Assembly: GCA_034679465.1 (NCBI GenBank)
Contig: JAXDAV010000026.1
Span: forward strand, 239-64,238
Direction: 5' to 3'
Source: Candidatus Aminicenantes bacterium
GTDB lineage: Bacteria > Acidobacteriota > Aminicenantia > Aminicenantales > Saccharicenantaceae
Length of the DNA stretch: 64,000 bases
Notes under the pieces: model-generated
What the model saw: only the letters and a program-made list of their open reading frames with translations
The model's database searches: none
Told to the model about the DNA's origin: nothing
In this document: positions 1 to 64,000 of the stretch, one piece after another
How positions within the stretch are numbered: the stretch's first letter is position 1
Layout of the letters: each line of letters begins with the position of its first letter
Made by a program: the position numbers and the translations under genes

Positions 1-44
1 TTTGACGCCTCGCATCTGCAACCGCCTCGGCTCGTGAATCCAGG

Positions 45-1097
45 CTATCTTGTCGCGTCCACGAAATAGAAATAATCGTAGGCGAAGCGGGCCATCCTCG
101 CGATGACCTCCTCGGCGTCCGCGGTATCGCCCATGAAATTCTTGGTCCAGACGGTCAAGACGAGGTGGCCTTGGCCGTCCGGAAGATAGATGATGCCGCA
201 GTCGTCGACCGTCCCGGCGATCGTCCCCGTCTTGTGGGCCACGCGCGTCCCGCGGGGGAGTCCGCCCTTGATCCGGCCGGCGCCGGTCTGGCACTTCAGC
301 ATGATCTCGAGGATGAGCTCGCACGAGGCCGGATCGATGATCTCCCGGCGGAAGATCTTGGCCAGCAAGGCGGTCATGGTCTTGGGCGTGGCTTGGTCCC
401 GGAGATCGGCGCTGAAGGCCAGGATGTCCTTTTTTCGCGCCTCCGGGGTCTTGCCGCCGCTCGCTCTCCGCGCGGCCGTGACCTCGTCGAGCGGCAGATG
501 GCCGTACCTGCCGTAGTCCATCCCCAGGTAGTCCATGATCAGCTGCTGACAGGGCCGGTTGACCGACATGCCGATGATGCCCAGGCTGGCCAGACGGGCA
601 TTGACCTTCTCCGCCCCGACCTTGGCCAGAAGCAGGTCGGTCGCCGAATTGTCGCTGATGAGCATCATCAGGTTGATGAGGTTGCGGACCGAAAGGACGA
701 TGCCCGGCGCCGTCAAGCTCGAGAGCAGTCCGCTGCCCAGATGCAGGTCGGTCTTCTCGATCCGGACCTCGTCGTCGAGCTTGAATCGTCCTTCCCGAAT
801 CTGGGACATGACCTCGACGAGGAGAGGGACTTTGAAGGCCGAGGCCATGGGGAACATCGCGTCTCCGTTGACGGCCAGCTCCCGGCCGGTCTCGATGTGC
901 AACAGGGAGACCCCGACTTCGCCCTCTTGATCCTTCATGACCTCGCGGAGCTGCTTTTCGAGTCGCCCCAGGCCGGTCGGGGGAGGAGCGTCTTGAGCCG
1001 CAGCCGCAGGTCCGGCGGCCGCAACCAGCAGGGCCAGAAGGCCCAGAAGGACGGCCGGCCCTTTACTCGTCAGGGAAAAGGATTGGATGCGAACCAT
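45..1097 (-). CDS. Exported class A beta-lactamase-fold serine hydrolase (PBP/DD-peptidase-like)
   Basis: ORF 45..1142. Start trimmed to ATG at 1097 (MVRIQSF...), preceded by AAGGAGA. Signal peptide LLGLLALLVAAAGPAAAAQ. SxxK (SAFK), SDN (ISDNSATD) and KTG (HKTGT) occur in class A order. Confidence 0.8.
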   Translation of the reverse strand: MVRIQSFSLTSKGPAVLLGLLALLVAAAGPAAAAQDAPPPTGLGRLEKQLREVMKDQEGEVGVSLLHIETGRELAVNGDAMFPMASAFKVPLLVEVMSQIREGRFKLDDEVRIEKTDLHLGSGLLSSLTAPGIVLSVRNLINLMMLISDNSATDLLLAKVGAEKVNARLASLGIIGMSVNRPCQQLIMDYLGMDYGRYGHLPLDEVTAARRASGGKTPEARKKDILAFSADLRDQATPKTMTALLAKIFRREIIDPASCELILEIMLKCQTGAGRIKGGLPRGTRVAHKTGTIAGTVDDCGIIYLPDGQGHLVLTVWTKNFMGDTADAEEVIARMARFAYDYFYFVDATR

Positions 1098-1210
1098 GGG
1101 CACTCTCCTTTTTGACAAGACACCCTGCTCCCTTCTTAACAACTCCTCGTCATAAATGCAAGACCGGGCTTGACACGGGCTTTTCGTCCCTTGACTTTCA
1201 TCTCCGCCGG

Positions 1211-2338
1211 ATGATAAAGAGCGTGGTCATGCGATCGATCACCAAACCGACGCTCGTCCTCGACGAAGGCCGGGCGCGCAGGAATATCGAGCGGATGGCC
1301 GCGCGGGCCCGGCGCCTCGGCGTCCGCTTCCGGCCCCACTTCAAGACGCACCAATCGCTCCACGTCGGCCGCCTCTTCCGCGAATACGGGGTCGAGGCGA
1401 TCACCGTCTCGTCCGTCGACATGGCGGCGTATTTCGCCGGCGACGGCTGGCGGGACATCCTCATCGCCTTTCCGCTCAACATCCTGGAGGCCGGCGAGAT
1501 CGGCCGGCTGGCGGCGCGGTGCCGGCTGGGCGTCCTGGTCGAGTCGGCGCCGGGGCTGGCGGCCCTGTCCCGGAGCGTCGCCTCGCCGCTCGACGTTTGG
1601 ATCAAGATCGACGTCGGGGCCCACCGGGCCGGGGCGGATTGGGACGACCGGGCGCTTCTCGCCGCGATCGGTCGGGAGGCGGCCCGGCATCCGGCCTTCC
1701 GCCTGCGCGGGCTCCTGACCCACAACGGCCGGACCTATTCGGCCCGGACCTACGAATCGCTCTCCCGCGTCCACGCCGACGCGATGCGGAAGATGCGCCT
1801 GGCCAAAAGGGCGATGGCGGCGGACGGGTTTCCGGACCTGGAGATCTCGGTCGGCGACACGCCCGCCTGCAGCCGGCTGGACGATTTCGCCGGGGCCGAC
1901 GAGATCCGCCCCGGCAACTTCGTGCTTCACGACGTGACCCAGCTTGAGCTCGGGACCTGCGGCGAGACGGGCATCGCCGCGGCCGTGGCTTGTCCCGTGG
2001 TTTCCACGCACCCGTCCCGGAACGAAGCCGTCATCTTCGGCGGCGCGATCCACCTGTCCAAAGAGGACTTCCGCTCGCTCCGCGACGGACGGATCTTCGG
2101 CCGGGCCTGCCGGCCGCGAGGGGAAGGGTGGGGCGCGATCCTCCCGGAAACGGCCGTGGCGGCCTTGTCGCAAGAGCATGGCGTCGTCAGGACGACCCAG
2201 GCCGGGCTCAGGCGGATCAAGGCCGGGGACGTTCTCTTCGTTCTCCCCGTGCACTCCTGCCTGACGGTCAACCTCTGGGACCGCTTCAAGAGCCTCGACG
2301 GAACAGATATCCCGACCATCAAATCTTGCTCTTTATAA
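1211..2338 (+). CDS. D-TA/DSD1-family PLP enzyme (alanine-racemase-N fold; D-serine dehydratase / D-threonine aldolase type)
   Basis: ORF 1112..2338. Likely start at ATG 1211 or 1229 (MRSITKPTLVLDE...). N-terminal RFRPHFKTHQS is the PLP-lysine motif of this family. About 370 aa, typical length. Divergent from the class A-like hydrolase. Confidence 0.7.
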   Translation: MIKSVVMRSITKPTLVLDEGRARRNIERMAARARRLGVRFRPHFKTHQSLHVGRLFREYGVEAITVSSVDMAAYFAGDGWRDILIAFPLNILEAGEIGRLAARCRLGVLVESAPGLAALSRSVASPLDVWIKIDVGAHRAGADWDDRALLAAIGREAARHPAFRLRGLLTHNGRTYSARTYESLSRVHADAMRKMRLAKRAMAADGFPDLEISVGDTPACSRLDDFAGADEIRPGNFVLHDVTQLELGTCGETGIAAAVACPVVSTHPSRNEAVIFGGAIHLSKEDFRSLRDGRIFGRACRPRGEGWGAILPETAVAALSQEHGVVRTTQAGLRRIKAGDVLFVLPVHSCLTVNLWDRFKSLDGTDIPTIKSCSL

Positions 2339-2387
2339 ATAATTTACGAGTGTAGGTCCAAATAATTTGAAGCACATAATTTTTTGC

Positions 2388-2415
2388 TTGACAAAATTCG
2401 GATATATCATATATT
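2388..2415 (+). promoter_or_regulatory. Candidate sigma70 promoter of the GntR gene/operon (TTGACA-16 nt-TATATT) with embedded GATATATC palindrome
   Basis: TTGACA at 2388-2393 and TATATT at 2410-2415, in an AT-rich island within high-GC DNA, 19 bp upstream of ATG 2434. Palindrome GATATATC at 2401-2408 could be an operator. Confidence 0.4.
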
Positions 2416-2433
2416 CTGCGGTGGAAGGCCAAT

Positions 2434-3114
2434 ATGGACTGGAGACCGTCAGCTTTTCAGGTCCCCGCGACGCTCAGCGAAACCATCTATCATTCCCTCA
2501 AAAAGGCCCTCATCGACGGCGAGATCAAGCCGGGCCAGCGGCTCCAGGAAAAAGAGATCGCGGCCCTCTACAACACCTCCTCGACCCCCGTCCGGGAGGC
2601 CTTCTTCCGCCTGGCCGCCGAGAAGTACCTGGTCATCAACGCCCGCAAGGAAGTGCTGGTTCAGGACACGACCAAGGAAGAAGTCCGCGAGCTCTATGAG
2701 ATCGTCCGGGCCCTGGACATCCTGGCCGGGCGCAAGTCGCTCGCCCGGATGGAGGACCGCGACATCCGGGCGATCGGGGAGATGACCGCGGAGCTCGGGC
2801 GCTTCCATGCGGCCGACGACCACCACCGCTACCTCGAGCAGAACCTCCGCATCCACGACCGGATCTGGAGTCAGTGCGGGAGCGTCTCGCTCTACGAGAC
2901 CCTGACCGATCTCATGGCCAAGATCGCCATCTACCGCCGCAAGACGGACTTCTCGCCCTTCGCCGATCCCCCGGCCCTGGAGAAGTCCTATCGCGACCAT
3001 CTCGAGATCTTCCGGCTCATCGAGCGCCGCGACGCGGCCGGCCTGGAAGAGCTGACCAAAGTCCACTGGGGCGAGGAATTCTCCATCGACGAGGCCGATC
3101 AGAGCGAGCGCTGA
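2434..3114 (+). CDS. GntR-family transcriptional regulator (FadR/FCD subfamily)
   Basis: N-terminal winged HTH (IYHSLKKALIDGEIKPGQRLQEKEIAALYNTSSTPVREAFFRL) followed by an all-helical C-terminal FCD-like domain. 226 aa. Confidence 0.85.
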   Translation: MDWRPSAFQVPATLSETIYHSLKKALIDGEIKPGQRLQEKEIAALYNTSSTPVREAFFRLAAEKYLVINARKEVLVQDTTKEEVRELYEIVRALDILAGRKSLARMEDRDIRAIGEMTAELGRFHAADDHHRYLEQNLRIHDRIWSQCGSVSLYETLTDLMAKIAIYRRKTDFSPFADPPALEKSYRDHLEIFRLIERRDAAGLEELTKVHWGEEFSIDEADQSER

Positions 3115-3211
3115 GCGCCCCCCTGGAGGTGAAACCAACGGACAACAGCCGCAGAGAATGAGCGATCCAGTCACCCGCGTTTCCATCGGATATCAACGAG
3201 GAGGAATGTTC

Positions 3212-6019
3212 ATGCGATCCATCAAGGCCATTAGCGCTGCTTGCCTGTTCCTCGTGGCCACGGTCCTGTCTTTCGGTCAGATGATTCCGACCGGACAGCT
3301 CGTCGGCACGGTCACGGACAGCGACAGAACGCCGCTTCCCGGCGTCAGCGTCACCATCAGCAGCCCGTCGCTGATGCTGCCGCAATTGGCTGCCGTCACC
3401 AACGAGAACGGGCTCTACCGGTTCTTTTCCCTCCCGGCCGGCTCCTATAAGGTCACCTTCGACCTCGCCGGCTTCCGGGGCGTCGTCCGCGAGGGCATCA
3501 TCCTCAGCGGTTCCCGGACCGTCACCCTCGACATCACCCTCGAGCCGGGCGGTATCGAGGAGTCCATCACCGTCATCGGGCAGTCTCCGACCGTCGACCT
3601 GAAGATGACCCAGACGGGGGCGACCTTCACCCAGGACATGATCTCGACCCTGCCCCTGGCCCGCGACCTCGCCTCCATCTTCAACTCGGCCCCCGGCATG
3701 TTCGCCCGGACCTCGCACGGCAGTGACGCCCGGTCCAACAACTTCATCGTCGACGGCGTCAAGATGCAGGACCCCGTGACGGGCGACCCGTATCAGACGG
3801 TCCCCTGGAACGCCATCGACGAGGTCGAGATCGAAACGGGCAGTCAGAAGGCCGAATACGGCGCGGTCAAGGGCGCCCTGGTCAACGTCATCACCAAGGC
3901 CGGCGGCAACACCTTCTCCGGCGGCCTCAACTTCTATTACCGGAGCAAGTCCCTCCAGTCCGACAATACGGCCGGCACCCCGTTCGAGGGGCAGTTCGTC
4001 GGCTTCCGTTACCAGTATCTGCCCGGCTTCTCGCTCGGCGGCCCGATCGTCAAGGACAAGGTCTGGTTCTTCACCAGCCTCGACGTCGACAAGTCCTCGT
4101 CCTACACGCAGGGATTCCCCGCGCCGGCCACCCCGGGCGGCCCCCAGCCCCCCTCCGCCCCGATCGGGCAAAGCACCATCGCGCCGTTCGGCAAGGTCAC
4201 CTTCCAAATCAGCGAGCGGGACAAGCTCATCGTCTCCGGCTACTGGCGCGGCTACACCTGGGACCACCGCGGCGCCAGCCGCTGGAACGTCCTGAACGCC
4301 AACACCAACGAGGACTCAGCCGTCACCATCGCCACGGCTCAGTGGACCCGGACGATGTCCAAGGACCTCCTGTTCAACCTCAAGGGCTCCTGGTACTCCC
4401 TGCACCAGTATCTGCTGGCCAACGACACCCTGTCGCCCCTGGTCGACGAGGCCACGGATAATATCAACCGCGGCGGCTGGGGCTCCGACTGGTGGTACAC
4501 CCGTCGGCGGGCCCAGATGAACAGCGACCTGACCTGGTACAAGGACAACTGGCTCGGCACGCACGAGTTCAAGGCCGGCGCCGACGCCGAGTTCTCGTTC
4601 GACGGCACCGAGTGCGCCTACTACCAGGATCCCCATTTCGAGGGCGTCTTCCCCGACGGCTTCAAGGCCGTCGACATCTATCTCTGGAACGGCGTGCCCA
4701 ACTGGGCCTGGGTCGGGACCGAGCTCAAACAGAAGAACAACCTCATCCAGGTCGGCGGCTTCATTCAGGACACCTGGTCCCCGGCCCGGCGGATGACCGT
4801 CAACCTGGGCCTCCGCCTGGACTATTCCCAGGGCAACTACCCGCCCCAAAAGAAGCGGAACTCCGACGAGTGGACCAACGAACAAACGATCCACGCCATG
4901 AGCTTCACCATGCTCTCGCCGCGGCTGGGCTTGACCTACGACCTCACCGGCGACGGCAAGACCGTCCTCAAGACGAGCTTCGGCCGCTACTACGCGCCCC
5001 TGCTCATGATCTACTACTACTTCAACAACCCCAACCAGCGGTCCTCCTTCTGGGCCCAGCTCAACCCCGACTGGTCGGTCAATTACACGACTCCGGTCTC
5101 TTCGCCGGGCACCACGACGGTCGACCCCGGCATCAGCTCGCCCTACGCCGACGAGCTCAACTTCGGCATCGAGCGCGAGCTCTTCGAGGACTTCTCCGCT
5201 TCGGCCACCTTCATCGCCAAGTGGGAGCAGAACCTGATCGACGACGTCGACCGGGCCCACCTCGATTGGGACCACTACCTGGGCACCGGCGAGCTGACCT
5301 GGACGGGCTACCATGAAGTCGTGGGCACCGACCCCTTCACCGGCAATCCCATCACCTTCTACGAAATGGACGACACCTTCGGCGACTACGGCTTCGTCTT
5401 CCAGAACGTGCCCGGCACGGCCCGCAAGTATATGGGCCTCGAGTTCAAGCTGACCAAGCGCATGTCGGACCGCTGGGCCATGCAGGCCAGCTACGTCTGG
5501 TCCCGCGGCCGCGGCATTCTCAACACCTCCCGCGACCAGAGCACGGGCTTCTCCGGCTTCTACGACGACCCGAACACTATGATCAACGCCTACGGGCGCC
5601 TCGACTACCAGCGCGAGCACCTGGTCAAGATCCAGGGCACCTGGGCCGGTCCGTGGGGCGTCAACGTCAGCGGCTACTACCAGTTCGGCAGCGGCATCCC
5701 CTACACCCGCGTCCTGCGGAGCTACGAGGCCGGCCTCGGCAGTCTCTACCAGGGCGGCGTGACCATCTTGGCCGAGCCGCGCGGCAGCCACGAGCTGCCG
5801 GACCAGCATCTGCTCGACCTCCGGCTCGAAAAGGCCTTCCGGATGGGCCGCGGCGAGATCGCCGTCCAGGCCGACGTCTACAACGCCTTCAACAACAACC
5901 GCACGACGAGCATCGGCAACGTCACGAACTACAACTGGTTCCTTGACGAGCGCGGCCAGTCCGTGTTCGGCATCATGGGACCGCGCTACTTCCAGCTGGG
6001 AGTCGTTTACAGGTTCTGA
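3212..6019 (+). CDS. TonB-dependent outer-membrane receptor with N-terminal carboxypeptidase-regulatory-like domain (Oar-type)
   Basis: ORF 3158..6019. GAGGAGG at 3198-3204 fits ATG 3212 (MRSIKAIS..., signal peptide). CarboxypepD_reg signature (GTVTDSDRTPLPGVSVTISS...NGLYRFFSLPAGSYKVTF). Plug-like NNFIVDGVKMQDP. Beta-barrel ends in the terminal aromatic ...GVVYRF. Confidence 0.8.
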   Translation: MRSIKAISAACLFLVATVLSFGQMIPTGQLVGTVTDSDRTPLPGVSVTISSPSLMLPQLAAVTNENGLYRFFSLPAGSYKVTFDLAGFRGVVREGIILSGSRTVTLDITLEPGGIEESITVIGQSPTVDLKMTQTGATFTQDMISTLPLARDLASIFNSAPGMFARTSHGSDARSNNFIVDGVKMQDPVTGDPYQTVPWNAIDEVEIETGSQKAEYGAVKGALVNVITKAGGNTFSGGLNFYYRSKSLQSDNTAGTPFEGQFVGFRYQYLPGFSLGGPIVKDKVWFFTSLDVDKSSSYTQGFPAPATPGGPQPPSAPIGQSTIAPFGKVTFQISERDKLIVSGYWRGYTWDHRGASRWNVLNANTNEDSAVTIATAQWTRTMSKDLLFNLKGSWYSLHQYLLANDTLSPLVDEATDNINRGGWGSDWWYTRRRAQMNSDLTWYKDNWLGTHEFKAGADAEFSFDGTECAYYQDPHFEGVFPDGFKAVDIYLWNGVPNWAWVGTELKQKNNLIQVGGFIQDTWSPARRMTVNLGLRLDYSQGNYPPQKKRNSDEWTNEQTIHAMSFTMLSPRLGLTYDLTGDGKTVLKTSFGRYYAPLLMIYYYFNNPNQRSSFWAQLNPDWSVNYTTPVSSPGTTTVDPGISSPYADELNFGIERELFEDFSASATFIAKWEQNLIDDVDRAHLDWDHYLGTGELTWTGYHEVVGTDPFTGNPITFYEMDDTFGDYGFVFQNVPGTARKYMGLEFKLTKRMSDRWAMQASYVWSRGRGILNTSRDQSTGFSGFYDDPNTMINAYGRLDYQREHLVKIQGTWAGPWGVNVSGYYQFGSGIPYTRVLRSYEAGLGSLYQGGVTILAEPRGSHELPDQHLLDLRLEKAFRMGRGEIAVQADVYNAFNNNRTTSIGNVTNYNWFLDERGQSVFGIMGPRYFQLGVVYRF

Positions 6020-6107
6020 CCCGCAATCTTCTTGTTCCCTGCAACGCCGGGCCGGCGCCCCTGCCTGGGGGCGCCGGCCTCGGCCATCGACCGGAAGGAG
6101 GCCCGAC

Positions 6108-7361
6108 ATGACCCCAGAGCCCGCTTCGAACGACCGGACGGACGGACGGCCCGGCCGGCGTGAATTCCTGGCCAAATCCCTGGCCGGTTTCTTCCTGCTC
6201 AACGGCTCCCTCGGCCGCCTCTTCGCCGACGACGAGCCTCCCCTCGGCGACGCCCCGGCCCCGGCCGGCGGCTTCATCATGGAGAGCGCCCCCGGCCCGG
6301 AGACGGTCCTCAACGGCAAGCGGGTCCTCTATTTCGGGGGCACCGGCTATTTCGCCCTGCACGGGCACCCGGAGGTCATCGAGGCCGGCGTCGGCGCCTT
6401 CCGCCAGTACGGCTGTCACAGCGCCACGTCGCGGACGGGCTTCGGCAACACGCCCGTCCAGCTCGAGCTGGAGCGGAAGATCGCCGAGTTCTTCGGCACC
6501 GAGGACTCGATCCATTTCGTCTCCGGTTATCTCGACAATCTCTTCCTCGTCCAGGCCCTCAAGGACAGGGTCGGGGCCATCTTCATCGACGACACGGCCC
6601 ATTTCAGCATCCGGGACGCCGTCTATTCCGCCCTCAAGCCGGTCCACACCTTCAGGCACCGCGATCCCGAGGACCTGGCCCGCCAGATCAGGGCCCGGCT
6701 CAAGGCGGGCGACGTCCCCCTGGTCATGACCGACGGCGTCTTCCCGACCTTCGGGCTCATCGCGCCCGTCCCCGAGTTCGTCAAGGTCCTTGAGCCCTAC
6801 CAGGGCTATCTCTGCATCGACGATTCTCACTCGGTCGGCGTCCTCGGTCCCAACGGCCGCGGCACCTACGAGCACTTCGGCATCAAATCCGAGCGTTGCT
6901 TCTACGCCGGGACGATGAGCAAGGCCTTCGGCGGGCACGGCGGGTTCATCCCGGCCTCCAAGGCCTTCATCGACCACATCAAGGCGACCTGCGGCGCCTA
7001 TCCCGGCGCGACGCCGAGCCCGACCCCGGCCATGGCCGCGTCGATGAAAGGGCTCGAGATCGTCCGGCGCGAGCCCCAGCGGCGCGAGCGGCTGAGGCGG
7101 AACGTCGCCCGGGTGAAGACGGGGATGAGGAAGCTCGGCTTCGAGATGAACGACAACCCCGTGCCCATCGTCACCTGGGCCCTGAAGTCCGCCGACGACA
7201 TGAAGAAGGTCCAGAAGGAGCTCTTCGACCGGGGCCTGGCCGTCGCTCTCTCGAACTATGTCGGGGCCCCCGCCGGCGGCGTCCTGCGGGCCTCCATCTT
7301 CTCCGAACACACGACCGAGCAGATCGACCGTCTGCTGGCCGAGATCAAGCGGCTGGCCTGA
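6108..7361 (+). CDS. Alpha-oxoamine synthase family PLP enzyme (AONS/KBL/SPT-like) with twin-arginine signal
   Basis: ORF 5943..7361. GGAAGGAGG RBS before ATG 6108. N-terminus GRREFLAKSLAGFFLL matches the Tat consensus. Family motifs HSATSRTGFGN, IDDSHSVGVLG and PLP-lysine GTMSKAFGGHGG. Confidence 0.75.
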   Translation: MTPEPASNDRTDGRPGRREFLAKSLAGFFLLNGSLGRLFADDEPPLGDAPAPAGGFIMESAPGPETVLNGKRVLYFGGTGYFALHGHPEVIEAGVGAFRQYGCHSATSRTGFGNTPVQLELERKIAEFFGTEDSIHFVSGYLDNLFLVQALKDRVGAIFIDDTAHFSIRDAVYSALKPVHTFRHRDPEDLARQIRARLKAGDVPLVMTDGVFPTFGLIAPVPEFVKVLEPYQGYLCIDDSHSVGVLGPNGRGTYEHFGIKSERCFYAGTMSKAFGGHGGFIPASKAFIDHIKATCGAYPGATPSPTPAMAASMKGLEIVRREPQRRERLRRNVARVKTGMRKLGFEMNDNPVPIVTWALKSADDMKKVQKELFDRGLAVALSNYVGAPAGGVLRASIFSEHTTEQIDRLLAEIKRLA

Positions 7362-7416
7362 GCCCGGCGCCGGGCATCGCTCCGTTCGGGGCGTCGGCCG
7401 CGGGAGGACGACCATC

Positions 7417-8919
7417 ATGATGAGACACTCCCGGCTTTCCCGGATGGCGGCCTTCGCCGTCCTCTGCCTCCTTGTCGTCGCGGCGGCCTGCAAGCCCGCC
7501 CCGCCCTCCGCGCCCGCCGCCGACGCGGGTCCCGGCCTCGAGGCCGTTCGCGGCCGGGTCGCGGGCCAGCTGACGGCCCGGGGCCTCGTCGGCCTCTCGG
7601 CGGCCGTCGTCCAGGACGGCCGGACCGTCCTGGCGGAGGGCTTCGGCGTCAGCTCCCTTCGGACCGGCGAACCGGTCGGCGCGGAGACGATGTTCGCCAT
7701 CGGCTCCATCACCAAGCAGTTCACCGCGGCCTGCGTCCTCCTCCTGGCCGAGGACGGGAAGCTTGCGGTCACGGACCCGGTCTCGAAATACTACCCCGGG
7801 CTGACCAGGGCCGGGGATATCACCCTGCTCGACCTGATGAACCATGTCTCCGGCTATCCCGATTACTATCCCCTCGATTTCGTCGAACGGCCCATGGCCC
7901 GGGCGACGGCCAGCGACGAGGTCATCCGCATCTTCGGGACGAGACCGCTCGATTTCGAGCCCGGGACGAGATACTCCTATTCGAACACGGGTTATCTCAT
8001 TCTCGGCCGCGTCGTCGAGAAGGTCGGCGGCGAGCCGTTCGGCGATTTCCTGGAGCGGCGGATCCTCGGGCCCCTGGGGCTGACGCACACGGCCTACGAG
8101 CCCGACCCCGAAAGCCCGGCCTGCGCCCGGGGGCACATGTCGTTCTGGCTCGGCGCGCCCGAAGCGGTGCCCCTCGAGGGCCAGGGCTGGGTCGCGGCCG
8201 CCGGAGCGCTCTTCTCCACGCCGACCGATCTCGCGGCCTGGGACCTGGCCCTCATCGGCGGCCGGGTGTTGAAGCCGGTCTCCTTCGATCTCATGACGAC
8301 GCCGCGGCGGCTCAACGACGGGACGCTCTCGAAGTACGGCTGCGGCCTGGCCCTGGGCGAGCGGGGCGGGGTGTCTTTCCTGTCCCACAGCGGGGCGGTC
8401 AACGGCTTCAACGCCCAGAACATCGTCGTTCCCTCGACCCGCTCGGCCGCCATCCTGCTCTCCAATCTATCGTCCTTCAGCGACACGAACGCCGTCTTCA
8501 GCGAACTCACGGCCCTCATCCTGCCCAAGCCGGCGGCGTCCCCCGCCGGCGCGCCGTCCGCCCAGGGCCCGGACAAGCCCCGGCCGCCGGCCCCGAAGCC
8601 CGGCCTGCCGGCCGTCGCCGGGCCTCCGGTCGCGGACGTGGTCCAGGCGTTCTTCCGGGCCCTCCAGAAGGGCCGGGTCGACCGCTCCTCGCTCGGGACG
8701 GAGTTCAACGTCTTCCTCCAGGAGAGCGTCATCGCCCCGGCCGCGGAGAGGATGCGGGGCTTCGGCGAGCCGACGGGGGTCGTGGTCGAATCGATCGGCG
8801 AGCGGGGCGGCATGGAAGTCTCGACGACCCGGCTGGAATTCCCGTCGGGCGTCCTCAAGGTCCTCCTGTACCGGACCCCGGACGGCAAGATCCAACAGCT
8901 CTTCATCCAGAAGGGCTGA
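7417..8919 (+). CDS. Lipoprotein, class C beta-lactamase-fold serine hydrolase (D-aminopeptidase/DD-peptidase/esterase type) with C-terminal beta domain
   Basis: ORF 7258..8919. Start ATG 7417 (MMRHSRLSRMAAFAVLCLLVVAAAC, lipobox). SxxK (SITK), YxN (YSNTGY), HxG (HSGAVNG). Extra C-terminal domain of about 130 aa. Confidence 0.8.
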   Translation: MMRHSRLSRMAAFAVLCLLVVAAACKPAPPSAPAADAGPGLEAVRGRVAGQLTARGLVGLSAAVVQDGRTVLAEGFGVSSLRTGEPVGAETMFAIGSITKQFTAACVLLLAEDGKLAVTDPVSKYYPGLTRAGDITLLDLMNHVSGYPDYYPLDFVERPMARATASDEVIRIFGTRPLDFEPGTRYSYSNTGYLILGRVVEKVGGEPFGDFLERRILGPLGLTHTAYEPDPESPACARGHMSFWLGAPEAVPLEGQGWVAAAGALFSTPTDLAAWDLALIGGRVLKPVSFDLMTTPRRLNDGTLSKYGCGLALGERGGVSFLSHSGAVNGFNAQNIVVPSTRSAAILLSNLSSFSDTNAVFSELTALILPKPAASPAGAPSAQGPDKPRPPAPKPGLPAVAGPPVADVVQAFFRALQKGRVDRSSLGTEFNVFLQESVIAPAAERMRGFGEPTGVVVESIGERGGMEVSTTRLEFPSGVLKVLLYRTPDGKIQQLFIQKG

Positions 8920-8944
8920 CCAAGAACCACTTGAGAGGTGCCTC

Positions 8945-10162
8945 ATGAGTCTGTCCCGCAAGCAATTCCTGAAGACCCTCGGCCTCGGAGGCCTGGCCTC
9001 CGGTTTGGGCGGCCTCCGCCTGCCGCTGGCCGGGTCCCAAGCCGGCCAAGCCCGCCGCGCGGCCCCGAAGACGACCATCAAGGACATCGAGATCTACGCC
9101 TTCGACCTGCCGCTCGTGGCCCCGTTCCGCATCTCGATCGGCGAGATGAGGGCGGCCAACGACGTGCTCGTCCGCGTCCGTGCCTCGAACGGCCTCACGG
9201 GCATCGGCGAGGCCTGCCCCTTCCCGCCCATCACCGGCGAGACCCAGGCCACCAACATCGCCGCGGCCAAGGCCATCCGCGGCATGCTCCTCGGCCGGGA
9301 CCCGCTGGCGATCGACGCCGTCCTGCGCCTCATCGGACCGATCGTGCACTCGAACCCGAGCATCGTCGCCGCTTTCGAGACGGCCTGCTTCGACCTCCTC
9401 GGCCAGGCCGCGGGCCTGCCGCTCTTCCGCCTCTTCGGGGGCGACAAGACCACCTTCGAGACCGACATCACCACGGGCATCGACACGCCGGAGGCCATGG
9501 CGGCCAGCGTCCGGAAGCACGCCGCCCTGGGCTACAAGACGCTCAAGGTCAAGATCGGCGTGGATCCCGACCAGGACTTCGAGCGGCTCCGCGCCGTCCG
9601 CGAGGCGGTCGGCGACGGCGTCGCCCTGCGCGTCGACGCCAACCAGGGCTACACCGTGCCCCAGGCGATCTACGCCTTGAAGAAAATCGAGCCCCTGCGC
9701 ATCCAGCTCGTCGAACAGCCGGTCAAGGCCTCGGACATCGGCGGCCTCGCGACCGTCCGGTCGGAGAGCCCCATCCCCATCATGGCCGACGAATCGCTCT
9801 TCGGGCCGGCCGACGCCCTGAAGCTCATCGGGGCCGGCGCCTGCGACTACCTGAACATCAAGCTCATGAAGGCCGGAGGCCTCCTCAACTCGATCCGCAT
9901 CGCCCACATCGCCGACGCCGCCAACATGCGGAGCATGGTCGGCTGTATGCTGGAATCGCGGATCGCCCTGACCGCGGCCGCCCACGTCGTCGCCTCCCAG
10001 GCCAACATCGTCTTCGCCGACCTCGACGGCAACGCCGAGCACACGGCCGATCCGGTCGTCGGGGGGATGACCGTCAAGGCCGGGATCGTCACGATGCCGG
10101 AGACGCCGGGCCTCGGCTGCGACATCGATCCGGCCTTCCTGAAGAAGATGGCCAAGGTCTGA
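8945..10162 (+). CDS. Dipeptide epimerase (L-Ala-D/L-Glu epimerase type, enolase superfamily) with Tat-like signal
   Basis: KxK motif (LKVKIG), metal ligands DANQGY / LVEQPV / MADES, and the second catalytic Lys in NIKLMKAGG. N-terminus MSLSRKQFLKTLGLGGLASGLGG resembles a Tat signal with RK instead of RR. Confidence 0.8.
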   Translation: MSLSRKQFLKTLGLGGLASGLGGLRLPLAGSQAGQARRAAPKTTIKDIEIYAFDLPLVAPFRISIGEMRAANDVLVRVRASNGLTGIGEACPFPPITGETQATNIAAAKAIRGMLLGRDPLAIDAVLRLIGPIVHSNPSIVAAFETACFDLLGQAAGLPLFRLFGGDKTTFETDITTGIDTPEAMAASVRKHAALGYKTLKVKIGVDPDQDFERLRAVREAVGDGVALRVDANQGYTVPQAIYALKKIEPLRIQLVEQPVKASDIGGLATVRSESPIPIMADESLFGPADALKLIGAGACDYLNIKLMKAGGLLNSIRIAHIADAANMRSMVGCMLESRIALTAAAHVVASQANIVFADLDGNAEHTADPVVGGMTVKAGIVTMPETPGLGCDIDPAFLKKMAKV

Positions 10163-10173
10163 AGGAGGTCCCC

Positions 10174-11211
10174 GTGATCCAACGCAATCGGCTCGTTGCC
10201 GCCGGCTTCACCCTCCTCCTCGCCGCGGGGACCGCGGGCCTCGCGGCCCAGGACTTCGTCTGGCCCGTTCCCAAAACGCGCGCCGATCTTGAACAGGCCC
10301 TTCGCGCCCAGGCCGCCAAGGTCAACGGCCGGATGGGGATCTTCGTCAAGCACGTCGAGTCGGGCGAATCGATCGGCCTCCGCGAGGGCGAGCGGTTCCA
10401 GCTGGCCTCCGTCTTCAAGATCGCCGTCCTCATGACGCTCCACAAGCAGGTCCATCTCGGGATGATCTCCCTCGACGACCGCATCCCCTTCGCCGAGCGG
10501 ATGAAGACCTACGGCAGCGGCCTGATGACGGGCATGAGGCCCGGGCTGAACATCTCGGTCCAGGACCTGCAGCTGCTGATGATGGCCCGGTCCGACAACA
10601 CCGCGACCGACATCCTCTTCGATCTGGTCACGCCCGAGGCCGTCGCCGCGACCGTCGCGGAGCTGGGCCTCAAGGACACGACGATCGACGTCGATACGCG
10701 GGCCCTCATCCTCGGCTTCCTTGGGCTCGATCCGGCCAGGCGCCTGACGATCGCCGAGCTCGGCCATCTGCCGGCCTCGGTCTGGGCCGACCCGGCGCGC
10801 GAGGCCGCGGCCAGGGCCTTCGAGGCCTCGATCCATAACACCTCGACGCCGAAGGACATCGCGGCCATGCTTGAGGCCTGCGTCAAGGGCGCCTTCGTCG
10901 ACCGCGAGACGAGCGACCGGATCCTCAAGACGATGAGGTCCCACACCGGGGCCGAGCTCATCCTGCGCTATCTGCCGGAATCGACGGCGGTCGCCCGCAA
11001 GGGCGGCAGCTTGAGCCGGGACGGCGGGGACGTCGTCCTCAACGACAGCGCCGTCATCTGGCTGCCGGAGAAGGCGGGGACCCTGGTCCTGTGCTTCTTC
11101 GGGAACGGCCTCCGCGAGGTCCACTACGAGATCAAGCACAAGGTCGGGCTGATAGCCCGGGCGGCCTACGACTACTTCCTGGCCAAGAACAGGAAGCCGG
11201 CCAAGGGCTGA
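10174..11211 (+). CDS. Exported class A beta-lactamase-fold serine hydrolase, paralog of 45..1097
   Basis: In-frame 3' part of ORF 8938..11211. GTG 10174 is preceded by GAAGGAGG (10161-10168). Signal peptide LLLAAGTAGLAAQ. SxxK (SVFK), SDN (RSDNTATD), KGG (RKGGS). It has the same insertion after SDN as the first paralog. Confidence 0.75.
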   Translation: MIQRNRLVAAGFTLLLAAGTAGLAAQDFVWPVPKTRADLEQALRAQAAKVNGRMGIFVKHVESGESIGLREGERFQLASVFKIAVLMTLHKQVHLGMISLDDRIPFAERMKTYGSGLMTGMRPGLNISVQDLQLLMMARSDNTATDILFDLVTPEAVAATVAELGLKDTTIDVDTRALILGFLGLDPARRLTIAELGHLPASVWADPAREAAARAFEASIHNTSTPKDIAAMLEACVKGAFVDRETSDRILKTMRSHTGAELILRYLPESTAVARKGGSLSRDGGDVVLNDSAVIWLPEKAGTLVLCFFGNGLREVHYEIKHKVGLIARAAYDYFLAKNRKPAKG

Positions 11212-11281
11212 CGTGGAAGACCGGCCGCCCGGGAGGATCCGCCGGCGCGAGGCGAAATTCGCCCGGAATCAGCTATAATAG

Positions 11282-12034
11282 ATGGCTGATCCCATGGACC
11301 TGATCTATCGAAAAGAATACGCCGTCCACACCTATGAGACCGACCCCCAGGGCCTGGCCAAGACGACGGCCCTGCTCAATTACCTTCAGGACGCCGCCGG
11401 GGCCCACGCCGGCCGATTGGGGCTGTCGGTCCGCGATCTCTTCAAGCGCGGCCTGACCTGGGTCCTGTCGCGCTACCACATCCTCGTTCATCGCTATCCG
11501 GCCGCGGGCTCGCGGCTCGAGGTCACGACCTGGCCGTCGGGCCAGGGAGGCCATTTCGCCACCCGCGACTTCGAGGCCGCGGACGGCGCCGGCCCCGTCC
11601 TTTCGGCGACGAGCTCCTGGATGATCCTCGGGCTCGAGCGCAAGCAGCCGCTCAAGGTCGATGACATCATCGACATCCCCTACGCCGTCGACCTGAGGGC
11701 GCTCGACGACCCGTTCGCCTCGCTGCCCGTCCTGGCCGCCCGCGACGCCGAGCTGCGCTATCGCGTCCGCGCGGCCGATCTCGACTGGAACCGCCACGTC
11801 AACAACGCGGTCTACGTCCAATGGGCGCTCGAGGCCGTCCCGGCCGACGTCCTGCGCGGCAGCCGGCCGGTCGAGCTCGAGATCTCCTACCGGGCCGAGA
11901 CCTTCTACGGGGAGGACGTCCTGTCGATCGTCCAGCGCCTTTCGGACGACGGCCCCGGACCGGTCTTCCTCCACCAGATCCTCAATGCCGCGACGGGCGC
12001 GGAGCTGACCCGGCTGAGGACGCGATGGGCGTGA
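11282..12034 (+). CDS. Acyl-ACP thioesterase family protein
   Basis: Double hotdog-type sequence (YRKEYAVHTYETDPQGLAKTTALLNYLQDAAGAHA...LTWVLSRYHI; second half RVRAADLDWNRHVNNAVY). Start ambiguous between 11282 and 11294, because a perfect TATAAT lies at 11274-11279. Confidence 0.75.
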   Translation: MADPMDLIYRKEYAVHTYETDPQGLAKTTALLNYLQDAAGAHAGRLGLSVRDLFKRGLTWVLSRYHILVHRYPAAGSRLEVTTWPSGQGGHFATRDFEAADGAGPVLSATSSWMILGLERKQPLKVDDIIDIPYAVDLRALDDPFASLPVLAARDAELRYRVRAADLDWNRHVNNAVYVQWALEAVPADVLRGSRPVELEISYRAETFYGEDVLSIVQRLSDDGPGPVFLHQILNAATGAELTRLRTRWA

Positions 12035-14121
12035 GAAGCCCCCTCGGCCGGGTCTCGGCCTTCTGCGCGGCGGCCCTAGTCGCGGCGCTCGTCGCCGGCC
12101 CCGCCGCCGGCGCGGCCGGACAGAAAGACGCGACGCCGGCCCTTCCCGAGACCCACCGGAAGTGGCTCGACGAGGAAGTCGTCTATATCATCAGCGCGAC
12201 GGAGCGGGAGGTCTTCCTCAAGCTCCGGTCCGACAGGGAGCGGGACCTCTTCATCGAGGCCTTCTGGAAGCAGCGGGACCCGACGCCCGGGACCCCGGAG
12301 AACGAGATCAAGGCCGAGCATTACCGGCGCCTCGCCTACGCCGACCGCTACCTCGGGCGGGACGCCCCCCGGCCCGGCTGGCGGACCGACCGGGGCCGGA
12401 TCCACATCATCCTGGGCGAGCCCATGGACATCCAGCGGTTCGCCGGGAAGTCCTCGACCTATGACGCCGAGATCTGGTTCTATCAGGGCAAGACCGATCT
12501 GGGCCTGCCGGCCGGGTTCAACGTGGTCTTTTTCAAGGAGGGCGGGCAAGGCGAATTCAGGCTCTACAGCCCGGTCGCCGACGGCCCCCAGGCCCTGCTC
12601 GCGGGCTATTTCGGGGGTTCCGACTACGCCGCGGCCTTCGAGAAGCTCCGTGAATACGAGCCGGCCCTGGCCGCGGTCTCGCTGTCTCTCGTTCCGGGCG
12701 AAGGAGACAACGTCTACGGCCGTCCCTCGCTGTCGTCGGACCTTCTCCTCCAGCGCATCGAGTCGGTCCCGGCCCGAATGGTCGAGACCCGCTACGCCGA
12801 GAAGTTCCTCCGCTACAAGGACATCGTCGAGGTCGAATACACCGCCAACTACCTCGACAGCGACAGCCTGATCAAGGTCTTCCGCGACCCGGCGGGCCTC
12901 TATTTCGTCCATTATGCCGTCGAGCTCGAACGGCTCTCGGTCAACCGGTACCAAGGCCGGTACACGACGACCCTCCAGGTGAACGGCCGGGTCGCCGCTC
13001 CCGACGGCCGGCTCGTCCACCAGTTCGACAAGACCGTCTCCCTCGACCTCTCCGAGGAGCAGTTCAAGGCCGCGAGCCGGACGCCCTTCGACTTCCAGGA
13101 CCTCTTCCCGCTCGTCGGCGGGGATTTCAGCCTCTCGATCCTGATCAAGAACGAGGCCTCGAGGGAATTCACCTCGGTCGAGCGGGACCTGCGCATCCCC
13201 TCCCCGGGGACCGCCGTCCAGATGACCCAGCCGCTTCTCGGCTACCGGGCCGTCCGGCTCGAGCCCGAGGCCCGGCGCATGAAGGCCTTCCGGGTCGGCG
13301 CCTATCAGATCTACGGCCAGCCGGACCGGACCTTCGCCCGGGGGGAGACGCTGGTCCTGGCCTTTCAGCTCCACAACCTGCCCGACGATCCCGCCGCCGC
13401 GGGGGAGATCAGGATCGAGCTCTTCAAGGACGGCCAACCGTTCCGGGAGATCGTCCGCAAGCCCTCGGAGTATGCCGGACTGCCCGACGTCCTCGAAGAG
13501 GTGCCGCTCGCGGATTTCAGCCCCGCCCACTACGCGGTCCGCGTGTCGCTCGTCCGGGACGGGGCCGAGGTCGTCTCGGCTTCGGAGGAGTTCGACCTGA
13601 GCTTCGCCGAGAGCCTGCCGCGGCCCTGGTTCTCGTCCCGCGTCCTGCCTCCGGCCTCGGACCCGATCTACGCGGGGATCGTCGGCTCCCAGCTCTTCAA
13701 TCTCGGCCGGTTCGACGAGGCCCTGATCTTCCTGGAGACGGCCTTCGCCAAAGCGCCCGGTTCCGAGGATTCCGCCTCCGCTCTGGCTCGGGTCTATCTG
13801 GCGCTCGAGCGGCCGCGCGAGGCCGCCGACGCCCTGGCCCCGTTCACCGCTCCGGAGAAGACAGCGAAGTACGAGACCTACGTTCTCGCCGCTGAAGCGC
13901 TCAAACGCGGCGGCGAACTGGAACGGGCGATTGGCCTGAGCGAGAAGGCCCTGGCGCACTACGGCGTCAACTCCGTCCTCCTGAACATGATCGGAGATTG
14001 CCAGGCGGGGCTTGGAAGGACACGGGAAGCCCTCGCCGCCTTCGAGAAGTCCCTCGAGCTGAGCCCGGACCAACCCGGCGTCCGTTCACGGATCGATGAG
14101 CTCAAAAAGCGAAGAGAGTGA
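12025..14121 (+). CDS. Secreted GWxTD-domain protein with C-terminal TPR repeats
   Basis: ORF 11821..14121. Start ATG 12025 (MGVRSPLGRVSAFCAAALVAALVAGPAAGAAG, signal peptide). GWRTDRGRIHIILGEP GWxTD motif. TPR-like C-terminus. Overlaps the thioesterase stop by 10 nt. Confidence 0.75.
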   Translation: MGVRSPLGRVSAFCAAALVAALVAGPAAGAAGQKDATPALPETHRKWLDEEVVYIISATEREVFLKLRSDRERDLFIEAFWKQRDPTPGTPENEIKAEHYRRLAYADRYLGRDAPRPGWRTDRGRIHIILGEPMDIQRFAGKSSTYDAEIWFYQGKTDLGLPAGFNVVFFKEGGQGEFRLYSPVADGPQALLAGYFGGSDYAAAFEKLREYEPALAAVSLSLVPGEGDNVYGRPSLSSDLLLQRIESVPARMVETRYAEKFLRYKDIVEVEYTANYLDSDSLIKVFRDPAGLYFVHYAVELERLSVNRYQGRYTTTLQVNGRVAAPDGRLVHQFDKTVSLDLSEEQFKAASRTPFDFQDLFPLVGGDFSLSILIKNEASREFTSVERDLRIPSPGTAVQMTQPLLGYRAVRLEPEARRMKAFRVGAYQIYGQPDRTFARGETLVLAFQLHNLPDDPAAAGEIRIELFKDGQPFREIVRKPSEYAGLPDVLEEVPLADFSPAHYAVRVSLVRDGAEVVSASEEFDLSFAESLPRPWFSSRVLPPASDPIYAGIVGSQLFNLGRFDEALIFLETAFAKAPGSEDSASALARVYLALERPREAADALAPFTAPEKTAKYETYVLAAEALKRGGELERAIGLSEKALAHYGVNSVLLNMIGDCQAGLGRTREALAAFEKSLELSPDQPGVRSRIDELKKRRE

Positions 14122-14149
14122 GCTCGAAAAGGCCCTGATCAACGGACGT

Positions 14150-15586
14150 TCATGGATCTCGGTCCCGGGAATCCCGAACGGGCGAACGCCGCGGCGACGA
14201 CCGCTGCCGTCGAGAAGATGAAGACGTGAGGGGCAGGGGGTCCTCCTGCGCGTAGACGACCCCCACCTGCGTGAGCAGGGTCTGGGCCTCGTCCTCCGTG
14301 ATCTCCGACCGGATCTCGGCCTTGACGTCCTGGCCGAAGAAGAGGCTCCGGTTGAGCTCGTCGACGAGGGCGGTGATGCGGATGTAGACCTTGGCCGGGG
14401 CCTTGTCCACGGCGACGGTCACGCGGCCGTCCCGGACGGCGACCAGCCGGACCTCGGGGAACTTGGCCACCTTCTTGACGAAGGCCGCGGTCAGGCGCTT
14501 CTTCCGGTTGCGGAAGTAACGGTAGAAGAAGAGGCCCATGACGGCCGGGCCGATCAGGCCGCCCCAATCGAAGTTGACGGCCACCAGCACCGCGGCCAGG
14601 GCGATCGCCCCGGACAGGATGGCCATCCCCTTGTAGCCGCCCGGGAACGACGTCTTCATCCACTCGGCCCAGGTGCGCAGGCGGGCGCCGGCCGGACGGC
14701 GGGCGCCCGTCCCGGTCTCGAGTTCGTGCTTCAGGCGTCTGAGGTCGTCGGCCAGGCCGTGGGCGTCGGGATAGCGGTCGTCCGGGTTCTTGCGCAGGCA
14801 GCGGAAGACGATGCGGTGGAGCTCGGGGATGAGGTTCCGCCGGACGATGGTCACCGGCCGGGCCTCCTCGTAGGCGATGGCGTGCATCGTGTCGAGGGGC
14901 GTCTCGCCCTTGAACGGCAGCTCCGACGTGACCATCTCGTAGAGGACGATGCCGAGCGAGAAGATGTCGCTGCGCTTGTCGAGCTCCTTGCCGCGGGCCT
15001 GCTCGGGGCTCATGTAGCTGAGCGTGCCCATGACCGCCCCGGGGATGGTGTGGACGCGGCCCCGGGTGAGCGTCCGCGAAAGCCCGGCCGGCGACGCCGG
15101 CTCGCCGGCATCCGGCTCGACGAGCTTGGCCAGGCCGAAATCGAGGAGCTTGGCGTGGCCGTCCCGCGTGACCATGATGTTGTCGGACTTGATGTCGCGG
15201 TGGAGGATGCCGGCGTCATGGGCCTTGGCCAGCCCCTCGGCGACCTGGAGGGCGATCTCGACGGCGCCCATGAGGTCGAGCTCGCCCTCCGCGATGAGCT
15301 TGCTGACGGTCCGCCCGTCGACGTACTCCATGGCGATGAACAGGTTCCCGTCGGACTCGTCGATGTCGTAGACCTGGGCGATGGCCGGGTGGGAGACGGC
15401 CGCGGCCGAGCGGGCCTCGAGGAGGAGCCGGCTCCGCCTCTCGGGATTGGCGACCAGGCCCGGGGTGATCGTCTTCAGGGCGACCAGGCGGTCGAGCCGC
15501 GCGTCCCGGGCCCGATAGACGACGCCCATGCCGCCCCTGCCGATCTGGGCCTCGATCCGGTAATGCTTGAGGATTGTGCCGACCAT
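14150..15586 (-). CDS. Hanks-type Ser/Thr protein kinase with two-TM hairpin and C-terminal cytoplasmic domain
   Basis: GRGGMGVVYRA (P-loop), VALK, HRDIKSDNIMV, DFGLAK, SPEQ. Then two hydrophobic segments (GMAILSGAIALAAVLVAV, LIGPAVMGLFFY) and a tail of about 130 aa. Confidence 0.85.
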   Translation of the reverse strand: MVGTILKHYRIEAQIGRGGMGVVYRARDARLDRLVALKTITPGLVANPERRSRLLLEARSAAAVSHPAIAQVYDIDESDGNLFIAMEYVDGRTVSKLIAEGELDLMGAVEIALQVAEGLAKAHDAGILHRDIKSDNIMVTRDGHAKLLDFGLAKLVEPDAGEPASPAGLSRTLTRGRVHTIPGAVMGTLSYMSPEQARGKELDKRSDIFSLGIVLYEMVTSELPFKGETPLDTMHAIAYEEARPVTIVRRNLIPELHRIVFRCLRKNPDDRYPDAHGLADDLRRLKHELETGTGARRPAGARLRTWAEWMKTSFPGGYKGMAILSGAIALAAVLVAVNFDWGGLIGPAVMGLFFYRYFRNRKKRLTAAFVKKVAKFPEVRLVAVRDGRVTVAVDKAPAKVYIRITALVDELNRSLFFGQDVKAEIRSEITEDEAQTLLTQVGVVYAQEDPLPLTSSSSRRQRSSPRRSPVRDSRDRDP

Positions 15587-15717
15587 GCGAGCCTCCCATA
15601 GATACCATAGGGGCGGATAGGGGTCAATCGTTCCCGGGCCCTTCCCGGGCCGGGCGAGGTTGAATCCCGCCCGCGATTGGGATACAACTGGTCCGGCATC
15701 TCCTCGCGGAGGCGAAC

Positions 15718-16896
15718 ATGAGATCGATCCTGAAACAGACGCTCGTTGCGGTCCTCGCCCTGGTCCTGGCGGCCGGTCTCGCGGCCTGCAAGGCCGGGAA
15801 GGCGCCCGGCGCGCCGGAGGCGAAGCCCGCGGAGCAAGGAGGTCCGGCGATGACGATCAAGAGGGATCTTTTCGGGACCTTGCCCGACGGCGCGTCCGTC
15901 GACATCTACACGCTCCGGAACGCGGCCGGGCTCGAGGCCCGGATCATGACCTACGGGGGGATCATCGTCTCGCTGAGGACCCCGGACCGCGACGGCGCCC
16001 TGGCCGACGTCCATCTCGGCTTCGATACCCTCGAGGGCTACCTCGGCGGGCACCCGTATTTCGGGGCCCTCATCGGCCGCTACGGGAACCGCATCGCCAA
16101 GGCCCGGTTCGCGATCGACGGCGTCGAATACAGGCTGGCCCCCAACAACAACGGCAATTCGCTCCACGGCGGCCTCAAGGGCTTCGACAAGGTCGTCTGG
16201 AAGGCCGAGCCGGTCCAGTCCGCGGACGGCGTCGGCCTCGAGCTGACCTACCTCAGCCGGGACATGGAGGAAGGCTTTCCCGGGAACCTGGCGGTCAAGG
16301 TCGTGTACCGGCTGACGGCCGCCGACGAGCTCGAGATCCGCTACGAGGCGACGACGGACAAGAAGACGCCCGTCAATCTGACCAACCACGCCTACTGGAA
16401 CCTCAAGGGCGAAGGGCAGGGCGACATCCTGGGACACGTCCTCCGGCTCGAGGCCGACGCCGTCACGGCCGTCGATTCGGCGGCGAACCTCATCCCCACC
16501 GGCGAGATCGTCCCCGTGGCCGGGACGCCGTTCGACTTCACGACCCCGCGCGCGATCGGCGAACGGATCGCCCGGGTCGAGGGCGGCTACGACCACAACT
16601 TCGTCCTGAGGAGCGGCGGGGGGGCGTCGACCTTGGCGGCCCGGGTCGAGGAGCCCTCGACCGGCCGGGTCCTGGAGGTCTGGACAGACCAGCCCGGGAT
16701 CCAGCTCTACACCGGCAACTTCCTGGACGGCACGGTCGCCGGCAAGGGCGGCAAGGCCTACGGCAAGCACGCCGCCTTCTGCCTCGAGACCCAGCACTTC
16801 CCCGACTCGCCCAACCATCCGAGCTTCCCGACGACCATTCTCGAGCCGGGGCAGACCTATCGGACGGTGACGGTCCTCAAGTTCCTGACGAAATAG
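15718..16896 (+). CDS. Aldose 1-epimerase (galactose mutarotase), lipoprotein
   Basis: Lipobox LAAGLAAC. Mutarotase-family blocks (GRYGNRIA, NSLHGG, THNAYWNL-like TNHAYWNLKG, GFCLETQHFPDSPN). Confidence 0.85.
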   Translation: MRSILKQTLVAVLALVLAAGLAACKAGKAPGAPEAKPAEQGGPAMTIKRDLFGTLPDGASVDIYTLRNAAGLEARIMTYGGIIVSLRTPDRDGALADVHLGFDTLEGYLGGHPYFGALIGRYGNRIAKARFAIDGVEYRLAPNNNGNSLHGGLKGFDKVVWKAEPVQSADGVGLELTYLSRDMEEGFPGNLAVKVVYRLTAADELEIRYEATTDKKTPVNLTNHAYWNLKGEGQGDILGHVLRLEADAVTAVDSAANLIPTGEIVPVAGTPFDFTTPRAIGERIARVEGGYDHNFVLRSGGGASTLAARVEEPSTGRVLEVWTDQPGIQLYTGNFLDGTVAGKGGKAYGKHAAFCLETQHFPDSPNHPSFPTTILEPGQTYRTVTVLKFLTK

Positions 16897-16948
16897 CCCG
16901 AAGAGGGATCTGACGGGGCCGTGTTCTCGAGACGGACAACCCCTCCGC

Positions 16949-17680
16949 TCAGTTGAGAAGCGGGGTGACGAGGCCCTCGATGAGGGCCGCGGCGAGAAGC
17001 AGCGGCAGGACGACGAGGACGAACGAGCGGAGGACGTTCCGCCCCGGCCTTTCGGGGTCCGCGGCCCGTTGCGGTGAGGTCTCGAGAGGATCGGGCCTGG
17101 GCCCGGGGGCGAGGGCGGGGGCCTGCGGCCGGCCTCGCTTCTCGAGCCAGGCCGCCTTGGCTCTCCTCCCCATGGCCGCCGAGAGATAGAGGCCGACGCT
17201 CGTGGCGTAACAGACCGCGGTGAGCTCGAAGACCCCGTGCGGCAGGATCTGGGTCAGGACGAGCCGGGGGACGTCGAGGCGCTGGTGCTTGGCGATGGAT
17301 ACGAGAAGGCCCAGCACGCCGCCGTTGAGGACCGGGTCGAGGATGGGCAGGAAGAGGAAGGGGACCGCGCCGGCCGCCACCGCGATGACCGAGGCCCGGG
17401 CATTGTGGTAGAACAGGCTCCAGGCCACGAGGAGAGGCGAGGCCTCGAGGGGGATGTCCTTGAGAGCGTCGACGACGAAGGCGAGGGCCCTCTTCTCATG
17501 GGCCGGCCAGAGGGTGAAGAAGAGGAACCCGGCGACGAAGCCCAGGCCGAGGGCCCGCGCCGCGTACTTGAAATAACCCCGGTAATGCCGGCGCCAGGCC
17601 TCCCGCTCCTCCCGGCAGAGGCGCCTGACGAGGCCGGGGAGTGCGGCCTCCCGGACCGCGCTGGGATTCGCATCGCCCAT
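16949..17680 (-). CDS. SpoIIM/DUF95-family integral membrane protein
   Basis: Multi-TM protein with the family-typical ILPHGVFELTAV motif and FYHNARASVIAVAAG block. Confidence 0.6.
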   Translation of the reverse strand: MGDANPSAVREAALPGLVRRLCREEREAWRRHYRGYFKYAARALGLGFVAGFLFFTLWPAHEKRALAFVVDALKDIPLEASPLLVAWSLFYHNARASVIAVAAGAVPFLFLPILDPVLNGGVLGLLVSIAKHQRLDVPRLVLTQILPHGVFELTAVCYATSVGLYLSAAMGRRAKAAWLEKRGRPQAPALAPGPRPDPLETSPQRAADPERPGRNVLRSFVLVVLPLLLAAALIEGLVTPLLN

Positions 17681-17825
17681 ATTGCCGCTCCTGGCCCTCG
17701 CGCAAAAAGCTTAATCCGGCTTTGCCGGCGCTCCTCATCGCCGGCCCGGCGCCCGACAGAGGAGGACGGGGTCCGCCCGGAGAGGGGTTTTACATCAATT
17801 GGCCGGAAAAGTATAGAAAAAAAGC

Positions 17826-17854
17826 TTGATTTTCATTCTGATATCTGATATATT
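17826..17854 (+). promoter_or_regulatory. Candidate sigma70 promoter for the glycyl-radical enzyme operon (TTGATT-17 nt-TATATT)
   Basis: Located in an AT-rich island 54 bp upstream of ATG 17908. The spacer contains the tandem heptamer CTGATAT CTGATAT (17838-17851), a possible operator. Confidence 0.4.
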
Positions 17855-17907
17855 ACTGAATCGCAGGGATATAAATTTTTTTCTTTCATCAACTTACTGG
17901 ACTTACG

Positions 17908-18846
17908 ATGGACGGAAACGGCGAGAGGAGCCCGAAGACCCTCTCGGGCTGGGTCTTCGACATCAAGCGCTACTCGATCCATGACGGTCCGGGCATCCGG
18001 ACGACCGTCTTCCTCAAGGGCTGCGCCCTGCGCTGTCTTTGGTGCCACAATCCCGAAAGCCTCGCTCCCGGGCCCGAGCTCATGCATTGGACGGGCCGCT
18101 GTGCTCGCTGCCACGCCTGCGTCCGGGCCTGCCCGCGCGGCGCGATCTCGGCGGACGCGGCCGGCGCGATCGCCATCGACCGCTCCAAGTGCGACCTCTG
18201 CGGCCGGTGCGCCGACGCCTGTCTCTATGACGCCATGCAGATCGTCGGCCGCAGGATGAGCGTCGACGAGGTCATGGCCGAGGTCGAGAAGGACCGCCTC
18301 TTCTACGAGCAGTCGGGCGGCGGCGTCACGCTCTCCGGCGGCGACCCGCTCGTCCAGGCCGGCTTTGCCGAGGCCATCCTCGACGCCTGCCGGGCCCGGG
18401 GCCTCTCCACCGCCCTGGACACGGCCGGCTGGTCGCCGAACGGCGCCCTCGAGCGCCTGGCGCGGAAGGCCGATGTGGTCCTCTTCGACCTCAAGTGCGT
18501 CGACGAGACGCGGCACAGGGAGCTCACCGGGGTCTCGAGCGCGCCCATTCTCGCGAACCTCGAGCGCCTGGCCGCGGCCGGCCCGGAGATCTGGGTGCGC
18601 GTCCCGCTCGTCGGCGGCGTCAACGACGACGACGGGAACATCCGGCGGACGATCGAGGTCCTCAGGCCGCTCGAGGCGGTCAAGCGGATCGGCCTTCTGC
18701 CCTATCACGCCGGAGGGGCGGACAAGGCCCGGAGGATCGGCGCGGGCCCGCCCGTCCGGGAATTCGAAGCGCCCGCCGAGGCGCGCATCGCCGCGATCGA
18801 GTCCGCGTTCCGGGACGCGGGCTTCGAGGTCCGGCGGGGAGGCTAG
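17908..18846 (+). CDS. Glycyl-radical enzyme activating protein (radical SAM, PFL2-type with two auxiliary 4Fe-4S motifs)
   Basis: YSIHDGPGIRTTVFLKGCALRCLWCHNPE (CxxxCxxC) plus CARCHACVRACP and CDLCGRCADACLYDA ferredoxin-like motifs. Lies immediately upstream of the GRE. Confidence 0.9.
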   Translation: MDGNGERSPKTLSGWVFDIKRYSIHDGPGIRTTVFLKGCALRCLWCHNPESLAPGPELMHWTGRCARCHACVRACPRGAISADAAGAIAIDRSKCDLCGRCADACLYDAMQIVGRRMSVDEVMAEVEKDRLFYEQSGGGVTLSGGDPLVQAGFAEAILDACRARGLSTALDTAGWSPNGALERLARKADVVLFDLKCVDETRHRELTGVSSAPILANLERLAAAGPEIWVRVPLVGGVNDDDGNIRRTIEVLRPLEAVKRIGLLPYHAGGADKARRIGAGPPVREFEAPAEARIAAIESAFRDAGFEVRRGG

Positions 18847-18848
18847 AG

Positions 18849-21212
18849 ATGAACGAACGCATCGTCCGGCTCAGGAACCAGACGCTCGAAGCCAAGCCGA
18901 CGATCAGCGCCGAGCGGGCCGTGCTCGTCACCGAGTTCTACAAGAGGCCCGAGACCCGCGGCCTGTCGGTGCCGATGCGGCGCGCCCTGGCCTTCCGGCA
19001 CATCCTGGAGAACAAGGCCATCGTCTTCAACGACGGCGAGCTCATCGTCGGCGAACGGGGGCCCGCGCCCAAGGCCACGCCGACCTATCCGGAGGTCTGC
19101 ATCCACTCCCTGCAGGACCTCCGCTACCTCCACGACCGGAAGAAGACGGCCTTCGCCTCGGACGAGGAGACCCGGCGCGTCTACGCCGAGGAGATCATCC
19201 CGTTCTGGCAGGGCCGCTCGCAGCGCGACCGCCTCTTCGCCGCGATGACGAAGGACTGGATCGACGCCTACGAAGCCGGGGTCTTCACCGAGTTCATGGA
19301 ACAGCGCGCCCCGGGCCACACCGTCCTCGACGGCAAGATCTACCGGAAGGGCATGCTCGACTTCAAGAAGGACATCGAGCGGGCCCTGGCGGCGCTCGAT
19401 GTCCTGACCGACCCGGCCGCCTATGACAAGCAGGAGGAGCTCAAGGGCATGGCCGTGTGCGCCGACGCGCTCATCGCCTTCGGCCGCCGCCACGCGGACA
19501 AGGCCCGCGAGCTCGCGGCCGGGGAGAAGGACCCCGTCCGGAAGGGGGAGCTCGAGCGGATCGCCGAGGTCTGCGATCGGGTCCCGGCCGAGGCCCCCCG
19601 CGACTTTTGGGAAGCGCTCCAGATGTACTGGTTCGTCCATCTCGGCGTCATCATCGAGTACAACACCTGGGACTCGTTCAATCCGGGACGCCTCGACCAG
19701 CACCTCCGGCCCTTCTATGAGCGGGGCCTGGCCGACGGCACCCTGACCAAGGATTCGGCCCGGGAGCTGCTGCAGGCCTTCTGGGTCAAGTTCAACAACC
19801 AGCCCGCCCCGCCCAAGGTCGGAGTGACCGCCGAAGAGAGCGGGACCTACACCGACTTCGCCCTGATCAACGTCGGCGGCCTGAAGGAGGACGGGACGGA
19901 CGGCGTCAACGAGCTCAGCTACCTCATCCTCGACGTCATCCAGGAGATGCGCCTCCTCCAGCCGAGCTCGATGGTCCAGATCAGCGCCAAGGGGCCGGAC
20001 GCCTTCCTCCTCCGGGCCCTCGAGATCGTCCGGACGGGCTTCGGCCAGCCTTCGATCTTCAACACCGACGCCATCGTCCAGGAGCTCGTCCGGCAGGGCA
20101 AGTCCGTCGTCGACGCCCGCAACGGCGGCTGCAGCGGCTGCGTCGAAGCCGGGGCCTTCGGCAAGGAGGCCTACATCCTGACGGGCTATTTCAACCTGCC
20201 CAAGGTCTTCGAGATCACCCTGGGAAACGGCGTCGACCCGCGGACCGGGAAGAGGATCGGGCTCGAGACCGGCGACTCCGAGGGGTTCAAGACCTTCGAC
20301 GAGCTGTTCGAGGCCTTCCGGAAGCAGGTCCGCCACTTCGTCGACATCAAGGTCCGCGGCAGCAACGTCATCGAGAGGCTCTACGCGACCTACCTGCCGG
20401 CGCCGTTCCTGTCGGTCCTCGTCGACGACTGCGTCGCGAACGGCAAGGACTACCACGCCGGCGGCGCCCGCTACAACTCGAACTACATCCAGGGCGTCGG
20501 CATGGGCACGATCACGGACGTCCTGAGCGCCGTCCGCTATAACGTCTACGACCACGGCCACTTCACGATGGCCGGGCTCCGCGAGGCGCTGGCCGCGAAC
20601 TTCGCCGGCCACGAGGGCCTGCGTCAGCGCGTCCTCAACCGGACCCCGAAGTTCGGGAACGACGACGATTACGCCGACAGCCTGATGACCCGGGTCTTCG
20701 AGGCCTATTTCGAGGCCGTGGACGGCCGGCCCACGCCGCGCGGCGGCACGTACCGGATCAACCTCCTGCCGACCACCGCCCACATCTATTTCGGCAAGAT
20801 GACGGGGGCCACGGCCGACGGGCGGCTGGCCGGCGACGCGGTCTCCGAAGGCGTTTCACCCGTCCAGGGCGCCGACCGCAAGGGCCCGACGGCGGTCATC
20901 AAATCGCTCGGCAAGATGGACCACATCCGGACGGGCGGCACGCTCCTCAACCAGAAGTTCACGCCCCAGCTCCTCGCGGACGAGACGGGGAGGAGGGGGC
21001 TCAAGGACCTCGTCCGCTCCTATTTCAAGCTCATGGGCCATCACATCCAGTTCAACGTCGTGACCGCCGACCTCCTGCGCACGGCCCAAGCCCAGCCGGA
21101 GAAGTACCGCGACCTGATCGTCCGGGTGGCCGGCTACAGCGACTACTTCGTCGACTGCGGCACCGAGCTCCAGAACGAGATCATCCGCCGCACCGAGCAC
21201 CAAGAGATTTAG
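18849..21212 (+). CDS. Glycyl radical enzyme, PFL2/glycerol-dehydratase/HypD-type (substrate unknown)
   Basis: In-frame part of ORF 18495..21212. ATG 18849 (MNERIVRLRNQ...) lies 2 nt after the activase stop. Thiyl loop GGCSGCVEAG (Cys-x-Glu). C-terminal glycyl radical motif LIVRVAGYSDYF. 787 aa. Confidence 0.9.
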   Translation: MNERIVRLRNQTLEAKPTISAERAVLVTEFYKRPETRGLSVPMRRALAFRHILENKAIVFNDGELIVGERGPAPKATPTYPEVCIHSLQDLRYLHDRKKTAFASDEETRRVYAEEIIPFWQGRSQRDRLFAAMTKDWIDAYEAGVFTEFMEQRAPGHTVLDGKIYRKGMLDFKKDIERALAALDVLTDPAAYDKQEELKGMAVCADALIAFGRRHADKARELAAGEKDPVRKGELERIAEVCDRVPAEAPRDFWEALQMYWFVHLGVIIEYNTWDSFNPGRLDQHLRPFYERGLADGTLTKDSARELLQAFWVKFNNQPAPPKVGVTAEESGTYTDFALINVGGLKEDGTDGVNELSYLILDVIQEMRLLQPSSMVQISAKGPDAFLLRALEIVRTGFGQPSIFNTDAIVQELVRQGKSVVDARNGGCSGCVEAGAFGKEAYILTGYFNLPKVFEITLGNGVDPRTGKRIGLETGDSEGFKTFDELFEAFRKQVRHFVDIKVRGSNVIERLYATYLPAPFLSVLVDDCVANGKDYHAGGARYNSNYIQGVGMGTITDVLSAVRYNVYDHGHFTMAGLREALAANFAGHEGLRQRVLNRTPKFGNDDDYADSLMTRVFEAYFEAVDGRPTPRGGTYRINLLPTTAHIYFGKMTGATADGRLAGDAVSEGVSPVQGADRKGPTAVIKSLGKMDHIRTGGTLLNQKFTPQLLADETGRRGLKDLVRSYFKLMGHHIQFNVVTADLLRTAQAQPEKYRDLIVRVAGYSDYFVDCGTELQNEIIRRTEHQEI

Positions 21213-21637
21213 CTCCTCAGCTTCGCGTCCAGCGTGATCTCCGTCGCGGCCAGGGCCTGCGAGACCGGGCAGCCCTCCTTGGCCGCCCGGGCCGCCTCGA
21301 GAAAATCCGACTCCGCGAGGCCCGGGACCTCGGCCACCGTGTGCAGGGCGATGCTCGTGATCTTGAAGCCCTGGCCGGCGGGCTCGATCCGGACGTCGGC
21401 CGTGGTCTCGATCCTCTTCGGGGGCGTCTTCCGACCGCCCAGCGCCAACGCCAGGGCCATCGAGAAACAGCCGGCGTGGGCGGCGCCGATGAGCTCCTCG
21501 GGATTGGTCCCCGGGCCGCTCTCGAAGCGGGAGGAGGCCGAATAAGGGCCTTCAAAGAGGCCGCTCTCCACCTTGACCGTCCCCCGGCCCTCGCGGAAAG
21601 AGCCCTCCCAGACCGCGGATCCTTTGCGAATTGGCAT
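21209..21637 (-). CDS. osmC: OsmC peroxiredoxin
   Basis: Close match by eye to the OsmC pattern (WEGSFREGRGTV...GTNPEELIGAAHAGCFSMALALALG). 142 aa. Its stop overlaps the GRE stop (TTAG). Confidence 0.85.
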   Translation of the reverse strand: MPIRKGSAVWEGSFREGRGTVKVESGLFEGPYSASSRFESGPGTNPEELIGAAHAGCFSMALALALGGRKTPPKRIETTADVRIEPAGQGFKITSIALHTVAEVPGLAESDFLEAARAAKEGCPVSQALAATEITLDAKLRS

Positions 21638-21826
21638 AATCCTTCACCTCTGATACCCCTCCCGCAATTTCCGTGCCAGACGACCGGGCGGCGGGACGCC
21701 CCGGGCGGAACCGAATAGCATCACTCCGAGGGCCCGGCGGTCCACCCTCCCGGGAAATCCGTCCCGCGAGACAAGACCGGACATCCCGAAGGGAGATCAG
21801 GAGGTCCTCTCTTCCGGGCCGGCGGC

Positions 21827-21841
21827 TGGCACGAATCTTGC
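21827..21841 (+). promoter_or_regulatory. Candidate sigma54 (-24/-12) promoter TGGCAC-N5-TTGC
   Basis: Exact TGGCACgaatcTTGC at 21827-21841, about 70 bp upstream of the DUF1579 gene start, inside a 270-bp intergenic region. Confidence 0.5.
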
Positions 21842-21912
21842 CTTTATAGAGGCGCCATGAAAAAAAGATCCCCGGCTCTCGACCTCGCCGGAGACGATCC
21901 GAGGAGGGTGTG

Positions 21913-22533
21913 ATGAAGATCAAGAAATTTGTCCTGTGGGCGGTCCTGATCACCGGCGTCAACATCCTGCTGATCCAGGCGCTTCCGAACATGTTCGTCC
22001 AGCAGGAGATGAGCGCCGACCAGAAGAAGATGATGGAGCAGATGATGAAGTACGGCTCCCCCGGTCCCGAGCACGAGCTCCTCAAGAAGTACGTGGGCGA
22101 GTGGGACGTCGACATCTCGTCCTGGCAGGACCCCGCGGCCAAGCCCGAAAAGAGCCGAGGCACCATGAAGAACACGCTCATCTTCGAAGGCCGGTACCTG
22201 AAGTCCGGCTTCGAGGGGTCGATGGGCTCGATGAAGTTCCAGGGGCTCGAGATCATCGGCTATGACCTGCTCAAGAAGATGTATACGACGTTCTGGGTCG
22301 ACAACCTGAGCACGTCGTTCATGGTCACGACCGGAACGCTCGACGCGGCCGGCAACGTCCTGACCGAGACCGGCACGTTCCCCGATCCCATGACGGACGG
22401 GAAGACCATGCAGAGGGTCCGGAACGTGACGACCTTCCTGGCGGACGGGAAGTACAAGTTCGAGATGTACATGGTCATGCCCGACGGCAAGGAAATGAAG
22501 GGCATGGAGTTGGTCTGCACGCGCAAGATGTGA
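21913..22533 (+). CDS. DUF1579-family exported protein
   Basis: ORF 21910 (GTG). GAGGAGG at 21901-21907 favours ATG 21913. N-terminal signal/anchor (KKFVLWAVLITGVNILLIQ). DUF1579-like body (GEWDVDISSW...FEGRYLKSGFEG...YKFEMYMVMPDGKEMKGMEL). Confidence 0.65.
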   Translation: MKIKKFVLWAVLITGVNILLIQALPNMFVQQEMSADQKKMMEQMMKYGSPGPEHELLKKYVGEWDVDISSWQDPAAKPEKSRGTMKNTLIFEGRYLKSGFEGSMGSMKFQGLEIIGYDLLKKMYTTFWVDNLSTSFMVTTGTLDAAGNVLTETGTFPDPMTDGKTMQRVRNVTTFLADGKYKFEMYMVMPDGKEMKGMELVCTRKM

Positions 22534-22553
22534 GGGGTGTTTTGGGGATCGGC

Positions 22554-22601
22554 GGCCGACCCGGGGACTCGTCCCGGGCCCCGGGTCCGGCCGTTTGTTT
22601 T
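22554..22601 (+). terminator. Rho-independent terminator after DUF1579 gene
   Basis: GC-rich imperfect hairpin: GGCCGACCCGGG (22554-22565) pairs with CCCGGGTCCGGCC (22580-22592). It is followed by TTTGTTTT (22594-22601). Confidence 0.55.
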
Positions 22602-22712
22602 CCTCCCTCGCCGCGCAGGGGGGGTACCGCTCTCCGGACCCGGGACGTCCCTCTACTCCCTCGGGGGGATCTGTGGTAAGATGACCCTTCGATCGGACCC
22701 CCGGAGGACACC

Positions 22713-23084
22713 ATGACCGACAAGAAGAAAGTGCTCATCATCGACGACGACCCGGCCATCTGCGAGTCCGTCAAGGCCATCCTCGACGGCAGCGGCTTCG
22801 ACGCCTCCTGCGCCCTCAGCGGCAAGGAAGGTCTCGAGGCCTTCCGCCAGACGGACCCGGACATCGTTCTCTGCGACATGATGATGGAGGACGTCGATGC
22901 CGGCGGGCAGGTGACCAAGATCATGAAGACGGAGCGGCCGGCGACCCCCGTCTTCCTCCTGAGCACGATCGGCGACACCACCGCCGCGACCGTCGGCCTC
23001 GGCGAGTACGGCTTCAGCGGCGTCTTCCAGAAGCCCGTCAACTTCGACCTCCTCCTGGCCGTCCTCGGGCGCTACGCCAAGTAG
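22713..23084 (+). CDS. Single-domain response regulator (CheY-like receiver)
   Basis: KKVLIIDDDPAI...DIVLCDMMMEDVDAG...PVFLLS...KP receiver motifs. No output domain. Paralog of 33726..34130. Confidence 0.85.
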   Translation: MTDKKKVLIIDDDPAICESVKAILDGSGFDASCALSGKEGLEAFRQTDPDIVLCDMMMEDVDAGGQVTKIMKTERPATPVFLLSTIGDTTAATVGLGEYGFSGVFQKPVNFDLLLAVLGRYAK

Positions 23085-23127
23085 CCCACGCCCTTCCGCC
23101 GCCGGACCGCGTCCTCGAGGCCCGTCC

Positions 23128-23631
23128 ATGAGCCCGTCCCTGGCCGAGATCTTCCGCCGCGAGAAGGACGCCGAGTCCTTCCGCCTCGCGGTCACGGCCC
23201 TCGGCGGCGATTTCCCGTTCTCGAGCGCCGACATGATCGAGCTCGGCGCGGCCTACTTCGAGCGCTTCCCGGACCGGGCCCGGGAGCGGAACGCCGAGGA
23301 GGTCCTGCGGGGCTACGCGACCGCCCGGGTCGCCATCATCGAGAAGGCCCTGCTCGCCGTCGACGCGTTCCGGCGGGAGGCCTACCGGGCCATGCTCAGT
23401 GACGTGGCCCGGGTCGGTCCGTCGATCGAGGCGCTCCTGGCCGCCTCCGGGCCGGACGCCCTCCTGGCCGAGCACGACGCGCTCCTGGCCGCCCTGACCG
23501 CCCTGAAGACGACCATCGACGAGATCCCCAAAAGCATGATCAAGGAGCGATTCGTCGGCGGCATCGCCAATCTATTCAATATCTTGTACGTCATCAAAAT
23601 GAGGCTCCGAAGGGCTTTACAAGAACCTTGA
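23128..23631 (+). CDS. Hypothetical helical protein
   Basis: 167-aa ORF with normal codon and amino-acid usage, 43 bp after the receiver gene. No motif recognised. Confidence 0.5.
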   Translation: MSPSLAEIFRREKDAESFRLAVTALGGDFPFSSADMIELGAAYFERFPDRARERNAEEVLRGYATARVAIIEKALLAVDAFRREAYRAMLSDVARVGPSIEALLAASGPDALLAEHDALLAALTALKTTIDEIPKSMIKERFVGGIANLFNILYVIKMRLRRALQEP

Positions 23632-23656
23632 CATCTGGTATCCTATCCTCTAGATA
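23628..23656 (+). promoter_or_regulatory. Candidate sigma70 promoter of the hydrogenase operon (TTGACA-17 nt-TAGATA)
   Basis: TTGACA at 23628-23633, 17-nt spacer, TAGATA at 23651-23656. Overlaps the last codons of the upstream ORF. Leaves a leader of about 140 nt before ATG 23803. Confidence 0.45.
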
Positions 23657-23802
23657 AATCCCTGCGCGGCTGACGGGATAGAACCGCCTGTCAACTCCAC
23701 CCCTTTCCCCGAAAGGGTGTCGAGCCTCGTCCGCCGCGCAACGGTCCGGTGGCGGCCCGCCGGCTGGGGAGATCCGGGCCAACGCGTCGAGGAGCATGAG
23801 GC
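23657..23802 (+). ncRNA. Structured 5' leader, possible Moco/Tuco-type riboswitch
   Basis: GC-rich leader upstream of a molybdopterin enzyme. Blocks CCGCCUGUCAACUCC, CCCCGAAAGGGUG (GNRA hairpin) and GCCUCG resemble, from memory, the E. coli moaA Moco RNA (CCUGGGUCAACUG ... GCCUCC ... GGAAAGGUG). CCGCC (23685) and GGCGG (23751) could pair over long range. Not verifiable without a covariance model. Confidence 0.3.
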
Positions 23803-25764
23803 ATGAGCACTCACACGGGCGTCTGCAACTTCTGCGGGACCGGATGCGGCCAGCGGCTCGAGGTCGGGGACGGCGCCGTCCGGGGCGTCTTCGCCCACCC
23901 CGGCCACCCCGTCAGCCGCGGCCGGCTGTGCGTCCGGGGCTGGCACATCCACGAGCTCCTGGCGACCGAAGAGAGGATCACGAGCCCCCTCGTCCGCCGC
24001 GACGGCCGGCTCGAACCGGTCTCCTACGATGACGCCGTGGCCCACGCCGCCGAACGCCTGTCCCGCTGGAGCGGCGACGAGATCGCCTTCCTGGCCTCGC
24101 CGCGGGCCTCGAACGAGGACGGCTACCTCATGGCCAAGCTGGCCCGGACGGTCTTCAAGTCCCCCCACATCGCCCTGTCCTCGGACCAGGGCCACGGCGA
24201 CGCGGCCGACGTCCTGCTCGAGGGCGCCGGGGCGCCGGCCATGCTCGGCGCGCTGACCGAGGTCCGCAAGGCCCGGCTCCTCCTGGTCGTCGGGGGGGAC
24301 ATCGCCCGGCTCAATCCCATCGTCGGGAGCGAGATCCATCGCGCCGCCCGCGGCGGCGCCGACCTGATCACGTTGAGCAGCCGGTCCACCCAGATGTCCA
24401 AGCTCAGCGGCACGCACCTCTGGACGAGGCCGGGGGGCCTGCGTCACGCCCTCGCGGCCGCGGCCAAGGTCCTGGTCGGGCGGGGCTGGCAGGACGCCGC
24501 CTTCCTCAGGGACCGGGCCGAGGGCTTTGAGGAATTCGCCCGCTCCCTCGAGGGCCTGGACCCCGCCGCGCTCACGGCCGCGGCCGGCCTGACGCCCGCC
24601 GAGATCGAGGACCTGGCCCGGCGCCTCGCCCAGGCCCCGAGCGCCATGGCGTTCTTCACCTCGGGGATCGCCGGCCTCGACCGGGCCTCGACCGCCCTTC
24701 TCTTCGACCTCTTCCTGGCCGCCGGCAAGATCGGCCGCGAAGGCTGCGGCGTCAATCCCGTCACCGGGATCTGCAATATCGTCGGCGGCTATGACGTCGG
24801 CGCCTCCCCCCGCTTCCTCGCCGGCCACCGGCGGGCCGAGGGCGCGGCCGCCGGGCGTACCCCGCGGGAGCTCCTCGCCGCCGAGCCGTCGCCCCTCAAG
24901 GCCCTGGTCGTGGCCGACCGCGACGAGGAGATCGTCCGGCACGCGGCCGGGCTCAAGGGACTCGAATGCGTGGTCTATGTCGGGGCCTATGCCAACCCGT
25001 TCACGGACTTCGCTCACATCGTCCTGCCGTCGGCCACCCACGCCGAGGCCGACGGGACCTATACCAACGCCGAGCGGAGGATCCAGCTCAACCGCAAGAG
25101 AATCGAGCCTCCTCCGGGGGTCCGTCCGGCCTGGCGCGTCTACGCCGACATCGCCGCCCGGCGCGGCGCTTCGTGGGCCCTCCCGTCGGCCGAGGCGGTC
25201 ATGGCCGAGATCGCCGCCGCCGTGCCCGCCTACGCCGCGGTCACCTACGCCAAGCTCGAACAGGGCTTCGGCCTGCAGTGGCCCTGTGACGCGGCCCGCC
25301 CGTCCGGCACGGTCCGCCTGCCCGCCGCCGGCGACGCGGGGCGGCGCCTCCGGTTCGTCCCCGCCGGCGCGGACCTCGCCGCGCCCGCCCCCTCGGCGTC
25401 CTATCCCTTCCTGCTCATGGCCGGCAAGGCCAACTACTTCTGGCACCGCAACGCCATCATGAAGAAGACCCAGATCCCCAAGCGGGAATACAACGCCCTG
25501 CTCCTCCTCTATCCGCGGGGCTTCGTCGAGATCGCGGCCCCCGACGCGAAAGAGCTCGGCGTCCGGGACCGTGCGCCGGTCAAGGTCGTCGCGGCCGGCG
25601 GCTCGATGCGGGTCGCCGTCCGGATCTCCGGGGACGTCAGGCCGGGAACGGTCTACGCGCCCTACTTCATCGAGGATATGGTGCCCGGCTTCCTGAACGC
25701 CGGCGGCGCCGCGATCGACGAGGACCAGGATTCCGCGATCCCCGTGCGGATCGAAAAGGTGTGA
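23803..25764 (+). CDS. Molybdopterin (MopB-family) oxidoreductase subunit, FdhF/FdhH-like but non-canonical
   Basis: N-terminal 4Fe-4S motif VCNFCGTGCG...LCVRGW. Collinear by eye with E. coli FdhF. Gly130 (GGC 24190-24192) sits where Sec140 is expected and Thr321 where Arg333 is expected. No in-frame TGA. Confidence 0.8.
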   Translation: MSTHTGVCNFCGTGCGQRLEVGDGAVRGVFAHPGHPVSRGRLCVRGWHIHELLATEERITSPLVRRDGRLEPVSYDDAVAHAAERLSRWSGDEIAFLASPRASNEDGYLMAKLARTVFKSPHIALSSDQGHGDAADVLLEGAGAPAMLGALTEVRKARLLLVVGGDIARLNPIVGSEIHRAARGGADLITLSSRSTQMSKLSGTHLWTRPGGLRHALAAAAKVLVGRGWQDAAFLRDRAEGFEEFARSLEGLDPAALTAAAGLTPAEIEDLARRLAQAPSAMAFFTSGIAGLDRASTALLFDLFLAAGKIGREGCGVNPVTGICNIVGGYDVGASPRFLAGHRRAEGAAAGRTPRELLAAEPSPLKALVVADRDEEIVRHAAGLKGLECVVYVGAYANPFTDFAHIVLPSATHAEADGTYTNAERRIQLNRKRIEPPPGVRPAWRVYADIAARRGASWALPSAEAVMAEIAAAVPAYAAVTYAKLEQGFGLQWPCDAARPSGTVRLPAAGDAGRRLRFVPAGADLAAPAPSASYPFLLMAGKANYFWHRNAIMKKTQIPKREYNALLLLYPRGFVEIAAPDAKELGVRDRAPVKVVAAGGSMRVAVRISGDVRPGTVYAPYFIEDMVPGFLNAGGAAIDEDQDSAIPVRIEKV

Positions 25765-25766
25765 CC

Positions 25767-26834
25767 ATGTTCATCATGCCCCAGAGCCAGGCCCGGGCCC
25801 TCGCCGCCGCGCTCGCCGAGGACCACGACCTTTACGGCCCCGTCCTCCCGGAGGACGCCGGCGAGCCGATGTTCGAGCGGGCGGACGACCCGGCCGCGAT
25901 CCATCTGGACGCCGCGATCCCCTACAACCCGCCGAAGTCCGCCGTCTTCCCCCAGTCCGAGCGGATCCTGTCCTACCGCTATGACCGGGAGGCCCGGCGG
26001 GCCTCCATCGTCCGCGACGACCTCGTCCGGCCCAAGGCCCTGGTCGGCATCCGCGCCTGCGACCTCACGGGGCTTCTCTGCCTCGACCGCTTCTTCCTCG
26101 GCCAGGAATACGTCGATGAGGTCTACCGCGACCACCGCAAGAAGATGTTCATCGTCGCCGTGACCTGCGTCCGGCCGTTCCCCCAGTGTTTCTGCGTCTG
26201 CACCGACAGCGGGCCGGCGCCGCGGGAAGGCTACGACGTCGCCCTGACCGCGGTCGGCGACGACTACCTCTTTGAGGCCGGGAGCGAAAAGGGAGAGGCC
26301 CTGGCCCGCCGGCTCGGCCTGAAGGCGGCCGGCCCGGGCGCCGCGGCGCTCAAGGCCAAGACGGTCGACGCCTCGATCGCCCGCTTCGACGCCGAGGCCA
26401 CCGAGAACAAGGCCTGGATCTCGCGGGTCATGAACCGGATCACCACGGGCTTCATCGGCAACGACGTCTGGGAATACATCGGCGACCAGTGCTTCGAGTG
26501 CGGGGCCTGCGCCTTCGTCTGTCCGACCTGCTCCTGCTTCAATATCGAGGACGTCAACACCCGCGGGGGCGGGACCGACCGGATGCGGTCCTGGGATTCC
26601 TGTTCCTTCGAGGGCTACACGCGGATGGCCGGCGACCACAATCCCCGCCGCCCGGTCGAGGACCGGAGGAACAAGCGCTTCTTCTGCAAGCTGTCCTATT
26701 CCCAATCCAAGAAATACCTCAGGCCGGGGTGCGTCGGCTGCGGCCGCTGCAACCGGGTCTGCCCGGGCGACATCGGCATCGCCAACGTCGTCACCACCAT
26801 CCGGCGGGAGATCACCAAGGCAGGTGCGAAATGA
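25767..26834 (+). CDS. Fe-S subunit, AsrA / sulfhydrogenase-beta-like (two 4Fe-4S motifs)
   Basis: CFECGACAFVCPTCSCF and CVGCGRCNRVCPGD motifs. Starts 3 nt after the MopB stop (GTG 25761 or ATG 25767). Overlaps the next gene by ATGA. Confidence 0.75.
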   Translation: MFIMPQSQARALAAALAEDHDLYGPVLPEDAGEPMFERADDPAAIHLDAAIPYNPPKSAVFPQSERILSYRYDREARRASIVRDDLVRPKALVGIRACDLTGLLCLDRFFLGQEYVDEVYRDHRKKMFIVAVTCVRPFPQCFCVCTDSGPAPREGYDVALTAVGDDYLFEAGSEKGEALARRLGLKAAGPGAAALKAKTVDASIARFDAEATENKAWISRVMNRITTGFIGNDVWEYIGDQCFECGACAFVCPTCSCFNIEDVNTRGGGTDRMRSWDSCSFEGYTRMAGDHNPRRPVEDRRNKRFFCKLSYSQSKKYLRPGCVGCGRCNRVCPGDIGIANVVTTIRREITKAGAK

Positions 26835-27673
26835 GCGAAGCGCGCGCCGGGGCCATCGTCACCGTCCCCGAGGTCGCCGTCATCGACGAGATCCGCGACG
26901 AGATCGAGGACGTCCGGACGTTCTACTTCTCGTTCGAGGACCCCGCGGTCGCCCGGAGCTTCCGGATCAAGTCGGGCCAGTTCGTCATGTGCACGGTCTT
27001 CGGGGCCGGCGAGTTCGCCGTCTCCCTGCCCTTCAGCCCGGAGGGCGACCGTCCCCACCTCTCCGTCCGCCAAGTCGGCAAGGTCACCCGGGCCCTCCAT
27101 GAGCTCCGGGCCGGGGACAAGATCGGGATCCGGGGGCCCTTCGGCAACGGCTTCCCGTTCGAGGCCATCAAGGGCCGGAACGTCATCTATGTCGCCGGCG
27201 GCATCGGGCTCATCCCGCTCCGCTCGTCCATCGTCCACGTCCTCCAGCACCGGCGGGACTTCGGCCGGATCGTGCTCATCTACGGCTCCCGGTCGTCGAG
27301 GGAGCTGATGTACCGCGACATGATCGAGCGCTGGCGGGCCACCGAGGGCTTCGAGACCTATTTCACCGTCGACCGGCCCGAGCCGGGCTGGACGGGCCCC
27401 GTCGGCTTCGTCCACACGCTCGTCGGCCCGGCCCAGGTCCCGGTCGAGAACACGGTCGCCTTCGTCTGCGGCCCGCCGGTCATGTTCAACTCGGTCATCA
27501 AGGAGCTCCTGGCCGCCGGCCTCAAGGACGAGGCCATCATCTCGACCCTCGAGCGGCACATGAAGTGCGGCATCGGCAAGTGCCAGCATTGCGCCATCGG
27601 GCGGACCCTCGTCTGCACGGACGGCCCGGTCTATACCTACAAGCAGATCAAGACGCTGGGGGAGCAGATATGA
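26831..27673 (+). CDS. FAD/NAD(P)-binding + 2Fe-2S subunit, AsrB / sulfhydrogenase-gamma / PyrK-like
   Basis: In-frame part of ORF 26489..27673, start ATG 26831. Ferredoxin-reductase-type fold (IKSGQFVM, GPFGNGF, VAGGIGLIPL). C-terminal cluster motif HMKCGIGKCQHCAIG...VCTDGP. Confidence 0.75.
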   Translation: MSEARAGAIVTVPEVAVIDEIRDEIEDVRTFYFSFEDPAVARSFRIKSGQFVMCTVFGAGEFAVSLPFSPEGDRPHLSVRQVGKVTRALHELRAGDKIGIRGPFGNGFPFEAIKGRNVIYVAGGIGLIPLRSSIVHVLQHRRDFGRIVLIYGSRSSRELMYRDMIERWRATEGFETYFTVDRPEPGWTGPVGFVHTLVGPAQVPVENTVAFVCGPPVMFNSVIKELLAAGLKDEAIISTLERHMKCGIGKCQHCAIGRTLVCTDGPVYTYKQIKTLGEQI

Positions 27674-28176
27674 CCTTCGGCCCGTCCGACCTCGCCGATC
27701 TCCTTCAGGAGCCGACCTGCCTCGTCGGCGTCGGCAATCCCCTGCGGCGCGACGACGGCGTCGGCCCCTGGATCGTCGCCGCCGTCCGGGCGGCCGTCGA
27801 CGGGACGGGACTGGACCTCGTCGACGCGCAGGACGTCCCGGAGAACTTCGTCCCCTCGATCGCCCGCGGCGATTGCCGGAACGTCGTCTTCGTCGACGCC
27901 GCGGCCGCCGCCGGGACGCCGGGGACGGTCATCTTCGGCCCCCTGGCCGATTTCGCCGAAGCCGGGAGCTTCTCGACCCACAAGCTCGCCCTCTCGCTCA
28001 GCGGCAAGTTCCTCGAAGCCGCCGGGAAGAAGGTCTTCCTGCTCGGCATCGTCCCCGCCGACATCGATTTCGGCGAGGGGCTCACGCCCGCGGTGGCCCA
28101 GGCCGCGGCCGCGCTCCGCGACCTCATCCTCGGCTCGTGCGACCTGGCCCGCCTGGAGAAACGCCATGACCGCTGA
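27670..28176 (+). CDS. hycI: [NiFe]-hydrogenase maturation endopeptidase (HycI-type)
   Basis: LVGVGNPLRRDDGVGPWI signature. 168 aa. ATGA overlap with the upstream gene. Confidence 0.8.
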   Translation: MTFGPSDLADLLQEPTCLVGVGNPLRRDDGVGPWIVAAVRAAVDGTGLDLVDAQDVPENFVPSIARGDCRNVVFVDAAAAAGTPGTVIFGPLADFAEAGSFSTHKLALSLSGKFLEAAGKKVFLLGIVPADIDFGEGLTPAVAQAAAALRDLILGSCDLARLEKRHDR

Positions 28177-30025
28177 TCTCTTCACCCGCCTCTTCGCCGG
28201 CTTCGGGGTCCTGGCCGCCGCCGCCGTCGTGTCGCCCCTCCTGGCCCGGTCGCGGAGGACCGCCGGCCTCGTCCATCTCGGCCTCGTTTCCGTCTCGGCG
28301 GTCCTGCTGCTCACGGTGAGCTTCGAGGCCCTGTTCGGCGGCGCGGGCCACGCCTCCCGGGCGATCGCCCTCGGCGGGCTCTCCGTCCCCTTCCTCGTCG
28401 ACGGCCTCTCCGGGCTCTTCCTGGCCCTCATCGCCTTCATGGCCGTGATGAGCGCGATCTATTCCGTCCGCTATATGGACCATTACCCGGACTACGGCCT
28501 GGGCGGCTATGTCCTCTGCTTCCCTCTCTTCATCCTGGGCATGGCCGCGCTCGTCACCGTGGACGACCTGGCCCTCGGCTTCACCCTGGCCTGGCAGATC
28601 ATGACCGTCGCCTCCTTTGTTCTCGTCCGTTTCGAGCGCCGGAAGGCGGAGAACCGGCGGAGCGCCGCGAAGTACCTCGTCCTCATGGAGCTGGCCTGGC
28701 TGCTCGTCGTGGCCGGGGCCTTCTTCGTCCGGGGCTACGAGCCCGGCGCGCCCCTGGCCGAGATCGCGGCCGGGCTGGGCGCGACGGACGGCCTGCCGCT
28801 CGTCGGCTTCCTGGCCTTCCTCCTCGTCGGCTTCGGCCTGAAGGCCGGCGTCTGGCCCCTCGGCCAGCTCTGGCTGCCCGACGCCCACTCGATCGCCCCG
28901 TCGCCGGTGAGCGCTCTCCTGAGCGGCGTCATGCTCAAGACCGGGATCTACGGACTCTTGAGGACCTTCCTGTTCATGACCCCGGCGGCGAACCCCGCCT
29001 TCGACGGCGGGACCTGGGGCCTCATCCTGGCCGCGATCGGTGCGGCGACGCTCCTCATCGGCACGATCCAGTCGATGAAGCAGAGCGACGCGAAACGGCT
29101 CCTGGCCTACAGCTCGATCGGCCAGATCGGCTACATCGTCCTGGCCGCGGGGGCGGTCCTCTATCTGGGGACGACGGGCCATCCGGCCCTGCGGGCCCTG
29201 GCCGTCGCGGCCGTCATCGGGGCCCTGTTCCATGTCCTCAACCACGCCATCTTCAAAGGCCTGCTGTTCCTCACGAGCGGCAGCATCCTCTACGCCACCG
29301 GGACCAAGGACCTCAACAGGCTCGGCGGGCTCATCCGCCTGATGCCGGTGAGCGCCGTCATCGCCGGGATCGCCTCGCTCGCCATCTCGGGCCTGCCGCC
29401 CTTCAGCGGCTTCGCCAGCAAATGGACGATCATCTCCAGCTCGCTCCTGGCCGGGGACGCGACCGTCCTTCTGGTCCTCTTCGGCATCATCGCCCTGTTC
29501 ACGAGCGCCGTGACCCTGGCCTGCTACGTCAAGTTCTTCGGCATGGCCTTCACCTCGGCCGGCTCCGAGTGGAACGTCGGGAAGACGGTCCGCGAGGTCC
29601 CGGTCTCGATGCTCGCCCCCAAGATCGTCCTGGCCGCCGTCGCGCTCGCCCAGGGGCTCTTCCCGGTCCTCTCGGTCGGGCTCGTCCTGACCGCCCTGCG
29701 GAGGTCCGAGGGCTTCCTGCTCGCCGGCGACGTCGCCGCCTCGAGCGGTCCTGTCGCGGCCTCGATCGGGGGGGTCCGCCTGACGGGTCTCAACGGTCTG
29801 CCGCTCAACGCGGCCGCCGCGCCGCTCGTCGTCCTGCTCGTCCTCGGCCTGGGCCTCGCGATCGGGGCCCTGCTGCGGAGGTCGGGCGGCTCGAAGGAAG
29901 TCGAGGCGCCCACCTGGCTCTGCGGCTACCAGAGCCTCAACGACGCCAACCGGTACGCGGACCGGAGCATGTTCGCCGCCCTGCGGGGCCTGTTCAAGCT
30001 CGCCGGCGGAAAGAGCGGCAAGTAG
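28166..30025 (+). CDS. hycC: Antiporter-like membrane subunit (HycC/HyfB, NuoL/M/N family)
   Basis: 619-aa polytopic protein with the NuoL/M-type core (LPDAHSIAPSPVSALLSGVMLKTGIYGLLR, AYSSIGQIGYI). Confidence 0.85.
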   Translation: MTADLFTRLFAGFGVLAAAAVVSPLLARSRRTAGLVHLGLVSVSAVLLLTVSFEALFGGAGHASRAIALGGLSVPFLVDGLSGLFLALIAFMAVMSAIYSVRYMDHYPDYGLGGYVLCFPLFILGMAALVTVDDLALGFTLAWQIMTVASFVLVRFERRKAENRRSAAKYLVLMELAWLLVVAGAFFVRGYEPGAPLAEIAAGLGATDGLPLVGFLAFLLVGFGLKAGVWPLGQLWLPDAHSIAPSPVSALLSGVMLKTGIYGLLRTFLFMTPAANPAFDGGTWGLILAAIGAATLLIGTIQSMKQSDAKRLLAYSSIGQIGYIVLAAGAVLYLGTTGHPALRALAVAAVIGALFHVLNHAIFKGLLFLTSGSILYATGTKDLNRLGGLIRLMPVSAVIAGIASLAISGLPPFSGFASKWTIISSSLLAGDATVLLVLFGIIALFTSAVTLACYVKFFGMAFTSAGSEWNVGKTVREVPVSMLAPKIVLAAVALAQGLFPVLSVGLVLTALRRSEGFLLAGDVAASSGPVAASIGGVRLTGLNGLPLNAAAAPLVVLLVLGLGLAIGALLRRSGGSKEVEAPTWLCGYQSLNDANRYADRSMFAALRGLFKLAGGKSGK

Positions 30026-30037
30026 GGAGAGATTCGC

Positions 30038-31723
30038 ATGGACGCCATCGCCCGGATCGCCAACGAGCTCAGGGCCCGCTTCGGCCCCGACATCCAGGGG
30101 GTCGAGTCGCCGTCCCCGACCAGGCTCTTCGTCGACATCGACCGCCGGGCCCTGCGCGGCGCCGCCCAGGCCCTGGTCGACCTCGGGGCCCGCTACATGG
30201 TCGGCATCGGCACCGACGAGATCGCCCGCCGCGGCCGGCTCGGGCTCATCCACACCTTCGCCTTCGACGCGGACCACGTCGGCGTGGCCCTGCGCTCCTC
30301 CGCCCCGGCCGGCGACCCGGTGTTCGAGTCCATCACGCCCGCCATCCCCAGCGCCGGCTGGACGGAGCGGGAATACCGGGACCTGCTCGGGATGACCTTC
30401 ACCGGGCACCCCAAGCCGAAACGGCTCATCCTGGCCGACGACTGGCCGGACGGCGTCCACCCCCTGCGCAAGGACGTCCCCTACAACCTCGTGCCCCCGG
30501 CCGCCGAGGACGTCGCCTACCGGCTCGACGAGGCCCCGCCCGGGACGACGACCGTGCCCATCGGGCCCTTCCATGTCAGCCTCCACGAGCCCGAGCATTT
30601 CGCCGTCTTCGTCGACGGCGAGACGATCAAGGGCTGCGACTACCGCGGCTTCATGACCCACCGGGGCATCGAGAAGCTTTGCCAGACCCAGGTCAGCTAC
30701 AACGAGGTCCCCTTCGTCGCCGAGCGGATCTGCGGCATCTGCGGCTCGGTCCACGCCGTCTGCTACGCCCAGGCGGTCGAGGCGGCCGCGGGCCTCCGGA
30801 TCTCGCGGCGGTCCGAATACATCCGGACCGTCCTGCTCGAGATCGAGCGCCTCCACTCCCACCTCCTCTGGCTCGGCATCGCCGGCCATCTCATCGGCTT
30901 CGATACGGTCTTCATGCAGGCCTGGCGCGTCCGGGAGAAGGTCATGTGGCTGGCCGAGCGGTTCACCGGCAACCGCAAGACCTACGGCATGGTCCTCATC
31001 GGCGGCGTCCGCCGCGACATCACGCCTGAGATCCGGGCCGACCTGGAGGCCCTCCTCACGACCCTGGAGAAGGAGGTCCTGGTCCTCAAGAACGCGGTCA
31101 TCGGCGACACGGCCATCCATCGCCGGACGAAGGGCGTCGGCTTTCTGTCGAAGGAGGAAACGGTCCGCTGGAGCCTCATCGGCCCCGTGGCCCGGGCCCG
31201 CGGCCTCGGTCTCGACGTCCGCAAGGACCACCCCTACGCGGCCTACGACGACCTGGCCTTCGACGTCCCGGTCGTCGATTCCGGCGACGTCTGGGGGACC
31301 CTGGTCGTCCGGGTCCTCGAGATCTTCGAGTCCATCGCCATCCTGCGCCAGGCCCTGGCCAAGATGCCGGCCGACGGGCCGCTCCTCATCGAGGTCCCCG
31401 AGGCCCTGCCGGCCCTCCGCCACGGCCTGTCCATGGTCGAGGCGCCCCGCGGCGAATCGGTCCACTACGTCATCACCGGCGAGGAGAACCGGCCCGAGCG
31501 CTGGCGCGTCCGCGCTCCGACCTACGCGAACCTGCAGGCCGTGCCGGCGATGCTCCTCGACAACCAGTTCGCCGATTTCCCCATCATCCTGGGCCAGATC
31601 GATCCGTGCTTCTCCTGCACCGATCGCGTGGCGGTCATCGACGCCCGGTCGGGCCGCCGGCGCGTCCTCGACCGGGCGGCGCTCGAGGGCCTGTCGCGAC
31701 GGCCCGCGGGCGGGAGGAGCTGA
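30038..31723 (+). CDS. hycE: Group 4 [NiFe]-hydrogenase large subunit fused to NuoC-like domain (HycE-type)
   Basis: N-terminal NuoC-like domain of about 150 aa. L1 motif RICGICGSVH. L2 motif DPCFSCTDR, followed by a C-terminal extension of about 31 aa, as expected for HycI processing. Confidence 0.9.
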   Translation: MDAIARIANELRARFGPDIQGVESPSPTRLFVDIDRRALRGAAQALVDLGARYMVGIGTDEIARRGRLGLIHTFAFDADHVGVALRSSAPAGDPVFESITPAIPSAGWTEREYRDLLGMTFTGHPKPKRLILADDWPDGVHPLRKDVPYNLVPPAAEDVAYRLDEAPPGTTTVPIGPFHVSLHEPEHFAVFVDGETIKGCDYRGFMTHRGIEKLCQTQVSYNEVPFVAERICGICGSVHAVCYAQAVEAAAGLRISRRSEYIRTVLLEIERLHSHLLWLGIAGHLIGFDTVFMQAWRVREKVMWLAERFTGNRKTYGMVLIGGVRRDITPEIRADLEALLTTLEKEVLVLKNAVIGDTAIHRRTKGVGFLSKEETVRWSLIGPVARARGLGLDVRKDHPYAAYDDLAFDVPVVDSGDVWGTLVVRVLEIFESIAILRQALAKMPADGPLLIEVPEALPALRHGLSMVEAPRGESVHYVITGEENRPERWRVRAPTYANLQAVPAMLLDNQFADFPIILGQIDPCFSCTDRVAVIDARSGRRRVLDRAALEGLSRRPAGGRS

Positions 31724-31725
31724 CC

Positions 31726-32628
31726 ATGAGCGTCGTCGCCGTCTTCGTCAACGTCCTCCTGTTCCTCCTCCTCGCCCCGCTCTTCGAGGGCGTGATGCGG
31801 AAGATCACCGCCCGGGTCCAGTCCCGCCAGGGCCCGCCGGTCGTCCAGCCGTATTATGACCTGCTCAAGCTCCTCGGCAAGGAGCGGATCAACTCGGCCG
31901 GGACTTGGGCCTTCAGGCTGGCCCCGCCGGCCGCGTTCGCCTCGATCCTGGCCGTCGTCGCCCTCGTCCCCTTCGGCTCGAAGCTCAACGCCCTGGGCGG
32001 CCGCGTCGACGCCGTCACCGTCATCTATCTGCTGACGCTCGGCGGCGTCTCCGTCCTCCTCGGGGCCCTGGCCAGCCGCAACACCTTCGCGGCGATCGGG
32101 GCCTCGCGGGAGATGGTGACCATGGTCATGGTCGAGCCCGTCCTGGCCATGACCCTCATCCTCGGCGCCGTCCGGGGCGGGAGCCTGGGGCTGGGCGCGG
32201 CCGTCTTCAGCACCGCCGCGCGGGGCTACAGCGTCGCCACCGCGGTCATGCTCGTCGCCTACCTCCTGGCCCTGCAGGCGTTCGTGGCCAAACAGCCTTT
32301 CGACATCGCCGAGGCCGAGATCGAGATCCTCGAGGGGCCGTTCATCGAGTACAGCGGGCCCGACTACGGCCTGTTCCGCTATTACCTGATGATGAAGCAG
32401 ATGTTCTACGCCTGGCTCTTCGTCGCCGTCTTCCTGCCCTTCCTCCGGACGGGCGCGTACGCCGGCGACGTCCTGGCCCAGCTGGCCGGGACCTTCATCG
32501 TCTTCGTCCTCATCGCCGTGGTCGGATCGACCAACCCGCGCCTGCGGATCGACCAGGCCGTCAAGATCTACGCCGTCCTCGTCCTCGTCGCGCTCGGCGC
32601 GGTCGGGCTGGCCGTCGCGGGAATCTGA
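31726..32628 (+). CDS. hycD: Membrane subunit HycD (NuoH-like)
   Basis: In-frame part of ORF 31606..32628, start ATG 31726 (MSVVAVFVNVLLFLLLAPLFEGVMRKITARVQSRQGPP, the typical NuoH/HycD N-terminus). Confidence 0.85.
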   Translation: MSVVAVFVNVLLFLLLAPLFEGVMRKITARVQSRQGPPVVQPYYDLLKLLGKERINSAGTWAFRLAPPAAFASILAVVALVPFGSKLNALGGRVDAVTVIYLLTLGGVSVLLGALASRNTFAAIGASREMVTMVMVEPVLAMTLILGAVRGGSLGLGAAVFSTAARGYSVATAVMLVAYLLALQAFVAKQPFDIAEAEIEILEGPFIEYSGPDYGLFRYYLMMKQMFYAWLFVAVFLPFLRTGAYAGDVLAQLAGTFIVFVLIAVVGSTNPRLRIDQAVKIYAVLVLVALGAVGLAVAGI

Positions 32629-32650
32629 GGGAGAGCGGGGGAGAAGCGCC

Positions 32651-33196
32651 ATGTGGCTCATCAGCAAGATCAAACAGCTCCTCTTGGTCTCGAAGCCGGG
32701 GGTCGTCACCCTGAAGTACCCCTTCGAGCCCCGGCCGGCCCCGGAGGGCTTCCGCGGCGCCCCGCACTGGGACCACACCAAGTGCGTCGGCTGCGCCGGC
32801 TGCGCCGAGCACTGCCCGGCCCGGACGATCATGGTCCGGGACCTCTGCCAGGAGATCCGGGTGCTCCTCTACGACGGGGCCCGCTGCACCTACTGCGGCC
32901 GCTGCGCCGACGTCTGCCCCGAGAAGGCCATCGCCATGACCCCCCGGTTCGAACAGGCGACCGAGGACCGGAACGACATCACCGAAACGCTCGAGCTCTT
33001 CATGCTCACCTGCCAGCGCTGCGGCCGCTGCTACGACATGGAGACGACCAACGCCGTCGACAGGCTCGGCCTGACCGGCTACCGCTACGACAGCCTCGAG
33101 GCCCGGACGGTCATCCGCCGGGCGACCGACACCTTCCAGCCGGGCGAGCTCCGGACGACCGAGCGCTACGAGCGGCCGACAGAGACAGGAGACTGA
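32651..33196 (+). CDS. hycF: 2x[4Fe-4S] subunit HycF (NuoI-like)
   Basis: CVGCAGCAEHCP and CTYCGRCADVCP motifs, plus CQRCGRC. 181 aa. Confidence 0.85.
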   Translation: MWLISKIKQLLLVSKPGVVTLKYPFEPRPAPEGFRGAPHWDHTKCVGCAGCAEHCPARTIMVRDLCQEIRVLLYDGARCTYCGRCADVCPEKAIAMTPRFEQATEDRNDITETLELFMLTCQRCGRCYDMETTNAVDRLGLTGYRYDSLEARTVIRRATDTFQPGELRTTERYERPTETGD

Positions 33197-33198
33197 CC

Positions 33199-33729
33199 AT
33201 GCTGGGTCCGATCGCCAGGAAGTGCTTCCCCCGCTCGCTCTGGGTCTACCACTGCAACAGCGGCGCCTGCAACGGCTGTGACATCGAGGTCCTGAACATC
33301 CTGACGCCCTACTATGACGTCGAGCGGTTCGGCATCAAGCTGGTCGGATCGCCGCGCCACGCCGACGTCATGCTCCTCTCGGGCGCCGTCACCCGGCCGA
33401 CCCTGCCCCTGGTCAAGAGGGCCTACGCGGCCATGCCCGGCCCCAAGCTCGTCTTCGGCATCGGGTCCTGCGCCACGGGCGGCGGCTGCTGGTTCGACAC
33501 CTACAACGTCAGCGGCGGCGGGGCCGCGGCCGTCCCGGTCGATTACTTCATCCCCGGCTGCCCGCCGCGGCCGGAAGCGATCATCTACGGCGTCGCCCTG
33601 GCCCTCGGCCTGGTCGACAAGAAGGCCGCGCCGGTCGAGCTGAAGCAGGTCGAGTTCCCGATCGACATGTACGAGCGGAACAAGGCCTGGGAGGACCGGA
33701 ACGTCATCTACGAGGTCTTGAACAAATGA
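33199..33729 (+). CDS. hycG: [NiFe]-hydrogenase small subunit HycG (NuoB-like)
   Basis: In-frame part of ORF 32653..33729, start ATG 33199. CNSGACNGCDIE, GSPRHADVMLLSG, GSCATGGGCW, IPGCPPRPE. Confidence 0.9.
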   Translation: MLGPIARKCFPRSLWVYHCNSGACNGCDIEVLNILTPYYDVERFGIKLVGSPRHADVMLLSGAVTRPTLPLVKRAYAAMPGPKLVFGIGSCATGGGCWFDTYNVSGGGAAAVPVDYFIPGCPPRPEAIIYGVALALGLVDKKAAPVELKQVEFPIDMYERNKAWEDRNVIYEVLNK

Positions 33730-34130
33730 ACAAGAAGATCCTCATCGTCGACGACGACCGGGACCTCGTCGCCAGCCTGGCCCAGGTCATGAAGGGGAGC
33801 GGCTACGACGTCGCGGCCGCGCACAGCGGGGCGGACGGCCTCAAGGCCGTGCTGGCCGAGCGGCCCGACCTGGTCATCCTCGACGTCATGATGGAGACGG
33901 ACACGGCCGGGTTCGAGGCGGCCGGCGTCATCCGCAGCCGCCGCGAGACGTCCAAGTACCGGGCCTTCCGCGACGTGCCCATCATCATCCTGACGGCCAT
34001 CGACCAGGTGACCAATTCGCGCTTCTCGATGGACCCGTCCGACAGCTTCCTCCCGGGAACGAACGAGTTCCTGACCAAGCCGGTCGACCTCGACGAGCTG
34101 CTGGCCACGATCGGCCGCGCCCTGCGATGA
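33726..34130 (+). CDS. Single-domain response regulator (receiver)
   Basis: KKILIVDDDRDL...DLVILDVMMETDTAG...PIIILTA...KP. ATGA overlap with the hycG stop and with the downstream kinase start. Confidence 0.85.
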   Translation: MNKKILIVDDDRDLVASLAQVMKGSGYDVAAAHSGADGLKAVLAERPDLVILDVMMETDTAGFEAAGVIRSRRETSKYRAFRDVPIIILTAIDQVTNSRFSMDPSDSFLPGTNEFLTKPVDLDELLATIGRALR

Positions 34131-36049
34131 TCCAGTCCCTCCTCCGCTCGAACATCCGCTTCAAGCTGGTCATCAGCCTGCTCGGCATCGTCTTCCTGGC
34201 CGGCATCCTGTCGATCCTCGTCGGCCTCAACGCCCTCAACACCAACCTCGTCCGCGACGCCTACGCCACGGTCCGGACGAACTTGGCCTCGGCGAGCGAG
34301 CTGTACCGGGAGGAGACCGACAACCGGTCGAGGATCATCCAGTACCTGGCCCAGACCCCGGAGATCGTCCGGGCCGCCGCCGCCGGGGACCGGGCCGCGC
34401 TCTTCGGCGAGCTCGTTCAGATCCAGCGGGAGTTCGGGTTCGACATCGTCGACGTCGTCCGGACCGACGGGACCATGCTCGTCCGGGCCAACAACTTCGA
34501 GACCTTCGGCGACAGCATGACCGGCTACCGGACGATCCAGGAGGTCCTGCGGACGCACGGCCCCATCGCCGGGACCGGGATCCTCCAGTACGAAGACATC
34601 GCCTTGGAGGGCGGCGACCTGGCCGTCCGGACGGTCATCCCGGTGGTCCCGACCTCCCACGCCCGGTCCCGGCCGTCGCCGGTCGAAAACCGGGCCCTGG
34701 TCATCAAGATCGCCGCCCCCATCCTCGACGGAGACCGGTTCCTGGGCATCCTCTATGCCGCCGTGCTCCTCAACAACAATTCCGACTTCGTCGACCGCTT
34801 CAAGCGGCTGGTCTTCAAGGACGAGAAGATCGACGGCAAGGACGCCGGGACGACGACCGTCTTCCTCGGCGACGTCCGCGTGGCCACGAACGTCGTCGAC
34901 GCGGCCGGCCGGCGGGCCGTCGGCACGCAGGTCTCGGAGGAGGTCTACCGGAAGGTCTTCGAGAAGGGGGAGACCTGGGTCGGCAAGGCCTTCGTCGTCG
35001 ACGACTGGTACATCTCCGGCTACATCCCGCTCTACGACTTCGACCAGGAGATCCTGGGCCTGCTCTACGTCGGGGTCCTGAAGAAGAAGTTCGACGTCGT
35101 CGTCCGCAACACGACCATCTCCTATCTCCTGGTCATCGCCGTGTCGACCGTCCTGGCGCTTCTCCTTTCGGGCTACCTCATCGCCCTCTACACCAAGCCG
35201 GTCAAGCGGATCATCGACGCCTCGACCGAGATGGCCCTGGGCTTCTACCACCGCATCGAGGTCGACCCGCACGACGACGAGGACGCCCGGGCCCTCGGCC
35301 AGGCCTTCAACGGCATGGTCGACGCCATCGAGGAGCGCGACCGCCAGCTGACCGAGCTGGCCGACCGGACCATCCTCAAGTCCGAGAAGCTGGCCTCGAT
35401 CGGGCGGATGGCCTCGGGCATCGCCCACGAGATCAACAACCCCTTGACCGGCGTCCTGACCTACAGCAGCCTCCTCCTCGAGGACATGAAGGGCACGCCC
35501 TACGAAGAGGATCTCAGGGTCATCCGCGACGAGACGCTGCGCTGCCGGGCCATCGTCCGCGGCATCCTCGACTTCGCCCGGGACTCCAAGCCCGAGCGGG
35601 TCCTGTCCGACCTCAACGCCATCATCGAGGAGAGCCTGCGGATCCTGGAGAAGCACGTCACCTTTCAGAACATCCGGATCGTCAAGGCCCTGGGCCCGAA
35701 CCTGCCCTGGGTCAGCGTGGACGCCGGCGAGATCCGGTCGGTCATCAACAATCTGGCCATGAACGCCGCCGACGCCATGCCCGACGGCGGGCAGCTGGCC
35801 CTGACGACCTCGGTCGAGCCGGAGTCGGGGCGGGTCGTCTTGAGCATCGCCGACACGGGCCACGGCATCAGCGAGGAGAACCTGAACAAGATCTTCGAGC
35901 CCTTCTTCACGACCAAGGACCGGGGCCAGGGGACGGGCCTGGGACTGCCCATGGTCTACGGCGCCATCCAGCGGCACGGCGGCGAGATCGACGTCAAGAG
36001 CCGGGTCGGGGCGGGCACGGAGTTCATCATCAAGCTGCCGACCGGGTGA
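34127..36049 (+). CDS. Sensor histidine kinase with periplasmic Cache-like domain, HAMP, HisKA, HATPase
   Basis: TM1 (LVISLLGIVFLAGILSILVGL), extracytoplasmic domain of about 280 aa, TM2, HAMP. H-box SGIAHEINNPL. N, G1 and G2 boxes (NLAMNAADAM, DTGHGI, GTGLGL). Confidence 0.85.
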   Translation: MIQSLLRSNIRFKLVISLLGIVFLAGILSILVGLNALNTNLVRDAYATVRTNLASASELYREETDNRSRIIQYLAQTPEIVRAAAAGDRAALFGELVQIQREFGFDIVDVVRTDGTMLVRANNFETFGDSMTGYRTIQEVLRTHGPIAGTGILQYEDIALEGGDLAVRTVIPVVPTSHARSRPSPVENRALVIKIAAPILDGDRFLGILYAAVLLNNNSDFVDRFKRLVFKDEKIDGKDAGTTTVFLGDVRVATNVVDAAGRRAVGTQVSEEVYRKVFEKGETWVGKAFVVDDWYISGYIPLYDFDQEILGLLYVGVLKKKFDVVVRNTTISYLLVIAVSTVLALLLSGYLIALYTKPVKRIIDASTEMALGFYHRIEVDPHDDEDARALGQAFNGMVDAIEERDRQLTELADRTILKSEKLASIGRMASGIAHEINNPLTGVLTYSSLLLEDMKGTPYEEDLRVIRDETLRCRAIVRGILDFARDSKPERVLSDLNAIIEESLRILEKHVTFQNIRIVKALGPNLPWVSVDAGEIRSVINNLAMNAADAMPDGGQLALTTSVEPESGRVVLSIADTGHGISEENLNKIFEPFFTTKDRGQGTGLGLPMVYGAIQRHGGEIDVKSRVGAGTEFIIKLPTG

Positions 36050-36068
36050 GGCGGCGGGAGAGAGCGAC

Positions 36069-37166
36069 ATGGCGATCAAGCTGCTGTTCATCGACGACGA
36101 GGACATCGTCCTCCGGAGCTCGAAGCGCATCTTCGCCGGGAGCGGCCACGAGATCGAGACGGCCTCGTCCGGCGACGAGGGGCTGGCCCTGGCCCTGGCC
36201 AAGGATTATGACATCGTCGTCACCGACCTGAAGATGCCGGGCCTCGGCGGGATGGACGTCCTCAAGGCCCTGCGCCGGGACCGGCCCGGGACGACCGTCA
36301 TCATCTTCACCGGCTTCTCCAGCGTCGACACCGCCCGCGAGGCCCTCAAGGCCGGGGCCTTTGACTATATTCCCAAGCCCTTCACGCCGGAGGAGCTGCG
36401 GAGCGTCATCGACAACGCCCTCGAGGCCCGCCAGAACGCGGCCGGGGCCAAGATGCTCGACCTCATGGCCATCGTCTCACACGAGCTCAAGAGCCCGCTC
36501 GCGGCCGTTCAGACGACGGCCTCGACCCTCCACCGGGGTTACTTCGGCAAGCTCGAGCCCGAGCAGGAGAAGATCGTCGAGACCATCATCCGCAACTGCT
36601 CCTATCTCGAGGACATCATCCGCACCTACATCGACCTGTCCAAGATGGAGCTCGACGGCCTCGCGACGTTCAAGACGCGGGTCCCGTTCGCGTCGGCGGT
36701 CGTCGACGAGGCCCTGAACATGCCCGGGATCAGGGACAACGTCCGGCGGATGACCATCGCCACCGAGTACGACGGCGACCCGGTCATCGAGGGCGACCCC
36801 GCTCTCCTCAAGATCCTCGTCGGGAACCTGGTCAACAACGCCGTCAAGTACGGCGCGGAGGGGACGGCCGTCCGCCTCAGGCTCGAGACGAAGGGCGGCG
36901 AGGTCGTCTTCTCCGTGCGCAACGAGGGCGTCGGCATCCCCGAGGCGGACAAGGGCCGGCTGTTCAAGCGCTTCGAGCGGCTGAAACAGAAGGGCACCGA
37001 GGGCGTCAAGGGCTCCGGCCTGGGCCTCTACATCTCGAAGACGATCGCCGACAAGCACAAAGGCCGCATCTGGGTCGAGGGCGAGCCCGGGAAATGGGTC
37101 GAGTTCTGCGTCGCCCTGCCGGCCGTGAACGGCGAGGTCGCGGACCCCGCCGCGCCGACGGACTGA
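36069..37166 (+). CDS. Hybrid receiver-histidine kinase (REC-HisKA-HATPase)
   Basis: Receiver (LLFIDDEDIV...DIVVTDLKMPGLGG...KP), then H-box VSHELKSPL, NNAVKY, NEGVGI, GSGLGL. Confidence 0.85.
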   Translation: MAIKLLFIDDEDIVLRSSKRIFAGSGHEIETASSGDEGLALALAKDYDIVVTDLKMPGLGGMDVLKALRRDRPGTTVIIFTGFSSVDTAREALKAGAFDYIPKPFTPEELRSVIDNALEARQNAAGAKMLDLMAIVSHELKSPLAAVQTTASTLHRGYFGKLEPEQEKIVETIIRNCSYLEDIIRTYIDLSKMELDGLATFKTRVPFASAVVDEALNMPGIRDNVRRMTIATEYDGDPVIEGDPALLKILVGNLVNNAVKYGAEGTAVRLRLETKGGEVVFSVRNEGVGIPEADKGRLFKRFERLKQKGTEGVKGSGLGLYISKTIADKHKGRIWVEGEPGKWVEFCVALPAVNGEVADPAAPTD

Positions 37167-37327
37167 GGCCGGGACCTGACTCGGCCCCTTGAAGGCGTTC
37201 GCAGAGTCATCCCCGTTCGATCCAGTTCTCCGTCAGCCGAGCCGACTGGTGGGTTGACGCCGGCCATCTCTCCGTTGGATACTATCCTCCGAGCCGTTCG
37301 CTCCCCGACAGCTAAAGGAGGCGTCCG

Positions 37328-37756
37328 ATGGGCACGGAGATCAGGTCCGACGTCGTGTTCAAAGGGGGCATGAAGTTCGACGGCATTTCGGGCCGGGCCG
37401 CGAGGTCCGTGGCCATCGACCACGGCGCCGACGGGGAGGCCATCGCCGGTTTCACCCCCCTCGAGCTCCTGCTCGCGAGCCTGGCCGGGTGCAGCGGCCA
37501 GGTCGCCGTCGGGCTCCTCGAGCGGATGGGCCGGGAGGTCAAGGGCCTGACCGTCCATGCCCGCGGGACCAAGAAGGAGGTCCACCCGAAGGTCCTGACC
37601 TCGATCGAGCTCGAGTTCGAGTTCCGCGGCGGGACGCTGGACGCGTCGTCGGTCGAGAAGGCGCTTGAGCTGTCCGAGGAGCGGTTCTGCCCCGTCTGGG
37701 CCATGGTCAAGGCTTCGGCGCCGATCAAGGCGACCTATCGCATCATCGCCGAATAG
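37328..37756 (+). CDS. OsmC/Ohr-family protein
   Basis: FTPLELLLASLAGCSG and ERFCPVWAM motifs typical of the OsmC family. AAAGGAGG RBS upstream. Confidence 0.75.
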   Translation: MGTEIRSDVVFKGGMKFDGISGRAARSVAIDHGADGEAIAGFTPLELLLASLAGCSGQVAVGLLERMGREVKGLTVHARGTKKEVHPKVLTSIELEFEFRGGTLDASSVEKALELSEERFCPVWAMVKASAPIKATYRIIAE

Positions 37757-37779
37757 AATCCTGTCTCGAAGGAGGGCCC

Positions 37780-38199
37780 ATGATCCTCAGCTACGATCCC
37801 TACTTCCCGGCCGTTCTGGCCTGCGGCATCGTCTCGCTCGTTCTCGGCTTCATCTGGTACGGGCCCCTGTTCGGCAAGGCTTGGGCCCGCCACACCGGCT
37901 GGACGGAGGAGAAGGTCAAGGCCCTTCCGGCCAAGAGCATGGCCCGGACCTACGTCCTGGCGCTCCTGGCCGGGCTCGTCACCGCCGTAGCCCTGGGCGT
38001 CCTCGTCTGGGAGATCGGCGCTTCGACGGTCGGAGACGGGATCAGGCTCGGCCTCTGGACCGGCGTCGGATTCAGCGCCATGGCCTTCGCCACGACGCAT
38101 CTCTTCGAGCGCAAGCCGGTCGGGCTTTGGCTCATCGTCTCCGGCTACCAGCTGGTCTATCAGGTCGCCGCGGCCGTGATCGTCACGGTCTGGCGTTGA
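37780..38199 (+). CDS. DUF1761-family membrane protein
   Basis: Four hydrophobic segments. N-terminal LGFIWYGPLFGKAW is typical of DUF1761. Confidence 0.6.
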   Translation: MILSYDPYFPAVLACGIVSLVLGFIWYGPLFGKAWARHTGWTEEKVKALPAKSMARTYVLALLAGLVTAVALGVLVWEIGASTVGDGIRLGLWTGVGFSAMAFATTHLFERKPVGLWLIVSGYQLVYQVAAAVIVTVWR

Positions 38200-38253
38200 G
38201 CCGGCCGAACCCGGGATGAGACAAGCCGAGGCCAGGATGCGGGAGCGGATGAA

Positions 38254-40227
38254 GTGAAGCGCGAGTATTATTCCGATACGATCTCCGGCTTCCTTCGGGC
38301 ATCGACGGAAGAGATCGTCGGAAAGCTGGCCTTGGCCAGCGATTTTCCCGATACCCTCGAACAGCGGGCGGCCTGGAAAGTGGAGATCGAGGCCCTGCGG
38401 CCGGTCCTGAGATCCCATTCAGGGGCCATCCACCTCGAATACACCATCCCCCGCATGGGGGAGAGGATCGACGTCCTTCTCGTCATAGGGCCGGCCATCT
38501 TCGTTCTCGAGTTCAAGGTCGGCGCCAAGGAGTTCACCCGGTACGCGCTCGATCAGGTCACGGACTACGCCCTGGACCTCAAGAACTTTCATGAGACGAG
38601 CCATGACCGCCTCATCGCTCCCATCCTTATCGCCACGGAGGCCCAGGGCGTCTTGCCCGTCATCGCGATGACCCCCCAAAACGACAGGCTCCTGGCGCCC
38701 CTTAAGGCCAATGCCGGGTCGCTGGGTGAGGTCATCAGCCGCGTATTGGAATTCGGCGAAGGGGATCAGATCGATTGGCGAGCCTGGAGGGCCGGCCGGT
38801 ACAGCCCCACGCCCACCATTATGGAGGCCGCGCTGTCGCTCTATCGAGGGCATTCCGTGGCCGAGATATCACGGAGCGACGCCGGGTCGATCAATCTGGG
38901 CGAGACATCGGATGCGGTTTTCGAGATCATCCAAAGGTCGAAGACCGGTCGACACAAATCGATTTGCTTTGTGACCGGTGTGCCCGGGGCGGGGAAAACG
39001 CTCGTGGGCCTCAATATCGCGACCAAGCATATGGACGCGGCCAAATCACACCAGAGCGTTTTTCTCTCGGGGAATGGACCCCTCGTGAAGATACTCCAAG
39101 AGGCCCTGGCGAGAGATATGGTCGCGCGGAAAAATGGTTGCGGGGAGAAGGTCAAGAAGGGCGCGGCTAAGAGCCGCGTCAAGGCCTTCATCCAGAACGT
39201 GCATCATTTCCGCGACGAATGTCTTGTCGATGAGAAGCCTCCTGTCGATCATGTGGCCCTTTTCGATGAAGCCCAACGCGCTTGGAACCTTGCCAAGACC
39301 GCGGATTTTATGAAAAGGAAGAAAAGAAGGCCCGGGTTCAGGCATTCCGAACCCGAATTCCTGATTTCTTGCCTGGATCGACACTCGGATTGGGCCGTCA
39401 TCGTATGTCTTGTCGGAGGAGGACAGGAGATTAACACCGGTGAGGCCGGGATCGCTGAGTGGGTCGACTCCTTGATGCGATCTTACCCGGCTTGGCATGT
39501 CTACATCTCTCCTCAGCTCATGGATAGCGAGTACGGGGCCGGACGAGTCCTGAAACAACTGGAGGCCCATCGACATGTTCGGCATGTCCCATCGCTCCAC
39601 CTTTCCGTCTCGATGCGTTCTTTTCGGGCCGAGAATGTCTCTCTCCTGGTCAAGCAGGTCCTCGACCTTGACGCCGAAGGCGCGAGGAAAACCCATGAGC
39701 GGCTAAGCCATAAGTATCCGATTGTCATCACCCGAGATCTGGCCGGAGCCAAGAAATGGCTGAGGGCCCAAGCGCGCGGCACCGAGCGCTACGGGATCGT
39801 CGTTTCCTCTCAAGCCGAGCGACTCAAACCCCATGCCATCTTCGTCAAAGCGCCCATGGACCCCATCCACTGGTTCCTCGATGGGAAAGAGGATGTCAGG
39901 TCGTCCTATTACCTCGAGGACGTGGCCACCGAATTCGATGTCCAGGGATTGGAGCTGGATTGGGCGTGTGTCACCTGGGACGCGGATTTTCGGTATTCCA
40001 GGGCCGGATGGACTCACAAGTCCTTCTGCGGGCGCATGTGGAAGAACATCAGGAATTCGGAAAGACAGGTCTACCAGAAGAACGCTTATCGCGTTCTCTT
40101 GACCCGCGCCCGGCAGGGGATGGTCATCGTCGTTCCGGCAGGGGACCGGGAGGATCCGACGCGGGCCCCGGCCTTCTACGACCCGACGTATGAATACCTC
40201 AAGGGCATCGGATTCAGAGAAATCTGA
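38254..40227 (+). CDS. PD-(D/E)xK nuclease-like + DUF2075 SF1-type ATPase/helicase protein
   Basis: GTG start. N-terminal RIDVLLV...VLEFKVG (D...ExK). Walker A GVPGAGKT, Walker [19 protein letters not shown]-terminal [16 protein letters not shown] is lower than the flanks by eye. Confidence 0.75.
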
Positions 40228-40249
40228 TCCGCCAGCAATCGGGCTTTGA

Positions 40250-40492
40250 TCATCTATAGACTTGGCCTCGTGTTTCGATCTTCACAATCCGGATATCGTC
40301 GCCGTCCCATAGATAGACGACGCGATACTCGCCCACTCTCAAGCGATAAGTGCTCTTCAGGGTCTGCCCTTTCAGCTTCTGGATGTCCCCCTTATCCGGT
40401 AATCCCGTAATGGCATCGACGATGACCGCCCGGGTCTTCTTCTGACACTTGGCGAGGAACTTGAGGCTGGTCCTGCTGAGAGTCAGGTTCAT
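40250..40492 (-). CDS. RelE/ParE-family type II toxin
   Basis: 80 aa. ...LKGQTLKSTYRLRVGEYRVVYLWDGDDIRIVKIETRGQVY is the typical RelE/ParE C-terminus. Abuts the antitoxin stop with no gap. Confidence 0.8.
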   Translation of the reverse strand: MNLTLSRTSLKFLAKCQKKTRAVIVDAITGLPDKGDIQKLKGQTLKSTYRLRVGEYRVVYLWDGDDIRIVKIETRGQVYR

Positions 40493-40750
40493 TTAAAGAC
40501 CAAGTCCTTTTTTGGCCTGTTCCAAAGGAACGAATTCGTCCTCGGCCAGGATCCTTAGGATCTCGCGTTCATCCTTCTCGGAGAGGACGAGTTCGACCTT
40601 TTCGCCGACGTTCGTCCTCAGCCAATCCCGGAGAGCGTCCCGGACGATCTCGGATAGACTCTTTTTTCTGATGAAACCTACAACCCGGGCCCTGTCGTAG
40701 AGATCCGTCTCGAGGATGACGTTAACGCGCTTCATAGGTTTTTTGTCCAT
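40493..40750 (-). CDS. Ribbon-helix-helix-type antitoxin
   Basis: ORF 40493..40768 (GTG). The more likely start is ATG 40750 (MDKKPMKRVNVILETDLYDRARV...), an RHH-like N-terminus. Directly upstream of the toxin. Confidence 0.65.
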   Translation of the reverse strand: MDKKPMKRVNVILETDLYDRARVVGFIRKKSLSEIVRDALRDWLRTNVGEKVELVLSEKDEREILRILAEDEFVPLEQAKKGLGL

Positions 40751-40791
40751 AGATACATACTTACACACTTACATAGTTATGTCAATTTGAC
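40751..40791 (-). promoter_or_regulatory. Candidate TA promoter/operator (TTGACA-17-AAGTAT, near-leaderless) overlapping palindrome GTCAAaTTGAC
   Basis: Minus strand reads ...GTCAAATTGACATAACTATGTAAGTGTGTAAGTATGTATCT-ATG. The palindrome (plus-strand 40781-40791) overlaps the -35. There is no SD before ATG 40750. Confidence 0.4.
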
Positions 40792-40924
40792 CGTTATATC
40801 AATTGGACAATATGGCGCCTCGCCGTCTCCTCTTCAACCCTAAAAGACGTCCAGGGATCGGCCGTTATCTCAGCGAAACAGGTGCGGAATGGGGCCTGAG
40901 CGCTGATGGCCCCGAAATAATGGA

Positions 40925-41788
40925 TCAGACGACCCGGTAGTTCCTCCGGACGTAGAAGAACCCGAAGGCGATGATCAGGGCCAGGGCGTGGAACACGATG
41001 AGGTCCCGCCAGAGGAACGTCGGATCCTTCTTGATGAACATCACCCAGCCCATGGCCAGGACGGCGATGATCTGGGTGAAGAAGAAGCCGTAGAACAGGC
41101 AGACGACCGGGAACGCCCTCACCGGCCGGGCCCAGAGGAGGTAAACGCTGATGAGGCCCAGCGGGATCGAGAAGCCGAGGTCGAAGACCCGGACCAGCCA
41201 GAAAGCGGTCGGGGCGATCTCGTAGCCGCGGCTCGTGCCCGTGGCGATGACCTCCCGGGCCTCTTTCGCCCACATGCCCGCGAAGACGAGCAGGAACAGG
41301 ACGAACACGGCGGAATAGACCGCCAGGCCGCCCTTCTTGAACCGGCTCTCGACGCTCTGGGGGAAGACCGACAGCGCGTAGAGCAGGATGACGAGGGCGG
41401 CGATGAGGACGAAGAGGTACAGGAAGAAGTAGCGCTCGCTGTTGCCCGAGTAGGCCGTCGAGCTCCACTCCCAGCCGATGGTGTAGCTCAGGACGAAGTA
41501 GACGAGGAACAGCGGCGTCGCGATGAGCAGGTCCTTGGCGACGGCCTTGCGGAAGAGGAGCAGGGTCCCCCCGACCAGGAGCAGCGGGCTCACCAGGGCC
41601 AGGTTGACGGCGTCCTGCCCGACGAGCTGGCCCATGATGCCCGGCGCGGTCTTGTAGGTGATGACGCCCCGGATGAGCGGTCCCTGGACGGCCAGAAACA
41701 CGAGCGCGAGGCCTGCCGCTATGGCGGCGAGGCCGACGAAGGCCCGTTCGAACGGGCTGCCGAAGTCTGCCAACGGCCTTTCGCTCAT
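40925..41788 (-). CDS. Polytopic membrane protein, unknown function
   Basis: ORF 40925..41878. AAGGAGG RBS fits ATG 41788 (MSERPLADFG...). About 8 hydrophobic segments. 34 bp downstream of the dehydrogenase gene. Confidence 0.6.
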   Translation of the reverse strand: MSERPLADFGSPFERAFVGLAAIAAGLALVFLAVQGPLIRGVITYKTAPGIMGQLVGQDAVNLALVSPLLLVGGTLLLFRKAVAKDLLIATPLFLVYFVLSYTIGWEWSSTAYSGNSERYFFLYLFVLIAALVILLYALSVFPQSVESRFKKGGLAVYSAVFVLFLLVFAGMWAKEAREVIATGTSRGYEIAPTAFWLVRVFDLGFSIPLGLISVYLLWARPVRAFPVVCLFYGFFFTQIIAVLAMGWVMFIKKDPTFLWRDLIVFHALALIIAFGFFYVRRNYRVV

Positions 41789-41822
41789 ATCACCCTCCTT
41801 GGCCCCGGCGAGCGAGACCGGG

Positions 41823-42857
41823 CTACGGCGTGACGATGGCCTTGATGACGCCGTCGCGGCGGGCGGCGGCGGTCTCATAGGCCTCGCGGGCCGCTTCGAG
41901 CTTGAAGAAGTGGGTGGCCAGGAAGTCCGGCTTGATGCGTCCCGTGTGGATCATCCCGACGGCCTTCTCCAGGCACTTGTTCTGACGGCGCACGTTCTGG
42001 ACCCGGATCTCCCGGCGGCGCGCCTTGGAGCTGTCGAACGAGACGCGCGGTTCGATCGGGATGCCCACAGCGACCAGCGTCCCGCCCGGCTTGAGCAGGG
42101 CGACGGCCTGGTCGAGGGCGGACTGCTCGCCGCAGCATTCGAAGACGAGGTCGAGCCCGAGCGATTCCCGGGCCAGGACCTCGGCGACGATGTCCTCGCG
42201 GTCGGGGCTCCCCGTCCAGTCGGCTCCGGCCGTCGCGGCCGCCCCGAGCCGGGCCTCGACCCTTTCGGTCGCGTAGACGGCCCCCGACCCCTCGGCCTTC
42301 AGGGCCATGACGACACACAGCCCGATGGGGCCGGCCCCGAGGACGCCGGCGGTCTTGCCGCGGACCGAGCCGGCCAGCCCGGCCGCGTAGAGCGCGATCG
42401 ACAAAGGCTCGGCCAGAGCGCCCTGGATGGCGGTCATCTTCGCCGGCAGGGGGACGCAGTTGCGCTCCGGGGCCAGGACGAATTCGGCCATGCCTCCCGT
42501 GAGCTCCCCGTAGTGGCCGAGGAAGAGGAGCCTGCGGCAGGTGTGAGGGCGTCCCGTCCGGCACTGGTCGCACGTCCCGCAGGAGACCGCGGGCTCGACG
42601 ACGACCGTGTCGCCCGGCCTGACCCTGGCCACGGCCTGGCCGACCGCCTCGACGACGCCCGCGCACTCGTGTCCGGGGATGAAGGGATACGAGACCTTGT
42701 CGGCCCCGACGCGGTCGGACAGATAGTAATGGAGGTCGCTGCCGCAGACGCCCACGGCTTTGCTCCGGACGAGGACATCGTCCTCGCGCGTGATCTGGGG
42801 CGCCGGCGTCTCGCGGATCTCCATCGTTCGGACGCCGGTGAGGAACGCGGCTTTCAT
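41823..42857 (-). CDS. Zn-dependent medium-chain alcohol/polyol dehydrogenase (sorbitol/threonine DH-like)
   Basis: Start ATG 42857 (MKAAFLTG...). GHECAGVVEAVG, structural Zn CGTCDQCRTGRPHTC, Rossmann GAGPIGL. Confidence 0.85.
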   Translation of the reverse strand: MKAAFLTGVRTMEIRETPAPQITREDDVLVRSKAVGVCGSDLHYYLSDRVGADKVSYPFIPGHECAGVVEAVGQAVARVRPGDTVVVEPAVSCGTCDQCRTGRPHTCRRLLFLGHYGELTGGMAEFVLAPERNCVPLPAKMTAIQGALAEPLSIALYAAGLAGSVRGKTAGVLGAGPIGLCVVMALKAEGSGAVYATERVEARLGAAATAGADWTGSPDREDIVAEVLARESLGLDLVFECCGEQSALDQAVALLKPGGTLVAVGIPIEPRVSFDSSKARRREIRVQNVRRQNKCLEKAVGMIHTGRIKPDFLATHFFKLEAAREAYETAAARRDGVIKAIVTP

Positions 42858-42948
42858 GGCCGGACTATTATAAGACAGGAGGCCCGAATTCAGAAGCCCG
42901 CCGTACGGCCCCGTGCCTGAGCCGCCCGTCACGCCCCCTGTCGGAATT

Positions 42949-42977
42949 TTGACAGCCGTCCGGCGAGGGCGTATAGT
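42949..42977 (+). promoter_or_regulatory. Candidate sigma70 promoter of the M28 peptidase gene (TTGACA-17-TATAGT)
   Basis: TTGACA at 42949-42954 and TATAGT at 42972-42977, 78 bp upstream of ATG 43055. Confidence 0.45.
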
Positions 42978-43054
42978 CCAGCGGAGACGCCGGCCCGGAA
43001 ACCGGGGCTCTCGGCCCTGTTCGGTCCCGGGGACGGTCTCACCGAGGAGGAGTC

Positions 43055-44629
43055 ATGAAAAAGCCGCTGATCGTCCGGTCCCTCACGGTCGCTCTTCTCA
43101 TCGCCGTGTTCACGCTCGGGGCCTTGGCCCAGGAGACGCTCGACCTCCGGATGCTCGATCGCATCCGCCAGGAAGGGCTGGTGAATTCGAAGATCACCGA
43201 TTTTCTCATCTACCTTTGCGATATCTACGCTCCCCGACTGCCCGCTTCGCCGCAGTATGTCGAGGCGGGCGAATGGGTGATCGGCCAGGCCAAGGCTCTC
43301 GGTTTGGCCAACGCCGCGATGGAGCCCTACGGGACGTTCGGCCGCAGCTGGGAGCTCCAGAAGTATTACGCCGCTATGATCGAGCCGCAGTACATGCCGA
43401 TCATCGGCTACCCGAAGGCCTGGACGCCCGGCACGAACGGCGTGATCAGGGGGCCGGCCGTCCTCGTCCAGGCCAGGACCGTTGCCGACCTCGACCAGTA
43501 CAAGGGCAAGCTCAAGGACGCCATCGTCCTCCTGCAGGGCGAGCAGGACCTGCCGATCTCGTTCGATCCGATGGCCTCGCGGCTCTCCGGGCCCGATCTC
43601 GAGAGGCTCATGCTGGCCCCGGAGCCGGGCGTCCGCCGGGCCCCGAGCCCGCAGATGCAGGACATGATGGCCCGCCAGCAGGTCCAGCAGGCCCTGCAGA
43701 AGATGCTCAAGGCCGAGGGCGCGGGGGTCCTCGTCGAGCCCGGCCGGGGCAAGTTCGGAACGGTCTTCGTCTCGAGCGGCGGCTCACGGACGAAGGGCGC
43801 GGAGACGCCCGTTCCGGCGATCGCCATCGCCACGGAGCACTACAACCGCATCGTCCGCATCCTTCAAAAGAACGTCCCGGTGACGCTCGAGGTCGAAGTC
43901 CAGGCCCGCTTCACCGCCGACGATCTCCCCGGCGCCAATGTCATCGCCGAGATCCCGGGCGTCGACAAGAAGCTCAAGCCGGAGATCGTCATGCTCGGCG
44001 GCCACTTCGACACCTGGCACGGCGGCACGGGGGCCACGGACAACGGGGCCGGCAGCGCCGTCGCCTTCGAGGCCATGAGGATCCTCAAGACGCTCGGCGT
44101 CCAGCCGCGGCGCACGATCCGGATGGCGCTGTGGGACGCGGAGGAACAGGGGTTCGTCGGGTCGCGAGGCTACGTCGCCAACCACCTCTACGACCGGGTC
44201 AAGAAGGAGAAAAAGGCGGAATACGACCTGTTCTCGGCGTATTTCAATTTCGACAACGGCAGCGGCAAGATCCGCGGCGTCTACGCCCAGGGCAACAGCG
44301 CCGTCGCGCCTATCTTCGAGGCCTGGCTCGGGCCCGTCAAGGACCTCGGCGCCTCGACCGTGACCCTGAGGAACACCGGGGGCACCGACCACCTGCCCTT
44401 CGACGCCGTCGGACTGCCGGGCTTCCAGTTCATCCAGGACACTCTCGAATACGACACGCTGACCCACCATTCGACCATGGACGTCTATGACCACCTGTCC
44501 CGGCCCGACCTGATGCAGGCGGCCACGGTCATGGCCTGGTTCGTCTACAACGCGGCCATGCGCGACGAGAAACTGCCCCGCAAGCACTTCGATCCGAACG
44601 CCCCGGCGCCGGCGCGCCGCGGCGGCTGA
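43055..44629 (+). CDS. Secreted M28-family aminopeptidase with PA domain
   Basis: Signal peptide. GGHFDTWHGGTGATDNGAGSAVAFEAMRIL and ALWDAEEQGFVGSRGY metal-ligand blocks. Confidence 0.85.
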   Translation: MKKPLIVRSLTVALLIAVFTLGALAQETLDLRMLDRIRQEGLVNSKITDFLIYLCDIYAPRLPASPQYVEAGEWVIGQAKALGLANAAMEPYGTFGRSWELQKYYAAMIEPQYMPIIGYPKAWTPGTNGVIRGPAVLVQARTVADLDQYKGKLKDAIVLLQGEQDLPISFDPMASRLSGPDLERLMLAPEPGVRRAPSPQMQDMMARQQVQQALQKMLKAEGAGVLVEPGRGKFGTVFVSSGGSRTKGAETPVPAIAIATEHYNRIVRILQKNVPVTLEVEVQARFTADDLPGANVIAEIPGVDKKLKPEIVMLGGHFDTWHGGTGATDNGAGSAVAFEAMRILKTLGVQPRRTIRMALWDAEEQGFVGSRGYVANHLYDRVKKEKKAEYDLFSAYFNFDNGSGKIRGVYAQGNSAVAPIFEAWLGPVKDLGASTVTLRNTGGTDHLPFDAVGLPGFQFIQDTLEYDTLTHHSTMDVYDHLSRPDLMQAATVMAWFVYNAAMRDEKLPRKHFDPNAPAPARRGG

Positions 44630-44682
44630 GGCCGGACCAGGGGTGTCGAGCGCGTCGGATCACCAAGGCCGTCTCGGAGGGA

Positions 44683-45180
44683 TCAGGCCGGCTTCTTAGA
44701 CCGCTGGGTCTTCGCGGTCGTCATTTTCTCGATGGTGGCCAGGGCATCCTTGAGGGCCGGGAGGGTCAAGATGTCCTTGGGCCGGCCGACGGTCTCCTTG
44801 CTCCTGATGATCCTATCCAACGCCAGGATCCTGACGTGAAAGCCTCCGAGGTCGACAAGGATGGAGTTCTTCGTTTCCTCGTCGAAACGGCCCAGCCCGT
44901 GCATCGTCAACACGATATCGAATAGCTCGACGGCCCCTCCGGCGAATGTCGGGGGATGCAGGCCGATTGAAGGAACGATGGCCCCTCCGACCTTGGCTAC
45001 CGCCTTCCGGAGGCCCGGGTCGGCGAGGTCCCTGAACCAGAGGTCGATGTCCTGAGTGACGACGGGGGCGCCCTGCAGGGCCGCCGCTGCGGCCCCGACG
45101 ATCATGTATTCCACGTGCCGCTTGGAGAGTTCCTTCAGGAAGGAGATCTCCTTACCGGTGAATATTGATCTTTCTGCCAC
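44683..45180 (-). CDS. Minimal nucleotidyltransferase-fold protein (putative toxin/effector of a two-gene module)
   Basis: VGAAAAALQGAPVVTQDIDLWF resembles the G-x-x-A...D-x-D pol-beta NTase core. 165 aa. Overlaps the upstream HTH gene by 29 nt. GC is lower than the flanks by eye. Confidence 0.5.
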   Translation of the reverse strand: MAERSIFTGKEISFLKELSKRHVEYMIVGAAAAALQGAPVVTQDIDLWFRDLADPGLRKAVAKVGGAIVPSIGLHPPTFAGGAVELFDIVLTMHGLGRFDEETKNSILVDLGGFHVRILALDRIIRSKETVGRPKDILTLPALKDALATIEKMTTAKTQRSKKPA

Positions 45181-45523
45181 GGATTAAGCTCCTTCGCAGC
45201 CGTTGGACCGGAACTTCCTCAAGAAGGAGGAGCGTCAACCGGACGTTGTCCCGGTCGAGTTTCGGGTCATCAGCGACGATGCGGTCGGTCATGGTCATGA
45301 TTCGGCGGATCTTCGAGACGTCAGGATTCCGTTCTGTTAGAAAGACGCCGGGGCGAACAGACAGCGTTTCCGCGAGCGCTCGGAGTGATGCGGGAAGGAC
45401 CGAGGTCTTGTGGACAAGATGGTAGAACGCCGTCTTGCTGACCCCGGACTTAGCGAGAAGGGCGTTGAGGCTCAGGCCGCGCTTCTCGGCGAGCGCCCGG
45501 AGTCTGATCACGTCGATCCGCAT
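45152..45523 (-). CDS. XRE-type helix-turn-helix protein (putative antitoxin/regulator)
   Basis: N-terminal HTH (LRALAEKRGLSLNALLAKSGVSKTAFYHLVHK). 123 aa. Confidence 0.6.
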   Translation of the reverse strand: MRIDVIRLRALAEKRGLSLNALLAKSGVSKTAFYHLVHKTSVLPASLRALAETLSVRPGVFLTERNPDVSKIRRIMTMTDRIVADDPKLDRDNVRLTLLLLEEVPVQRLRRSLIRGRKINIHR

Positions 45524-45529
45524 GCCATA

Positions 45530-45558
45530 ATAGTACTAAAAAATAGAACCAATAGCAA
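45530..45558 (-). promoter_or_regulatory. Candidate promoter of the HTH-NTase pair (TTGCTA-17-TACTAT), leaderless geometry
   Basis: Minus strand reads TTGCTAttggttctattttttagTACTATtatggcATG. The -10 ends 6 nt before the start codon and there is no SD. Confidence 0.4.
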
Positions 45559-45574
45559 ACGGCCCTTGCCCTTA

Positions 45575-47065
45575 TCAGGACGACGTCGAGAACGGGTTCT
45601 CGGTCGGGTAGAGCATCCCGGCCGGGCGGTTGTAGGAGAGGTCTTCGACGCCGAGCATGCGCAGGACCGCCCAGAGCGTCTTGCCCGCGGCCGCGAAGGC
45701 GACGGCCGTGTGGTGCGGGAAGCGCTTCTCGATGAGGACGTGGCGGTAGAACCGGCCCATTTCCCTGATTCCGATGACCCCGATGCCGCCGAACGACTTC
45801 GGGTCGATGTCCAGGACCTCGCCCTCGGCCAGGTAGGACCGCAGGACCGTGTCGGCCGTCGACTGGAGCCTGAAGATGGTCACGGTCCCCGTCTTGATCC
45901 GGCCCTCGAGCGTTCCCCGGGTGATGCCGGGCTCTTGGCCCGGCTCCATGAGCCGGTGCATGATGAGCTGGTAGCGCATGGCCGGGTCGAACAGGCACCC
46001 GGCCGGCGTGTTGCCGCAGTGGAAGCCCATGAACAGGTCTGTCGGCTTGTAGCCCTTGACGGCCTTCTTGGCCCCGGCGATCATGTCGTAGGGGACGGTG
46101 TTGTTGATGTCGAGGATGGTCGCCGGGAGCTCGGTCGCGCAGGCGGCGATGTACTCGCTCAGGGCGCCGTAGATGTCGACCTCGCAGGCCACGGGGATGC
46201 CGCGCCCGGCCAGCCGGGAATTGACGTAGCAGGGCACGAAGCCGAAATAGCTCTCGAAGGCCGGCCAGCACTTATTGGCGAAGACGCCGTACTCGGACGC
46301 GTCGAGATGGGCCTCCATGAACTTGAGCAGAGCGACCTCGAATTGGGCCAGCTTGTTCAGGATGCCGGGGTAGGCGTTCCCGGCCCCGAGCTCCTTGGCC
46401 ATGTCGGCGGTGACGGCCTTGACCTTGGGGTCCTTCTCGGCCTTGCGGAAGATGTCGTAGAGGTCGAGCTCGCTGTTCTCCATGATCTCGACGCCGAGGT
46501 CGTAGAGGGGCTTGATCGGGGCGTTGCAGGCCAGGAAATCCTGCGGCCGCGGCCCGAAGGCGAAGATCTTGAGCTTGCGGAGGCCCAGGAGGACCCGGGC
46601 CACGGGGACGAACCCGGCGATCATGGCCGCGACCTCCTCGGGCAGGCCCACGGGATATTCCGGGACGTAGGGCCGGAGCCGGCGCAGGCCCATGTTGTAG
46701 GAGTTGTTGAGCAGGCCGCAGTAGGCGTCGCCGCGCCCGTCGACGAGGTCCTTTCCCGACTCTTCGGCGGCGGCCGCGACCATGACCGGGCCGTCGAACT
46801 TCTGGGCCAGCAGGGTTGAAGGGGTCTCCGGGCCGAAATTGCCGAGGTAGATGACCAGGGCGTTGACCTTCTTTGCCCGAAGCTCCTCGAGGGCCTGGAG
46901 GACGTCCTTTTCGTTCTCGACGACCGTCGTCGCCCGGGTGATGGCCAGGCCGGCCTTGCGGCATTCCTCGGCGACACGGAGCGATCTCTGGCGCGAGAGC
47001 TCGACAGGGAAGCAGTCGCGGCTGACGGCGACGAGCCCGAGCCGGACCTTGGGGATGTTCGTCAT
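45575..47065 (-). CDS. L-fucose/L-arabinose isomerase-family sugar isomerase (probable L-arabinose isomerase by context)
   Basis: 496 aa. Fucose-isomerase-fold family by overall pattern. 4-nt overlap with araD. First in gene order of the isomerase-araD-araB minus-strand cluster's 3' end. Confidence 0.65.
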   Translation of the reverse strand: MTNIPKVRLGLVAVSRDCFPVELSRQRSLRVAEECRKAGLAITRATTVVENEKDVLQALEELRAKKVNALVIYLGNFGPETPSTLLAQKFDGPVMVAAAAEESGKDLVDGRGDAYCGLLNNSYNMGLRRLRPYVPEYPVGLPEEVAAMIAGFVPVARVLLGLRKLKIFAFGPRPQDFLACNAPIKPLYDLGVEIMENSELDLYDIFRKAEKDPKVKAVTADMAKELGAGNAYPGILNKLAQFEVALLKFMEAHLDASEYGVFANKCWPAFESYFGFVPCYVNSRLAGRGIPVACEVDIYGALSEYIAACATELPATILDINNTVPYDMIAGAKKAVKGYKPTDLFMGFHCGNTPAGCLFDPAMRYQLIMHRLMEPGQEPGITRGTLEGRIKTGTVTIFRLQSTADTVLRSYLAEGEVLDIDPKSFGGIGVIGIREMGRFYRHVLIEKRFPHHTAVAFAAAGKTLWAVLRMLGVEDLSYNRPAGMLYPTENPFSTSS

Positions 47066-47766
47066 CGTTCGTTCTCCTTCTTCTGTCCGTAGTAGGCGTC
47101 GGGCCCGTGTTTTCGCCGGAAGTGCTTTTCGAGGACGCAGGCCTCGAGCGGGAGGAGCCGCGGGTCAAGGGCCATCGCGCCGAAGGCCATCTTGGCCGTC
47201 TGCTCGAGGACGAGGCCCGTCTCGACGGCCTCGGCCGGGGTCCGGCCCCAGGTGAACGGCCCGTGCCCGGCGACGAGGACGGCCGGGAGCGCGAGCGGGT
47301 CGAGGCCGGCGAACCGTTCGACGATGATCTGGCCCGTGTTCTTCTCGTAGGCCTCGGCGATCTCGGCCTCGACGAGGAGCCGCGTCACCGGCACGGGGCC
47401 GTGGAAATGGTCGGCGTGGGTCGTCCCGAAGCAGGGGATCTCTCGCTTGGCCTGGGCGAACATCGTGGCGTAGGAGCTGTGGGCGTGGGCCACGCCTCCA
47501 ACCTCGGGAAAGGCCTTGTAGATCTCGACGTGCGTCGGCGTGTCCGAGGACGGGTTGAGCCAGCCCTCGACGACGCCGCCCTCGAGGTCGACGAGCACGA
47601 TGTCGTCGGCTTTGAGGCTCTCGTAGGGAACGCCGCTCGGCTTGATGGCCACGATGCCGCGGCGCCGGTCGATGCCGCTGACGTTCCCGAAGGTCAGGAG
47701 GATCAGGCCGGACTTGGCCAGGTCGAGGTTGGCCTTCCAGACGGATTCCTTGAGCTCGGCGAGCAT
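47062..47766 (-). CDS. araD: L-ribulose-5-phosphate 4-epimerase
   Basis: Collinear with E. coli AraD by eye (TFGNVSGIDRRRGIVAIKPSGVPY...PSSDTPTHVEIYKAFPEVGGVAHAHS). Confidence 0.9.
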   Translation of the reverse strand: MLAELKESVWKANLDLAKSGLILLTFGNVSGIDRRRGIVAIKPSGVPYESLKADDIVLVDLEGGVVEGWLNPSSDTPTHVEIYKAFPEVGGVAHAHSSYATMFAQAKREIPCFGTTHADHFHGPVPVTRLLVEAEIAEAYEKNTGQIIVERFAGLDPLALPAVLVAGHGPFTWGRTPAEAVETGLVLEQTAKMAFGAMALDPRLLPLEACVLEKHFRRKHGPDAYYGQKKENER

Positions 47767-47770
47767 CGGG

Positions 47771-49465
47771 CTATCTCCTTTGGCGGTCCTTGATGGCCAG
47801 CAGGTCCTTCATGACGTTGTAGAGGCTCCCGCTCCAGTCCTTCGTCCCGAACGCGTCGTGGAGCTCCCGGTAGAGGGCGTAGAGCTCGATGTAGATCTTG
47901 TGGCGGTCGGCGCGCGGCTTGAAGACCGTCCGCTTGACGCCGCCCATGGCCGCCTGGGCCGCGGCGAAGGTCTCGTGGCCGTTGCCCCGGCGGCCGGCCG
48001 CGACCGCCCCGGCCATGGCCGCGCCGAGGGCGCAGGTCTGGGCGGACCGGGCGATCTTCATCGGCAGGCCGGTGACGTCGGCGTAGATCTGCATGACCAG
48101 GGGGCTCTTCTCGGCGATGCCGCCGCAGTTGACGATGTCGCGGACCCTGACCCCGTACTCCTCGAAGCGACGGATGATCGTCAGCGCGCCGAAGGCGGTC
48201 GCCTCGATGAGGGCCCGGTAGATCTCCTCCGGCGTCGTGTGGAGCGTCATCCCGGCGAGGAGGCCGGTCAGGCGCTGGTCGACGAGGACGGTCCGGTTGC
48301 CGTTGAGCCAGTCGAGGGCCAGGAGACCTGAGGCGCCTGGGGCGAGGGCGGCGGCCTTGCGGCTCAGGGCGGCATGGGAACCCTTCTTCGGCCCGCCCGG
48401 CTCGATCCTGTTGACGAACCAGTTGAAGATGTCGCCGACCGCGGACTGGCCGGCCTCGAGGCCGAGGTAGCCCGGCAGGACCGAGCCGTCGACGATGCCG
48501 CAGAGCCCGGGGACGTCGGGGAGCTTCTTCGACGCCGGCCAGACGCAGATGTCGCAGGTGCTCGTGCCGATGATCTTGACGAAGCGACCGGACTCGACGC
48601 CCGAGCCGACGCCGCCGAGGTGGGCGTCGAACGCGCCGACGGCCACGGCGATCCCGGGCCGGAGGCCGAGCTTCCCGGCCCAGTCCTTCGCCAGGCCGCC
48701 GGCGGGGACGTCCGCGGTGTAGGTCTTCTGGTAGAGCCGATCGCGGAGCCCGCCGAGCCGGGGGTCGAGCTTGGCCAGGAACGACTTGGCCGGGAGGCCG
48801 CCCCACCTGTCGTTGAACATGGCCTTGTGCCCGGCGGCACAGCGGTTGCGCTTCATCCGCAGAGGGTCGGTGATCCCGGTGAGAAGGCCGGGAATGTAAT
48901 CGGCGCACTCGACCCACGAGAAGGCGGCCGCGGCGACCTTGGGGTCCTTCCGCAGGCAGTGGAGGATCTTGCTCCAGAACCATTCGGAGGAGTAGGTCCC
49001 GCCGCACTTGGCCAGATATTCGGGGTGCTCGGCGGCGGCCAGGGCCGTGATCTCGGCGGCCTCGGCGTGTCCGGTGTGGTCCTTCCAGAGCCAGGCCTGG
49101 GCGTTGAGGTTTCGCTTGAATTCTTTGTAGAGGGCGAGCGGCTTGCCGGCCCGATCGACGGGGAGAGGGGTCGAGCCGGTCGTGTCGACGCCGATCCCGA
49201 CGACGTCCGCCGGGTTGAAGGCCTTGAGTTTCTTTTTGGCCTCGGCCAGGGCCGCGGGCACGGCTTTCTCGATGCCCAGGATCCAGTCGGCCGGGTTCTG
49301 GCGGGCCAGGTTCGCGTCCTTGGGGTCGAGGAGGATCCCCGCGTCGCCGCTCGGGTAACCGAAGATGGCTGTCCCGACCTCATCCCCGTTGCCGATGTTG
49401 ACGACGAGGGCCCGGACGGAATTGGTGCCGAAATCGAGCCCGAGGGCGTACTTGGCGGTTTTCAT
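47771..49465 (-). CDS. araB: Ribulokinase (FGGY family)
   Basis: ORF 47771..49618. Start ATG 49465 (MKTAKYALGLDFGTNSVRALV). FGGY N- and C-domains. Adjacent to araD. Confidence 0.85.
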   Translation of the reverse strand: MKTAKYALGLDFGTNSVRALVVNIGNGDEVGTAIFGYPSGDAGILLDPKDANLARQNPADWILGIEKAVPAALAEAKKKLKAFNPADVVGIGVDTTGSTPLPVDRAGKPLALYKEFKRNLNAQAWLWKDHTGHAEAAEITALAAAEHPEYLAKCGGTYSSEWFWSKILHCLRKDPKVAAAAFSWVECADYIPGLLTGITDPLRMKRNRCAAGHKAMFNDRWGGLPAKSFLAKLDPRLGGLRDRLYQKTYTADVPAGGLAKDWAGKLGLRPGIAVAVGAFDAHLGGVGSGVESGRFVKIIGTSTCDICVWPASKKLPDVPGLCGIVDGSVLPGYLGLEAGQSAVGDIFNWFVNRIEPGGPKKGSHAALSRKAAALAPGASGLLALDWLNGNRTVLVDQRLTGLLAGMTLHTTPEEIYRALIEATAFGALTIIRRFEEYGVRVRDIVNCGGIAEKSPLVMQIYADVTGLPMKIARSAQTCALGAAMAGAVAAGRRGNGHETFAAAQAAMGGVKRTVFKPRADRHKIYIELYALYRELHDAFGTKDWSGSLYNVMKDLLAIKDRQRR

Positions 49466-49553
49466 GAGCGTAAACCTCCGCTGGAATATTATACTCACGT
49501 CCGGGTTGGGGGCAACCGCCGAAACGGGGACACGCTGAGCCGGAAAAGACGGC

Positions 49554-49582
49554 TTCATTTCGTGACCCCAACGAAATATAAT
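49554..49582 (+). promoter_or_regulatory. Candidate promoter of the Asp-box propeller gene (TTCATT-17-TATAAT)
   Basis: Perfect TATAAT at 49577-49582. The -35-like TTCATT lies within a sequence module (CTTCATTTCGTG) that recurs in other intergenic regions of this locus. Confidence 0.4.
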
Positions 49583-49616
49583 GCCTGGGATACGCTTCTC
49601 AGAACCGGGAGGAGAC

Positions 49617-52364
49617 ATGAAGAACAGATCGCATCTCGGCGCGTTCGCCTCGACCGTCCTTCTCTTCGCGCTCGGCCTCGGGGCCGGCTGGGCTCAACGG
49701 CCCGCCGCGGGCTTCTCCGAGGACCTCCTGAAGGACTTCACCTCGCGGGCCCTGGGCCCCTATCGGGCCGGCTCCTGGGTGACGAGCTTCGCCGTGCCGG
49801 CCGGCCCTTCGCGCGAGCATCTCTACACGCTCTACGTCGGCACGCGCAACGGCGGCGTCTGGAAGACGACGAACAACGGCACGACGTTCGAGCCCGTCTT
49901 CGACGGCCAGCCCAAGCTCTCGATCGGCGACGTCGCCGTGGCCCCGACGGATCCCAACGTCGTTTGGGTCGGCACGGGCGAGCCCCATTGCGCCCGGAGC
50001 TCGAACTCCGGCGACGGCCTCTGGAAGTCGGTCGACGCGGGCAAGACCTGGACGCACATGGGCCTCGCGGATTCCCATCACATCGCCCGGATCCTCATCC
50101 ATCCCCGGGACGCCGACACGGTCTATGTCGCCTCGCTGGGCCATCTCTTCTCGAACAACGCCGAGCGCGGCGTCTATAAGACGACCGACGGCGGCCGGAC
50201 CTGGGCGAAGGTCCTCTATGTCAACGACAAGATCGGGGCCGTCGACCTGGCCCTCGTCGAATCGGCGCCGGACACGCTCTACGCGGCCCTGTACGACAAG
50301 GTCCGCCTGCCCTGGCATTACGAGCTCGGCGGGCCGGAGAGCGCGATCTACAAGACGACCGACGGCGGCCGGGCCTGGACGCGGCTCGGCGGCGGCCTGC
50401 CGACGGGGCGCATCGGGCGGATCGGTCTCGACGTCTACCAGAAGAATCCCGACATCCTTTACGCCGTCGTCGAGAACGGCAACCGGCGCGCGCCCACGGC
50501 GGAGGAGGCGGAGCAGGACAAGCGGCGCGGCGGCGCGCCGGCGCCGCGAACGGCCGGCAACGAGGTCTACCGCACGGACGACGGCGGCAAGACCTGGCGC
50601 AAGGTCAACGCCGGCCACGAGGACGCCCTCAACAAGGCCCCGTACTCGTTCAATCAGCTTCGGCTCGACCCGAACGACCCGGAGACCGTCTACATCACCG
50701 GCGTGTCCGTGGCCTCGACGAACGACGGCGGCAGGACCTGGAAGGGCCTCGGCTGGCCGACCGACGGGGTCATGCCCCGCGCCTTCGGCGATTGGCGGGC
50801 CCTCTGGGTCGATCCGCTCGACTCGAACCGGCTCATCTTCGGCTCGGACGGCGGGGTCAACGTCTCCTACGACCGGGGCCGGACGAGCCACCACGCCTAC
50901 AACATCCCGCTGACCGAGTGGTACGCCGTCGGCGTGGACATGGAGGACCCGTACAACATCTACGGCGGCCTGCAGGACCATGACTCGTGGAAAGGCCCGT
51001 CGAACGGCTGGGCGGGCGAGATCGGCCCGTCCGACTGGGTGACGGTCGGCGGCGGCGACGGCATGTACAACTGCGTCGATCCCACGGACTCGCGCTGGCT
51101 CTTCAACAACCGGGAGATGGGCACGATGTGGCGCCTCGACCAGAAGACAGGGGTCCAGACGCAGATCACTCCCCGGCGGGAGCCAGGCCGGCCGGCGCTG
51201 CGCTTCAACTGGACGCCGCCGATCGCGCTGTCGCCGCACAACCCGGCCATCGTCTACGCGGGCGCGCAGGTCGTCTTCCGGTCGCTCGACCGGGGCGGCC
51301 GCTGGCAGGAGATCAGCCCCGACCTGACGACCAACGAGGACGCCAAACAGCACGGCGAAGGCCACATCTCCTATTGCACGCTGACGACGCTGGCCGAATC
51401 GCCGGTCGCGCCGGGCGTCATCTGGACGGGTTCGGACGACGGCAAGGTCCAGGTGACGAAGGACGGCGGGGCGACATGGCTCGACCGGACGGCCAAGCTC
51501 GCGGCCGCGGGCGGGCCGGCGGGCTTCTGGACGAGCCGGGTCTTCCCGTCGCCTCACGCGGCGGGAACGGCCTTCGTGAGCAAGACCGGCTGGCGCCTCG
51601 ACGACTACCGCCCGTCGCTCCACAAGACGACCGATTTCGGGGAGACCTGGACGTCGATCGCCGGGAATCTGCCGGCCGGAAAGCCCATCAACGTCGTCGT
51701 GCAGGACCGGAAGAACCCCGACCTCCTGTTCGTCGGGACCGAGTGGGGCGTCTACGTCACGCTCGACGGAGGGACGAGCTGGCTGCCGTTCCGGGCGGGG
51801 ATGCCGTCGCTCAAGATCACGGACATGGTCATCCATCCGCGGGAGAACGACCTGGTCGTGGCCACGTACGGGCGCGGGGCCTATGTGATCGACATCGCGC
51901 CGCTCCAGGAGATGACGGCCGCCGTCCTGGCCGAGGACGCCCACCTGTTCGACATCGAGCCGAGGACGCAAAGGGTGACGGGACGCATCGGGAACTACCG
52001 GCTCCTGGGCGACAGCCATCTCTTCACCCCGAACGAGCCGAACGCCGTCGTGGTCAATTACCATCTCAAAGCCAAGGCGGACGGGGCGGTCAAGATCACG
52101 GTCGCGGACCCCTACGGGACCGTGCTGGCGGAGATCGCCGGAAAGGGCCAAGCCGGGCTGAACAGCGTCCTCTGGGACATGCGGCCGAGGCGCCCCGGCG
52201 CGAAGCCCGCCGGGCCCGCGGGATTCGGGGGCGGGGCGCGGCTGGCGGCGCCGGGCGAATACACGGTGACCCTGGAGGCGGCCGGCAAGACGCTCACGAA
52301 GAAGGCCGTCATCACGCATCGGCAGGGCTGGGCGGTCGGTCCCGTGCCCGTCATCATCCATTAA
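49617..52364 (+). CDS. Secreted BNR/Asp-box repeat double beta-propeller protein (sortilin/VPS10- or GH74-like)
   Basis: GGAGGAG RBS, ATG 49617, signal peptide. About 10 Asp-box repeats (SVDAGKTW, TTDGGRTW, TTDGGRAW, DDGGKTW, NDGGRTW, KDGGATW, LDGGTSW...). Confidence 0.75.
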   Translation: MKNRSHLGAFASTVLLFALGLGAGWAQRPAAGFSEDLLKDFTSRALGPYRAGSWVTSFAVPAGPSREHLYTLYVGTRNGGVWKTTNNGTTFEPVFDGQPKLSIGDVAVAPTDPNVVWVGTGEPHCARSSNSGDGLWKSVDAGKTWTHMGLADSHHIARILIHPRDADTVYVASLGHLFSNNAERGVYKTTDGGRTWAKVLYVNDKIGAVDLALVESAPDTLYAALYDKVRLPWHYELGGPESAIYKTTDGGRAWTRLGGGLPTGRIGRIGLDVYQKNPDILYAVVENGNRRAPTAEEAEQDKRRGGAPAPRTAGNEVYRTDDGGKTWRKVNAGHEDALNKAPYSFNQLRLDPNDPETVYITGVSVASTNDGGRTWKGLGWPTDGVMPRAFGDWRALWVDPLDSNRLIFGSDGGVNVSYDRGRTSHHAYNIPLTEWYAVGVDMEDPYNIYGGLQDHDSWKGPSNGWAGEIGPSDWVTVGGGDGMYNCVDPTDSRWLFNNREMGTMWRLDQKTGVQTQITPRREPGRPALRFNWTPPIALSPHNPAIVYAGAQVVFRSLDRGGRWQEISPDLTTNEDAKQHGEGHISYCTLTTLAESPVAPGVIWTGSDDGKVQVTKDGGATWLDRTAKLAAAGGPAGFWTSRVFPSPHAAGTAFVSKTGWRLDDYRPSLHKTTDFGETWTSIAGNLPAGKPINVVVQDRKNPDLLFVGTEWGVYVTLDGGTSWLPFRAGMPSLKITDMVIHPRENDLVVATYGRGAYVIDIAPLQEMTAAVLAEDAHLFDIEPRTQRVTGRIGNYRLLGDSHLFTPNEPNAVVVNYHLKAKADGAVKITVADPYGTVLAEIAGKGQAGLNSVLWDMRPRRPGAKPAGPAGFGGGARLAAPGEYTVTLEAAGKTLTKKAVITHRQGWAVGPVPVIIH

Positions 52365-52395
52365 ATCGGGGACACAATACCAATTTCCGAATTAC
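52363..52395 (+). repeat. Solo copy of 32-bp repeat AAATCGGGGACACAATACCAwTTTCCGAATTA
   Basis: 31/32 identical to the arms of the inverted repeat at 54546-54703. Starts at the stop codon of the propeller gene, 48 bp upstream of GH127 gene 1. Confidence 0.85.
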
Positions 52396-52442
52396 TCCGG
52401 AGACGCGCTGAGCGGTCGGCGGACCGATAGGAGGACGGCGAC

Positions 52443-54578
52443 ATGGACCTGAGGAGCACTCCCCATTTCCGACGGGGGGCGATCGCCGCGCCCCTTCGAA
52501 TCATCTTCTTGGCGGCCCTCCTGGCCGCCTGCGAAAGGGGCCCATCGGAGGGGCAGGCGGCTCGAAAGGACTATCCGATCACGCCCGTCCCGTTCACGGC
52601 GGTCAGGGTCACGGACGGGTTCTGGGCGCCCCGGATCGAAACGAACCGCGCCGTCACCATCCCGGCCATCTTCAAGAAATGCGAGGAGACGGGGCGCATC
52701 GACAACTTCGCCATCGCCGGAGGGCTCCTCGAAGGCGAATACCAGGGCGAGCGCTACAACGACACCGACGTCTACAAGACGATCGAGGGCGCGTCGTATT
52801 CGCTCATGCTCCATCCCGACCCTGAACTCGACGCCTACCTCGACGGCGTCATCGCCAAGATCGCGGCGGCCCAGGAGGACGACGGCTATCTCTACACGCC
52901 GCGGACGGCCAGCCCGGGAAAGGTCCAGCCGGGGACGGGCGAGGAGCGATGGGCGGAGCTGGCCGTGAGCCACGAGCTCTACAACGCCGGGCACCTGTAC
53001 GAGGCGGCCGCGGCCCACTTCATGGCCACGGGGAAGCGGCCGCTGTTGGACGTCGCCCTGAAGAACGCCGACCTCGTCGTCCGGACGTTCGGGGAGGGAG
53101 CGGGGAAGCGGCAGGGCTTTCCCGGCCACCAGGAGATCGAGCTGGCCCTGGTCAAGCTCCATCGCCTGACCGGGAAGCGGGACTATCTCGACCTGGCCAA
53201 GTACTTCCTCGACCAACGCGGCCGCGGCTTGACGCTGAGGCAGTATCCGCCGGGGAACCGCTTCGCCATCTATAACGATGCGACCCAGATCCAGGCCCAC
53301 AAGCCCGTCCTCGAGCAGGACGAGGCGGTGGGGCACGCCGTGAGGCTGACCTATATGGCCGCGGGCATGACCGACATCGCGGCGCTCACGGGCGACAGGT
53401 CCTATCTCGAAGCCGTTCGCCGGCTCTGGGAGAACGTCGTCGGGAAGAAGATGTACCTGACGGGCGGGATCGGCTCGCGCCACGACCGCGAGAGGTTCGG
53501 CGAGGCTTACGAGCTGCCCAACCTCACCGGCTATCTCGAAACATGCGCCTCGATCGGGATGGCCATGTGGAACCAGCGCATGTTCCTGCTCACCGGCGAC
53601 GCGGCCTATCTCGACGTCATGGAGCGGGCCATGTACAACGGGGTCCTTTCGGGCGTGTCGCTCGACGGGACGCTCTTCTTCTACCCCAATCCGCTCGAAT
53701 CGGACGGCACATACAAGTTCAACAAGGGCCGGGCGGAGCGGGCGCCCTGGTTCGGCGTCGCCTGTTGCCCCGGGAACGTCAGCCGTTTCCTGCCGTCCGT
53801 GCCCGGATACGTCTACGCGACGGGAGGGGAGGCCCTCTATGTCAACATGTTCGCGGCCGGGGAGGCCAGGGTCGACTTGGCCGGGCGGGCGGTCGGCATC
53901 GCCCAAGCCACGCGCTATCCCTGGGACGGAAAGGTCGTGCTGACGGTCGATCCGGGGAGGAAGGGCCGTTTCGCCCTCCATATCCGCATTCCCGGCTGGG
54001 CCCGGAACCGACCCGTGCCGACGGACCTCTACTCCTACGCGGACCGCGCGGGGGACGGCGATACGGGCGTCACGCTGCGGGTCAACGGCCGGGCCGTCGC
54101 GCTCGACATGGACAAGGGCTTCGCCCGGATCCGGCGGACCTGGAAGAAAGGGGATACGGTCGAGGTCGTTCTGCCGCTGGCCGCGCGCCGCGTCGTCGCG
54201 CATCCTGCGGTCGAGGACGATGCGGGGTTCGTCGCGGTCGAGCGCGGGCCCCTGGTCTATTGCGCCGAGGCGCCGGACAACGGCGGACACGCGCTCAATC
54301 TCGTTCTCCCCGACGGGGCGGCGCTTCGTCCGGGGACCCGTTCGGACCTGCTCGGCGGTGTCGTCGTGCTAACGGGGGAGGCTCTGGCCGCCGATCCGTC
54401 CGCCGTCACGAGGGTCCGCGAGGCTGTGGCCAGGGATGCCGCGCCCGGCGCTCGGCTCGAGCCACACCGCCTCGTTCTCATCCCCTATTATGCCTGGGCC
54501 CACCGCGGCGCCGGCGAGATGTCCGTCTGGCTGTTTAAATCGTTTAAATCGGGGACACAATACCATTTTCCGAATTAG
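52443..54578 (+). CDS. Glycoside hydrolase family 127 (beta-L-arabinofuranosidase type), lipoprotein
   Basis: Lipobox LLAAC. N-terminal YPITPVPFTAVRVTDGFWAPRIETN. Zn/Cys motifs LETCASIG and WFGVACCPGNVSRF. The last 12 or so codons (KSFKSGTQYHFPN) read into the repeat. Confidence 0.85.
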   Translation: MDLRSTPHFRRGAIAAPLRIIFLAALLAACERGPSEGQAARKDYPITPVPFTAVRVTDGFWAPRIETNRAVTIPAIFKKCEETGRIDNFAIAGGLLEGEYQGERYNDTDVYKTIEGASYSLMLHPDPELDAYLDGVIAKIAAAQEDDGYLYTPRTASPGKVQPGTGEERWAELAVSHELYNAGHLYEAAAAHFMATGKRPLLDVALKNADLVVRTFGEGAGKRQGFPGHQEIELALVKLHRLTGKRDYLDLAKYFLDQRGRGLTLRQYPPGNRFAIYNDATQIQAHKPVLEQDEAVGHAVRLTYMAAGMTDIAALTGDRSYLEAVRRLWENVVGKKMYLTGGIGSRHDRERFGEAYELPNLTGYLETCASIGMAMWNQRMFLLTGDAAYLDVMERAMYNGVLSGVSLDGTLFFYPNPLESDGTYKFNKGRAERAPWFGVACCPGNVSRFLPSVPGYVYATGGEALYVNMFAAGEARVDLAGRAVGIAQATRYPWDGKVVLTVDPGRKGRFALHIRIPGWARNRPVPTDLYSYADRAGDGDTGVTLRVNGRAVALDMDKGFARIRRTWKKGDTVEVVLPLAARRVVAHPAVEDDAGFVAVERGPLVYCAEAPDNGGHALNLVLPDGAALRPGTRSDLLGGVVVLTGEALAADPSAVTRVREAVARDAAPGARLEPHRLVLIPYYAWAHRGAGEMSVWLFKSFKSGTQYHFPN

Positions 54579-54703
54579 CCGCCAATGAGCCGGCGCAGAT
54601 CGCGGACAGTCAACGATAAAGGTTGCTATAATAAGAAGATTTAACGAGTTGCCCAATCTGTATAGCGCAAGTAATTCGGAAAATGGTATTGTGTCCCCGA
54701 TTT
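54546..54703. repeat. 158-bp MITE-like element: perfect 32-bp inverted repeats flanking a 94-bp AT-rich core
   Basis: 54546-54577 is the exact reverse complement of 54672-54703. The core carries TGcTATAAT (54624-54632). Confidence 0.85.
54624..54632 (+). promoter_or_regulatory. Extended -10 promoter element TGnTATAAT inside the inverted-repeat element
   Basis: TGCTATAAT at 54624-54632 points toward GH127 gene 2 (start 54721). Confidence 0.45.
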
Positions 54704-54720
54704 GAATGAGGAGGTCGACG

Positions 54721-57174
54721 ATGACAAGAGCTCGAATTGCGGGGGTCCTGGCCCTGGCACTTTTTCCGGTCTTCGCCGCGACCTGCGCTCAAGCGCCCAA
54801 GGCCGATTACCCGGCCGCGCCCGTACCGTTCACGGACGTCCACCTCACGGACGCCTTCTGGGGGCCGCGGCTGGACATGAATCGCACCGTGACCATCCCC
54901 CACGTCTTCAAGCAGAGCGAGGAGACGGGCCGGGTCCAGAACTTCGACCTGGCCGCGTCCGCCCTCGAAGGCGCCACCGACGGCAAATACTGCAGCCGCT
55001 TCCCCTTCGATGACTCCGACGTTTACAAGACGATCGAAGCGGCCGCGTACGCCCTGGCCACTCACCCCGACCCCGAGCTCGACAAATACGTCGATGGGCT
55101 CATCGCCAAGATCGCCGCGGCCCAGGAGCCGGACGGCTATCTTTATGCCGCCCGGACGATCGGCGGCCCGCCGCCCCAGCCCTGGCTCGGCAAGGAGCGC
55201 TGGTCGCACCTCTACATGAGCCACGAGCTTTACAACGTCGGGCACCTCTATGAGGCCGCGGCCGCGCACGTCCAGGCCACGGGCAAGAAGAACCTGCTGG
55301 CCATCGCCGTGAAGAGCGCCGACCTGGTGGCCCGCGAGTTCGGGCCCGGCAAGCGCACCAACCCGCCCGGCCACGAGGAGATCGAGATCGGCCTGGTCAA
55401 GCTCTACCGCGTCACCGGGACGCGGAAGTACCTCGACCTGGCCGGGTTCTTCATCGACGCCCGCGGCCAGACCGAGGGCCGGATCCCCTTCGTCGAGAAC
55501 GCCCGCGAAGGAAAGGAGCGGCTCCTCTACGGTGAATACGCCCAGGACCACAAGCCCTTCATCGAGCAGACCGAGGCGGTGGGCCATGCCGTCCGGGCCG
55601 GCTATCTCTACGCCGGCGCGGCCGACGTCGCCGCCCTCACCGGGAACGCGGCCTACATCGCCGCCCTGGAGAAGATTTGGGCCGACATGGTCGGGACCAA
55701 GCTCTACGTCACCGGCGGCATCGGCGCGGCCGGCGGTTGGGAGGGCTACGGTCCGCCCTACCGGCTGCCGAACGCCAGCGCCTACGCCGAGACCTGCGCC
55801 AACATCGCCACGTTCCTCTGGAACTCCCGGATGCAGAGGCTGGGGCTCGACGGGAAGTACGCCGACGTCATGGAGCGCATCCTCTATAACGGCGTCCTCT
55901 CCGGCATCTCGCTTTCGGGCGACAAGTTCTTCTACCCCAACCCCCTGGCCTCGTTCGGACAGCACGAGAGGGTGCCGTGGTTCAGCTGCGCCTGCTGTCC
56001 GCCGAACGTGGCCCGCGTCCTGACCTCGGTGCCGGGGTATTTCTACGCCGCCACCAAGGACAAGGTCTACGTCAACCTCTTCGCTCAAGGAACGGGGAAG
56101 ATGCGGGTGGCGGGGACGGACCTCGAGCTCGTCCAGACGACCGAGTATCCGTGGAAGGGCGACATCAAGATCGAGGTCAGGCCGGCCAAGGACGCCGATT
56201 TCACGTTGGCCGTGCGCGTCCCCGGCTGGGCCCAGAACCGTCCTGTTCCCTCCGATCTCTACACGTACCTGGACCCGCCGGCGGGCGAGCCGGCCCTCAA
56301 GGTCAACGGCGAGGCCGTCCCGCTCGGGCTCGACAAGGACTATGCCCTGATCGCGCGGACCTGGAAGGCCGGCGACGTCGTCGAGCTCAGCCTGCCCATG
56401 CCTGTGAGGCGCGTCGCGGCCCATGACGCCGTCGAGGCCGACCGCGGCCGGGTCGCGATCGAGCGCGGACCGCTCGTCTACTGCGCCGAATGGACCGATA
56501 ACGGCGGCCGGGTCGCGAATCTGGTGCTGGCCGACGGCGCGACGCTCGCGCCCGAGGCCCGGCCCGACCTGCTCGGCGGGGTCGTCGTCCTCACCGGCGA
56601 GGCCGGGGCGGTGAGCGAAAAGGCCGGGAAGATCGTCGTCGAGAAGAAGCCCCTGACGCTCATCCCGTATTACGCCTGGGCCAACCGGGGCAAAGGCGAG
56701 ATGGCCGTTTGGCTGGCCCGCGACGCCTCGAAGGCCCGCGTCGCCCGCGAGCCCGGCCTCTCGGCCAGGGCGACGGTCACGGCGTCCGAGCGGGCCGTCA
56801 ACCCGAAGCGCGTCAACGACCAGCTCGAGCCCGAGAGCTCGGACGACGCCGCCGGCTACATGCACTGGTGGCCGAAGCGGGGCACGACCGAGTGGATCGA
56901 CTACGCCTTCGAGGCGCCCGTGCGCGTTTCGGAGGCCGCGGTCTACTGGTTCGACGACACGGGCGGCGGCGGGTGCCGCGTCCCGGCCTCGTGGCGGATC
57001 CTCTACAAGAGCGGCGAGGAGTGGCTCCCGGTCCAGGCCGCCGGCCAATATGCCGTGGCCAAGGACGCCTGGAACACCGTGAAGTTCGCGTCCGTGCGGA
57101 CGAAGGCCCTGCGCCTCGAGGTCCAGCTCCAGGAAGGCTGGTCGGCCGGCGTCCACGAGTGGGCGATCAAGTAG
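54721..57174 (+). CDS. Glycoside hydrolase family 127 with C-terminal discoidin (F5/8 type C)-like domain
   Basis: ORF 54706..57174. GAGGAGG at 54708-54714 favours ATG 54721 (MTRARIAGVLALALFPVFAATC). AETCANIA and WFSCACCPPNVARV motifs. Extra C-terminal domain of about 150 aa ending ...GWSAGVHEWAIK. Confidence 0.85.
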   Translation: MTRARIAGVLALALFPVFAATCAQAPKADYPAAPVPFTDVHLTDAFWGPRLDMNRTVTIPHVFKQSEETGRVQNFDLAASALEGATDGKYCSRFPFDDSDVYKTIEAAAYALATHPDPELDKYVDGLIAKIAAAQEPDGYLYAARTIGGPPPQPWLGKERWSHLYMSHELYNVGHLYEAAAAHVQATGKKNLLAIAVKSADLVAREFGPGKRTNPPGHEEIEIGLVKLYRVTGTRKYLDLAGFFIDARGQTEGRIPFVENAREGKERLLYGEYAQDHKPFIEQTEAVGHAVRAGYLYAGAADVAALTGNAAYIAALEKIWADMVGTKLYVTGGIGAAGGWEGYGPPYRLPNASAYAETCANIATFLWNSRMQRLGLDGKYADVMERILYNGVLSGISLSGDKFFYPNPLASFGQHERVPWFSCACCPPNVARVLTSVPGYFYAATKDKVYVNLFAQGTGKMRVAGTDLELVQTTEYPWKGDIKIEVRPAKDADFTLAVRVPGWAQNRPVPSDLYTYLDPPAGEPALKVNGEAVPLGLDKDYALIARTWKAGDVVELSLPMPVRRVAAHDAVEADRGRVAIERGPLVYCAEWTDNGGRVANLVLADGATLAPEARPDLLGGVVVLTGEAGAVSEKAGKIVVEKKPLTLIPYYAWANRGKGEMAVWLARDASKARVAREPGLSARATVTASERAVNPKRVNDQLEPESSDDAAGYMHWWPKRGTTEWIDYAFEAPVRVSEAAVYWFDDTGGGGCRVPASWRILYKSGEEWLPVQAAGQYAVAKDAWNTVKFASVRTKALRLEVQLQEGWSAGVHEWAIK

Positions 57175-57200
57175 AATCTCGAAATCCGTTTTTGACCTCG

Positions 57201-57286
57201 AAAACAGAGTTTTAAGGCCTTTTTCAGGGCCAAAATCAAACGCATCTTACAGATAAACATCGGACTTTCTGAGGTCCGACCCCATT
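57201..57286. repeat. About 85-bp AT-rich intergenic repeat, copy A
   Basis: Shares the exact 18-mer CTGAGGTCCGACCCCATT (57269-57286) and a 5' block of about 30 bp (AAAACAGnGTTTTAAGnC.TTTTT.A.GGCC) with copy B at 60665-60749. Abuts the 3' end of a minus-strand gene. Confidence 0.75.
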
Positions 57287-57292
57287 GGGCCG

Positions 57293-57901
57293 TCAGGGCC
57301 GGCGGAAGTGCCCGACTTCGACCAGCTTGAAGAAGGACCGGGCGCAGGCGCCGATGTCGTTGGCCGCGTCGTGGGCCCCTTCGTATGGAAAGCCGAAGCA
57401 ATAACGATGAAGCTCTTCGAGGGTCGGCCACTTGTAGCCGAATCCTCCGCCCGGCCGGGGCAGAGCGCAGAGCGCGGTCGTCTCCTTCATCGTGCAGATC
57501 CCGGGGAGGTCCAGGAACCCCAGGGGCTTCCTCGTCCGGACGAGCTCGGACCCGACGACGCCTCGGTCGTAGTCGTAGTTGTGGGCGACGAGCGTCGTCC
57601 CCGGGGCCTCGGCCGCTTCGAGGAACTCGTCGAGGACCTCGGCCAGGCTCCGACCGACCCTCACGGCGTGGCCGTGGGTGATGCCGTGGATCCTCGTCGA
57701 ATCGGGCGGGATACTGAATCCCTCCGGCTTGACGATGTGACAGCGGGCCTCCCCGGCGTTCCCCCGGGCATCGTAGCGGGCCCAGGCGATCTGGACGAGC
57801 CTCGGCCATTCCCCGGCGACCTCGGGCGAAAAATAGCGGACCCGGGGCAGTCCGGTCGTCTCGCAGTCGAAGAACAAGAGGCTCGGGCGCAGGACGGGCA
57901 T
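57293..57901 (-). CDS. DnaQ/DEDDh-family 3'-5' exonuclease, stand-alone
   Basis: Exo I LFFDCETTGL, Exo II LVAHNYDYD, Exo III HDAANDIGA. 202 aa. Confidence 0.8.
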   Translation of the reverse strand: MPVLRPSLLFFDCETTGLPRVRYFSPEVAGEWPRLVQIAWARYDARGNAGEARCHIVKPEGFSIPPDSTRIHGITHGHAVRVGRSLAEVLDEFLEAAEAPGTTLVAHNYDYDRGVVGSELVRTRKPLGFLDLPGICTMKETTALCALPRPGGGFGYKWPTLEELHRYCFGFPYEGAHDAANDIGACARSFFKLVEVGHFRRP

Positions 57902-57995
57902 GTCACGGTTTCCGGGGATTAGGGTTACCCAGATACGGGCCGGCTGTCAAGTTGATGGATCGACGAAGAGCGCGTCGAGGCGCCGCCGGGTCACG

Positions 57996-58024
57996 TTGAC
58001 AGCCGGACGGGGGCGAGGTAAATT
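57996..58024 (+). promoter_or_regulatory. Candidate promoter of the GH51 gene (TTGACA-17-TAAATT)
   Basis: TTGACA at 57996-58001 and TAAATT at 58019-58024, about 105 bp upstream of ATG 58129. Confidence 0.35.
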
Positions 58025-58128
58025 CTCTTTCGCCGTTGCCGGCCCATCGGCGGTTCCGGTCCCCCAGAGGATCGATCATGCCAGCCATGACTCAAGCCCG
58101 TGGCGCCTCTGCCCCGGAAGGAGGAACG

Positions 58129-60549
58129 ATGAGAACCCACTTCAGTCGCTTCACTCTCGCTCCGGCCGTCATCGCCGTCCTCGGGTTGCTTTTGGTCGGT
58201 TTGGCCGCCTGCAAGTCCGGCGCGCCCGGGGCCGGCGACGAGCTGGCCGGAGTCACCCAGTTCGTCGCCAACGGCTCGTTCGAGGAGTTGGCGGGCGAGA
58301 GCCCCAAGGGCTGGGCGGCGAGGCGCTGGCAGCGCGAGAGCGACGCGCTGTTCGCCGTTGAACCCGCCGGCCGCACGGGCGGCCGGAGCGTCTCGATCTC
58401 CTCGGCGAGCGGCGCTAACGCTTCCTGGATGACGACCGTTCCCATCCGACCCTACTCGCGCTACCGGCTCGGCGGCTGGATCAAGACCGAGGACCTCATT
58501 CCCGGCTCGAGCCGCGGGGCCCAGATCAACGTCCAGGGCGAGAGGGATTGGCGCACGCCTCCGGTCACGGGCACCCGGGACTGGACGCGCGTCGACGTGG
58601 AGTTCGACGCCGGGGCCAACGACGCGATCGAAGTGACCTGCCTCTTCGGCGGCTGGGGCCGGGCCACGGGCAAGGCCTGGTTCGACGACGTCGAGCTGGT
58701 GCGCCTCTCCGGGAAGGAGATGGGGCGGCCCAAGGTCACGATCGATGGCGGAAAGACGGGGAAGCCCGTTTCCAAATACATCTACGGCCAGTTCATCGAG
58801 CACCTGGGGCGCTGCATCTACCAGGGCCTCTGGGCCGAGATGCTCGAGGACCGGAAGTTCTTCTGGGCCGTCGGCGAGGGGGAGTCGCCGTGGAAGGCCG
58901 CGGGCGACCCGGCCTTGGTCACGATGGACAAGGTCAGGCCGTTCACGGGAGCGCAGACGCCGCGCGTCACGCTCGGCGGCCGGGGCACGGGAGGGATCGC
59001 GCAGGAGGCGCTGGCCCTCGTCGAAGGGAAAGAGTATGTCGGCCGCGTCGTCCTGGCCGGCGACGCGAGCGCCGCGCCCGTCACGGTGAGCCTCGTCTGG
59101 GGCGACGGGTCGGAGGCGAGGCAGACGATGGTCGTCGATGCGATCGACCGCGGGTTCGCGGCCTTCCCGTTCACGTTCCGGGCCGGCGCCTCGACGGAGA
59201 ACGCCCGGCTCGAGATCGCCTCGTCCGGCCGCGGCTCGTTCCGGATCGGCGCGGCCTCGATCATGCCGGCGGACAACGTGGAGGGCTTCCGGCCCGAGGT
59301 CCTGGCGTTGCTCAGGGAGCTCGACTCGCCGGTCTACCGCTGGCCGGGCGGCAACTTCGTCAGCGGCTACGATTGGCGCGACGGCATCGGGGACCGCGAC
59401 CGGCGGCCGCCGCGCAAGAACCCGGCCTGGACGGGGGTCGAGCACAACGACGTCGGCATCCACGAGTACATGGACCTCATGCGGCTCATCGGATCCGAGC
59501 CCTACATCACCGTCAACAGCGGCCTGGGGGACGCGACCATGGCCCTCGAAGAGCTCCAGTACGCCAACGGCGCGCCCGATACGCCGATGGGCAGGCTCCG
59601 GGCGGCCAACGGCCATCCCGAGCCGTGGGGGGTCACGTTCTGGGCCATCGGCAACGAGATGTATGGGAACTGGCAGCTCGGGCACATGCCGCTCTCGGAT
59701 TACGTCAAGAAGCACACCCAGTTCGCCGTGGCCATGAAGGCCATGGACCCGTCGGTCCGGCTCGTGGCCGTGGGAGAGGCGGGGCGGTGGAGCGAGACCA
59801 TGCTGGCCGAGGCCTCGAACCACATGGACCTCATCAGCGAGCACTTCTATGTCCAGCACAGGCCCGGGCTCCTCAGCCACGTCAACCAGGCCCCGGCCGC
59901 GGTGAGGAGGATCGCGGAGGCCCATCGCCAGTATCGGGCCATGATCCCGACGCTCAGGACCAAGGAGGTCCCGGTCGCGCTCGACGAGTGGAACTACTGG
60001 TACGGGCCGCACGTCTACGGCGAGCTGGGGACGCAGTATTTCCTGGAGGACGCGCTGGGCGTGGCCGCGGCCCTCAACGAGTTCGCCCGGCAGACCGACG
60101 TCTACGTCATGGCCAACTACGCCCAGACGGTCAACGTCATCGGGGCCATCAAGACGTCGAAGACGGCGGCCGTCCTCGACACGACGGGCGTCATCCTGGC
60201 GCTCTACCGGAGGCATTTCGGGACGATCCCGGTCGCGGTCGGGGGCGCGCCCGAACCCCTCGACGTCATGGCCTGCTGGAAGGACGAGACGAGGAGCGTC
60301 CTGACGCTCGCGATCGTCAACCCGACCAAGCGCCGGATGGAGCTCAGGCTCGATCCGGGGAAGCTGAAGCTGCCCAGGACGGCCAGGCTCTATCTCGTCT
60401 CGGGCGACGATCCGCGGGCCTGCAACGTGCCCGGCCAACTGCAGCAGGTCGCCGTCCACGAAACCGAGGCGGCCCCCTTCGGGAAGAGGATCGCGGTCCC
60501 GCCGATCAGCGTTTCGTTGTATCACATTGGGGTCGGACCACAGCAATAA
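58129..60549 (+). CDS. GH51 alpha-L-arabinofuranosidase with N-terminal carbohydrate-binding-like domain, lipoprotein
   Basis: ORF 58036..60549. GGAAGGAGG RBS and ATG 58129 (lipobox GLAAC). YRWPGGNFVSGYDWRDGIG, acid/base WAIGNEMYG, nucleophile ALDEWNYWY. Confidence 0.85.
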   Translation: MRTHFSRFTLAPAVIAVLGLLLVGLAACKSGAPGAGDELAGVTQFVANGSFEELAGESPKGWAARRWQRESDALFAVEPAGRTGGRSVSISSASGANASWMTTVPIRPYSRYRLGGWIKTEDLIPGSSRGAQINVQGERDWRTPPVTGTRDWTRVDVEFDAGANDAIEVTCLFGGWGRATGKAWFDDVELVRLSGKEMGRPKVTIDGGKTGKPVSKYIYGQFIEHLGRCIYQGLWAEMLEDRKFFWAVGEGESPWKAAGDPALVTMDKVRPFTGAQTPRVTLGGRGTGGIAQEALALVEGKEYVGRVVLAGDASAAPVTVSLVWGDGSEARQTMVVDAIDRGFAAFPFTFRAGASTENARLEIASSGRGSFRIGAASIMPADNVEGFRPEVLALLRELDSPVYRWPGGNFVSGYDWRDGIGDRDRRPPRKNPAWTGVEHNDVGIHEYMDLMRLIGSEPYITVNSGLGDATMALEELQYANGAPDTPMGRLRAANGHPEPWGVTFWAIGNEMYGNWQLGHMPLSDYVKKHTQFAVAMKAMDPSVRLVAVGEAGRWSETMLAEASNHMDLISEHFYVQHRPGLLSHVNQAPAAVRRIAEAHRQYRAMIPTLRTKEVPVALDEWNYWYGPHVYGELGTQYFLEDALGVAAALNEFARQTDVYVMANYAQTVNVIGAIKTSKTAAVLDTTGVILALYRRHFGTIPVAVGGAPEPLDVMACWKDETRSVLTLAIVNPTKRRMELRLDPGKLKLPRTARLYLVSGDDPRACNVPGQLQQVAVHETEAAPFGKRIAVPPISVSLYHIGVGPQQ

Positions 60550-60574
60550 GAACATTATCAACAAGATAGCCGCA

Positions 60575-60749
60575 TTTTGAGGGCCTGAAAAGCCTTATAA
60601 CCCGCATTTTTGCCGGTAAAAACGTCGATCGAGTCGCGCGCTGAGCCCTTCATTTTCGTGCCCAAAAACAGGGGTTTTAAGCGTTTTTACGGCCCTATTT
60701 TGGAGCTAAGTTGCTCTAAATAAACGTATAGCTGAGGTCCGACCCCATT
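60575..60749. repeat. Composite AT-rich repeat region (copy B plus additional shared modules)
   Basis: 60586-60624 (GAAAAGCCTTATAACCCGCATTTTTGCCGGTAAAAACG) matches 62645-62695. 60639-60665 (CGCTGAGCCCTTCATTTTCGTGCCC) matches 49533-49568. 60665-60749 is copy B of the 57201-57286 repeat, with the 18-mer at 60732-60749. Confidence 0.75.
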
Positions 60750-62472
60750 ACCTTCTGATGAAGCGGAGGTGGCGGACGCGGCTGGCGTAGACGCGGAAGC
60801 CGTCGATGGCCCCTGACCCGTCGCGGGTAAAGCGAAGGATGTCGCCATCCGCTTCGAAGGCCTCCGCGTAGACAGGCATGAGCACCATCCTCTGAGCCGG
60901 CCGGAAGCGGAGCTTGAGCCTCCCGTCCTCGACGAAGAGCACGTAGGTCGTGTCGATCTCATCGCTGTAGTATGTGCCGGCATAGGCTTCGAGGTCGGCC
61001 GCTTTCGGAGTGAAGGGCGGGACGGCCTCCCACAGAACCGGCTTGGACCCTGCGCTGGAATCGCGCATCCGGAGAGGCGCCCCGGCGGCTCCGGGCTCGA
61101 AGACGGCCTGCCTCGAGCCGTCGGACAGGGCAAAGGTCGTCGGCGACAGGGCGATGACGGGCTGGCCGCCGATGCGCAGGGACTTGCCGCTTGGATCAAG
61201 AACGACCCTCGTCACGCCGTCGGTCAGGGGATCCCGATAAACGCCGGCGTAGGACTTGAGCGTCGCCGCGGCGACGCTCACAGCCGTGGGCTTGGCCGGC
61301 TCCTTGATCTTCTCCGCGAGGTAGATGTCGGCGACCTCATGGGCCAATCGCGCCGGATTGGACCCGCTCACGTTGCTCAGGACGGCGATCGACAGCCGCT
61401 CGTCCGGATATCTGGCCAGGTACGTCTGATATCCGGCCGTGGAGCCGCCGTGACTGACCTCGCGCACGCCCTTGTGCGCCGTCACGATCAGCCCCTGGGC
61501 GTAGGCGTTCTCGAAGCCGTCGTTGAGACGGCCGCGGGTCTCGAGCTGATCGACCAGGGCCCGGCCTCCGACGCGCGGATTGTCGAGGTTCTCGTTCCAA
61601 ACAAGAAGGTCGCCGGCCGTGGTCAGCAGGCCGCCGTTGCCGATGACGTTGGTGAAGGACATGTTGGTATAGAACGGCCCGTCGCCACGGCGCCCGTAGG
61701 CCGTGGCCCGGTCGGGGACGATCTCGCGGAAGTCGTCGCGCCACTGGGTGCGCGTCATCCCGAGAGGCTTGAACAAGCGCTCCTGGCAGAAGGCCTCGAG
61801 GCTCTTCCCGGAGACGCGGGCGACGACGACGCCGAGGAGGGTGTAGCCGGTATTGCAGTACAGGAATTCGTCGCCCGGCTTGAAATTCAGCTCTTTCATC
61901 CGGCCGACGAGCTCGATGATCTCGGGGACGGTATGGACGGCCTGCCCGGTCGGGCGCCCGGACAGGTACATCAGCGGCCATTGGCTCCGCAGGCCGCTGG
62001 TGTGATGGAGGAGGTGGCGGATGAGGATGGGCGTCCCGAAGTCCGGGACCTCGGGGATGTGCTTCCGGACGGGGTCGTCGAGCGAGAGCTTGCCGTCCTG
62101 GCAGAGGAGGGCGATGGCCGCCGCGGTGAACTGTTTGGCCACGGACCCGGATTCGAAGATCGTGTCCGGCCTCAGCCGGATCCCGTATTCGAGGTTGGCC
62201 ATGCCGTACGCTTTGACCAGGACCGGCTGGCCGCCGACGGCGACGCCGACGACGCAGCCCGGCGTATCGCTCCGGTTGAAGCGCTCGAAGACGCGGTCGA
62301 CCTTGGCTTCGGTCGACAGCTGCGGCGGCTTCGGATCGGGCGCCTGTCGGGCCGGCGTCTGTCGCCCCGGGCCGGACGGCTGGGCCCGTCCGGCCGCGAT
62401 CGGCACCGTCATCGACAGCGTGGCGAAGAGGATCGTGAATGCGAGCCTGCGGCGATTCCTGGGGGTCTTCAT
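60748..62472 (-). CDS. Secreted class C beta-lactamase-fold serine hydrolase with C-terminal beta domain
   Basis: ORF 60748..62604. Start ATG 62472 (MKTPRNRRRLAFTILFATLSMTV...). SxxK (SVAKQ), YxN (YCNTGY), HGG (SHGGSTAGY). Confidence 0.8.
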   Translation of the reverse strand: MKTPRNRRRLAFTILFATLSMTVPIAAGRAQPSGPGRQTPARQAPDPKPPQLSTEAKVDRVFERFNRSDTPGCVVGVAVGGQPVLVKAYGMANLEYGIRLRPDTIFESGSVAKQFTAAAIALLCQDGKLSLDDPVRKHIPEVPDFGTPILIRHLLHHTSGLRSQWPLMYLSGRPTGQAVHTVPEIIELVGRMKELNFKPGDEFLYCNTGYTLLGVVVARVSGKSLEAFCQERLFKPLGMTRTQWRDDFREIVPDRATAYGRRGDGPFYTNMSFTNVIGNGGLLTTAGDLLVWNENLDNPRVGGRALVDQLETRGRLNDGFENAYAQGLIVTAHKGVREVSHGGSTAGYQTYLARYPDERLSIAVLSNVSGSNPARLAHEVADIYLAEKIKEPAKPTAVSVAAATLKSYAGVYRDPLTDGVTRVVLDPSGKSLRIGGQPVIALSPTTFALSDGSRQAVFEPGAAGAPLRMRDSSAGSKPVLWEAVPPFTPKAADLEAYAGTYYSDEIDTTYVLFVEDGRLKLRFRPAQRMVLMPVYAEAFEADGDILRFTRDGSGAIDGFRVYASRVRHLRFIRR

Positions 62473-62582
62473 GGGTCTCCTCCGGTCCGAGCTTCTGGGG
62501 GTCTCACGATTCGTCCTCCCCGGCCATTCCGAAAGACCTGACTTCGCCGGGAGAACAGCCTGCGCAGTCGGGGATTGGTGAC

Positions 62583-62760
62583 AATAGAGGGGCGGACCAC
62601 GCAAATAAAGGCATTATCAGTAGGATACTTCATTATTTGGGGCATGGAAAGCCTTAAAACCGGCCTTAAAACCGGCGTTTTTACCGGCAAAAACACTGAA
62701 GTTATCAAAGCCGAGTATCGGCGGACTCAGTGGAGAAGACGCTTCATTCCCTGGACCGGA
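62583..62760. repeat. Composite repeat region sharing modules with 60575-60749 and 49515-49570
   Basis: 62645-62695 contains a tandem 12-mer GCCTTAAAACCG x2 and the quasi-palindrome GTTTTTACCGGCAAAAAC. 62738-62760 (GACGCTTCATTCCCTGGACCGG) resembles 49548-49569. 62583-62602 loosely resembles the inverted 18-mer. Confidence 0.6.
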
Positions 62761-62899
62761 AAAAATGGACTTGGGCCGGGAAGAGGGCTAAAATGACTCC
62801 ACTCGCGGGCCCGATGAAAACCTTATTGCAGCCGTCCCATGGTCCGGACTTTGGGGTCCATCCCTGGGCCAACTAAACACAAATAAACAGGGGGCAGCC

Positions 62900-64000
62900 A
62901 TGAAAATGGGGCCAATCAGGATAGGGAAGGCATTCGCGGCGTGCATTTCCATAGCGATGTTTTTCCATAGCCGTCCTATTCAAGGTAGCCAACTCGGTAA
63001 GATAGATATGACCTTTAATAAGGAACTGGAAATTACGTCGAGCTTGGGCCAATTAGGTAATCAATTCTACTATCCTTCAGTCGTTGACGCAGATTCCGAA
63101 GGCAATATCATAATAATCGAGCCAACTGAAGCTCGAATACAGATATTCGATGCCAGAGGTCTGTTCGTAAAGTCAATTGGCGGAAAAGGGCAAGGACCGG
63201 GAGAATTCGAGACACCCATCTTATTGTCAATATCCAAGAAACGTGAAATCTATGTTGGGGATATTGTGCGAAGAACCATAACGATCTTTTCTGCAACTGG
63301 GCATTTTGTCAAGAGCATTCATATACCTTCGGGGATGTGGATGCTGAAAAAGTTCGTGGTCGACTCGAAAGAAAACATAATTTGCGGGTTTGTGCCGATG
63401 GGCCATCAAAGATATACCGTCGCTAAATACGATCCGAGCTTCGGTCTATTGAAGACCATAGCGGAGTTCAATGAGATTACGAGCTTATTGGTGTTTGGGG
63501 GAATCTCATTCCTGCCTCCGCGGTATTCACCCTCGATCATTTGGGATCTTGACGAAAACGACAACCTCGTGATTTGCAAGAACGATGTCTATGAGCTTCT
63601 TTTGTTTGATGCGACAAGCAGATTAATCAATAGGAACAAGATCGATCATGCCTCCGAGGCAATCAGCCGTGATGAGAGGGATTCAATAATCGCAGAAATG
63701 GGCGAACGAGCGAGACCCTACATTGACAAAATAAGCATACCTAAGGTCAAACCTCCCATTATGGACCTTGTTAAATGGGATAAGTACTTGTTCGTCCTGA
63801 GGACGACCACCGGAGACCAACGCAGCTATGATGTTCTTGATGAGAAACTGCGTGCAATCGGCCAAATCCGAATACCCTTTAAGCTCTTTAAGTGCCGAGA
63901 TGATAAGGCTTATTCGATAGAGGCAAGAATCAACCCCGAGACTGAAGAATTAGAAGACATTCGGATATCAAGATATGGAATTATGGATAATTATTCCAAC
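62900..64000 (+). CDS. NHL-repeat / six-bladed beta-propeller-like exported protein, 3' truncated by window end
   Basis: Not in the ORF track. My own translation from ATG 62900 stays open for 367 codons to the window edge: MKMGPIRIGKAFAACISIAMFF...GNQFYYPSVVDADSEGNIIIIEPTEARIQIFDARGLFVKSIGGKGQGPGEFETP (NHL-like). GC is far below the rest of the window. Confidence 0.6.
   Translation, partial: MKMGPIRIGKAFAACISIAMFFHSRPIQGSQLGKIDMTFNKELEITSSLGQLGNQFYYPSVVDADSEGNIIIIEPTEARIQIFDARGLFVKSIGGKGQGPGEFETPILLSISKKREIYVGDIVRRTITIFSATGHFVKSIHIPSGMWMLKKFVVDSKENIICGFVPMGHQRYTVAKYDPSFGLLKTIAEFNEITSLLVFGGISFLPPRYSPSIIWDLDENDNLVICKNDVYELLLFDATSRLINRNKIDHASEAISRDERDSIIAEMGERARPYIDKISIPKVKPPIMDLVKWDKYLFVLRTTTGDQRSYDVLDEKLRAIGQIRIPFKLFKCRDDKAYSIEARINPETEELEDIRISRYGIMDNYSN

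What the first reader, a model, noticed from the sequence alone, without database searches (positions are those of the whole stretch)
45..11211. Coherent, almost entirely exported locus that looks like a D-amino-acid peptide (muropeptide) scavenging system
A GntR regulator is followed, on one strand and with gaps of at most 97 bp, by five genes:
- an Oar-type TonB-dependent receptor;
- a Tat-signal alpha-oxoamine-synthase-like PLP enzyme;
- a class C-like serine hydrolase lipoprotein (SITK/YSN/HSG);
- a dipeptide (L-Ala-D/L-Glu-type) epimerase with a Tat-like signal;
- a class A-like serine hydrolase.

Immediately upstream are a second class A-like paralog and a D-Ser/D-Thr-type (DSD1/D-TA family) PLP enzyme.

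Penicillin-binding-fold hydrolases act on D-Ala-D-Ala or D-aminoacyl peptides. AE-type epimerases act on L-Ala-D-Glu from peptidoglycan stem peptides. The combination with a TonB receptor resembles a PUL-like system for peptidoglycan peptides, in which the chemistry takes place in the periplasm. I do not recall such an arrangement being described. No inner-membrane transporter is encoded in the block.
Basis: inference. Interest (0 to 1): 0.65.

Follow-up and report, generated by a model that had tools for sequence, protein, structure and literature searches.

The report
Periplasmic D-peptide utilisation locus, Acidobacteriota
An uncultured Aminicenantes bacterium carries an operon that most likely imports peptides containing D-amino acids through an outer-membrane TonB receptor and processes them in the periplasm; its conserved core is an undescribed pair, an exported dipeptide epimerase plus an exported vitamin-B6 (PLP) enzyme that cannot be doing its family's usual CoA-dependent reaction.

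Summary
A conserved promoter precedes GntR/FCD, an Oar-type TonB receptor, a Tat-signal AOS-like PLP enzyme, an S12 serine peptidase, a dipeptide epimerase and a class-A-like serine hydrolase. A cytoplasmic D-Ser-dehydratase-like gene and a divergent class-A-like paralogue lie upstream.

I compared 83 related loci from Acidobacteriota.
- The full block is confined to one Aminicenantes clade and is modular.
- The widely conserved unit is the PLP enzyme plus the epimerase (16 of 19 sequence groups).
- In adjacent pairs, both proteins carry export signals (14) or neither does (11). None pairs a Tat PLP enzyme with a signal-less epimerase.
- TonB receptors and S12 peptidases accompany essentially only the exported form.
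- Distant loci rebuild the same kit with other regulators and extra peptidases (S15, M13, S33).

The general reading, uptake and periplasmic processing of D-amino-acid peptides, is supported. The muropeptide or L-Ala-D-Glu specificity is not: the Glu-binding Arg is Gly here, and no amidase, LD-carboxypeptidase or gamma-D-Glu peptidase is present.

The S12 enzyme resembles D-stereospecific peptidases rather than class C beta-lactamases. The PLP enzyme's reaction is unknown; I propose CoA-independent C-alpha chemistry (racemase or epimerase).

No experimental test was possible. I rate it a new variant of a known kind, of moderately high interest.

The parts
45..1097 (-). clsA1: class-A-like (PBP-A/LRA-5-like) serine hydrolase with a Sec-type signal peptide. 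Motifs SAFK, SDN and KTG, and a ~35-60 aa insertion in the omega-loop region.
   Evidence: Pfam Beta-lactamase2 at 5e-56. NCBIfam bla_class_A scores 193.1 against a cut-off of 200. The PDB alignment splits around residues 178-237. 30% identical to clsA2. No Glu at the E166 position in the MAFFT alignment with TEM-1. No copy at this position in any related locus.
1229..2338 (+). DSD1-type fold-III PLP enzyme (D-Ser / D-threo-3-hydroxy-Asp dehydratase-like) without a signal peptide, so cytoplasmic. An alternative start lies at 1211.
   Evidence: Pfam Ala_racemase_N + D-ser_dehydrat. Best PDB matches are 3wqc at 4e-42 and 3anu at 4e-40. The same family recurs next to S12 and AOS-like genes in Terriglobia loci L062 and L067.
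2388..2415 (+). Sigma-70-like promoter: TTGACA at 2388-2393 and TATATT at 2410-2415. It overlaps the conserved element TATATCATATAT (2403-2414), a candidate GntR operator.
   Evidence: An 11/12 consensus match; with its alternative-spacer variant it gives two of the three promoter-like matches in 12.2 kb, against 0.8 expected, and the third is a 9/12 match on the minus strand inside the TBDR gene. cTTGAC and TATATnnTATAT are conserved in 12 loci while the flanks diverge.
2434..3114 (+). GntR-family regulator with an FCD effector domain (FadR subfamily).
   Evidence: Pfam GntR at 1.4e-15 and FCD at 1.9e-15. Orthologues sit at the same position in the close clade.
3206..6019 (+). Oar-type TonB-dependent receptor: signal peptide, CarboxypepD_reg domain, plug and beta-barrel. 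The ORF opens at 3158; likely starts are 3206 or 3212.
   Evidence: Pfam OMP_b-brl_4, CarboxypepD_reg and Plug. Full-length homologues of 38% identity head S12-epimerase(-AOS) operons in L079, L029 and L035.
6108..7361 (+). Alpha-oxoamine-synthase-like fold-I PLP enzyme with a twin-arginine signal (GRREFLAK, residues 16-23). It belongs to an uncharacterised subfamily.
   Evidence: Below every NCBIfam AOS equivalog cut-off. PLP and substrate residues H165, D238, H241, K272 and R394 align with SPT H159, D231, H234, K265 and R390 and are conserved in at least 95% of 74 members. RRxF is invariant in 13 homologues of 57-83% identity.
7417..8919 (+). S12-family serine peptidase (R61 / alkaline D-peptidase / D-aminopeptidase-like) with a lipoprotein-type signal (LVVAAAC). 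Motifs SITK, YSN and HSG, plus a Pro-rich linker and a ~95 aa C-terminal domain of unknown family.
   Evidence: Pfam Beta-lactamase at 3e-71. Best NCBIfam matches are D-aminopeptidase and AmpH; class C scores 91 against a cut-off of 415. Best PDB matches are 4y7p, 9s7k, 2qmi, 1cef, 3wwx, 2dns and 1ei5.
8945..10162 (+). Dipeptide epimerase (enolase superfamily, MLE subgroup) with a Tat-like N-terminal signal that has a single Arg (SRKQFLK).
   Evidence: Pfam MR_MLE_N and MR_MLE_C. PDB matches are 3q45 at 4e-76, 3jva at 1e-75 and 1jpm at 5e-72. The KxK/K bases, the D/E/D metal ligands and DxD are conserved, and YkfB Arg24 is Gly66 here. The motif [ST]R[KQGNT]xFLK is conserved in homologues next to Tat-AOS genes.
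10174..11211 (+). clsA2: class-A-like serine hydrolase with a GTG start after GGAGG and a Sec signal. Motifs SVFK, SDN and KGG, with a remodelled omega loop.
   Evidence: (bla_class_A scores 125 against 200). Orthologues of 69-86% identity in 13 loci lie in either orientation.

Best explanation
This is a TonB-dependent locus for using D-amino-acid-containing peptides, not one specific to muropeptides.

Proposed mechanism (inferred unless marked as shown):
1. The GntR/FCD repressor controls one transcript from a conserved promoter and operator.
2. The Oar-type receptor brings oligopeptides into the periplasm.
3. An S12 D-stereospecific-type peptidase (a lipoprotein) and class-A-like PBP-type hydrolases cut bonds next to D-residues.
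4. A conserved exported pair, the dipeptide epimerase (Mg2+; inverts the C-terminal residue of dipeptides) and the Tat-exported AOS-like PLP enzyme, converts the resulting D-containing dipeptides or amino acids into L-forms. Ordinary, unlinked permeases and peptidases can then handle these.
5. The cytoplasmic DSD1-type enzyme deaminates imported D-Ser- or D-hydroxy-amino acids.

For the PLP enzyme I propose CoA-independent C-alpha deprotonation chemistry: racemisation or epimerisation of a small amino acid or of the dipeptide's N-terminal residue, or less likely transamination. It is not a Claisen condensation.

Shown here: the gene content, motifs, signals, synteny, and the co-variation of localisation.

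Inferred: all substrates and reactions.
For: 1. Anatomy: six co-oriented genes with gaps of 11-91 bp follow a single 11/12 promoter match, with no convincing internal terminator. The promoter and a TATATnnTATAT element are conserved in 12 loci.

2. D-specific relatives: the S12 protein's best solved relatives are alkaline D-peptidase, DD-carboxypeptidases, D-aminopeptidase and D-amino-acid amidase. DSD is closest to D-threo-3-hydroxy-Asp and D-Ser dehydratases. The epimerase has every catalytic motif of dipeptide epimerases.

3. A conserved pair: the epimerase accompanies the AOS-like gene in 51 of 76 loci and in 16 of 19 groups defined at 70% identity.

4. Localisation co-varies: adjacent pairs are both-signal (13, plus L073) or both-no-signal (11). 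There are 2 ambiguous cases and no case of a Tat-AOS with a signal-less epimerase. This holds even within one orthologous YggS-EPI-AOS context.

5. The same 76 positions are at least 95% conserved in exported and cytoplasmic members. These include the PLP Lys, the His/Asp/His set and the carboxylate Arg. The chemistry is therefore the same in both compartments and cannot need CoA, ACP or ATP.

6. S12 genes (29 of 58 loci) and TBDRs (27 of 58) accompany Tat-AOS loci. Among 25 signal-less loci they occur in 1 and 2, and the single S12 case is a broken hit.

7. Independent rebuilds in distant lineages:
- L079: TBDR-S12-EPI-AOS-IclR.
- L029 and L035: IclR-TBDR-S12-EPI.
- L072 and L075: M13, TBDR-AOS-EPI-S33-S12 x3-4.
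- L062, L066 and L067: S12, DSD-like, GntR/FCD, TBDR.
- L056 and L070: S15.

8. Weak expression evidence: contigs of a sediment 'RNA-Seq' run from 85-95% similar organisms cover the TBDR to clsA2 region and span the S12/EPI and EPI/clsA2 junctions.
Against: - No enzyme was assayed, and every substrate is inferred from family resemblance.
- S12 and class-A-like folds also include esterases and true beta-lactamases.
- The epimerase signal has one Arg only (RK here; RQ, RG, RN or RT in homologues), so its export route is unproven.
- No SignalP or TatP run was available, and the presence of a Tat system in this genome was not checked.
- The AOS-like enzyme keeps the Arg that binds a free alpha-carboxylate in AOS enzymes. 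This fits a free amino acid better than a dipeptide N-terminus.
- No racemase is known in the AOS family.
- The co-occurrence statistics are not corrected for phylogeny.
- Several close relatives have the AOS gene without the TBDR, S12, EPI or clsA2 genes beside it (L007, L012, L015, L023, L049, L076). The full block is therefore not obligatory.
- The RNA evidence comes from assembled contigs of related organisms in a run whose RNA status is only guessed.
Confidence: 0.55

Rival explanations
1. One reading: a system dedicated to peptidoglycan stem peptides. DD-peptidases would trim D-Ala-D-Ala and the epimerase would convert L-Ala-D-Glu to L-Ala-L-Glu, all in the periplasm.
For: - Dipeptide epimerases of E. 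coli and B. subtilis act in murein-peptide catabolism (PMC2954226).
- The S12 and class-A-like proteins resemble DD-peptidases.
- The organism lives in an anaerobic digester, which is rich in necromass.
- The closest solved epimerase is reported to epimerise D-Ala-D-Ala. This rests on my recollection of Lukk et al. 2012; the paper could not be retrieved.
Against: - The epimerase scores 223 against a cut-off of 500, and 118 against 343, for the two Ala-Glu epimerase equivalogs.
- It has Gly at the YkfB Arg24 position.
- No MurNAc-L-Ala amidase, LD-carboxypeptidase, gamma-D-Glu-DAP peptidase or glycan-handling gene is found in this block or recurrently in the 83 loci.
- The extra peptidases in distant versions are generalists (S15, M13, S33).
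Confidence: 0.2
2. A defence or detoxification locus. The beta-lactamase-fold proteins would inactivate beta-lactams or D-residue non-ribosomal peptide antibiotics, as D-stereospecific resistance peptidases do. The TBDR and regulator would sense or import them.
For: - Three beta-lactamase-fold proteins are present.
- clsA1 scores 193 against a cut-off of 200 for class A beta-lactamase.
- The S12 family contains D-stereospecific peptidases that cleave non-ribosomal peptides (my own knowledge).
Against: - The canonical class A E166/N170 pair is not recognisable and the omega loop is remodelled.
- The class C score is 91 against a cut-off of 415, and the third motif is HSG rather than KTG.
- Resistance would not explain the conserved epimerase plus PLP pair, the D-Ser-dehydratase-like enzyme, or the S15, M13 and S33 peptidases and multiple S12 paralogues in related loci.
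- Active import by a TBDR is the opposite of what a resistance locus needs.
Confidence: 0.1
3. Envelope remodelling rather than feeding. The exported PLP enzyme and epimerase would make D-amino acids or D-dipeptides in the periplasm, and the PBP-like hydrolases would edit the cell's own peptidoglycan, as periplasmic broad-spectrum racemases do in Vibrio.
For: - The PLP enzyme and the epimerase are exported.
- PBP-like hydrolases are present.
- In one clade the pair sits next to the YggS PLP-binding protein.
Against: - The tight, recurrent linkage with TonB receptors, metabolite-sensing regulators (GntR/FCD, IclR), catabolic D-Ser-dehydratase-like enzymes and general peptidases is typical of nutrient loci.
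- There are several paralogous copies per genome, for example three contexts in one MAG: L011, L029 and L049.
- The pair also exists in the cytoplasm.
Confidence: 0.08
4. There is no common function. The genes would be neighbours by descent in one clade, and the AOS-like enzyme would be a lipid or cofactor biosynthetic enzyme, being adjacent to an acyl-ACP thioesterase.
For: - In six close relatives the AOS-like gene lies directly between backbone genes and the acyl-ACP thioesterase, without the TBDR or hydrolases.
- The full block is seen only in one clade (at least 78% AOS identity).
Against: - The Tat signal is invariant, and the periplasm has no acyl-CoA or acyl-ACP.
- The thioesterase link does not extend beyond the close clade, whereas the links to the epimerase, S12 peptidases and TBDRs do.
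- The localisation of the PLP enzyme and the epimerase co-varies.
Confidence: 0.07

Closest known systems
Murein-peptide catabolism with L-Ala-D/L-Glu epimerase (E. coli MpaA-YcjG-PepD; B. subtilis YkfABC)
   Same: It uses an enolase-superfamily dipeptide epimerase to turn a D-containing dipeptide into an L,L-dipeptide, together with peptidases acting on D-residue bonds (PMC2954226). The catalytic motifs are shared.
   Different: - The known pathways are cytoplasmic and their epimerases lack signal peptides (PMC2954226). Here the epimerase carries a conserved Tat-like signal.
- The Glu-binding Arg is absent here.
- The partner enzymes differ: S12 and class-A-like hydrolases and an AOS-like PLP enzyme replace LdcA/YkfA, MpaA/YkfC and PepD.
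- Uptake is by a TBDR rather than by Opp/Mpp or AmpG.
TonB-dependent nutrient utilisation loci (Bacteroidota PULs; the RagAB peptide importer)
   Same: A regulator, an outer-membrane TonB-dependent transporter and exported degradative enzymes sit in one operon. Several paralogous loci occur per genome.
   Different: - There is no SusD/RagB-like lipoprotein.
- The receptor is Oar-type with a CarboxypepD_reg domain.
- The cargo is inferred to be peptides with D-residues.
- The locus contains stereo-inverting enzymes, which to my knowledge PULs do not.
S12 D-stereospecific peptidases (Bacillus alkaline D-peptidase, Streptomyces R61 DD-peptidase, Ochrobactrum D-aminopeptidase and D-amino-acid amidase)
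   Same: These are the best sequence matches of the 7417-8919 product (E from 5e-38 to 6e-25). They share the SxxK, YxN and HxG motifs.
   Different: - Identity is only around 30%.
- The window protein has a lipoprotein signal and an unassigned C-terminal domain.
- Its substrate is untested.
Alpha-oxoamine synthases (BioF, Kbl, serine palmitoyltransferase, ALAS, CqsA)
   Same: The same fold and the same PLP and carboxylate-binding residues.
   Different: - It scores below all equivalog cut-offs.
- It carries an invariant twin-arginine signal.
- It is always paired with a dipeptide epimerase.
- It functions in a compartment without acyl-thioesters, so the defining Claisen condensation is implausible.
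Tat-exported periplasmic PLP enzymes of pyoverdine tailoring (PvdN, PtaA)
   Same: These are a precedent for PLP enzymes folded with their cofactor and exported by Tat to act in the periplasm (my own knowledge; their periplasmic role is listed in PMC9305348).
   Different: They belong to a different fold-I subfamily and a different pathway (siderophore maturation).
PBP-A (Tll2115) / LRA-5-type class-A-like proteins
   Same: They are among the top solved relatives of clsA1 and clsA2. The class A motifs are present without a canonical omega-loop Glu166.
   Different: clsA1 and clsA2 carry an extra ~35-60 aa insertion in the omega-loop region. clsA2 has KGG instead of KTG.

Membership tests
Dipeptide epimerase (AEE family, MLE subgroup of the enolase superfamily) | Two-domain enolase-superfamily architecture (capping domain plus modified TIM barrel) | tested here: met
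   Pfam MR_MLE_N at 1e-14 and MR_MLE_C at 7.5e-60.
Dipeptide epimerase (AEE family, MLE subgroup of the enolase superfamily) | KxK and Lys acid/base pair, plus Asp/Glu/Asp Mg2+ ligands | tested here: met
   LKVKIG, NIKLMKAGG, DANQ, EQP and ADES align with the YkfB, 3q45 and 3jva equivalents. The residue roles come from my own knowledge.
Dipeptide epimerase (AEE family, MLE subgroup of the enolase superfamily) | DxD motif after strand 8 that binds the dipeptide's alpha-ammonium group | tested here: met
   ADLDG aligns with FDFD (YkfB), YDFD (3q45) and ADLD (3jva). The role of the motif is recalled from Lukk et al. 2012, which could not be retrieved.
L-Ala-D/L-Glu epimerase (equivalog level) | Reaches the NCBIfam equivalog cut-off; has Arg at the YkfB position 24, which binds the Glu side chain | tested here: not met
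   NF041118 scores 223.5 against 500, and NF011708 scores 117.6 against 343. Arg24 aligns with Gly66.
Alpha-oxoamine synthase | Fold-type I PLP enzyme with the Schiff-base Lys, stacking His, Asp/His on the pyridine ring and O3', and a carboxylate-binding Arg | tested here: met
   K272, H165, D238/H241 and R394 align with SPT K265, H159, D231/H234 and R390. They are conserved in at least 95% of 74 members.
Alpha-oxoamine synthase | Membership of a characterised equivalog (BioF, Kbl, SPT, ALAS, CqsA) | tested here: not met
   All scores are below the cut-offs, for example bioF at 245 against 426 and SPT at 241 against 500.
Alpha-oxoamine synthase | Acyl-CoA or acyl-ACP thioester as co-substrate for Claisen condensation | tested here: inconclusive
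   The twin-arginine signal is invariant, and the protein set is conserved equally in exported and cytoplasmic members. These argue against thioester use. No assay was possible.
Tat (twin-arginine) export substrates | N-terminal S/T-R-R-x-F-L-K motif followed by a moderately hydrophobic h-region | tested here: met
   The AOS-like protein has G-R-R-E-F-L-A-K followed by SLAGFFLLNGSLGRLFA. RRxF is invariant in 13 of 13 homologues and present in 58 of 83 loci.
Tat (twin-arginine) export substrates | The same motif in the epimerase | tested here: inconclusive
   The motif is S-R-K-Q-F-L-K. Homologues conserve [ST]-R-x-x-F-L-K but vary at the second Arg position (K, Q, G, N, T). The export route is unknown.
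Class C beta-lactamase | Reaches the bla_class_C cut-off; KTG as the third motif | tested here: not met
   It scores 91.3 against 415. The third motif is HSG. The best relatives are S12 D-peptidases.
Peptidase family S12 (D-stereospecific peptidases / DD-peptidases) | SxxK, YxN and HxG motifs, with closest similarity to characterised S12 enzymes | tested here: met
   SITK, YSN and HSG are present. The top PDB hits are 4y7p, 9s7k, 1cef, 3wwx, 2dns and 1ei5. Stereospecificity itself is not testable here.
Class A beta-lactamase | Reaches the bla_class_A cut-off; Glu166 and Asn170 in the omega loop for deacylation | tested here: not met
   The scores are 193.1 and 125 against a cut-off of 200. The omega-loop region cannot be aligned with solved class A enzymes. 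In the MAFFT alignment with TEM-1, position E166 is T (clsA1) and A or T (clsA2 and its orthologues), and N170 is R.
Polysaccharide-utilisation-locus type system (SusC/SusD) | SusC-type TBDT paired with a SusD-like lipoprotein | tested here: not met
   There is no SusD-like domain in any product of the block, and the receptor is Oar-type.
Peptidoglycan-peptide recycling pathway | AEE accompanied by a MurNAc-L-Ala amidase, an LD-carboxypeptidase and a gamma-D-Glu-DAP peptidase | tested here: not met
   None is in the block, and none is among the recurrent neighbour families of 76 loci. Two M14 genes lie ~5 kb away in L002 and L003 only.

The most novel reading that the evidence does not exclude
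The AOS-like PLP enzyme and the dipeptide epimerase form a cofactor-only (PLP plus Mg2+) two-enzyme 'stereo-inverter'. The epimerase flips the C-terminal residue. The PLP enzyme, a CoA-independent offshoot of the alpha-oxoamine synthases, flips the N-terminal residue or racemises the released small amino acid. Together they convert D,D- or L,D-dipeptides into L,L-forms. Whole lineages have moved the pair between cytoplasm and periplasm, and the periplasmic form has nucleated TonB-dependent D-peptide utilisation loci in Acidobacteriota.
Probability: 0.25. Interest if true: 0.8.

Novelty: new variant of a known kind. Interest (0 to 1): 0.62.

Why it matters
D-amino acids in peptidoglycan, non-ribosomal peptides and aged necromass are a large pool of organic nitrogen and carbon in soils, sediments and digesters. 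This pool is poorly accessible, and how abundant uncultured groups such as Aminicenantes and other Acidobacteriota use it is largely unknown.

This locus offers a concrete, testable gene set for that process. It moves the stereochemical 'normalisation' step to the periplasm, which would explain why no dedicated inner-membrane transporter is needed.

It also points to two possible enzymological novelties:
- Exported dipeptide epimerases. Those of the characterised E. coli and Bacillus pathways lack signal peptides and act in the cytoplasm.
- A large Tat-exported subfamily of alpha-oxoamine-synthase-like enzymes. These cannot be doing the family's defining acyl-CoA chemistry, so they probably catalyse a new reaction.

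Tried and rejected
- **Literature on epimerase specificity.** I tried to retrieve Lukk et al. 2012 and Kalyanaraman et al. 2008 for the specificity residues. Neither is held. Statements on Arg24, the DxD motif and the C. hutchinsonii D-Ala-D-Ala activity therefore rest on memory and on PDB titles.
- **Prior descriptions.** I searched for a periplasmic dipeptide epimerase, a Tat-exported AOS-like enzyme, or a TBDR-linked D-peptidase locus. Nothing relevant turned up.
- **RNA evidence.** Only one run labelled RNA-Seq holds related sequence (8-9% of words). It gives contigs from organisms 85-95% similar, with no read-level or strand information. I treat this as weak.
- **Terminator scan.** It found no convincing internal terminators, and the hits did not exceed the shuffled expectation.
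- **Paralogues in the window.** I looked for a second AOS-like gene, a second epimerase or YggS in the 64 kb window and found none. The only extra relative is an S12 paralogue in the ORF 60748-62604 (-); the tblastn match covers 61366-62223.
- **Link to the thioesterase.** I considered that the acyl-ACP thioesterase downstream (11282-12034) is functionally linked to the AOS-like enzyme. I rejected this because the linkage is confined to the close clade and is incompatible with the Tat signal.
- **Hydrolases as true beta-lactamases.** I rejected filing them so, on cut-offs and motifs.
- **Not done.** I did not run structure prediction or fold search. The sequence matches to solved structures were already unambiguous at fold level, and the tools return no coordinates with which to inspect pockets.

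Full report
**Observation**

ORF listing and translation, Pfam and NCBIfam give the following.

| Gene | Coordinates | Features |
|---|---|---|
| clsA1, class-A-like serine hydrolase | 45-1097 (-) | Sec-type signal; SAFK, SDN, KTG |
| DSD1-type PLP enzyme | 1229-2338 (+) | Ala_racemase_N + D-ser_dehydrat; no signal peptide |
| GntR/FCD regulator | 2434-3114 (+) | |
| Oar-type TonB-dependent receptor | 3158 or 3206-6019 (+) | CarboxypepD_reg, Plug, barrel |
| AOS-like Aminotran_1_2 protein | 6108-7361 (+) | N-terminus ...GRREFLAKSLAGFFLL... |
| Beta-lactamase-fold protein | 7417-8919 (+) | Lipobox-like LVVAAAC; SITK, YSN, HSG |
| MR_MLE dipeptide-epimerase homologue | 8945-10162 (+) | Begins MSLSRKQFLKTLGLGGLA |
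| clsA2, second class-A-like protein | 10174-11211 (+) | GTG start after GGAGG; Sec signal; SVFK, SDN, KGG |

Gaps from GntR to clsA2 are 11-91 bp.

The 12.2 kb region holds three promoter-like matches. Two are spacer variants of one 11/12 site, TTGACA-16-TATATT at 2388-2415, in the AT-rich gap before gntR. The third is a weak 9/12 match on the minus strand inside the receptor gene. No convincing internal terminator was found.

- clsA1 is on the other strand.
- DSD and GntR are cytoplasmic.
- The epimerase 'Tat' motif has a single Arg.

**Source**

The AOS-like protein's relatives and 80 loci from GTDB genomes are nearly all Aminicenantes or other Acidobacteriota MAGs. The window itself is held completely by anaerobic-digester metagenomes.

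**What the individual proteins are**

*Epimerase.* It matches solved dipeptide epimerases strongly: 3q45 from C. hutchinsonii at 4e-76, 3jva from E. faecalis at 1e-75, and 1jpm/1tkk B. subtilis YkfB at 5e-72.
- It keeps the KxK/Lys bases, the Asp/Glu/Asp metal ligands and the DxD motif.
- It is far below both NCBIfam Ala-Glu epimerase cut-offs.
- It has Gly66 where YkfB has Arg24.
- It is therefore a genuine dipeptide epimerase, but there is no evidence that it is Ala-Glu specific.

*'Class C-like' protein.* It is better described as an S12 peptidase.
- Its best solved relatives are alkaline D-peptidase (5e-38), DD-carboxypeptidases including R61, a Streptomyces S12 D-amidohydrolase, D-amino-acid amidase and D-aminopeptidase.
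- Its third motif is HSG rather than KTG.
- It scores 91 against a cut-off of 415 for class C beta-lactamase.

*clsA1 and clsA2.* They are 30% identical paralogues.
- Their omega-loop region carries an insertion and cannot be aligned with solved class A enzymes.
- A MAFFT alignment with TEM-1 shows no Glu at position 166.
- Their relatives include Tll2115 PBP-A and LRA-5.

*DSD.* It is closest to D-threo-3-hydroxyaspartate dehydratase and D-serine dehydratase.

*AOS-like protein.* It aligns over its full length with serine palmitoyltransferase, KBL and BioF and keeps the PLP and carboxylate-binding residues. It is below every equivalog cut-off.

**Export signals**

In 13 homologues of 57-83% identity the N-terminal 50 residues are otherwise free to vary, yet R17, R18 and F20 are invariant. 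Across 83 loci, 58 have RRx[FL] before the conserved core. This is strong comparative evidence for a functional twin-arginine signal.

Epimerase homologues next to these genes conserve [ST]-R-x-x-F-L-K followed by a Gly/Ala-rich hydrophobic stretch, but with K, Q, G, N or T at the second Arg position. The region is clearly a conserved N-terminal targeting element, but its export route is uncertain.

**Synteny**

I ran tblastn with the window's proteins on 83 loci and clustered all called proteins all-against-all.

The full order, S12'-DSD-GntR-TBDR-AOS-S12-(EPI)-clsA2-thioesterase-GWxTD, occurs only in the close clade (at least 78% AOS identity) and is modular:
- EPI-clsA2 is inverted in L004, L005, L011 and L058.
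- EPI is missing from that spot in L008-L010, L016 and L017.
- Six relatives (L007, L012, L015, L023, L049, L076) have the AOS gene flanked directly by backbone genes.

In this clade a second epimerase copy (EPI', 66-74% identical) lies a few kb upstream, directly after an MFS_1 transporter gene. In L015 the two overlap by 4 bp. In the window that position would be left of base 1.

**The conserved core**

Beyond the close clade, only three neighbour families follow the AOS-like gene:
- The epimerase: 51 of 76 loci, 40 of them within 5 kb, and 16 of 19 groups at 70% identity.
- S12 peptidases: 32 loci with 58 copies, in 6 groups.
- TonB receptors: 7 groups.

For adjacent AOS-epimerase pairs:

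| State | Number of pairs |
|---|---|
| Both with a signal | 13, plus L073, whose SRRSLF motif my pattern missed |
| Both without a signal | 11 |
| Ambiguous | 2 |
| Tat-AOS with signal-less epimerase | 0 |

Exported and cytoplasmic pairs occur in the same orthologous context: HD-hydrolase, 3HCDH, YggS-EPI-AOS, Zn-ribbon, DUF362. L002, L003, L039 and L064 are exported; L044, L046, L050, L055, L060, L061 and L071 are cytoplasmic.

Seventy-six positions are at least 95% conserved over both kinds, including H165, D238, H241, K272 and R394. The two enzymes therefore work together in whichever compartment they occupy. The PLP enzyme's reaction cannot depend on CoA, ACP or ATP.

**Exported pairs attract uptake and hydrolysis genes**

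| AOS loci | Number | With S12 | With TBDR |
|---|---|---|---|
| Tat signal | 58 | 29 | 27 |
| No signal | 25 | 1 (L058, a broken hit) | 2 |

Fisher's exact test gives p = 4e-5 for S12 and 8e-4 for TBDR, uncorrected for phylogeny.

Distant lineages rebuild the kit with different parts:
- L079: TBDR-S12-EPI-AOS-IclR in one tight operon.
- L029 and L035: IclR-TBDR-S12-EPI, with the AOS gene nearby.
- Acidobacteriaceae L072 and L075: M13 peptidase, TBDR-AOS-EPI-S33 hydrolase, then three or four S12 genes.
- L062: S12 and a DSD-like gene, then TBDR-S12-AOS-S12-S12.
- L066 and L067: EPI and S12 (plus a DSD-like gene in L067) divergent from AOS-GntR/FCD-TBDR-S12.
- L056 and L070: S15 peptidase and several S12 genes.

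Single MAGs carry several such loci; for example, L011, L029 and L049 come from one bin.

**Regulation and expression**

The gntR upstream region keeps cTTGAC and TATATnnTATAT in 12 loci while the surrounding sequence diverges. This fits a conserved promoter with an overlapping operator.

A sediment run labelled RNA-Seq contains contigs 85-95% similar to the TBDR-to-clsA2 region. These include contigs spanning the S12/EPI and EPI/clsA2 junctions, and there is little over clsA1. This is only suggestive: the contigs come from related organisms, their RNA status is guessed, and DNA carry-over is possible.

**Interpretation**

It does not support a muropeptide-specific system:
- The Glu determinant is absent.
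- No amidase, LD-carboxypeptidase or gamma-D-Glu peptidase is linked.
- The additional peptidases in related loci are generalists.

The known AEE pathways of E. coli and Bacillus are cytoplasmic and their epimerases have no signal peptides (PMC2954226). Exported epimerases are therefore a real difference.

Moving stereo-inversion into the periplasm would let housekeeping L-specific permeases take up the products. That would explain the missing inner-membrane transporter, although the clade's MFS-EPI' pair may also serve.

For the PLP enzyme I propose CoA-independent C-alpha chemistry (racemase or epimerase, possibly transaminase). Three points support this:
- AOS catalysis begins with C-alpha deprotonation.
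- An alpha-aminoacyl amide resembles the alpha-oxoamine product.
- Tat export of PLP enzymes has a precedent in PvdN and PtaA (my own knowledge).

This is inference only. The retained carboxylate-binding Arg favours a free amino acid as substrate.

**Novelty and verdict**

Searches of the accessible literature found no description of this arrangement, of exported dipeptide epimerases, or of Tat-exported AOS-like enzymes.

I rate the locus a new variant of a known kind: a TonB-linked nutrient locus combined with D-peptide catabolism. It has a realistic chance of hiding a new enzyme activity. Interest is 0.62, and confidence in the general mechanism is 0.55.

Noticed in passing
L002, L003, L032, L039, L044, L046, L050, L055, L061 (for example L050:8214-11083): In one Aminicenantes clade a YggS-type PLP-binding protein (Ala_racemase_N, ~220 aa) directly precedes the epimerase-AOS pair. 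In L050 it overlaps the epimerase start by 4 bp. This holds whether the pair is exported or cytoplasmic. It may deliver PLP, or it may just be backbone synteny.
   Followed up: partly
L015:5802-8521; L007:4084-6908; L016:2-2344: An MFS_1 transporter gene sits immediately upstream of a second, Tat-like epimerase paralogue (EPI', 66-74% identical) a few kb before the AOS-like gene in the window's clade. In L015 the two overlap by 4 bp. It is a candidate inner-membrane partner. In the window it would lie beyond the left edge.
   Followed up: partly
window 60748-62604 (-): A further S12 / beta-lactamase-fold paralogue, 34% identical to the operon's S12 protein over ~300 residues (tblastn match at 61366-62223). 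It lies ~50 kb from the locus, next to large exported proteins.
   Followed up: no
window 45-1097 against L004:2914-5076, L005, L006, L008, L011, L014, L017, L058: The slot upstream of the DSD gene holds a class-A-like gene on the minus strand in the window. Relatives have an S12 paralogue there on the plus strand (27-29% identical to the operon's S12). This looks like a variable 'hydrolase slot'.
   Followed up: partly
L011, L029, L049 (one MAG); L005 and L076; L006 and L035: Single bins contain two or three AOS-like genes in different contexts: the full operon, a minimal backbone version, and an IclR-TBDR-S12-EPI version. The full and minimal versions share the same backbone, so they could be strain variants binned together rather than true paralogous loci.
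   Followed up: no
window 8500-8919 (S12 protein residues ~365-500): A Pro/Ala-rich linker is followed by a ~95-residue C-terminal domain with no Pfam match. It may be analogous to the extra gating domains of D-aminopeptidase or Pab87.
   Followed up: no
L007:6915-8246 (-), L049:6996-8327 (-), L004:1165-2496 (-): A GH109-like Gfo/Idh/MocA protein with a clear twin-arginine motif (DRR[AE]FLKV) lies between EPI' and the AOS-like gene in the clade's backbone. Its relation to the peptide genes is unknown.
   Followed up: no
window 11282-14121: An acyl-ACP thioesterase and a GWxTD/TPR protein follow the operon. They are conserved backbone genes in the close clade only and appear unrelated to the locus.
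   Followed up: partly
window 23800-33700 and 45500-60500: The rest of the window holds other clusters, judged from N-terminal sequences only: a likely molybdopterin or hydrogenase-type oxidoreductase with membrane subunits, two-component regulators, a fucose-isomerase / aldolase / FGGY-kinase-like group, and several large exported proteins. These were not analysed with family searches.
   Followed up: no

Follow-up and report, generated by a model that had tools for sequence, protein, structure and literature searches.

In E. coli, the formate hydrogenlyase (FHL) of hydrogenase 3 (Hyd-3) comprises HycBCDEFG and FdhF (PDB 7Z0S/7Z0T) and, like Hyd-4 (Hyf), belongs to HydDB group 4a; the two are among the known systems closest to a group 4 [NiFe]-hydrogenase operon found in the window, a 64,000-nt stretch of DNA from a Candidatus Aminicenantes bacterium. 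Two papers describe clusters of similar gene content. Takano et al. (2026, PMC13582414) reported in silico 'Group 4b' clusters with a Cys-less formate dehydrogenase (Fdh)-like protein and SHI-beta/gamma homologues; the typical cluster also encodes multiple antiporter subunits, multiple ferredoxins and a HyfE-like protein. In the Saganbacteria RX5A region, compared by its authors to Mbh, an unclassifiable molybdopterin oxidoreductase and asrA-/asrB-like genes adjoin a group 4 hydrogenase (Matheus Carnevali et al. 2019, PMC6349859). As in the Takano clusters, whose phyla overlap with those found here (Acidobacteriota, Armatimonadota, Methylomirabilota) and for which an NADP(H) link was likewise proposed, an Fdh-like protein without Cys/Sec and SHI-gamma/beta homologues adjoin the hydrogenase in the window. 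Unlike them, the operon of the window encodes a single antiporter-like subunit and neither HyfE nor additional ferredoxins, whereas the Saganbacteria region differs from it in carrying Mrp antiporter-like subunits and cooF. The original prediction would have been refuted by a characterised subgroup in which this exact module is documented; the combination is indeed known in silico from these two papers, but not from a characterised subgroup. Hence, the operon is a variant within a widespread family already known from sequence, and not its first sighting.

The predicted operon of nine co-directional genes, all on the + strand, is real, and its order recurs in related loci. The Fdh-derived gene, here called MopB* (23803-25764), overlaps the beta gene (25761-26834) by a 4-nt GTGA, and ATGA overlaps of the same length join beta to gamma (26831-27673) and gamma to hycI (27670-28176). 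An 11-nt overlap links hycI to the antiporter-like gene (28166-30025), which is followed, after gaps of 12, 2, 22 and 2 nt, by the genes for the large subunit (30038-31723), HycD (31726-32628), HycF (32651-33196) and HycG (33199-33729). The genes are thus mostly translationally coupled; the gaps stay within the 25 bp claimed for them, but not every overlap is the ATGA that had been announced. The start assigned earlier to MopB, 23628, is an out-of-frame ATGA in which an upstream ORF (23128-23631) terminates, and the first MopB start codon lies at 23803; read-through from that ORF into MopB is impossible because three stops intervene.

The hydrogenase core was expected to be E. coli Hyc-like, and this was borne out: HycC/D/E/F/G/I orthologues are encoded, with one antiporter-like subunit plus HycD, as in Hyd-3 and Hyd-4. 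The large subunit is a NuoC-NuoD fusion of the HycE/HyfG type, as in Hyd-3 (Pfam Complex1_30kDa, NiFeSe_Hases, Complex1_49kDa), colinear with HycE (41% identity) and HyfG (40%), and its best solved structure is 7z0s_E (418 bits). Its RICGICGSVH and DPCFSCTDR|V segments supply the two CxxC motifs and the point of cleavage by HycI, with the Ni-binding motifs of Hyd-3 and, as proposed, a cleavable tail of 31 residues. The maturation endopeptidase itself matches PF01750 and TIGR00072 (99.7 bits, above its cutoff); its gene is absent from the operon in seven related loci. The NuoB-like small subunit with the proximal cluster (PF01058) is 50% identical to E. coli HycG, although shorter (176 against 255 aa), and its C19, C24, C27, C91 and C121 are at least 95% conserved. 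HycF, a NuoI-like 2x[4Fe-4S] subunit, has four further conserved cysteines (C66, C121, C124, C127). In E. coli HycF, a single metal is coordinated at the FdhF/HycB interface by C117, C120, C155 and C158 (PMC9474812); the extra quartet of the window differs from this one, is family-specific and lies at the position by which the E. coli subunit touches FdhF and HycB.

In the membrane arm, the NuoH/ND1-like anchor HycD (PF00146) keeps the E-channel residues E129, E137, E196, E198, E200, E203 and Y101 invariant or nearly so (66 loci). The HycC/HyfB-like antiporter-like subunit (Proton_antipo_M, Proton_antipo_N), 36% identical to HyfB, has conserved K226, K258, H356, H360, K364, K419 and D382; it has Lys in TM7, Lys in TM12 and Gln in TM5, against Leu, Glu and Glu in HycC. 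Since every one of the 72 loci examined has Gln144 in place of the TM5 Glu, canonical pumping by this subunit is uncertain. With E. coli queries, tblastn found no homologue of HycB/HyfA, HycH/HyfJ, HyfE or HycA in any frame of the window, so that the operon, unlike that of FHL, lacks HycB, HycH and HycA, and Pfam found no hyp genes among the other large ORFs; the absence of HycB, HycH and hyp genes had been correctly anticipated.

Like FHL, the operon encodes an Fdh-fold partner (Pfam Molybdop_Fe4S4, Molybdopterin, Molydop_binding), and MopB* is nearest to formate dehydrogenases (TIGR01591; structures 9t1s_L, 7bkb_D, 7qv7_S and 1aa6), which, with the Hyc-like core, is what a classical formate hydrogenlyase oxidising formate at MopB and evolving H2 would show. 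However, alignment to Fdh structures and E. coli FdhF places Gly at the Sec/Cys Mo ligand and Thr at the catalytic Arg. In all 81 species loci the Sec/Cys140 position is Gly or Trp and Arg333 is never Arg, and among 116 database homologues the Sec position is G, W or R, again with no Arg at position 333. The TIGR01591 score is 355 bits, below the Fdh-alpha cutoff of 666, and HycB is missing. The neighbouring glycyl radical enzyme is the hydroxyproline dehydratase HypD and not a pyruvate formate-lyase, and a formate channel, FdhD and FdhE were not found by Pfam among the other large ORFs of the window. Formate hydrogenlyase activity of the classical kind is therefore essentially excluded, in line with the original suggestion.

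The motifs GxNxxExHP, xDxxxTET and TxxR..H.H are degenerate, the two Rossmann-domain motifs and the domain IV motif common to FdhF, NapA and FdnG being altered, and MopB* evolves fastest among the redox subunits (median identity 47%; other redox subunits, 64-80%). The DPR motif is, however, missing from E. coli NapA as well, and eroded motifs thus do not prove that MopB* has lost its cofactor. The protein is full length at every locus, its N-terminal [4Fe-4S] cysteines (FS0) are retained, all four being invariant in 81 of 81 loci and in all of the 116 homologues with a complete N-terminus, and many other residues are family-invariant. These include an always-acidic residue (D51/E31), two positions N-terminal of the lost Sec, in an S-[D/E]-x-G-[H/Q] segment. 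With the full length, this residue keeps a non-canonical metal/pterin site and a third substrate conceivable. MopB* would then be catalytic, in an enzyme that couples a third redox pair to H+/H2 and NAD(P)+/NAD(P)H, perhaps through the confurcation or bifurcation suggested by Takano et al., or possibly with a ferredoxin-binding third branch. In their AlphaFold model, the network splits towards the Fdh-like protein, SHI-gamma and the large subunit (PMC13582414). Most Fdh-like proteins among the best 150 representatives lack the canonical Cys/Arg pair, so that Cys-less forms are a recurrent, maintained state, which also fits a catalytic MopB*. Nevertheless, both formate-chemistry residues are gone, the motif changes and rapid evolution argue against an active site, and neither a Moco riboswitch (Rfam) nor Moco genes (Pfam, other large ORFs) were found in the window. 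Furthermore, the sole flavin belongs to the gamma subunit, and proteins of this PyrK/NfnA type are not known to house the bifurcating site (NfnAB). We consider such a three-way enzyme unlikely, and the Mo/W-substrate half of the coupling first proposed is weakened accordingly by the missing Sec/Cys and Arg, which the original prediction had overlooked, and by several degenerate pterin motifs, while its NAD(P)(H) half stands.

That half rests on the two subunits which FHL does not have. The multi-[4Fe-4S] beta subunit (Fer4_22) scores 132-141 bits against the HydB, ShyB and AsrA models, and its best solved structure is P. furiosus SHI beta (9nez_B, 129 bits), with which all Cys motifs are common; 17 of its 18 cysteines are at least 95% conserved and the remaining one at least 80% (80 sequences). 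The gamma subunit, of the SHI-gamma/HydG/AsrB/PyrK type (FAD_binding_6, NAD_binding_1, DHODB_Fe-S_bind), best matches SHI gamma (9nez_C, 187 bits) and is predicted to bind FAD and NAD(P), with [2Fe-2S] at the C-terminus. VAGGIGxIPLRS (GGxGxxP), AFVCGPP and the four [2Fe-2S] cysteines are at least 95% conserved in 76 loci, so the motifs of the NAD(P) site on which the idea depended are in place, and CGIGKCQHC, like the other motifs quoted at the outset, was found in the translations. The pair is thus homologous, as proposed, to AsrAB and the Pyrococcus sulfhydrogenase subunits, with all cofactor motifs common; in the window, however, it goes with a membrane-bound group 4 core instead of the soluble alpha/delta of SHI (group 3b, PDB 9NEZ), and without AsrC. 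In one Armatimonadota genome, where a genuine 3b operon adjoins the group 4 operon, the group-4-linked gamma is 54% identical to that of the window and the 3b gamma 40%.

A search for the same synteny found the gene order in 57 of the 65 Aminicenantes/Spirochaetota loci with enough downstream sequence, and hence the arrangement is not due to chance. A more distant sister family has the same order in four of four contexts examined, including Armatimonadota, Omnitrophica and Verrucomicrobia, with hypA after the operon in three of the four loci. This bears on whether the transcript simply serves two independent enzymes, one a soluble oxidoreductase of MopB*, beta and gamma, the other an Ech-like hydrogenase fed by free ferredoxin. 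E. coli FdhF is bound only loosely to the Hyc core (PMC9474812), and six-subunit Ech-type hydrogenases need no dedicated input module (HydDB table), but the nine genes, mostly coupled in translation, stay together across at least five phyla, the association of module and core survives rearranged gene order in one locus (L076), hycI lies between the two halves, and the HycF quartet sits at the position of the FdhF/HycB contact. Two separate enzymes are accordingly improbable.

The co-directional overlapping series runs past hycG, also on the + strand. A single-domain response regulator (33726-34130, PF00072) overlaps hycG by ATGA and follows it directly in nearly all related loci (57-89% identity), with the DDD, phospho-acceptor Asp, Thr and Lys residues conserved; it is a conserved tenth operon gene in Aminicenantes and Spirochaetota. 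Next come genes for a histidine kinase with a Cache domain (34127-36049) and for a receiver-kinase hybrid (36069-37166); of the relatives examined, only the closest one from Aminicenantes has this pair downstream. Upstream, orf167 (23128-23631) has no Pfam, NCBIfam or PDB match and, by hhalign, no similarity to HycH or HycA; 53 related loci encode a homologue, which in Aminicenantes lies about 600-750 bp 5' of MopB*, and orf167 is possibly an accessory factor of the hydrogenase system, its membership being uncertain. A consensus scan gave a promoter-like site (23616-23644; TTTACA, 17-nt spacer, TATCCT) with TG upstream of TATCCT, both hexamer regions being kept in the closest Aminicenantes loci. 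The ~155-nt leader that follows (23648-23802), conserved when the window was aligned with 15 loci (16 sequences), is predicted to fold into a long-range helix plus a 3' hairpin, with a GAGGAG Shine-Dalgarno after them; from the window and 10 loci (11 sequences), RNAalifold gave 26 pairs, four with compensatory changes, and no Rfam family matched.

Taken together, we favour a membrane-coupled [NiFe]-hydrogenase that resembles complex I and is linked to NAD(P)(H), with the Fdh relic as scaffold or side cluster (probability roughly 0.55). A core of the Hyd-3/Hyd-4 type (HycE, HycG, HycF, HycD, one antiporter-like subunit, and HycI for maturation) would have had its FdhF/HycB input pair replaced by a sulfhydrogenase-type beta/gamma diaphorase and a catalytically degenerate MopB*, all three of which, judging from synteny, would assemble onto HycF. 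By analogy, MopB* most likely resembles the Fdh-derived C-terminal domain of NuoG/Nqo3 in complex I, a cofactor-less Fdh fold keeping only a [4Fe-4S] site, although it scores far higher against Fdh (355 bits) than against NuoG (116 bits). As in the complex I N-module, a flavoprotein would admit electrons from NAD(P)H and an Fe-S relay would lead into a NuoI/NuoB/NuoD-type module, but with an FNR/PyrK-type (FAD) flavoprotein instead of NuoF (FMN), and H+ at the [NiFe] site as acceptor instead of quinone. The path would run, reversibly, from NAD(P)H through the gamma FAD and [2Fe-2S], three [4Fe-4S] clusters in beta, HycF and HycG to [NiFe]; an SHI-gamma/NADPH branch has been proposed for such clusters from AlphaFold (PMC13582414). 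Because reduction of H+ to H2 by NAD(P)H is uphill by ~90 mV under standard conditions, the HycD/HycC arm would supply or conserve energy. In these fermenters, the release of H2 from NAD(P)H may thus be powered by ion-motive force; alternatively, the arm may conserve energy while H2 reduces NAD(P)+.

The operon sets a Hyc-type hydrogenase core tightly together with an intact NAD(P)-flavo-Fe-S module and a stripped formate dehydrogenase (Fdh) that keeps a cluster, and this arrangement is deeply conserved. The ORF listing, translation and inspection of the junctions confirmed the nine co-directional genes that had been predicted on the + strand, with Pfam and NCBIfam in agreement for each: mopB (23803-25764), beta (25761-26834), gamma (26831-27673), hycI (27670-28176), the gene of an antiporter-like subunit (28166-30025), that of the large subunit (30038-31723), hycD (31726-32628), hycF (32651-33196) and hycG (33199-33729). 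They are joined by three 4-nt overlaps, one 11-nt overlap and gaps of 12, 2, 22 and 2 nt; the expected 4-nt overlaps or gaps of at most 25 bp therefore hold for every junction but the 11-nt overlap. The original prediction started the operon at 23628, but this is the ATGA that ends an upstream ORF of 167 codons (orf167, 23128-23631, +) and is out of frame with mopB, for which the earliest start codon is 23803. A selenocysteine read-through joining orf167 to mopB, which lie in the same frame, is excluded because three stops separate the two, and the alignment of MopB to Fdh begins at its own Met. At the other border, the series runs on past hycG with a single-domain response regulator (33726-34130, +) that shares an ATGA overlap with it, followed by the genes of a histidine kinase with a Cache domain and of a receiver-kinase hybrid.

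The gene junctions are too tight to hold a HycB/HyfA gene, and tblastn with E. coli queries gave no match to HycB, HyfA, HycH, HyfJ, HyfE or HycA in any frame of the window (E<=0.01 for HycB/HyfA). Hence, the connecting ferredoxin HycB and hycH are absent from the window, as predicted, and so are the hyp genes, judging from Pfam scans of its remaining large ORFs.

The large subunit aligns colinearly with HycE (41% identity) and HyfG (40%) of E. coli, including the NuoC-like N-terminal domain, and its top solved structure is the formate hydrogenlyase (FHL) subunit HycE (7z0s_E, 418 bits, against 243 bits for P. furiosus MbhL), which supports the Hyc-like core proposed beforehand. Its RICGICGSVH and DPCFSCTDR motifs align with the CxxC Ni-Fe ligand motifs of HycE/HyfG and are both kept in related loci, among which no selenocysteine variant of this subunit was found. 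The tail, predicted at about 31 aa, consists of 31 residues past DPCFSCTDR, beyond the Arg that marks the HycI cut in HycE, and with hycI in the operon, this C-terminal extension fits the removal by a HycI-type protease. By Pfam, NCBIfam and BLAST, the subunits that mark the group 4 Hyc/Hyf type are present (a NuoC-NuoD fusion with NuoB-, NuoI-, NuoH- and antiporter-like subunits); identity to the E. coli counterparts is 50% for HycG, 33-37% for HycD and 32-35% for HycF, and the antiporter-like subunit is nearest to HyfB (36%). The large subunit shares 40-41% identity with group 4a enzymes, compared to 53% with Armatimonadota/Omnitrophica members of the same architecture. We mapped the residues of the membrane arm from the E. 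coli FHL structure (PMC9474812). The E-channel glutamates and Tyr of HycD are invariant or almost so in 66 related loci, and the antiporter-like subunit retains K226 (TM7), K258, H356, H360, K364, D382 and K419 (TM12), while its TM5 Glu is replaced by Gln in 72/72 loci. By these residues, the membrane arm is strongly constrained, though no textbook pump.

The beta and gamma genes encode the AsrAB/sulfhydrogenase-type pair that had been recognised from the sequence. Beta, a multi-[4Fe-4S] protein with a Fer4_22 domain and a conserved cysteine set, matches the beta subunit of P. furiosus soluble hydrogenase I (SHI, group 3b; 9nez_B, 129 bits) with all cysteine motifs in common, and gamma, which contains FAD and NAD(P) domains, GGxGxxP, CGPP and a C-terminal [2Fe-2S] motif, matches SHI gamma (9nez_C, 187 bits). 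The NCBIfam sulfhydrogenase and AsrA/AsrB models also match both proteins, with scores under the model cutoffs. The proposed link to NAD(P)H would fail if the nucleotide-binding site were lost, and no such loss was seen, since VAGGIGxIPLRS, AFVCGPP and the four [2Fe-2S] cysteines of gamma are at least 95% conserved in 76-80 related loci, as are 17 of the 18 beta cysteines (at least 80% for the remaining one). The parent partners of SHI or Asr were not found among the window ORFs scanned, which contain neither a group 3 large or small subunit nor a sulfite-reductase domain; the partner of beta/gamma in the window is the group 4 core.

HycF carries, besides the eight canonical cysteines, C66, C121, C124 and C127, each at least 95% conserved in 64 sequences (the window and 63 loci). 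In E. coli HycF, Cys117, Cys120, Cys155 and Cys158 are the ligands of a single metal ion located at the FdhF/HycB interface (PMC9474812). C121 and C124 occupy the aligned positions of Cys117 and Cys120, and the family-specific quartet, a CxxCxxC plus one remote Cys, replaces this mononuclear site. The quartet is compatible with an extra Fe-S cluster, which may lie at the position that serves HycB and FdhF for docking in E. coli.

MopB is clearly Fdh-derived on its sequence: its best solved relatives are the F420-dependent formate dehydrogenase 9t1s_L (288 bits), 7bkb_D, the HDCR FdhF 7qv7_S and FdhH 1aa6, and it scores 355 bits against TIGR01591 (cutoff 666). Compared to FdhH, Sec140 is replaced by Gly and the catalytic Arg333 by Thr, while His141 and the four cysteines of the FS0 cluster are retained. 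The loss recurs in both sets of relatives that were compared. Among 116 database homologues (46-100% identity), the Sec/Cys position is G in 110, W in 4 and R in 2, none has Arg at the Arg333 position, and the FS0 cysteines are present in 114-116, wherever the N-terminus is complete; in 81 species-level loci, the counts are G 76 and W 5, again with no Arg, and the FS0 cysteines, equivalent to FdhF C8, C11, C15 and C42, are invariant. MopB thus differs from the Fdh of formate hydrogenlyase, and the window further differs from that system in lacking HycB/HyfA. Formate oxidation by MopB is essentially excluded by this residue pattern, in line with the suggestion that the operon does not serve classical formate-to-H2 conversion.

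We also aligned MopB with E. coli FdhF, NapA, FdnG and the NuoG C-terminal domain. Three motifs common to the true enzymes FdhF, NapA and FdnG are changed: GxNxxExHP to G.D..K.NP, xDxxxTET to YxGAYxNPF, with an invariant Gly in place of the Asp, and TxxR..H.H to AG-K..FWH. The DPR motif was left unused as a marker of cofactor loss because it is also absent from E. coli NapA. Between the window and Spirochaetota-type loci, the median identity of MopB is 47%, compared to 64-80% for beta, gamma, HycE, HycF and HycG, making it the fastest-evolving redox subunit. Loss of the cofactor is likely, although not proven. Simple decay is countered by the full length of MopB in all loci and by an always-acidic residue two positions N-terminal to the lost ligand (D 51, E 31). 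The main alternative is a three-branch enzyme, proposed by Takano et al. from AlphaFold models, with MopB active through a non-canonical site and with H2, NADP(H) and an unknown substrate coupled (PMC13582414); given the altered motifs, we consider it unlikely. An apparent natural MopB-beta fusion (P0179, 951 aa), considered as a guide for modelling the contact between the two proteins, was a frameshift artefact.

Outside the window, a Spirochaetota MAG and an Aminicenantes contig have the nine genes together with the response regulator. When GTDB species genomes were scanned with the MopB alignment, 146 relatives came up, and 80 loci were kept, mostly labelled Aminicenantes/Saccharicenans/Acidobacteriota or Spirochaetota/Leptospirales, with some MAGs labelled otherwise; Ca. 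Saccharicenans subterraneus BY38 is among them. The synteny is upheld in these relatives, with all nine genes in the same order in 57 of the 65 loci that extend far enough downstream and seven others lacking hycI only. In one short contig (L076), hycD lies upstream and hycE immediately 3′ of hycI, so the association of the genes survives rearrangement. A second Cys-less family (35% identity to the window MopB, Tyr at the Sec position), with members named Armatimonadota, Omnitrophica, Methylomirabilis and Verrucomicrobia, has the nine-gene order in 4/4 genomic contexts examined, followed by hypA in three and hypB in one, and its large subunits are 53% identical to that of the window, against 40% for E. 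coli HycE. Mrp-rich relatives were also sought through P0248, a distant Cys-less MopB representative, but all four of its contexts proved to be the compact nine-gene operon. In an Armatimonadota locus (L089), a complete group 3b SHI-type operon (5296-9901; beta, gamma, delta, alpha and protease, with hypA and a CobW/HypB-like gene) lies directly upstream of the MopB-beta-gamma-Hyc operon; hence, soluble and membrane-bound enzymes with paralogous beta/gamma pairs are found in one genome, the group 3b gamma being 40% and the group-4-linked gamma 54% identical to that of the window. Among the 150 best MopB/Fdh-like relatives (P0241-P0389) from a search of 1.84 billion representative proteins, 56 keep both the canonical Cys/Sec and the catalytic Arg. 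Fdh-like proteins without the canonical active site appear to be common and diverse. Many of the remaining proteins have about 900 residues and N-terminal Fe-S domains.

The response regulator lies directly 3′ of hycG in nearly all Aminicenantes/Spirochaetota loci (57-89% identity) and is better conserved than MopB or HycI, with intact phospho-acceptor residues and a conserved insertion; in 3/4 Armatimonadota/Omnitrophica-type loci examined, hypA takes its position. At the 5′ end, orf167 is conserved and adjoins the operon in 53 related loci, with invariant residues including G27, F29, Y43, P48, G62-Y63, R67, E72, E140-R141-F142 and G144-G145. It has no match in Pfam, NCBIfam or PDB, and a role as a substitute for HycH or HycA was rejected (hhalign probabilities below 1%). 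Upstream of mopB, the closest relatives conserve a promoter-like site (23616-23644, +) and a leader of some 155 nt (element region 23616-23802, +). The predicted leader structure has a 12-bp long-range helix and a 3′ hairpin, with compensatory changes in only four pairs, and a Moco or other riboswitch was discarded since no Rfam model matched at gathering thresholds. Further upstream, a glycyl radical enzyme (18849-21212, +) is the trans-4-hydroxy-L-proline dehydratase HypD (NF043068, 1276 bits, cutoff 1100) rather than a pyruvate formate-lyase, which rules out a link to formate through this gene; the most closely related Aminicenantes loci keep it on the upstream side of the operon, and no activase gene was identified adjoining it. 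The remaining genes of the window concern sugar and pentose catabolism, peptidases and regulators. The hydrogenase region is bracketed by two OsmC-like peroxiredoxin genes (21209-21637, -; 37328-37756, +), one of which also lies downstream in the Aminicenantes contig L002. A Schlafen-group-3-like helicase gene (38254-40227, +), which lies in DNA of reduced G+C (about 0.60 versus 0.68), is likewise found 3′ of the operon region in L002, and G+C falls to 0.52 in the final 2 kb of the window (62000-64000).

In the electron path that we infer, beta would replace HycB as the hub, gamma would provide the NAD(P)(H) site, electrons would run from beta through HycF and HycG to the NiFe site, and MopB would be a scaffold or side cluster akin to the Fdh-derived domain of NuoG, an evolutionary parallel that is also drawn for E. 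coli FHL (PMC9474812). The formation of H2 from NAD(P)H is uphill at standard potentials, and the conserved membrane arm suggests that H2 release could be driven by the ion-motive force or that energy could be conserved in the reverse direction. To our knowledge, none of the group 4 hydrogenases characterised biochemically makes direct use of NAD(P)H. With a probability of roughly one in three (0.35), the operon may represent a living analogue of the proposed step from FHL to complex I, in which an Fdh decayed to a NuoG-like cofactor-less scaffold with an Fe-S cluster and a flavoprotein NAD(P)H module was recruited, giving the first group 4 [NiFe]-hydrogenase to combine a direct exchange of electrons with NAD(P)(H) and a coupling to the membrane potential.

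The novelty is limited, as the family is large and conserved and two earlier in silico studies remarked on its outline. A Saganbacteria group 4 region reported by Matheus Carnevali et al. [quoted passage not shown] Takano et al. found the Cys/Sec missing from about half of the Fdh subunits in 'Group 4b' clusters, with SHI-gamma and SHI-beta homologues in the Cys/Sec-less ones, a pairing shared by the window (PMC13582414). However, a HyfE-like subunit, together with several antiporter and several ferredoxin subunits, is typical of their clusters, whereas the window has one antiporter-like subunit, HycF only and no HyfE, and every related locus examined has this compact Hyd-3-like set. We therefore rate the operon as a compact variant, flagged in silico and biochemically uncharacterised, that is set apart from the typical Takano cluster by its gene content; no experimental characterisation of such clusters was found in the literature searched.

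The MopB genes are commonly annotated as 'formate dehydrogenase', judging from the source names of the homologues, so that formate hydrogenlyase activity may be wrongly assigned in metagenome reconstructions. The hosts are abundant anaerobes, the Aminicenantes and Spirochaetota, with a sister form in Armatimonadota, Omnitrophica and Verrucomicrobia. With a membrane-coupled hydrogenase linked to NAD(P)(H), such fermenters would have a new means of redox balancing without electron confurcation: if the proposed reading is true, they could spend ion-motive force to dispose of NAD(P)H as H2, or draw energy from the reduction of NAD(P)+ by H2. Such an enzyme would also offer an experimental model of how complex I gained its NADH module and a dead Fdh domain.
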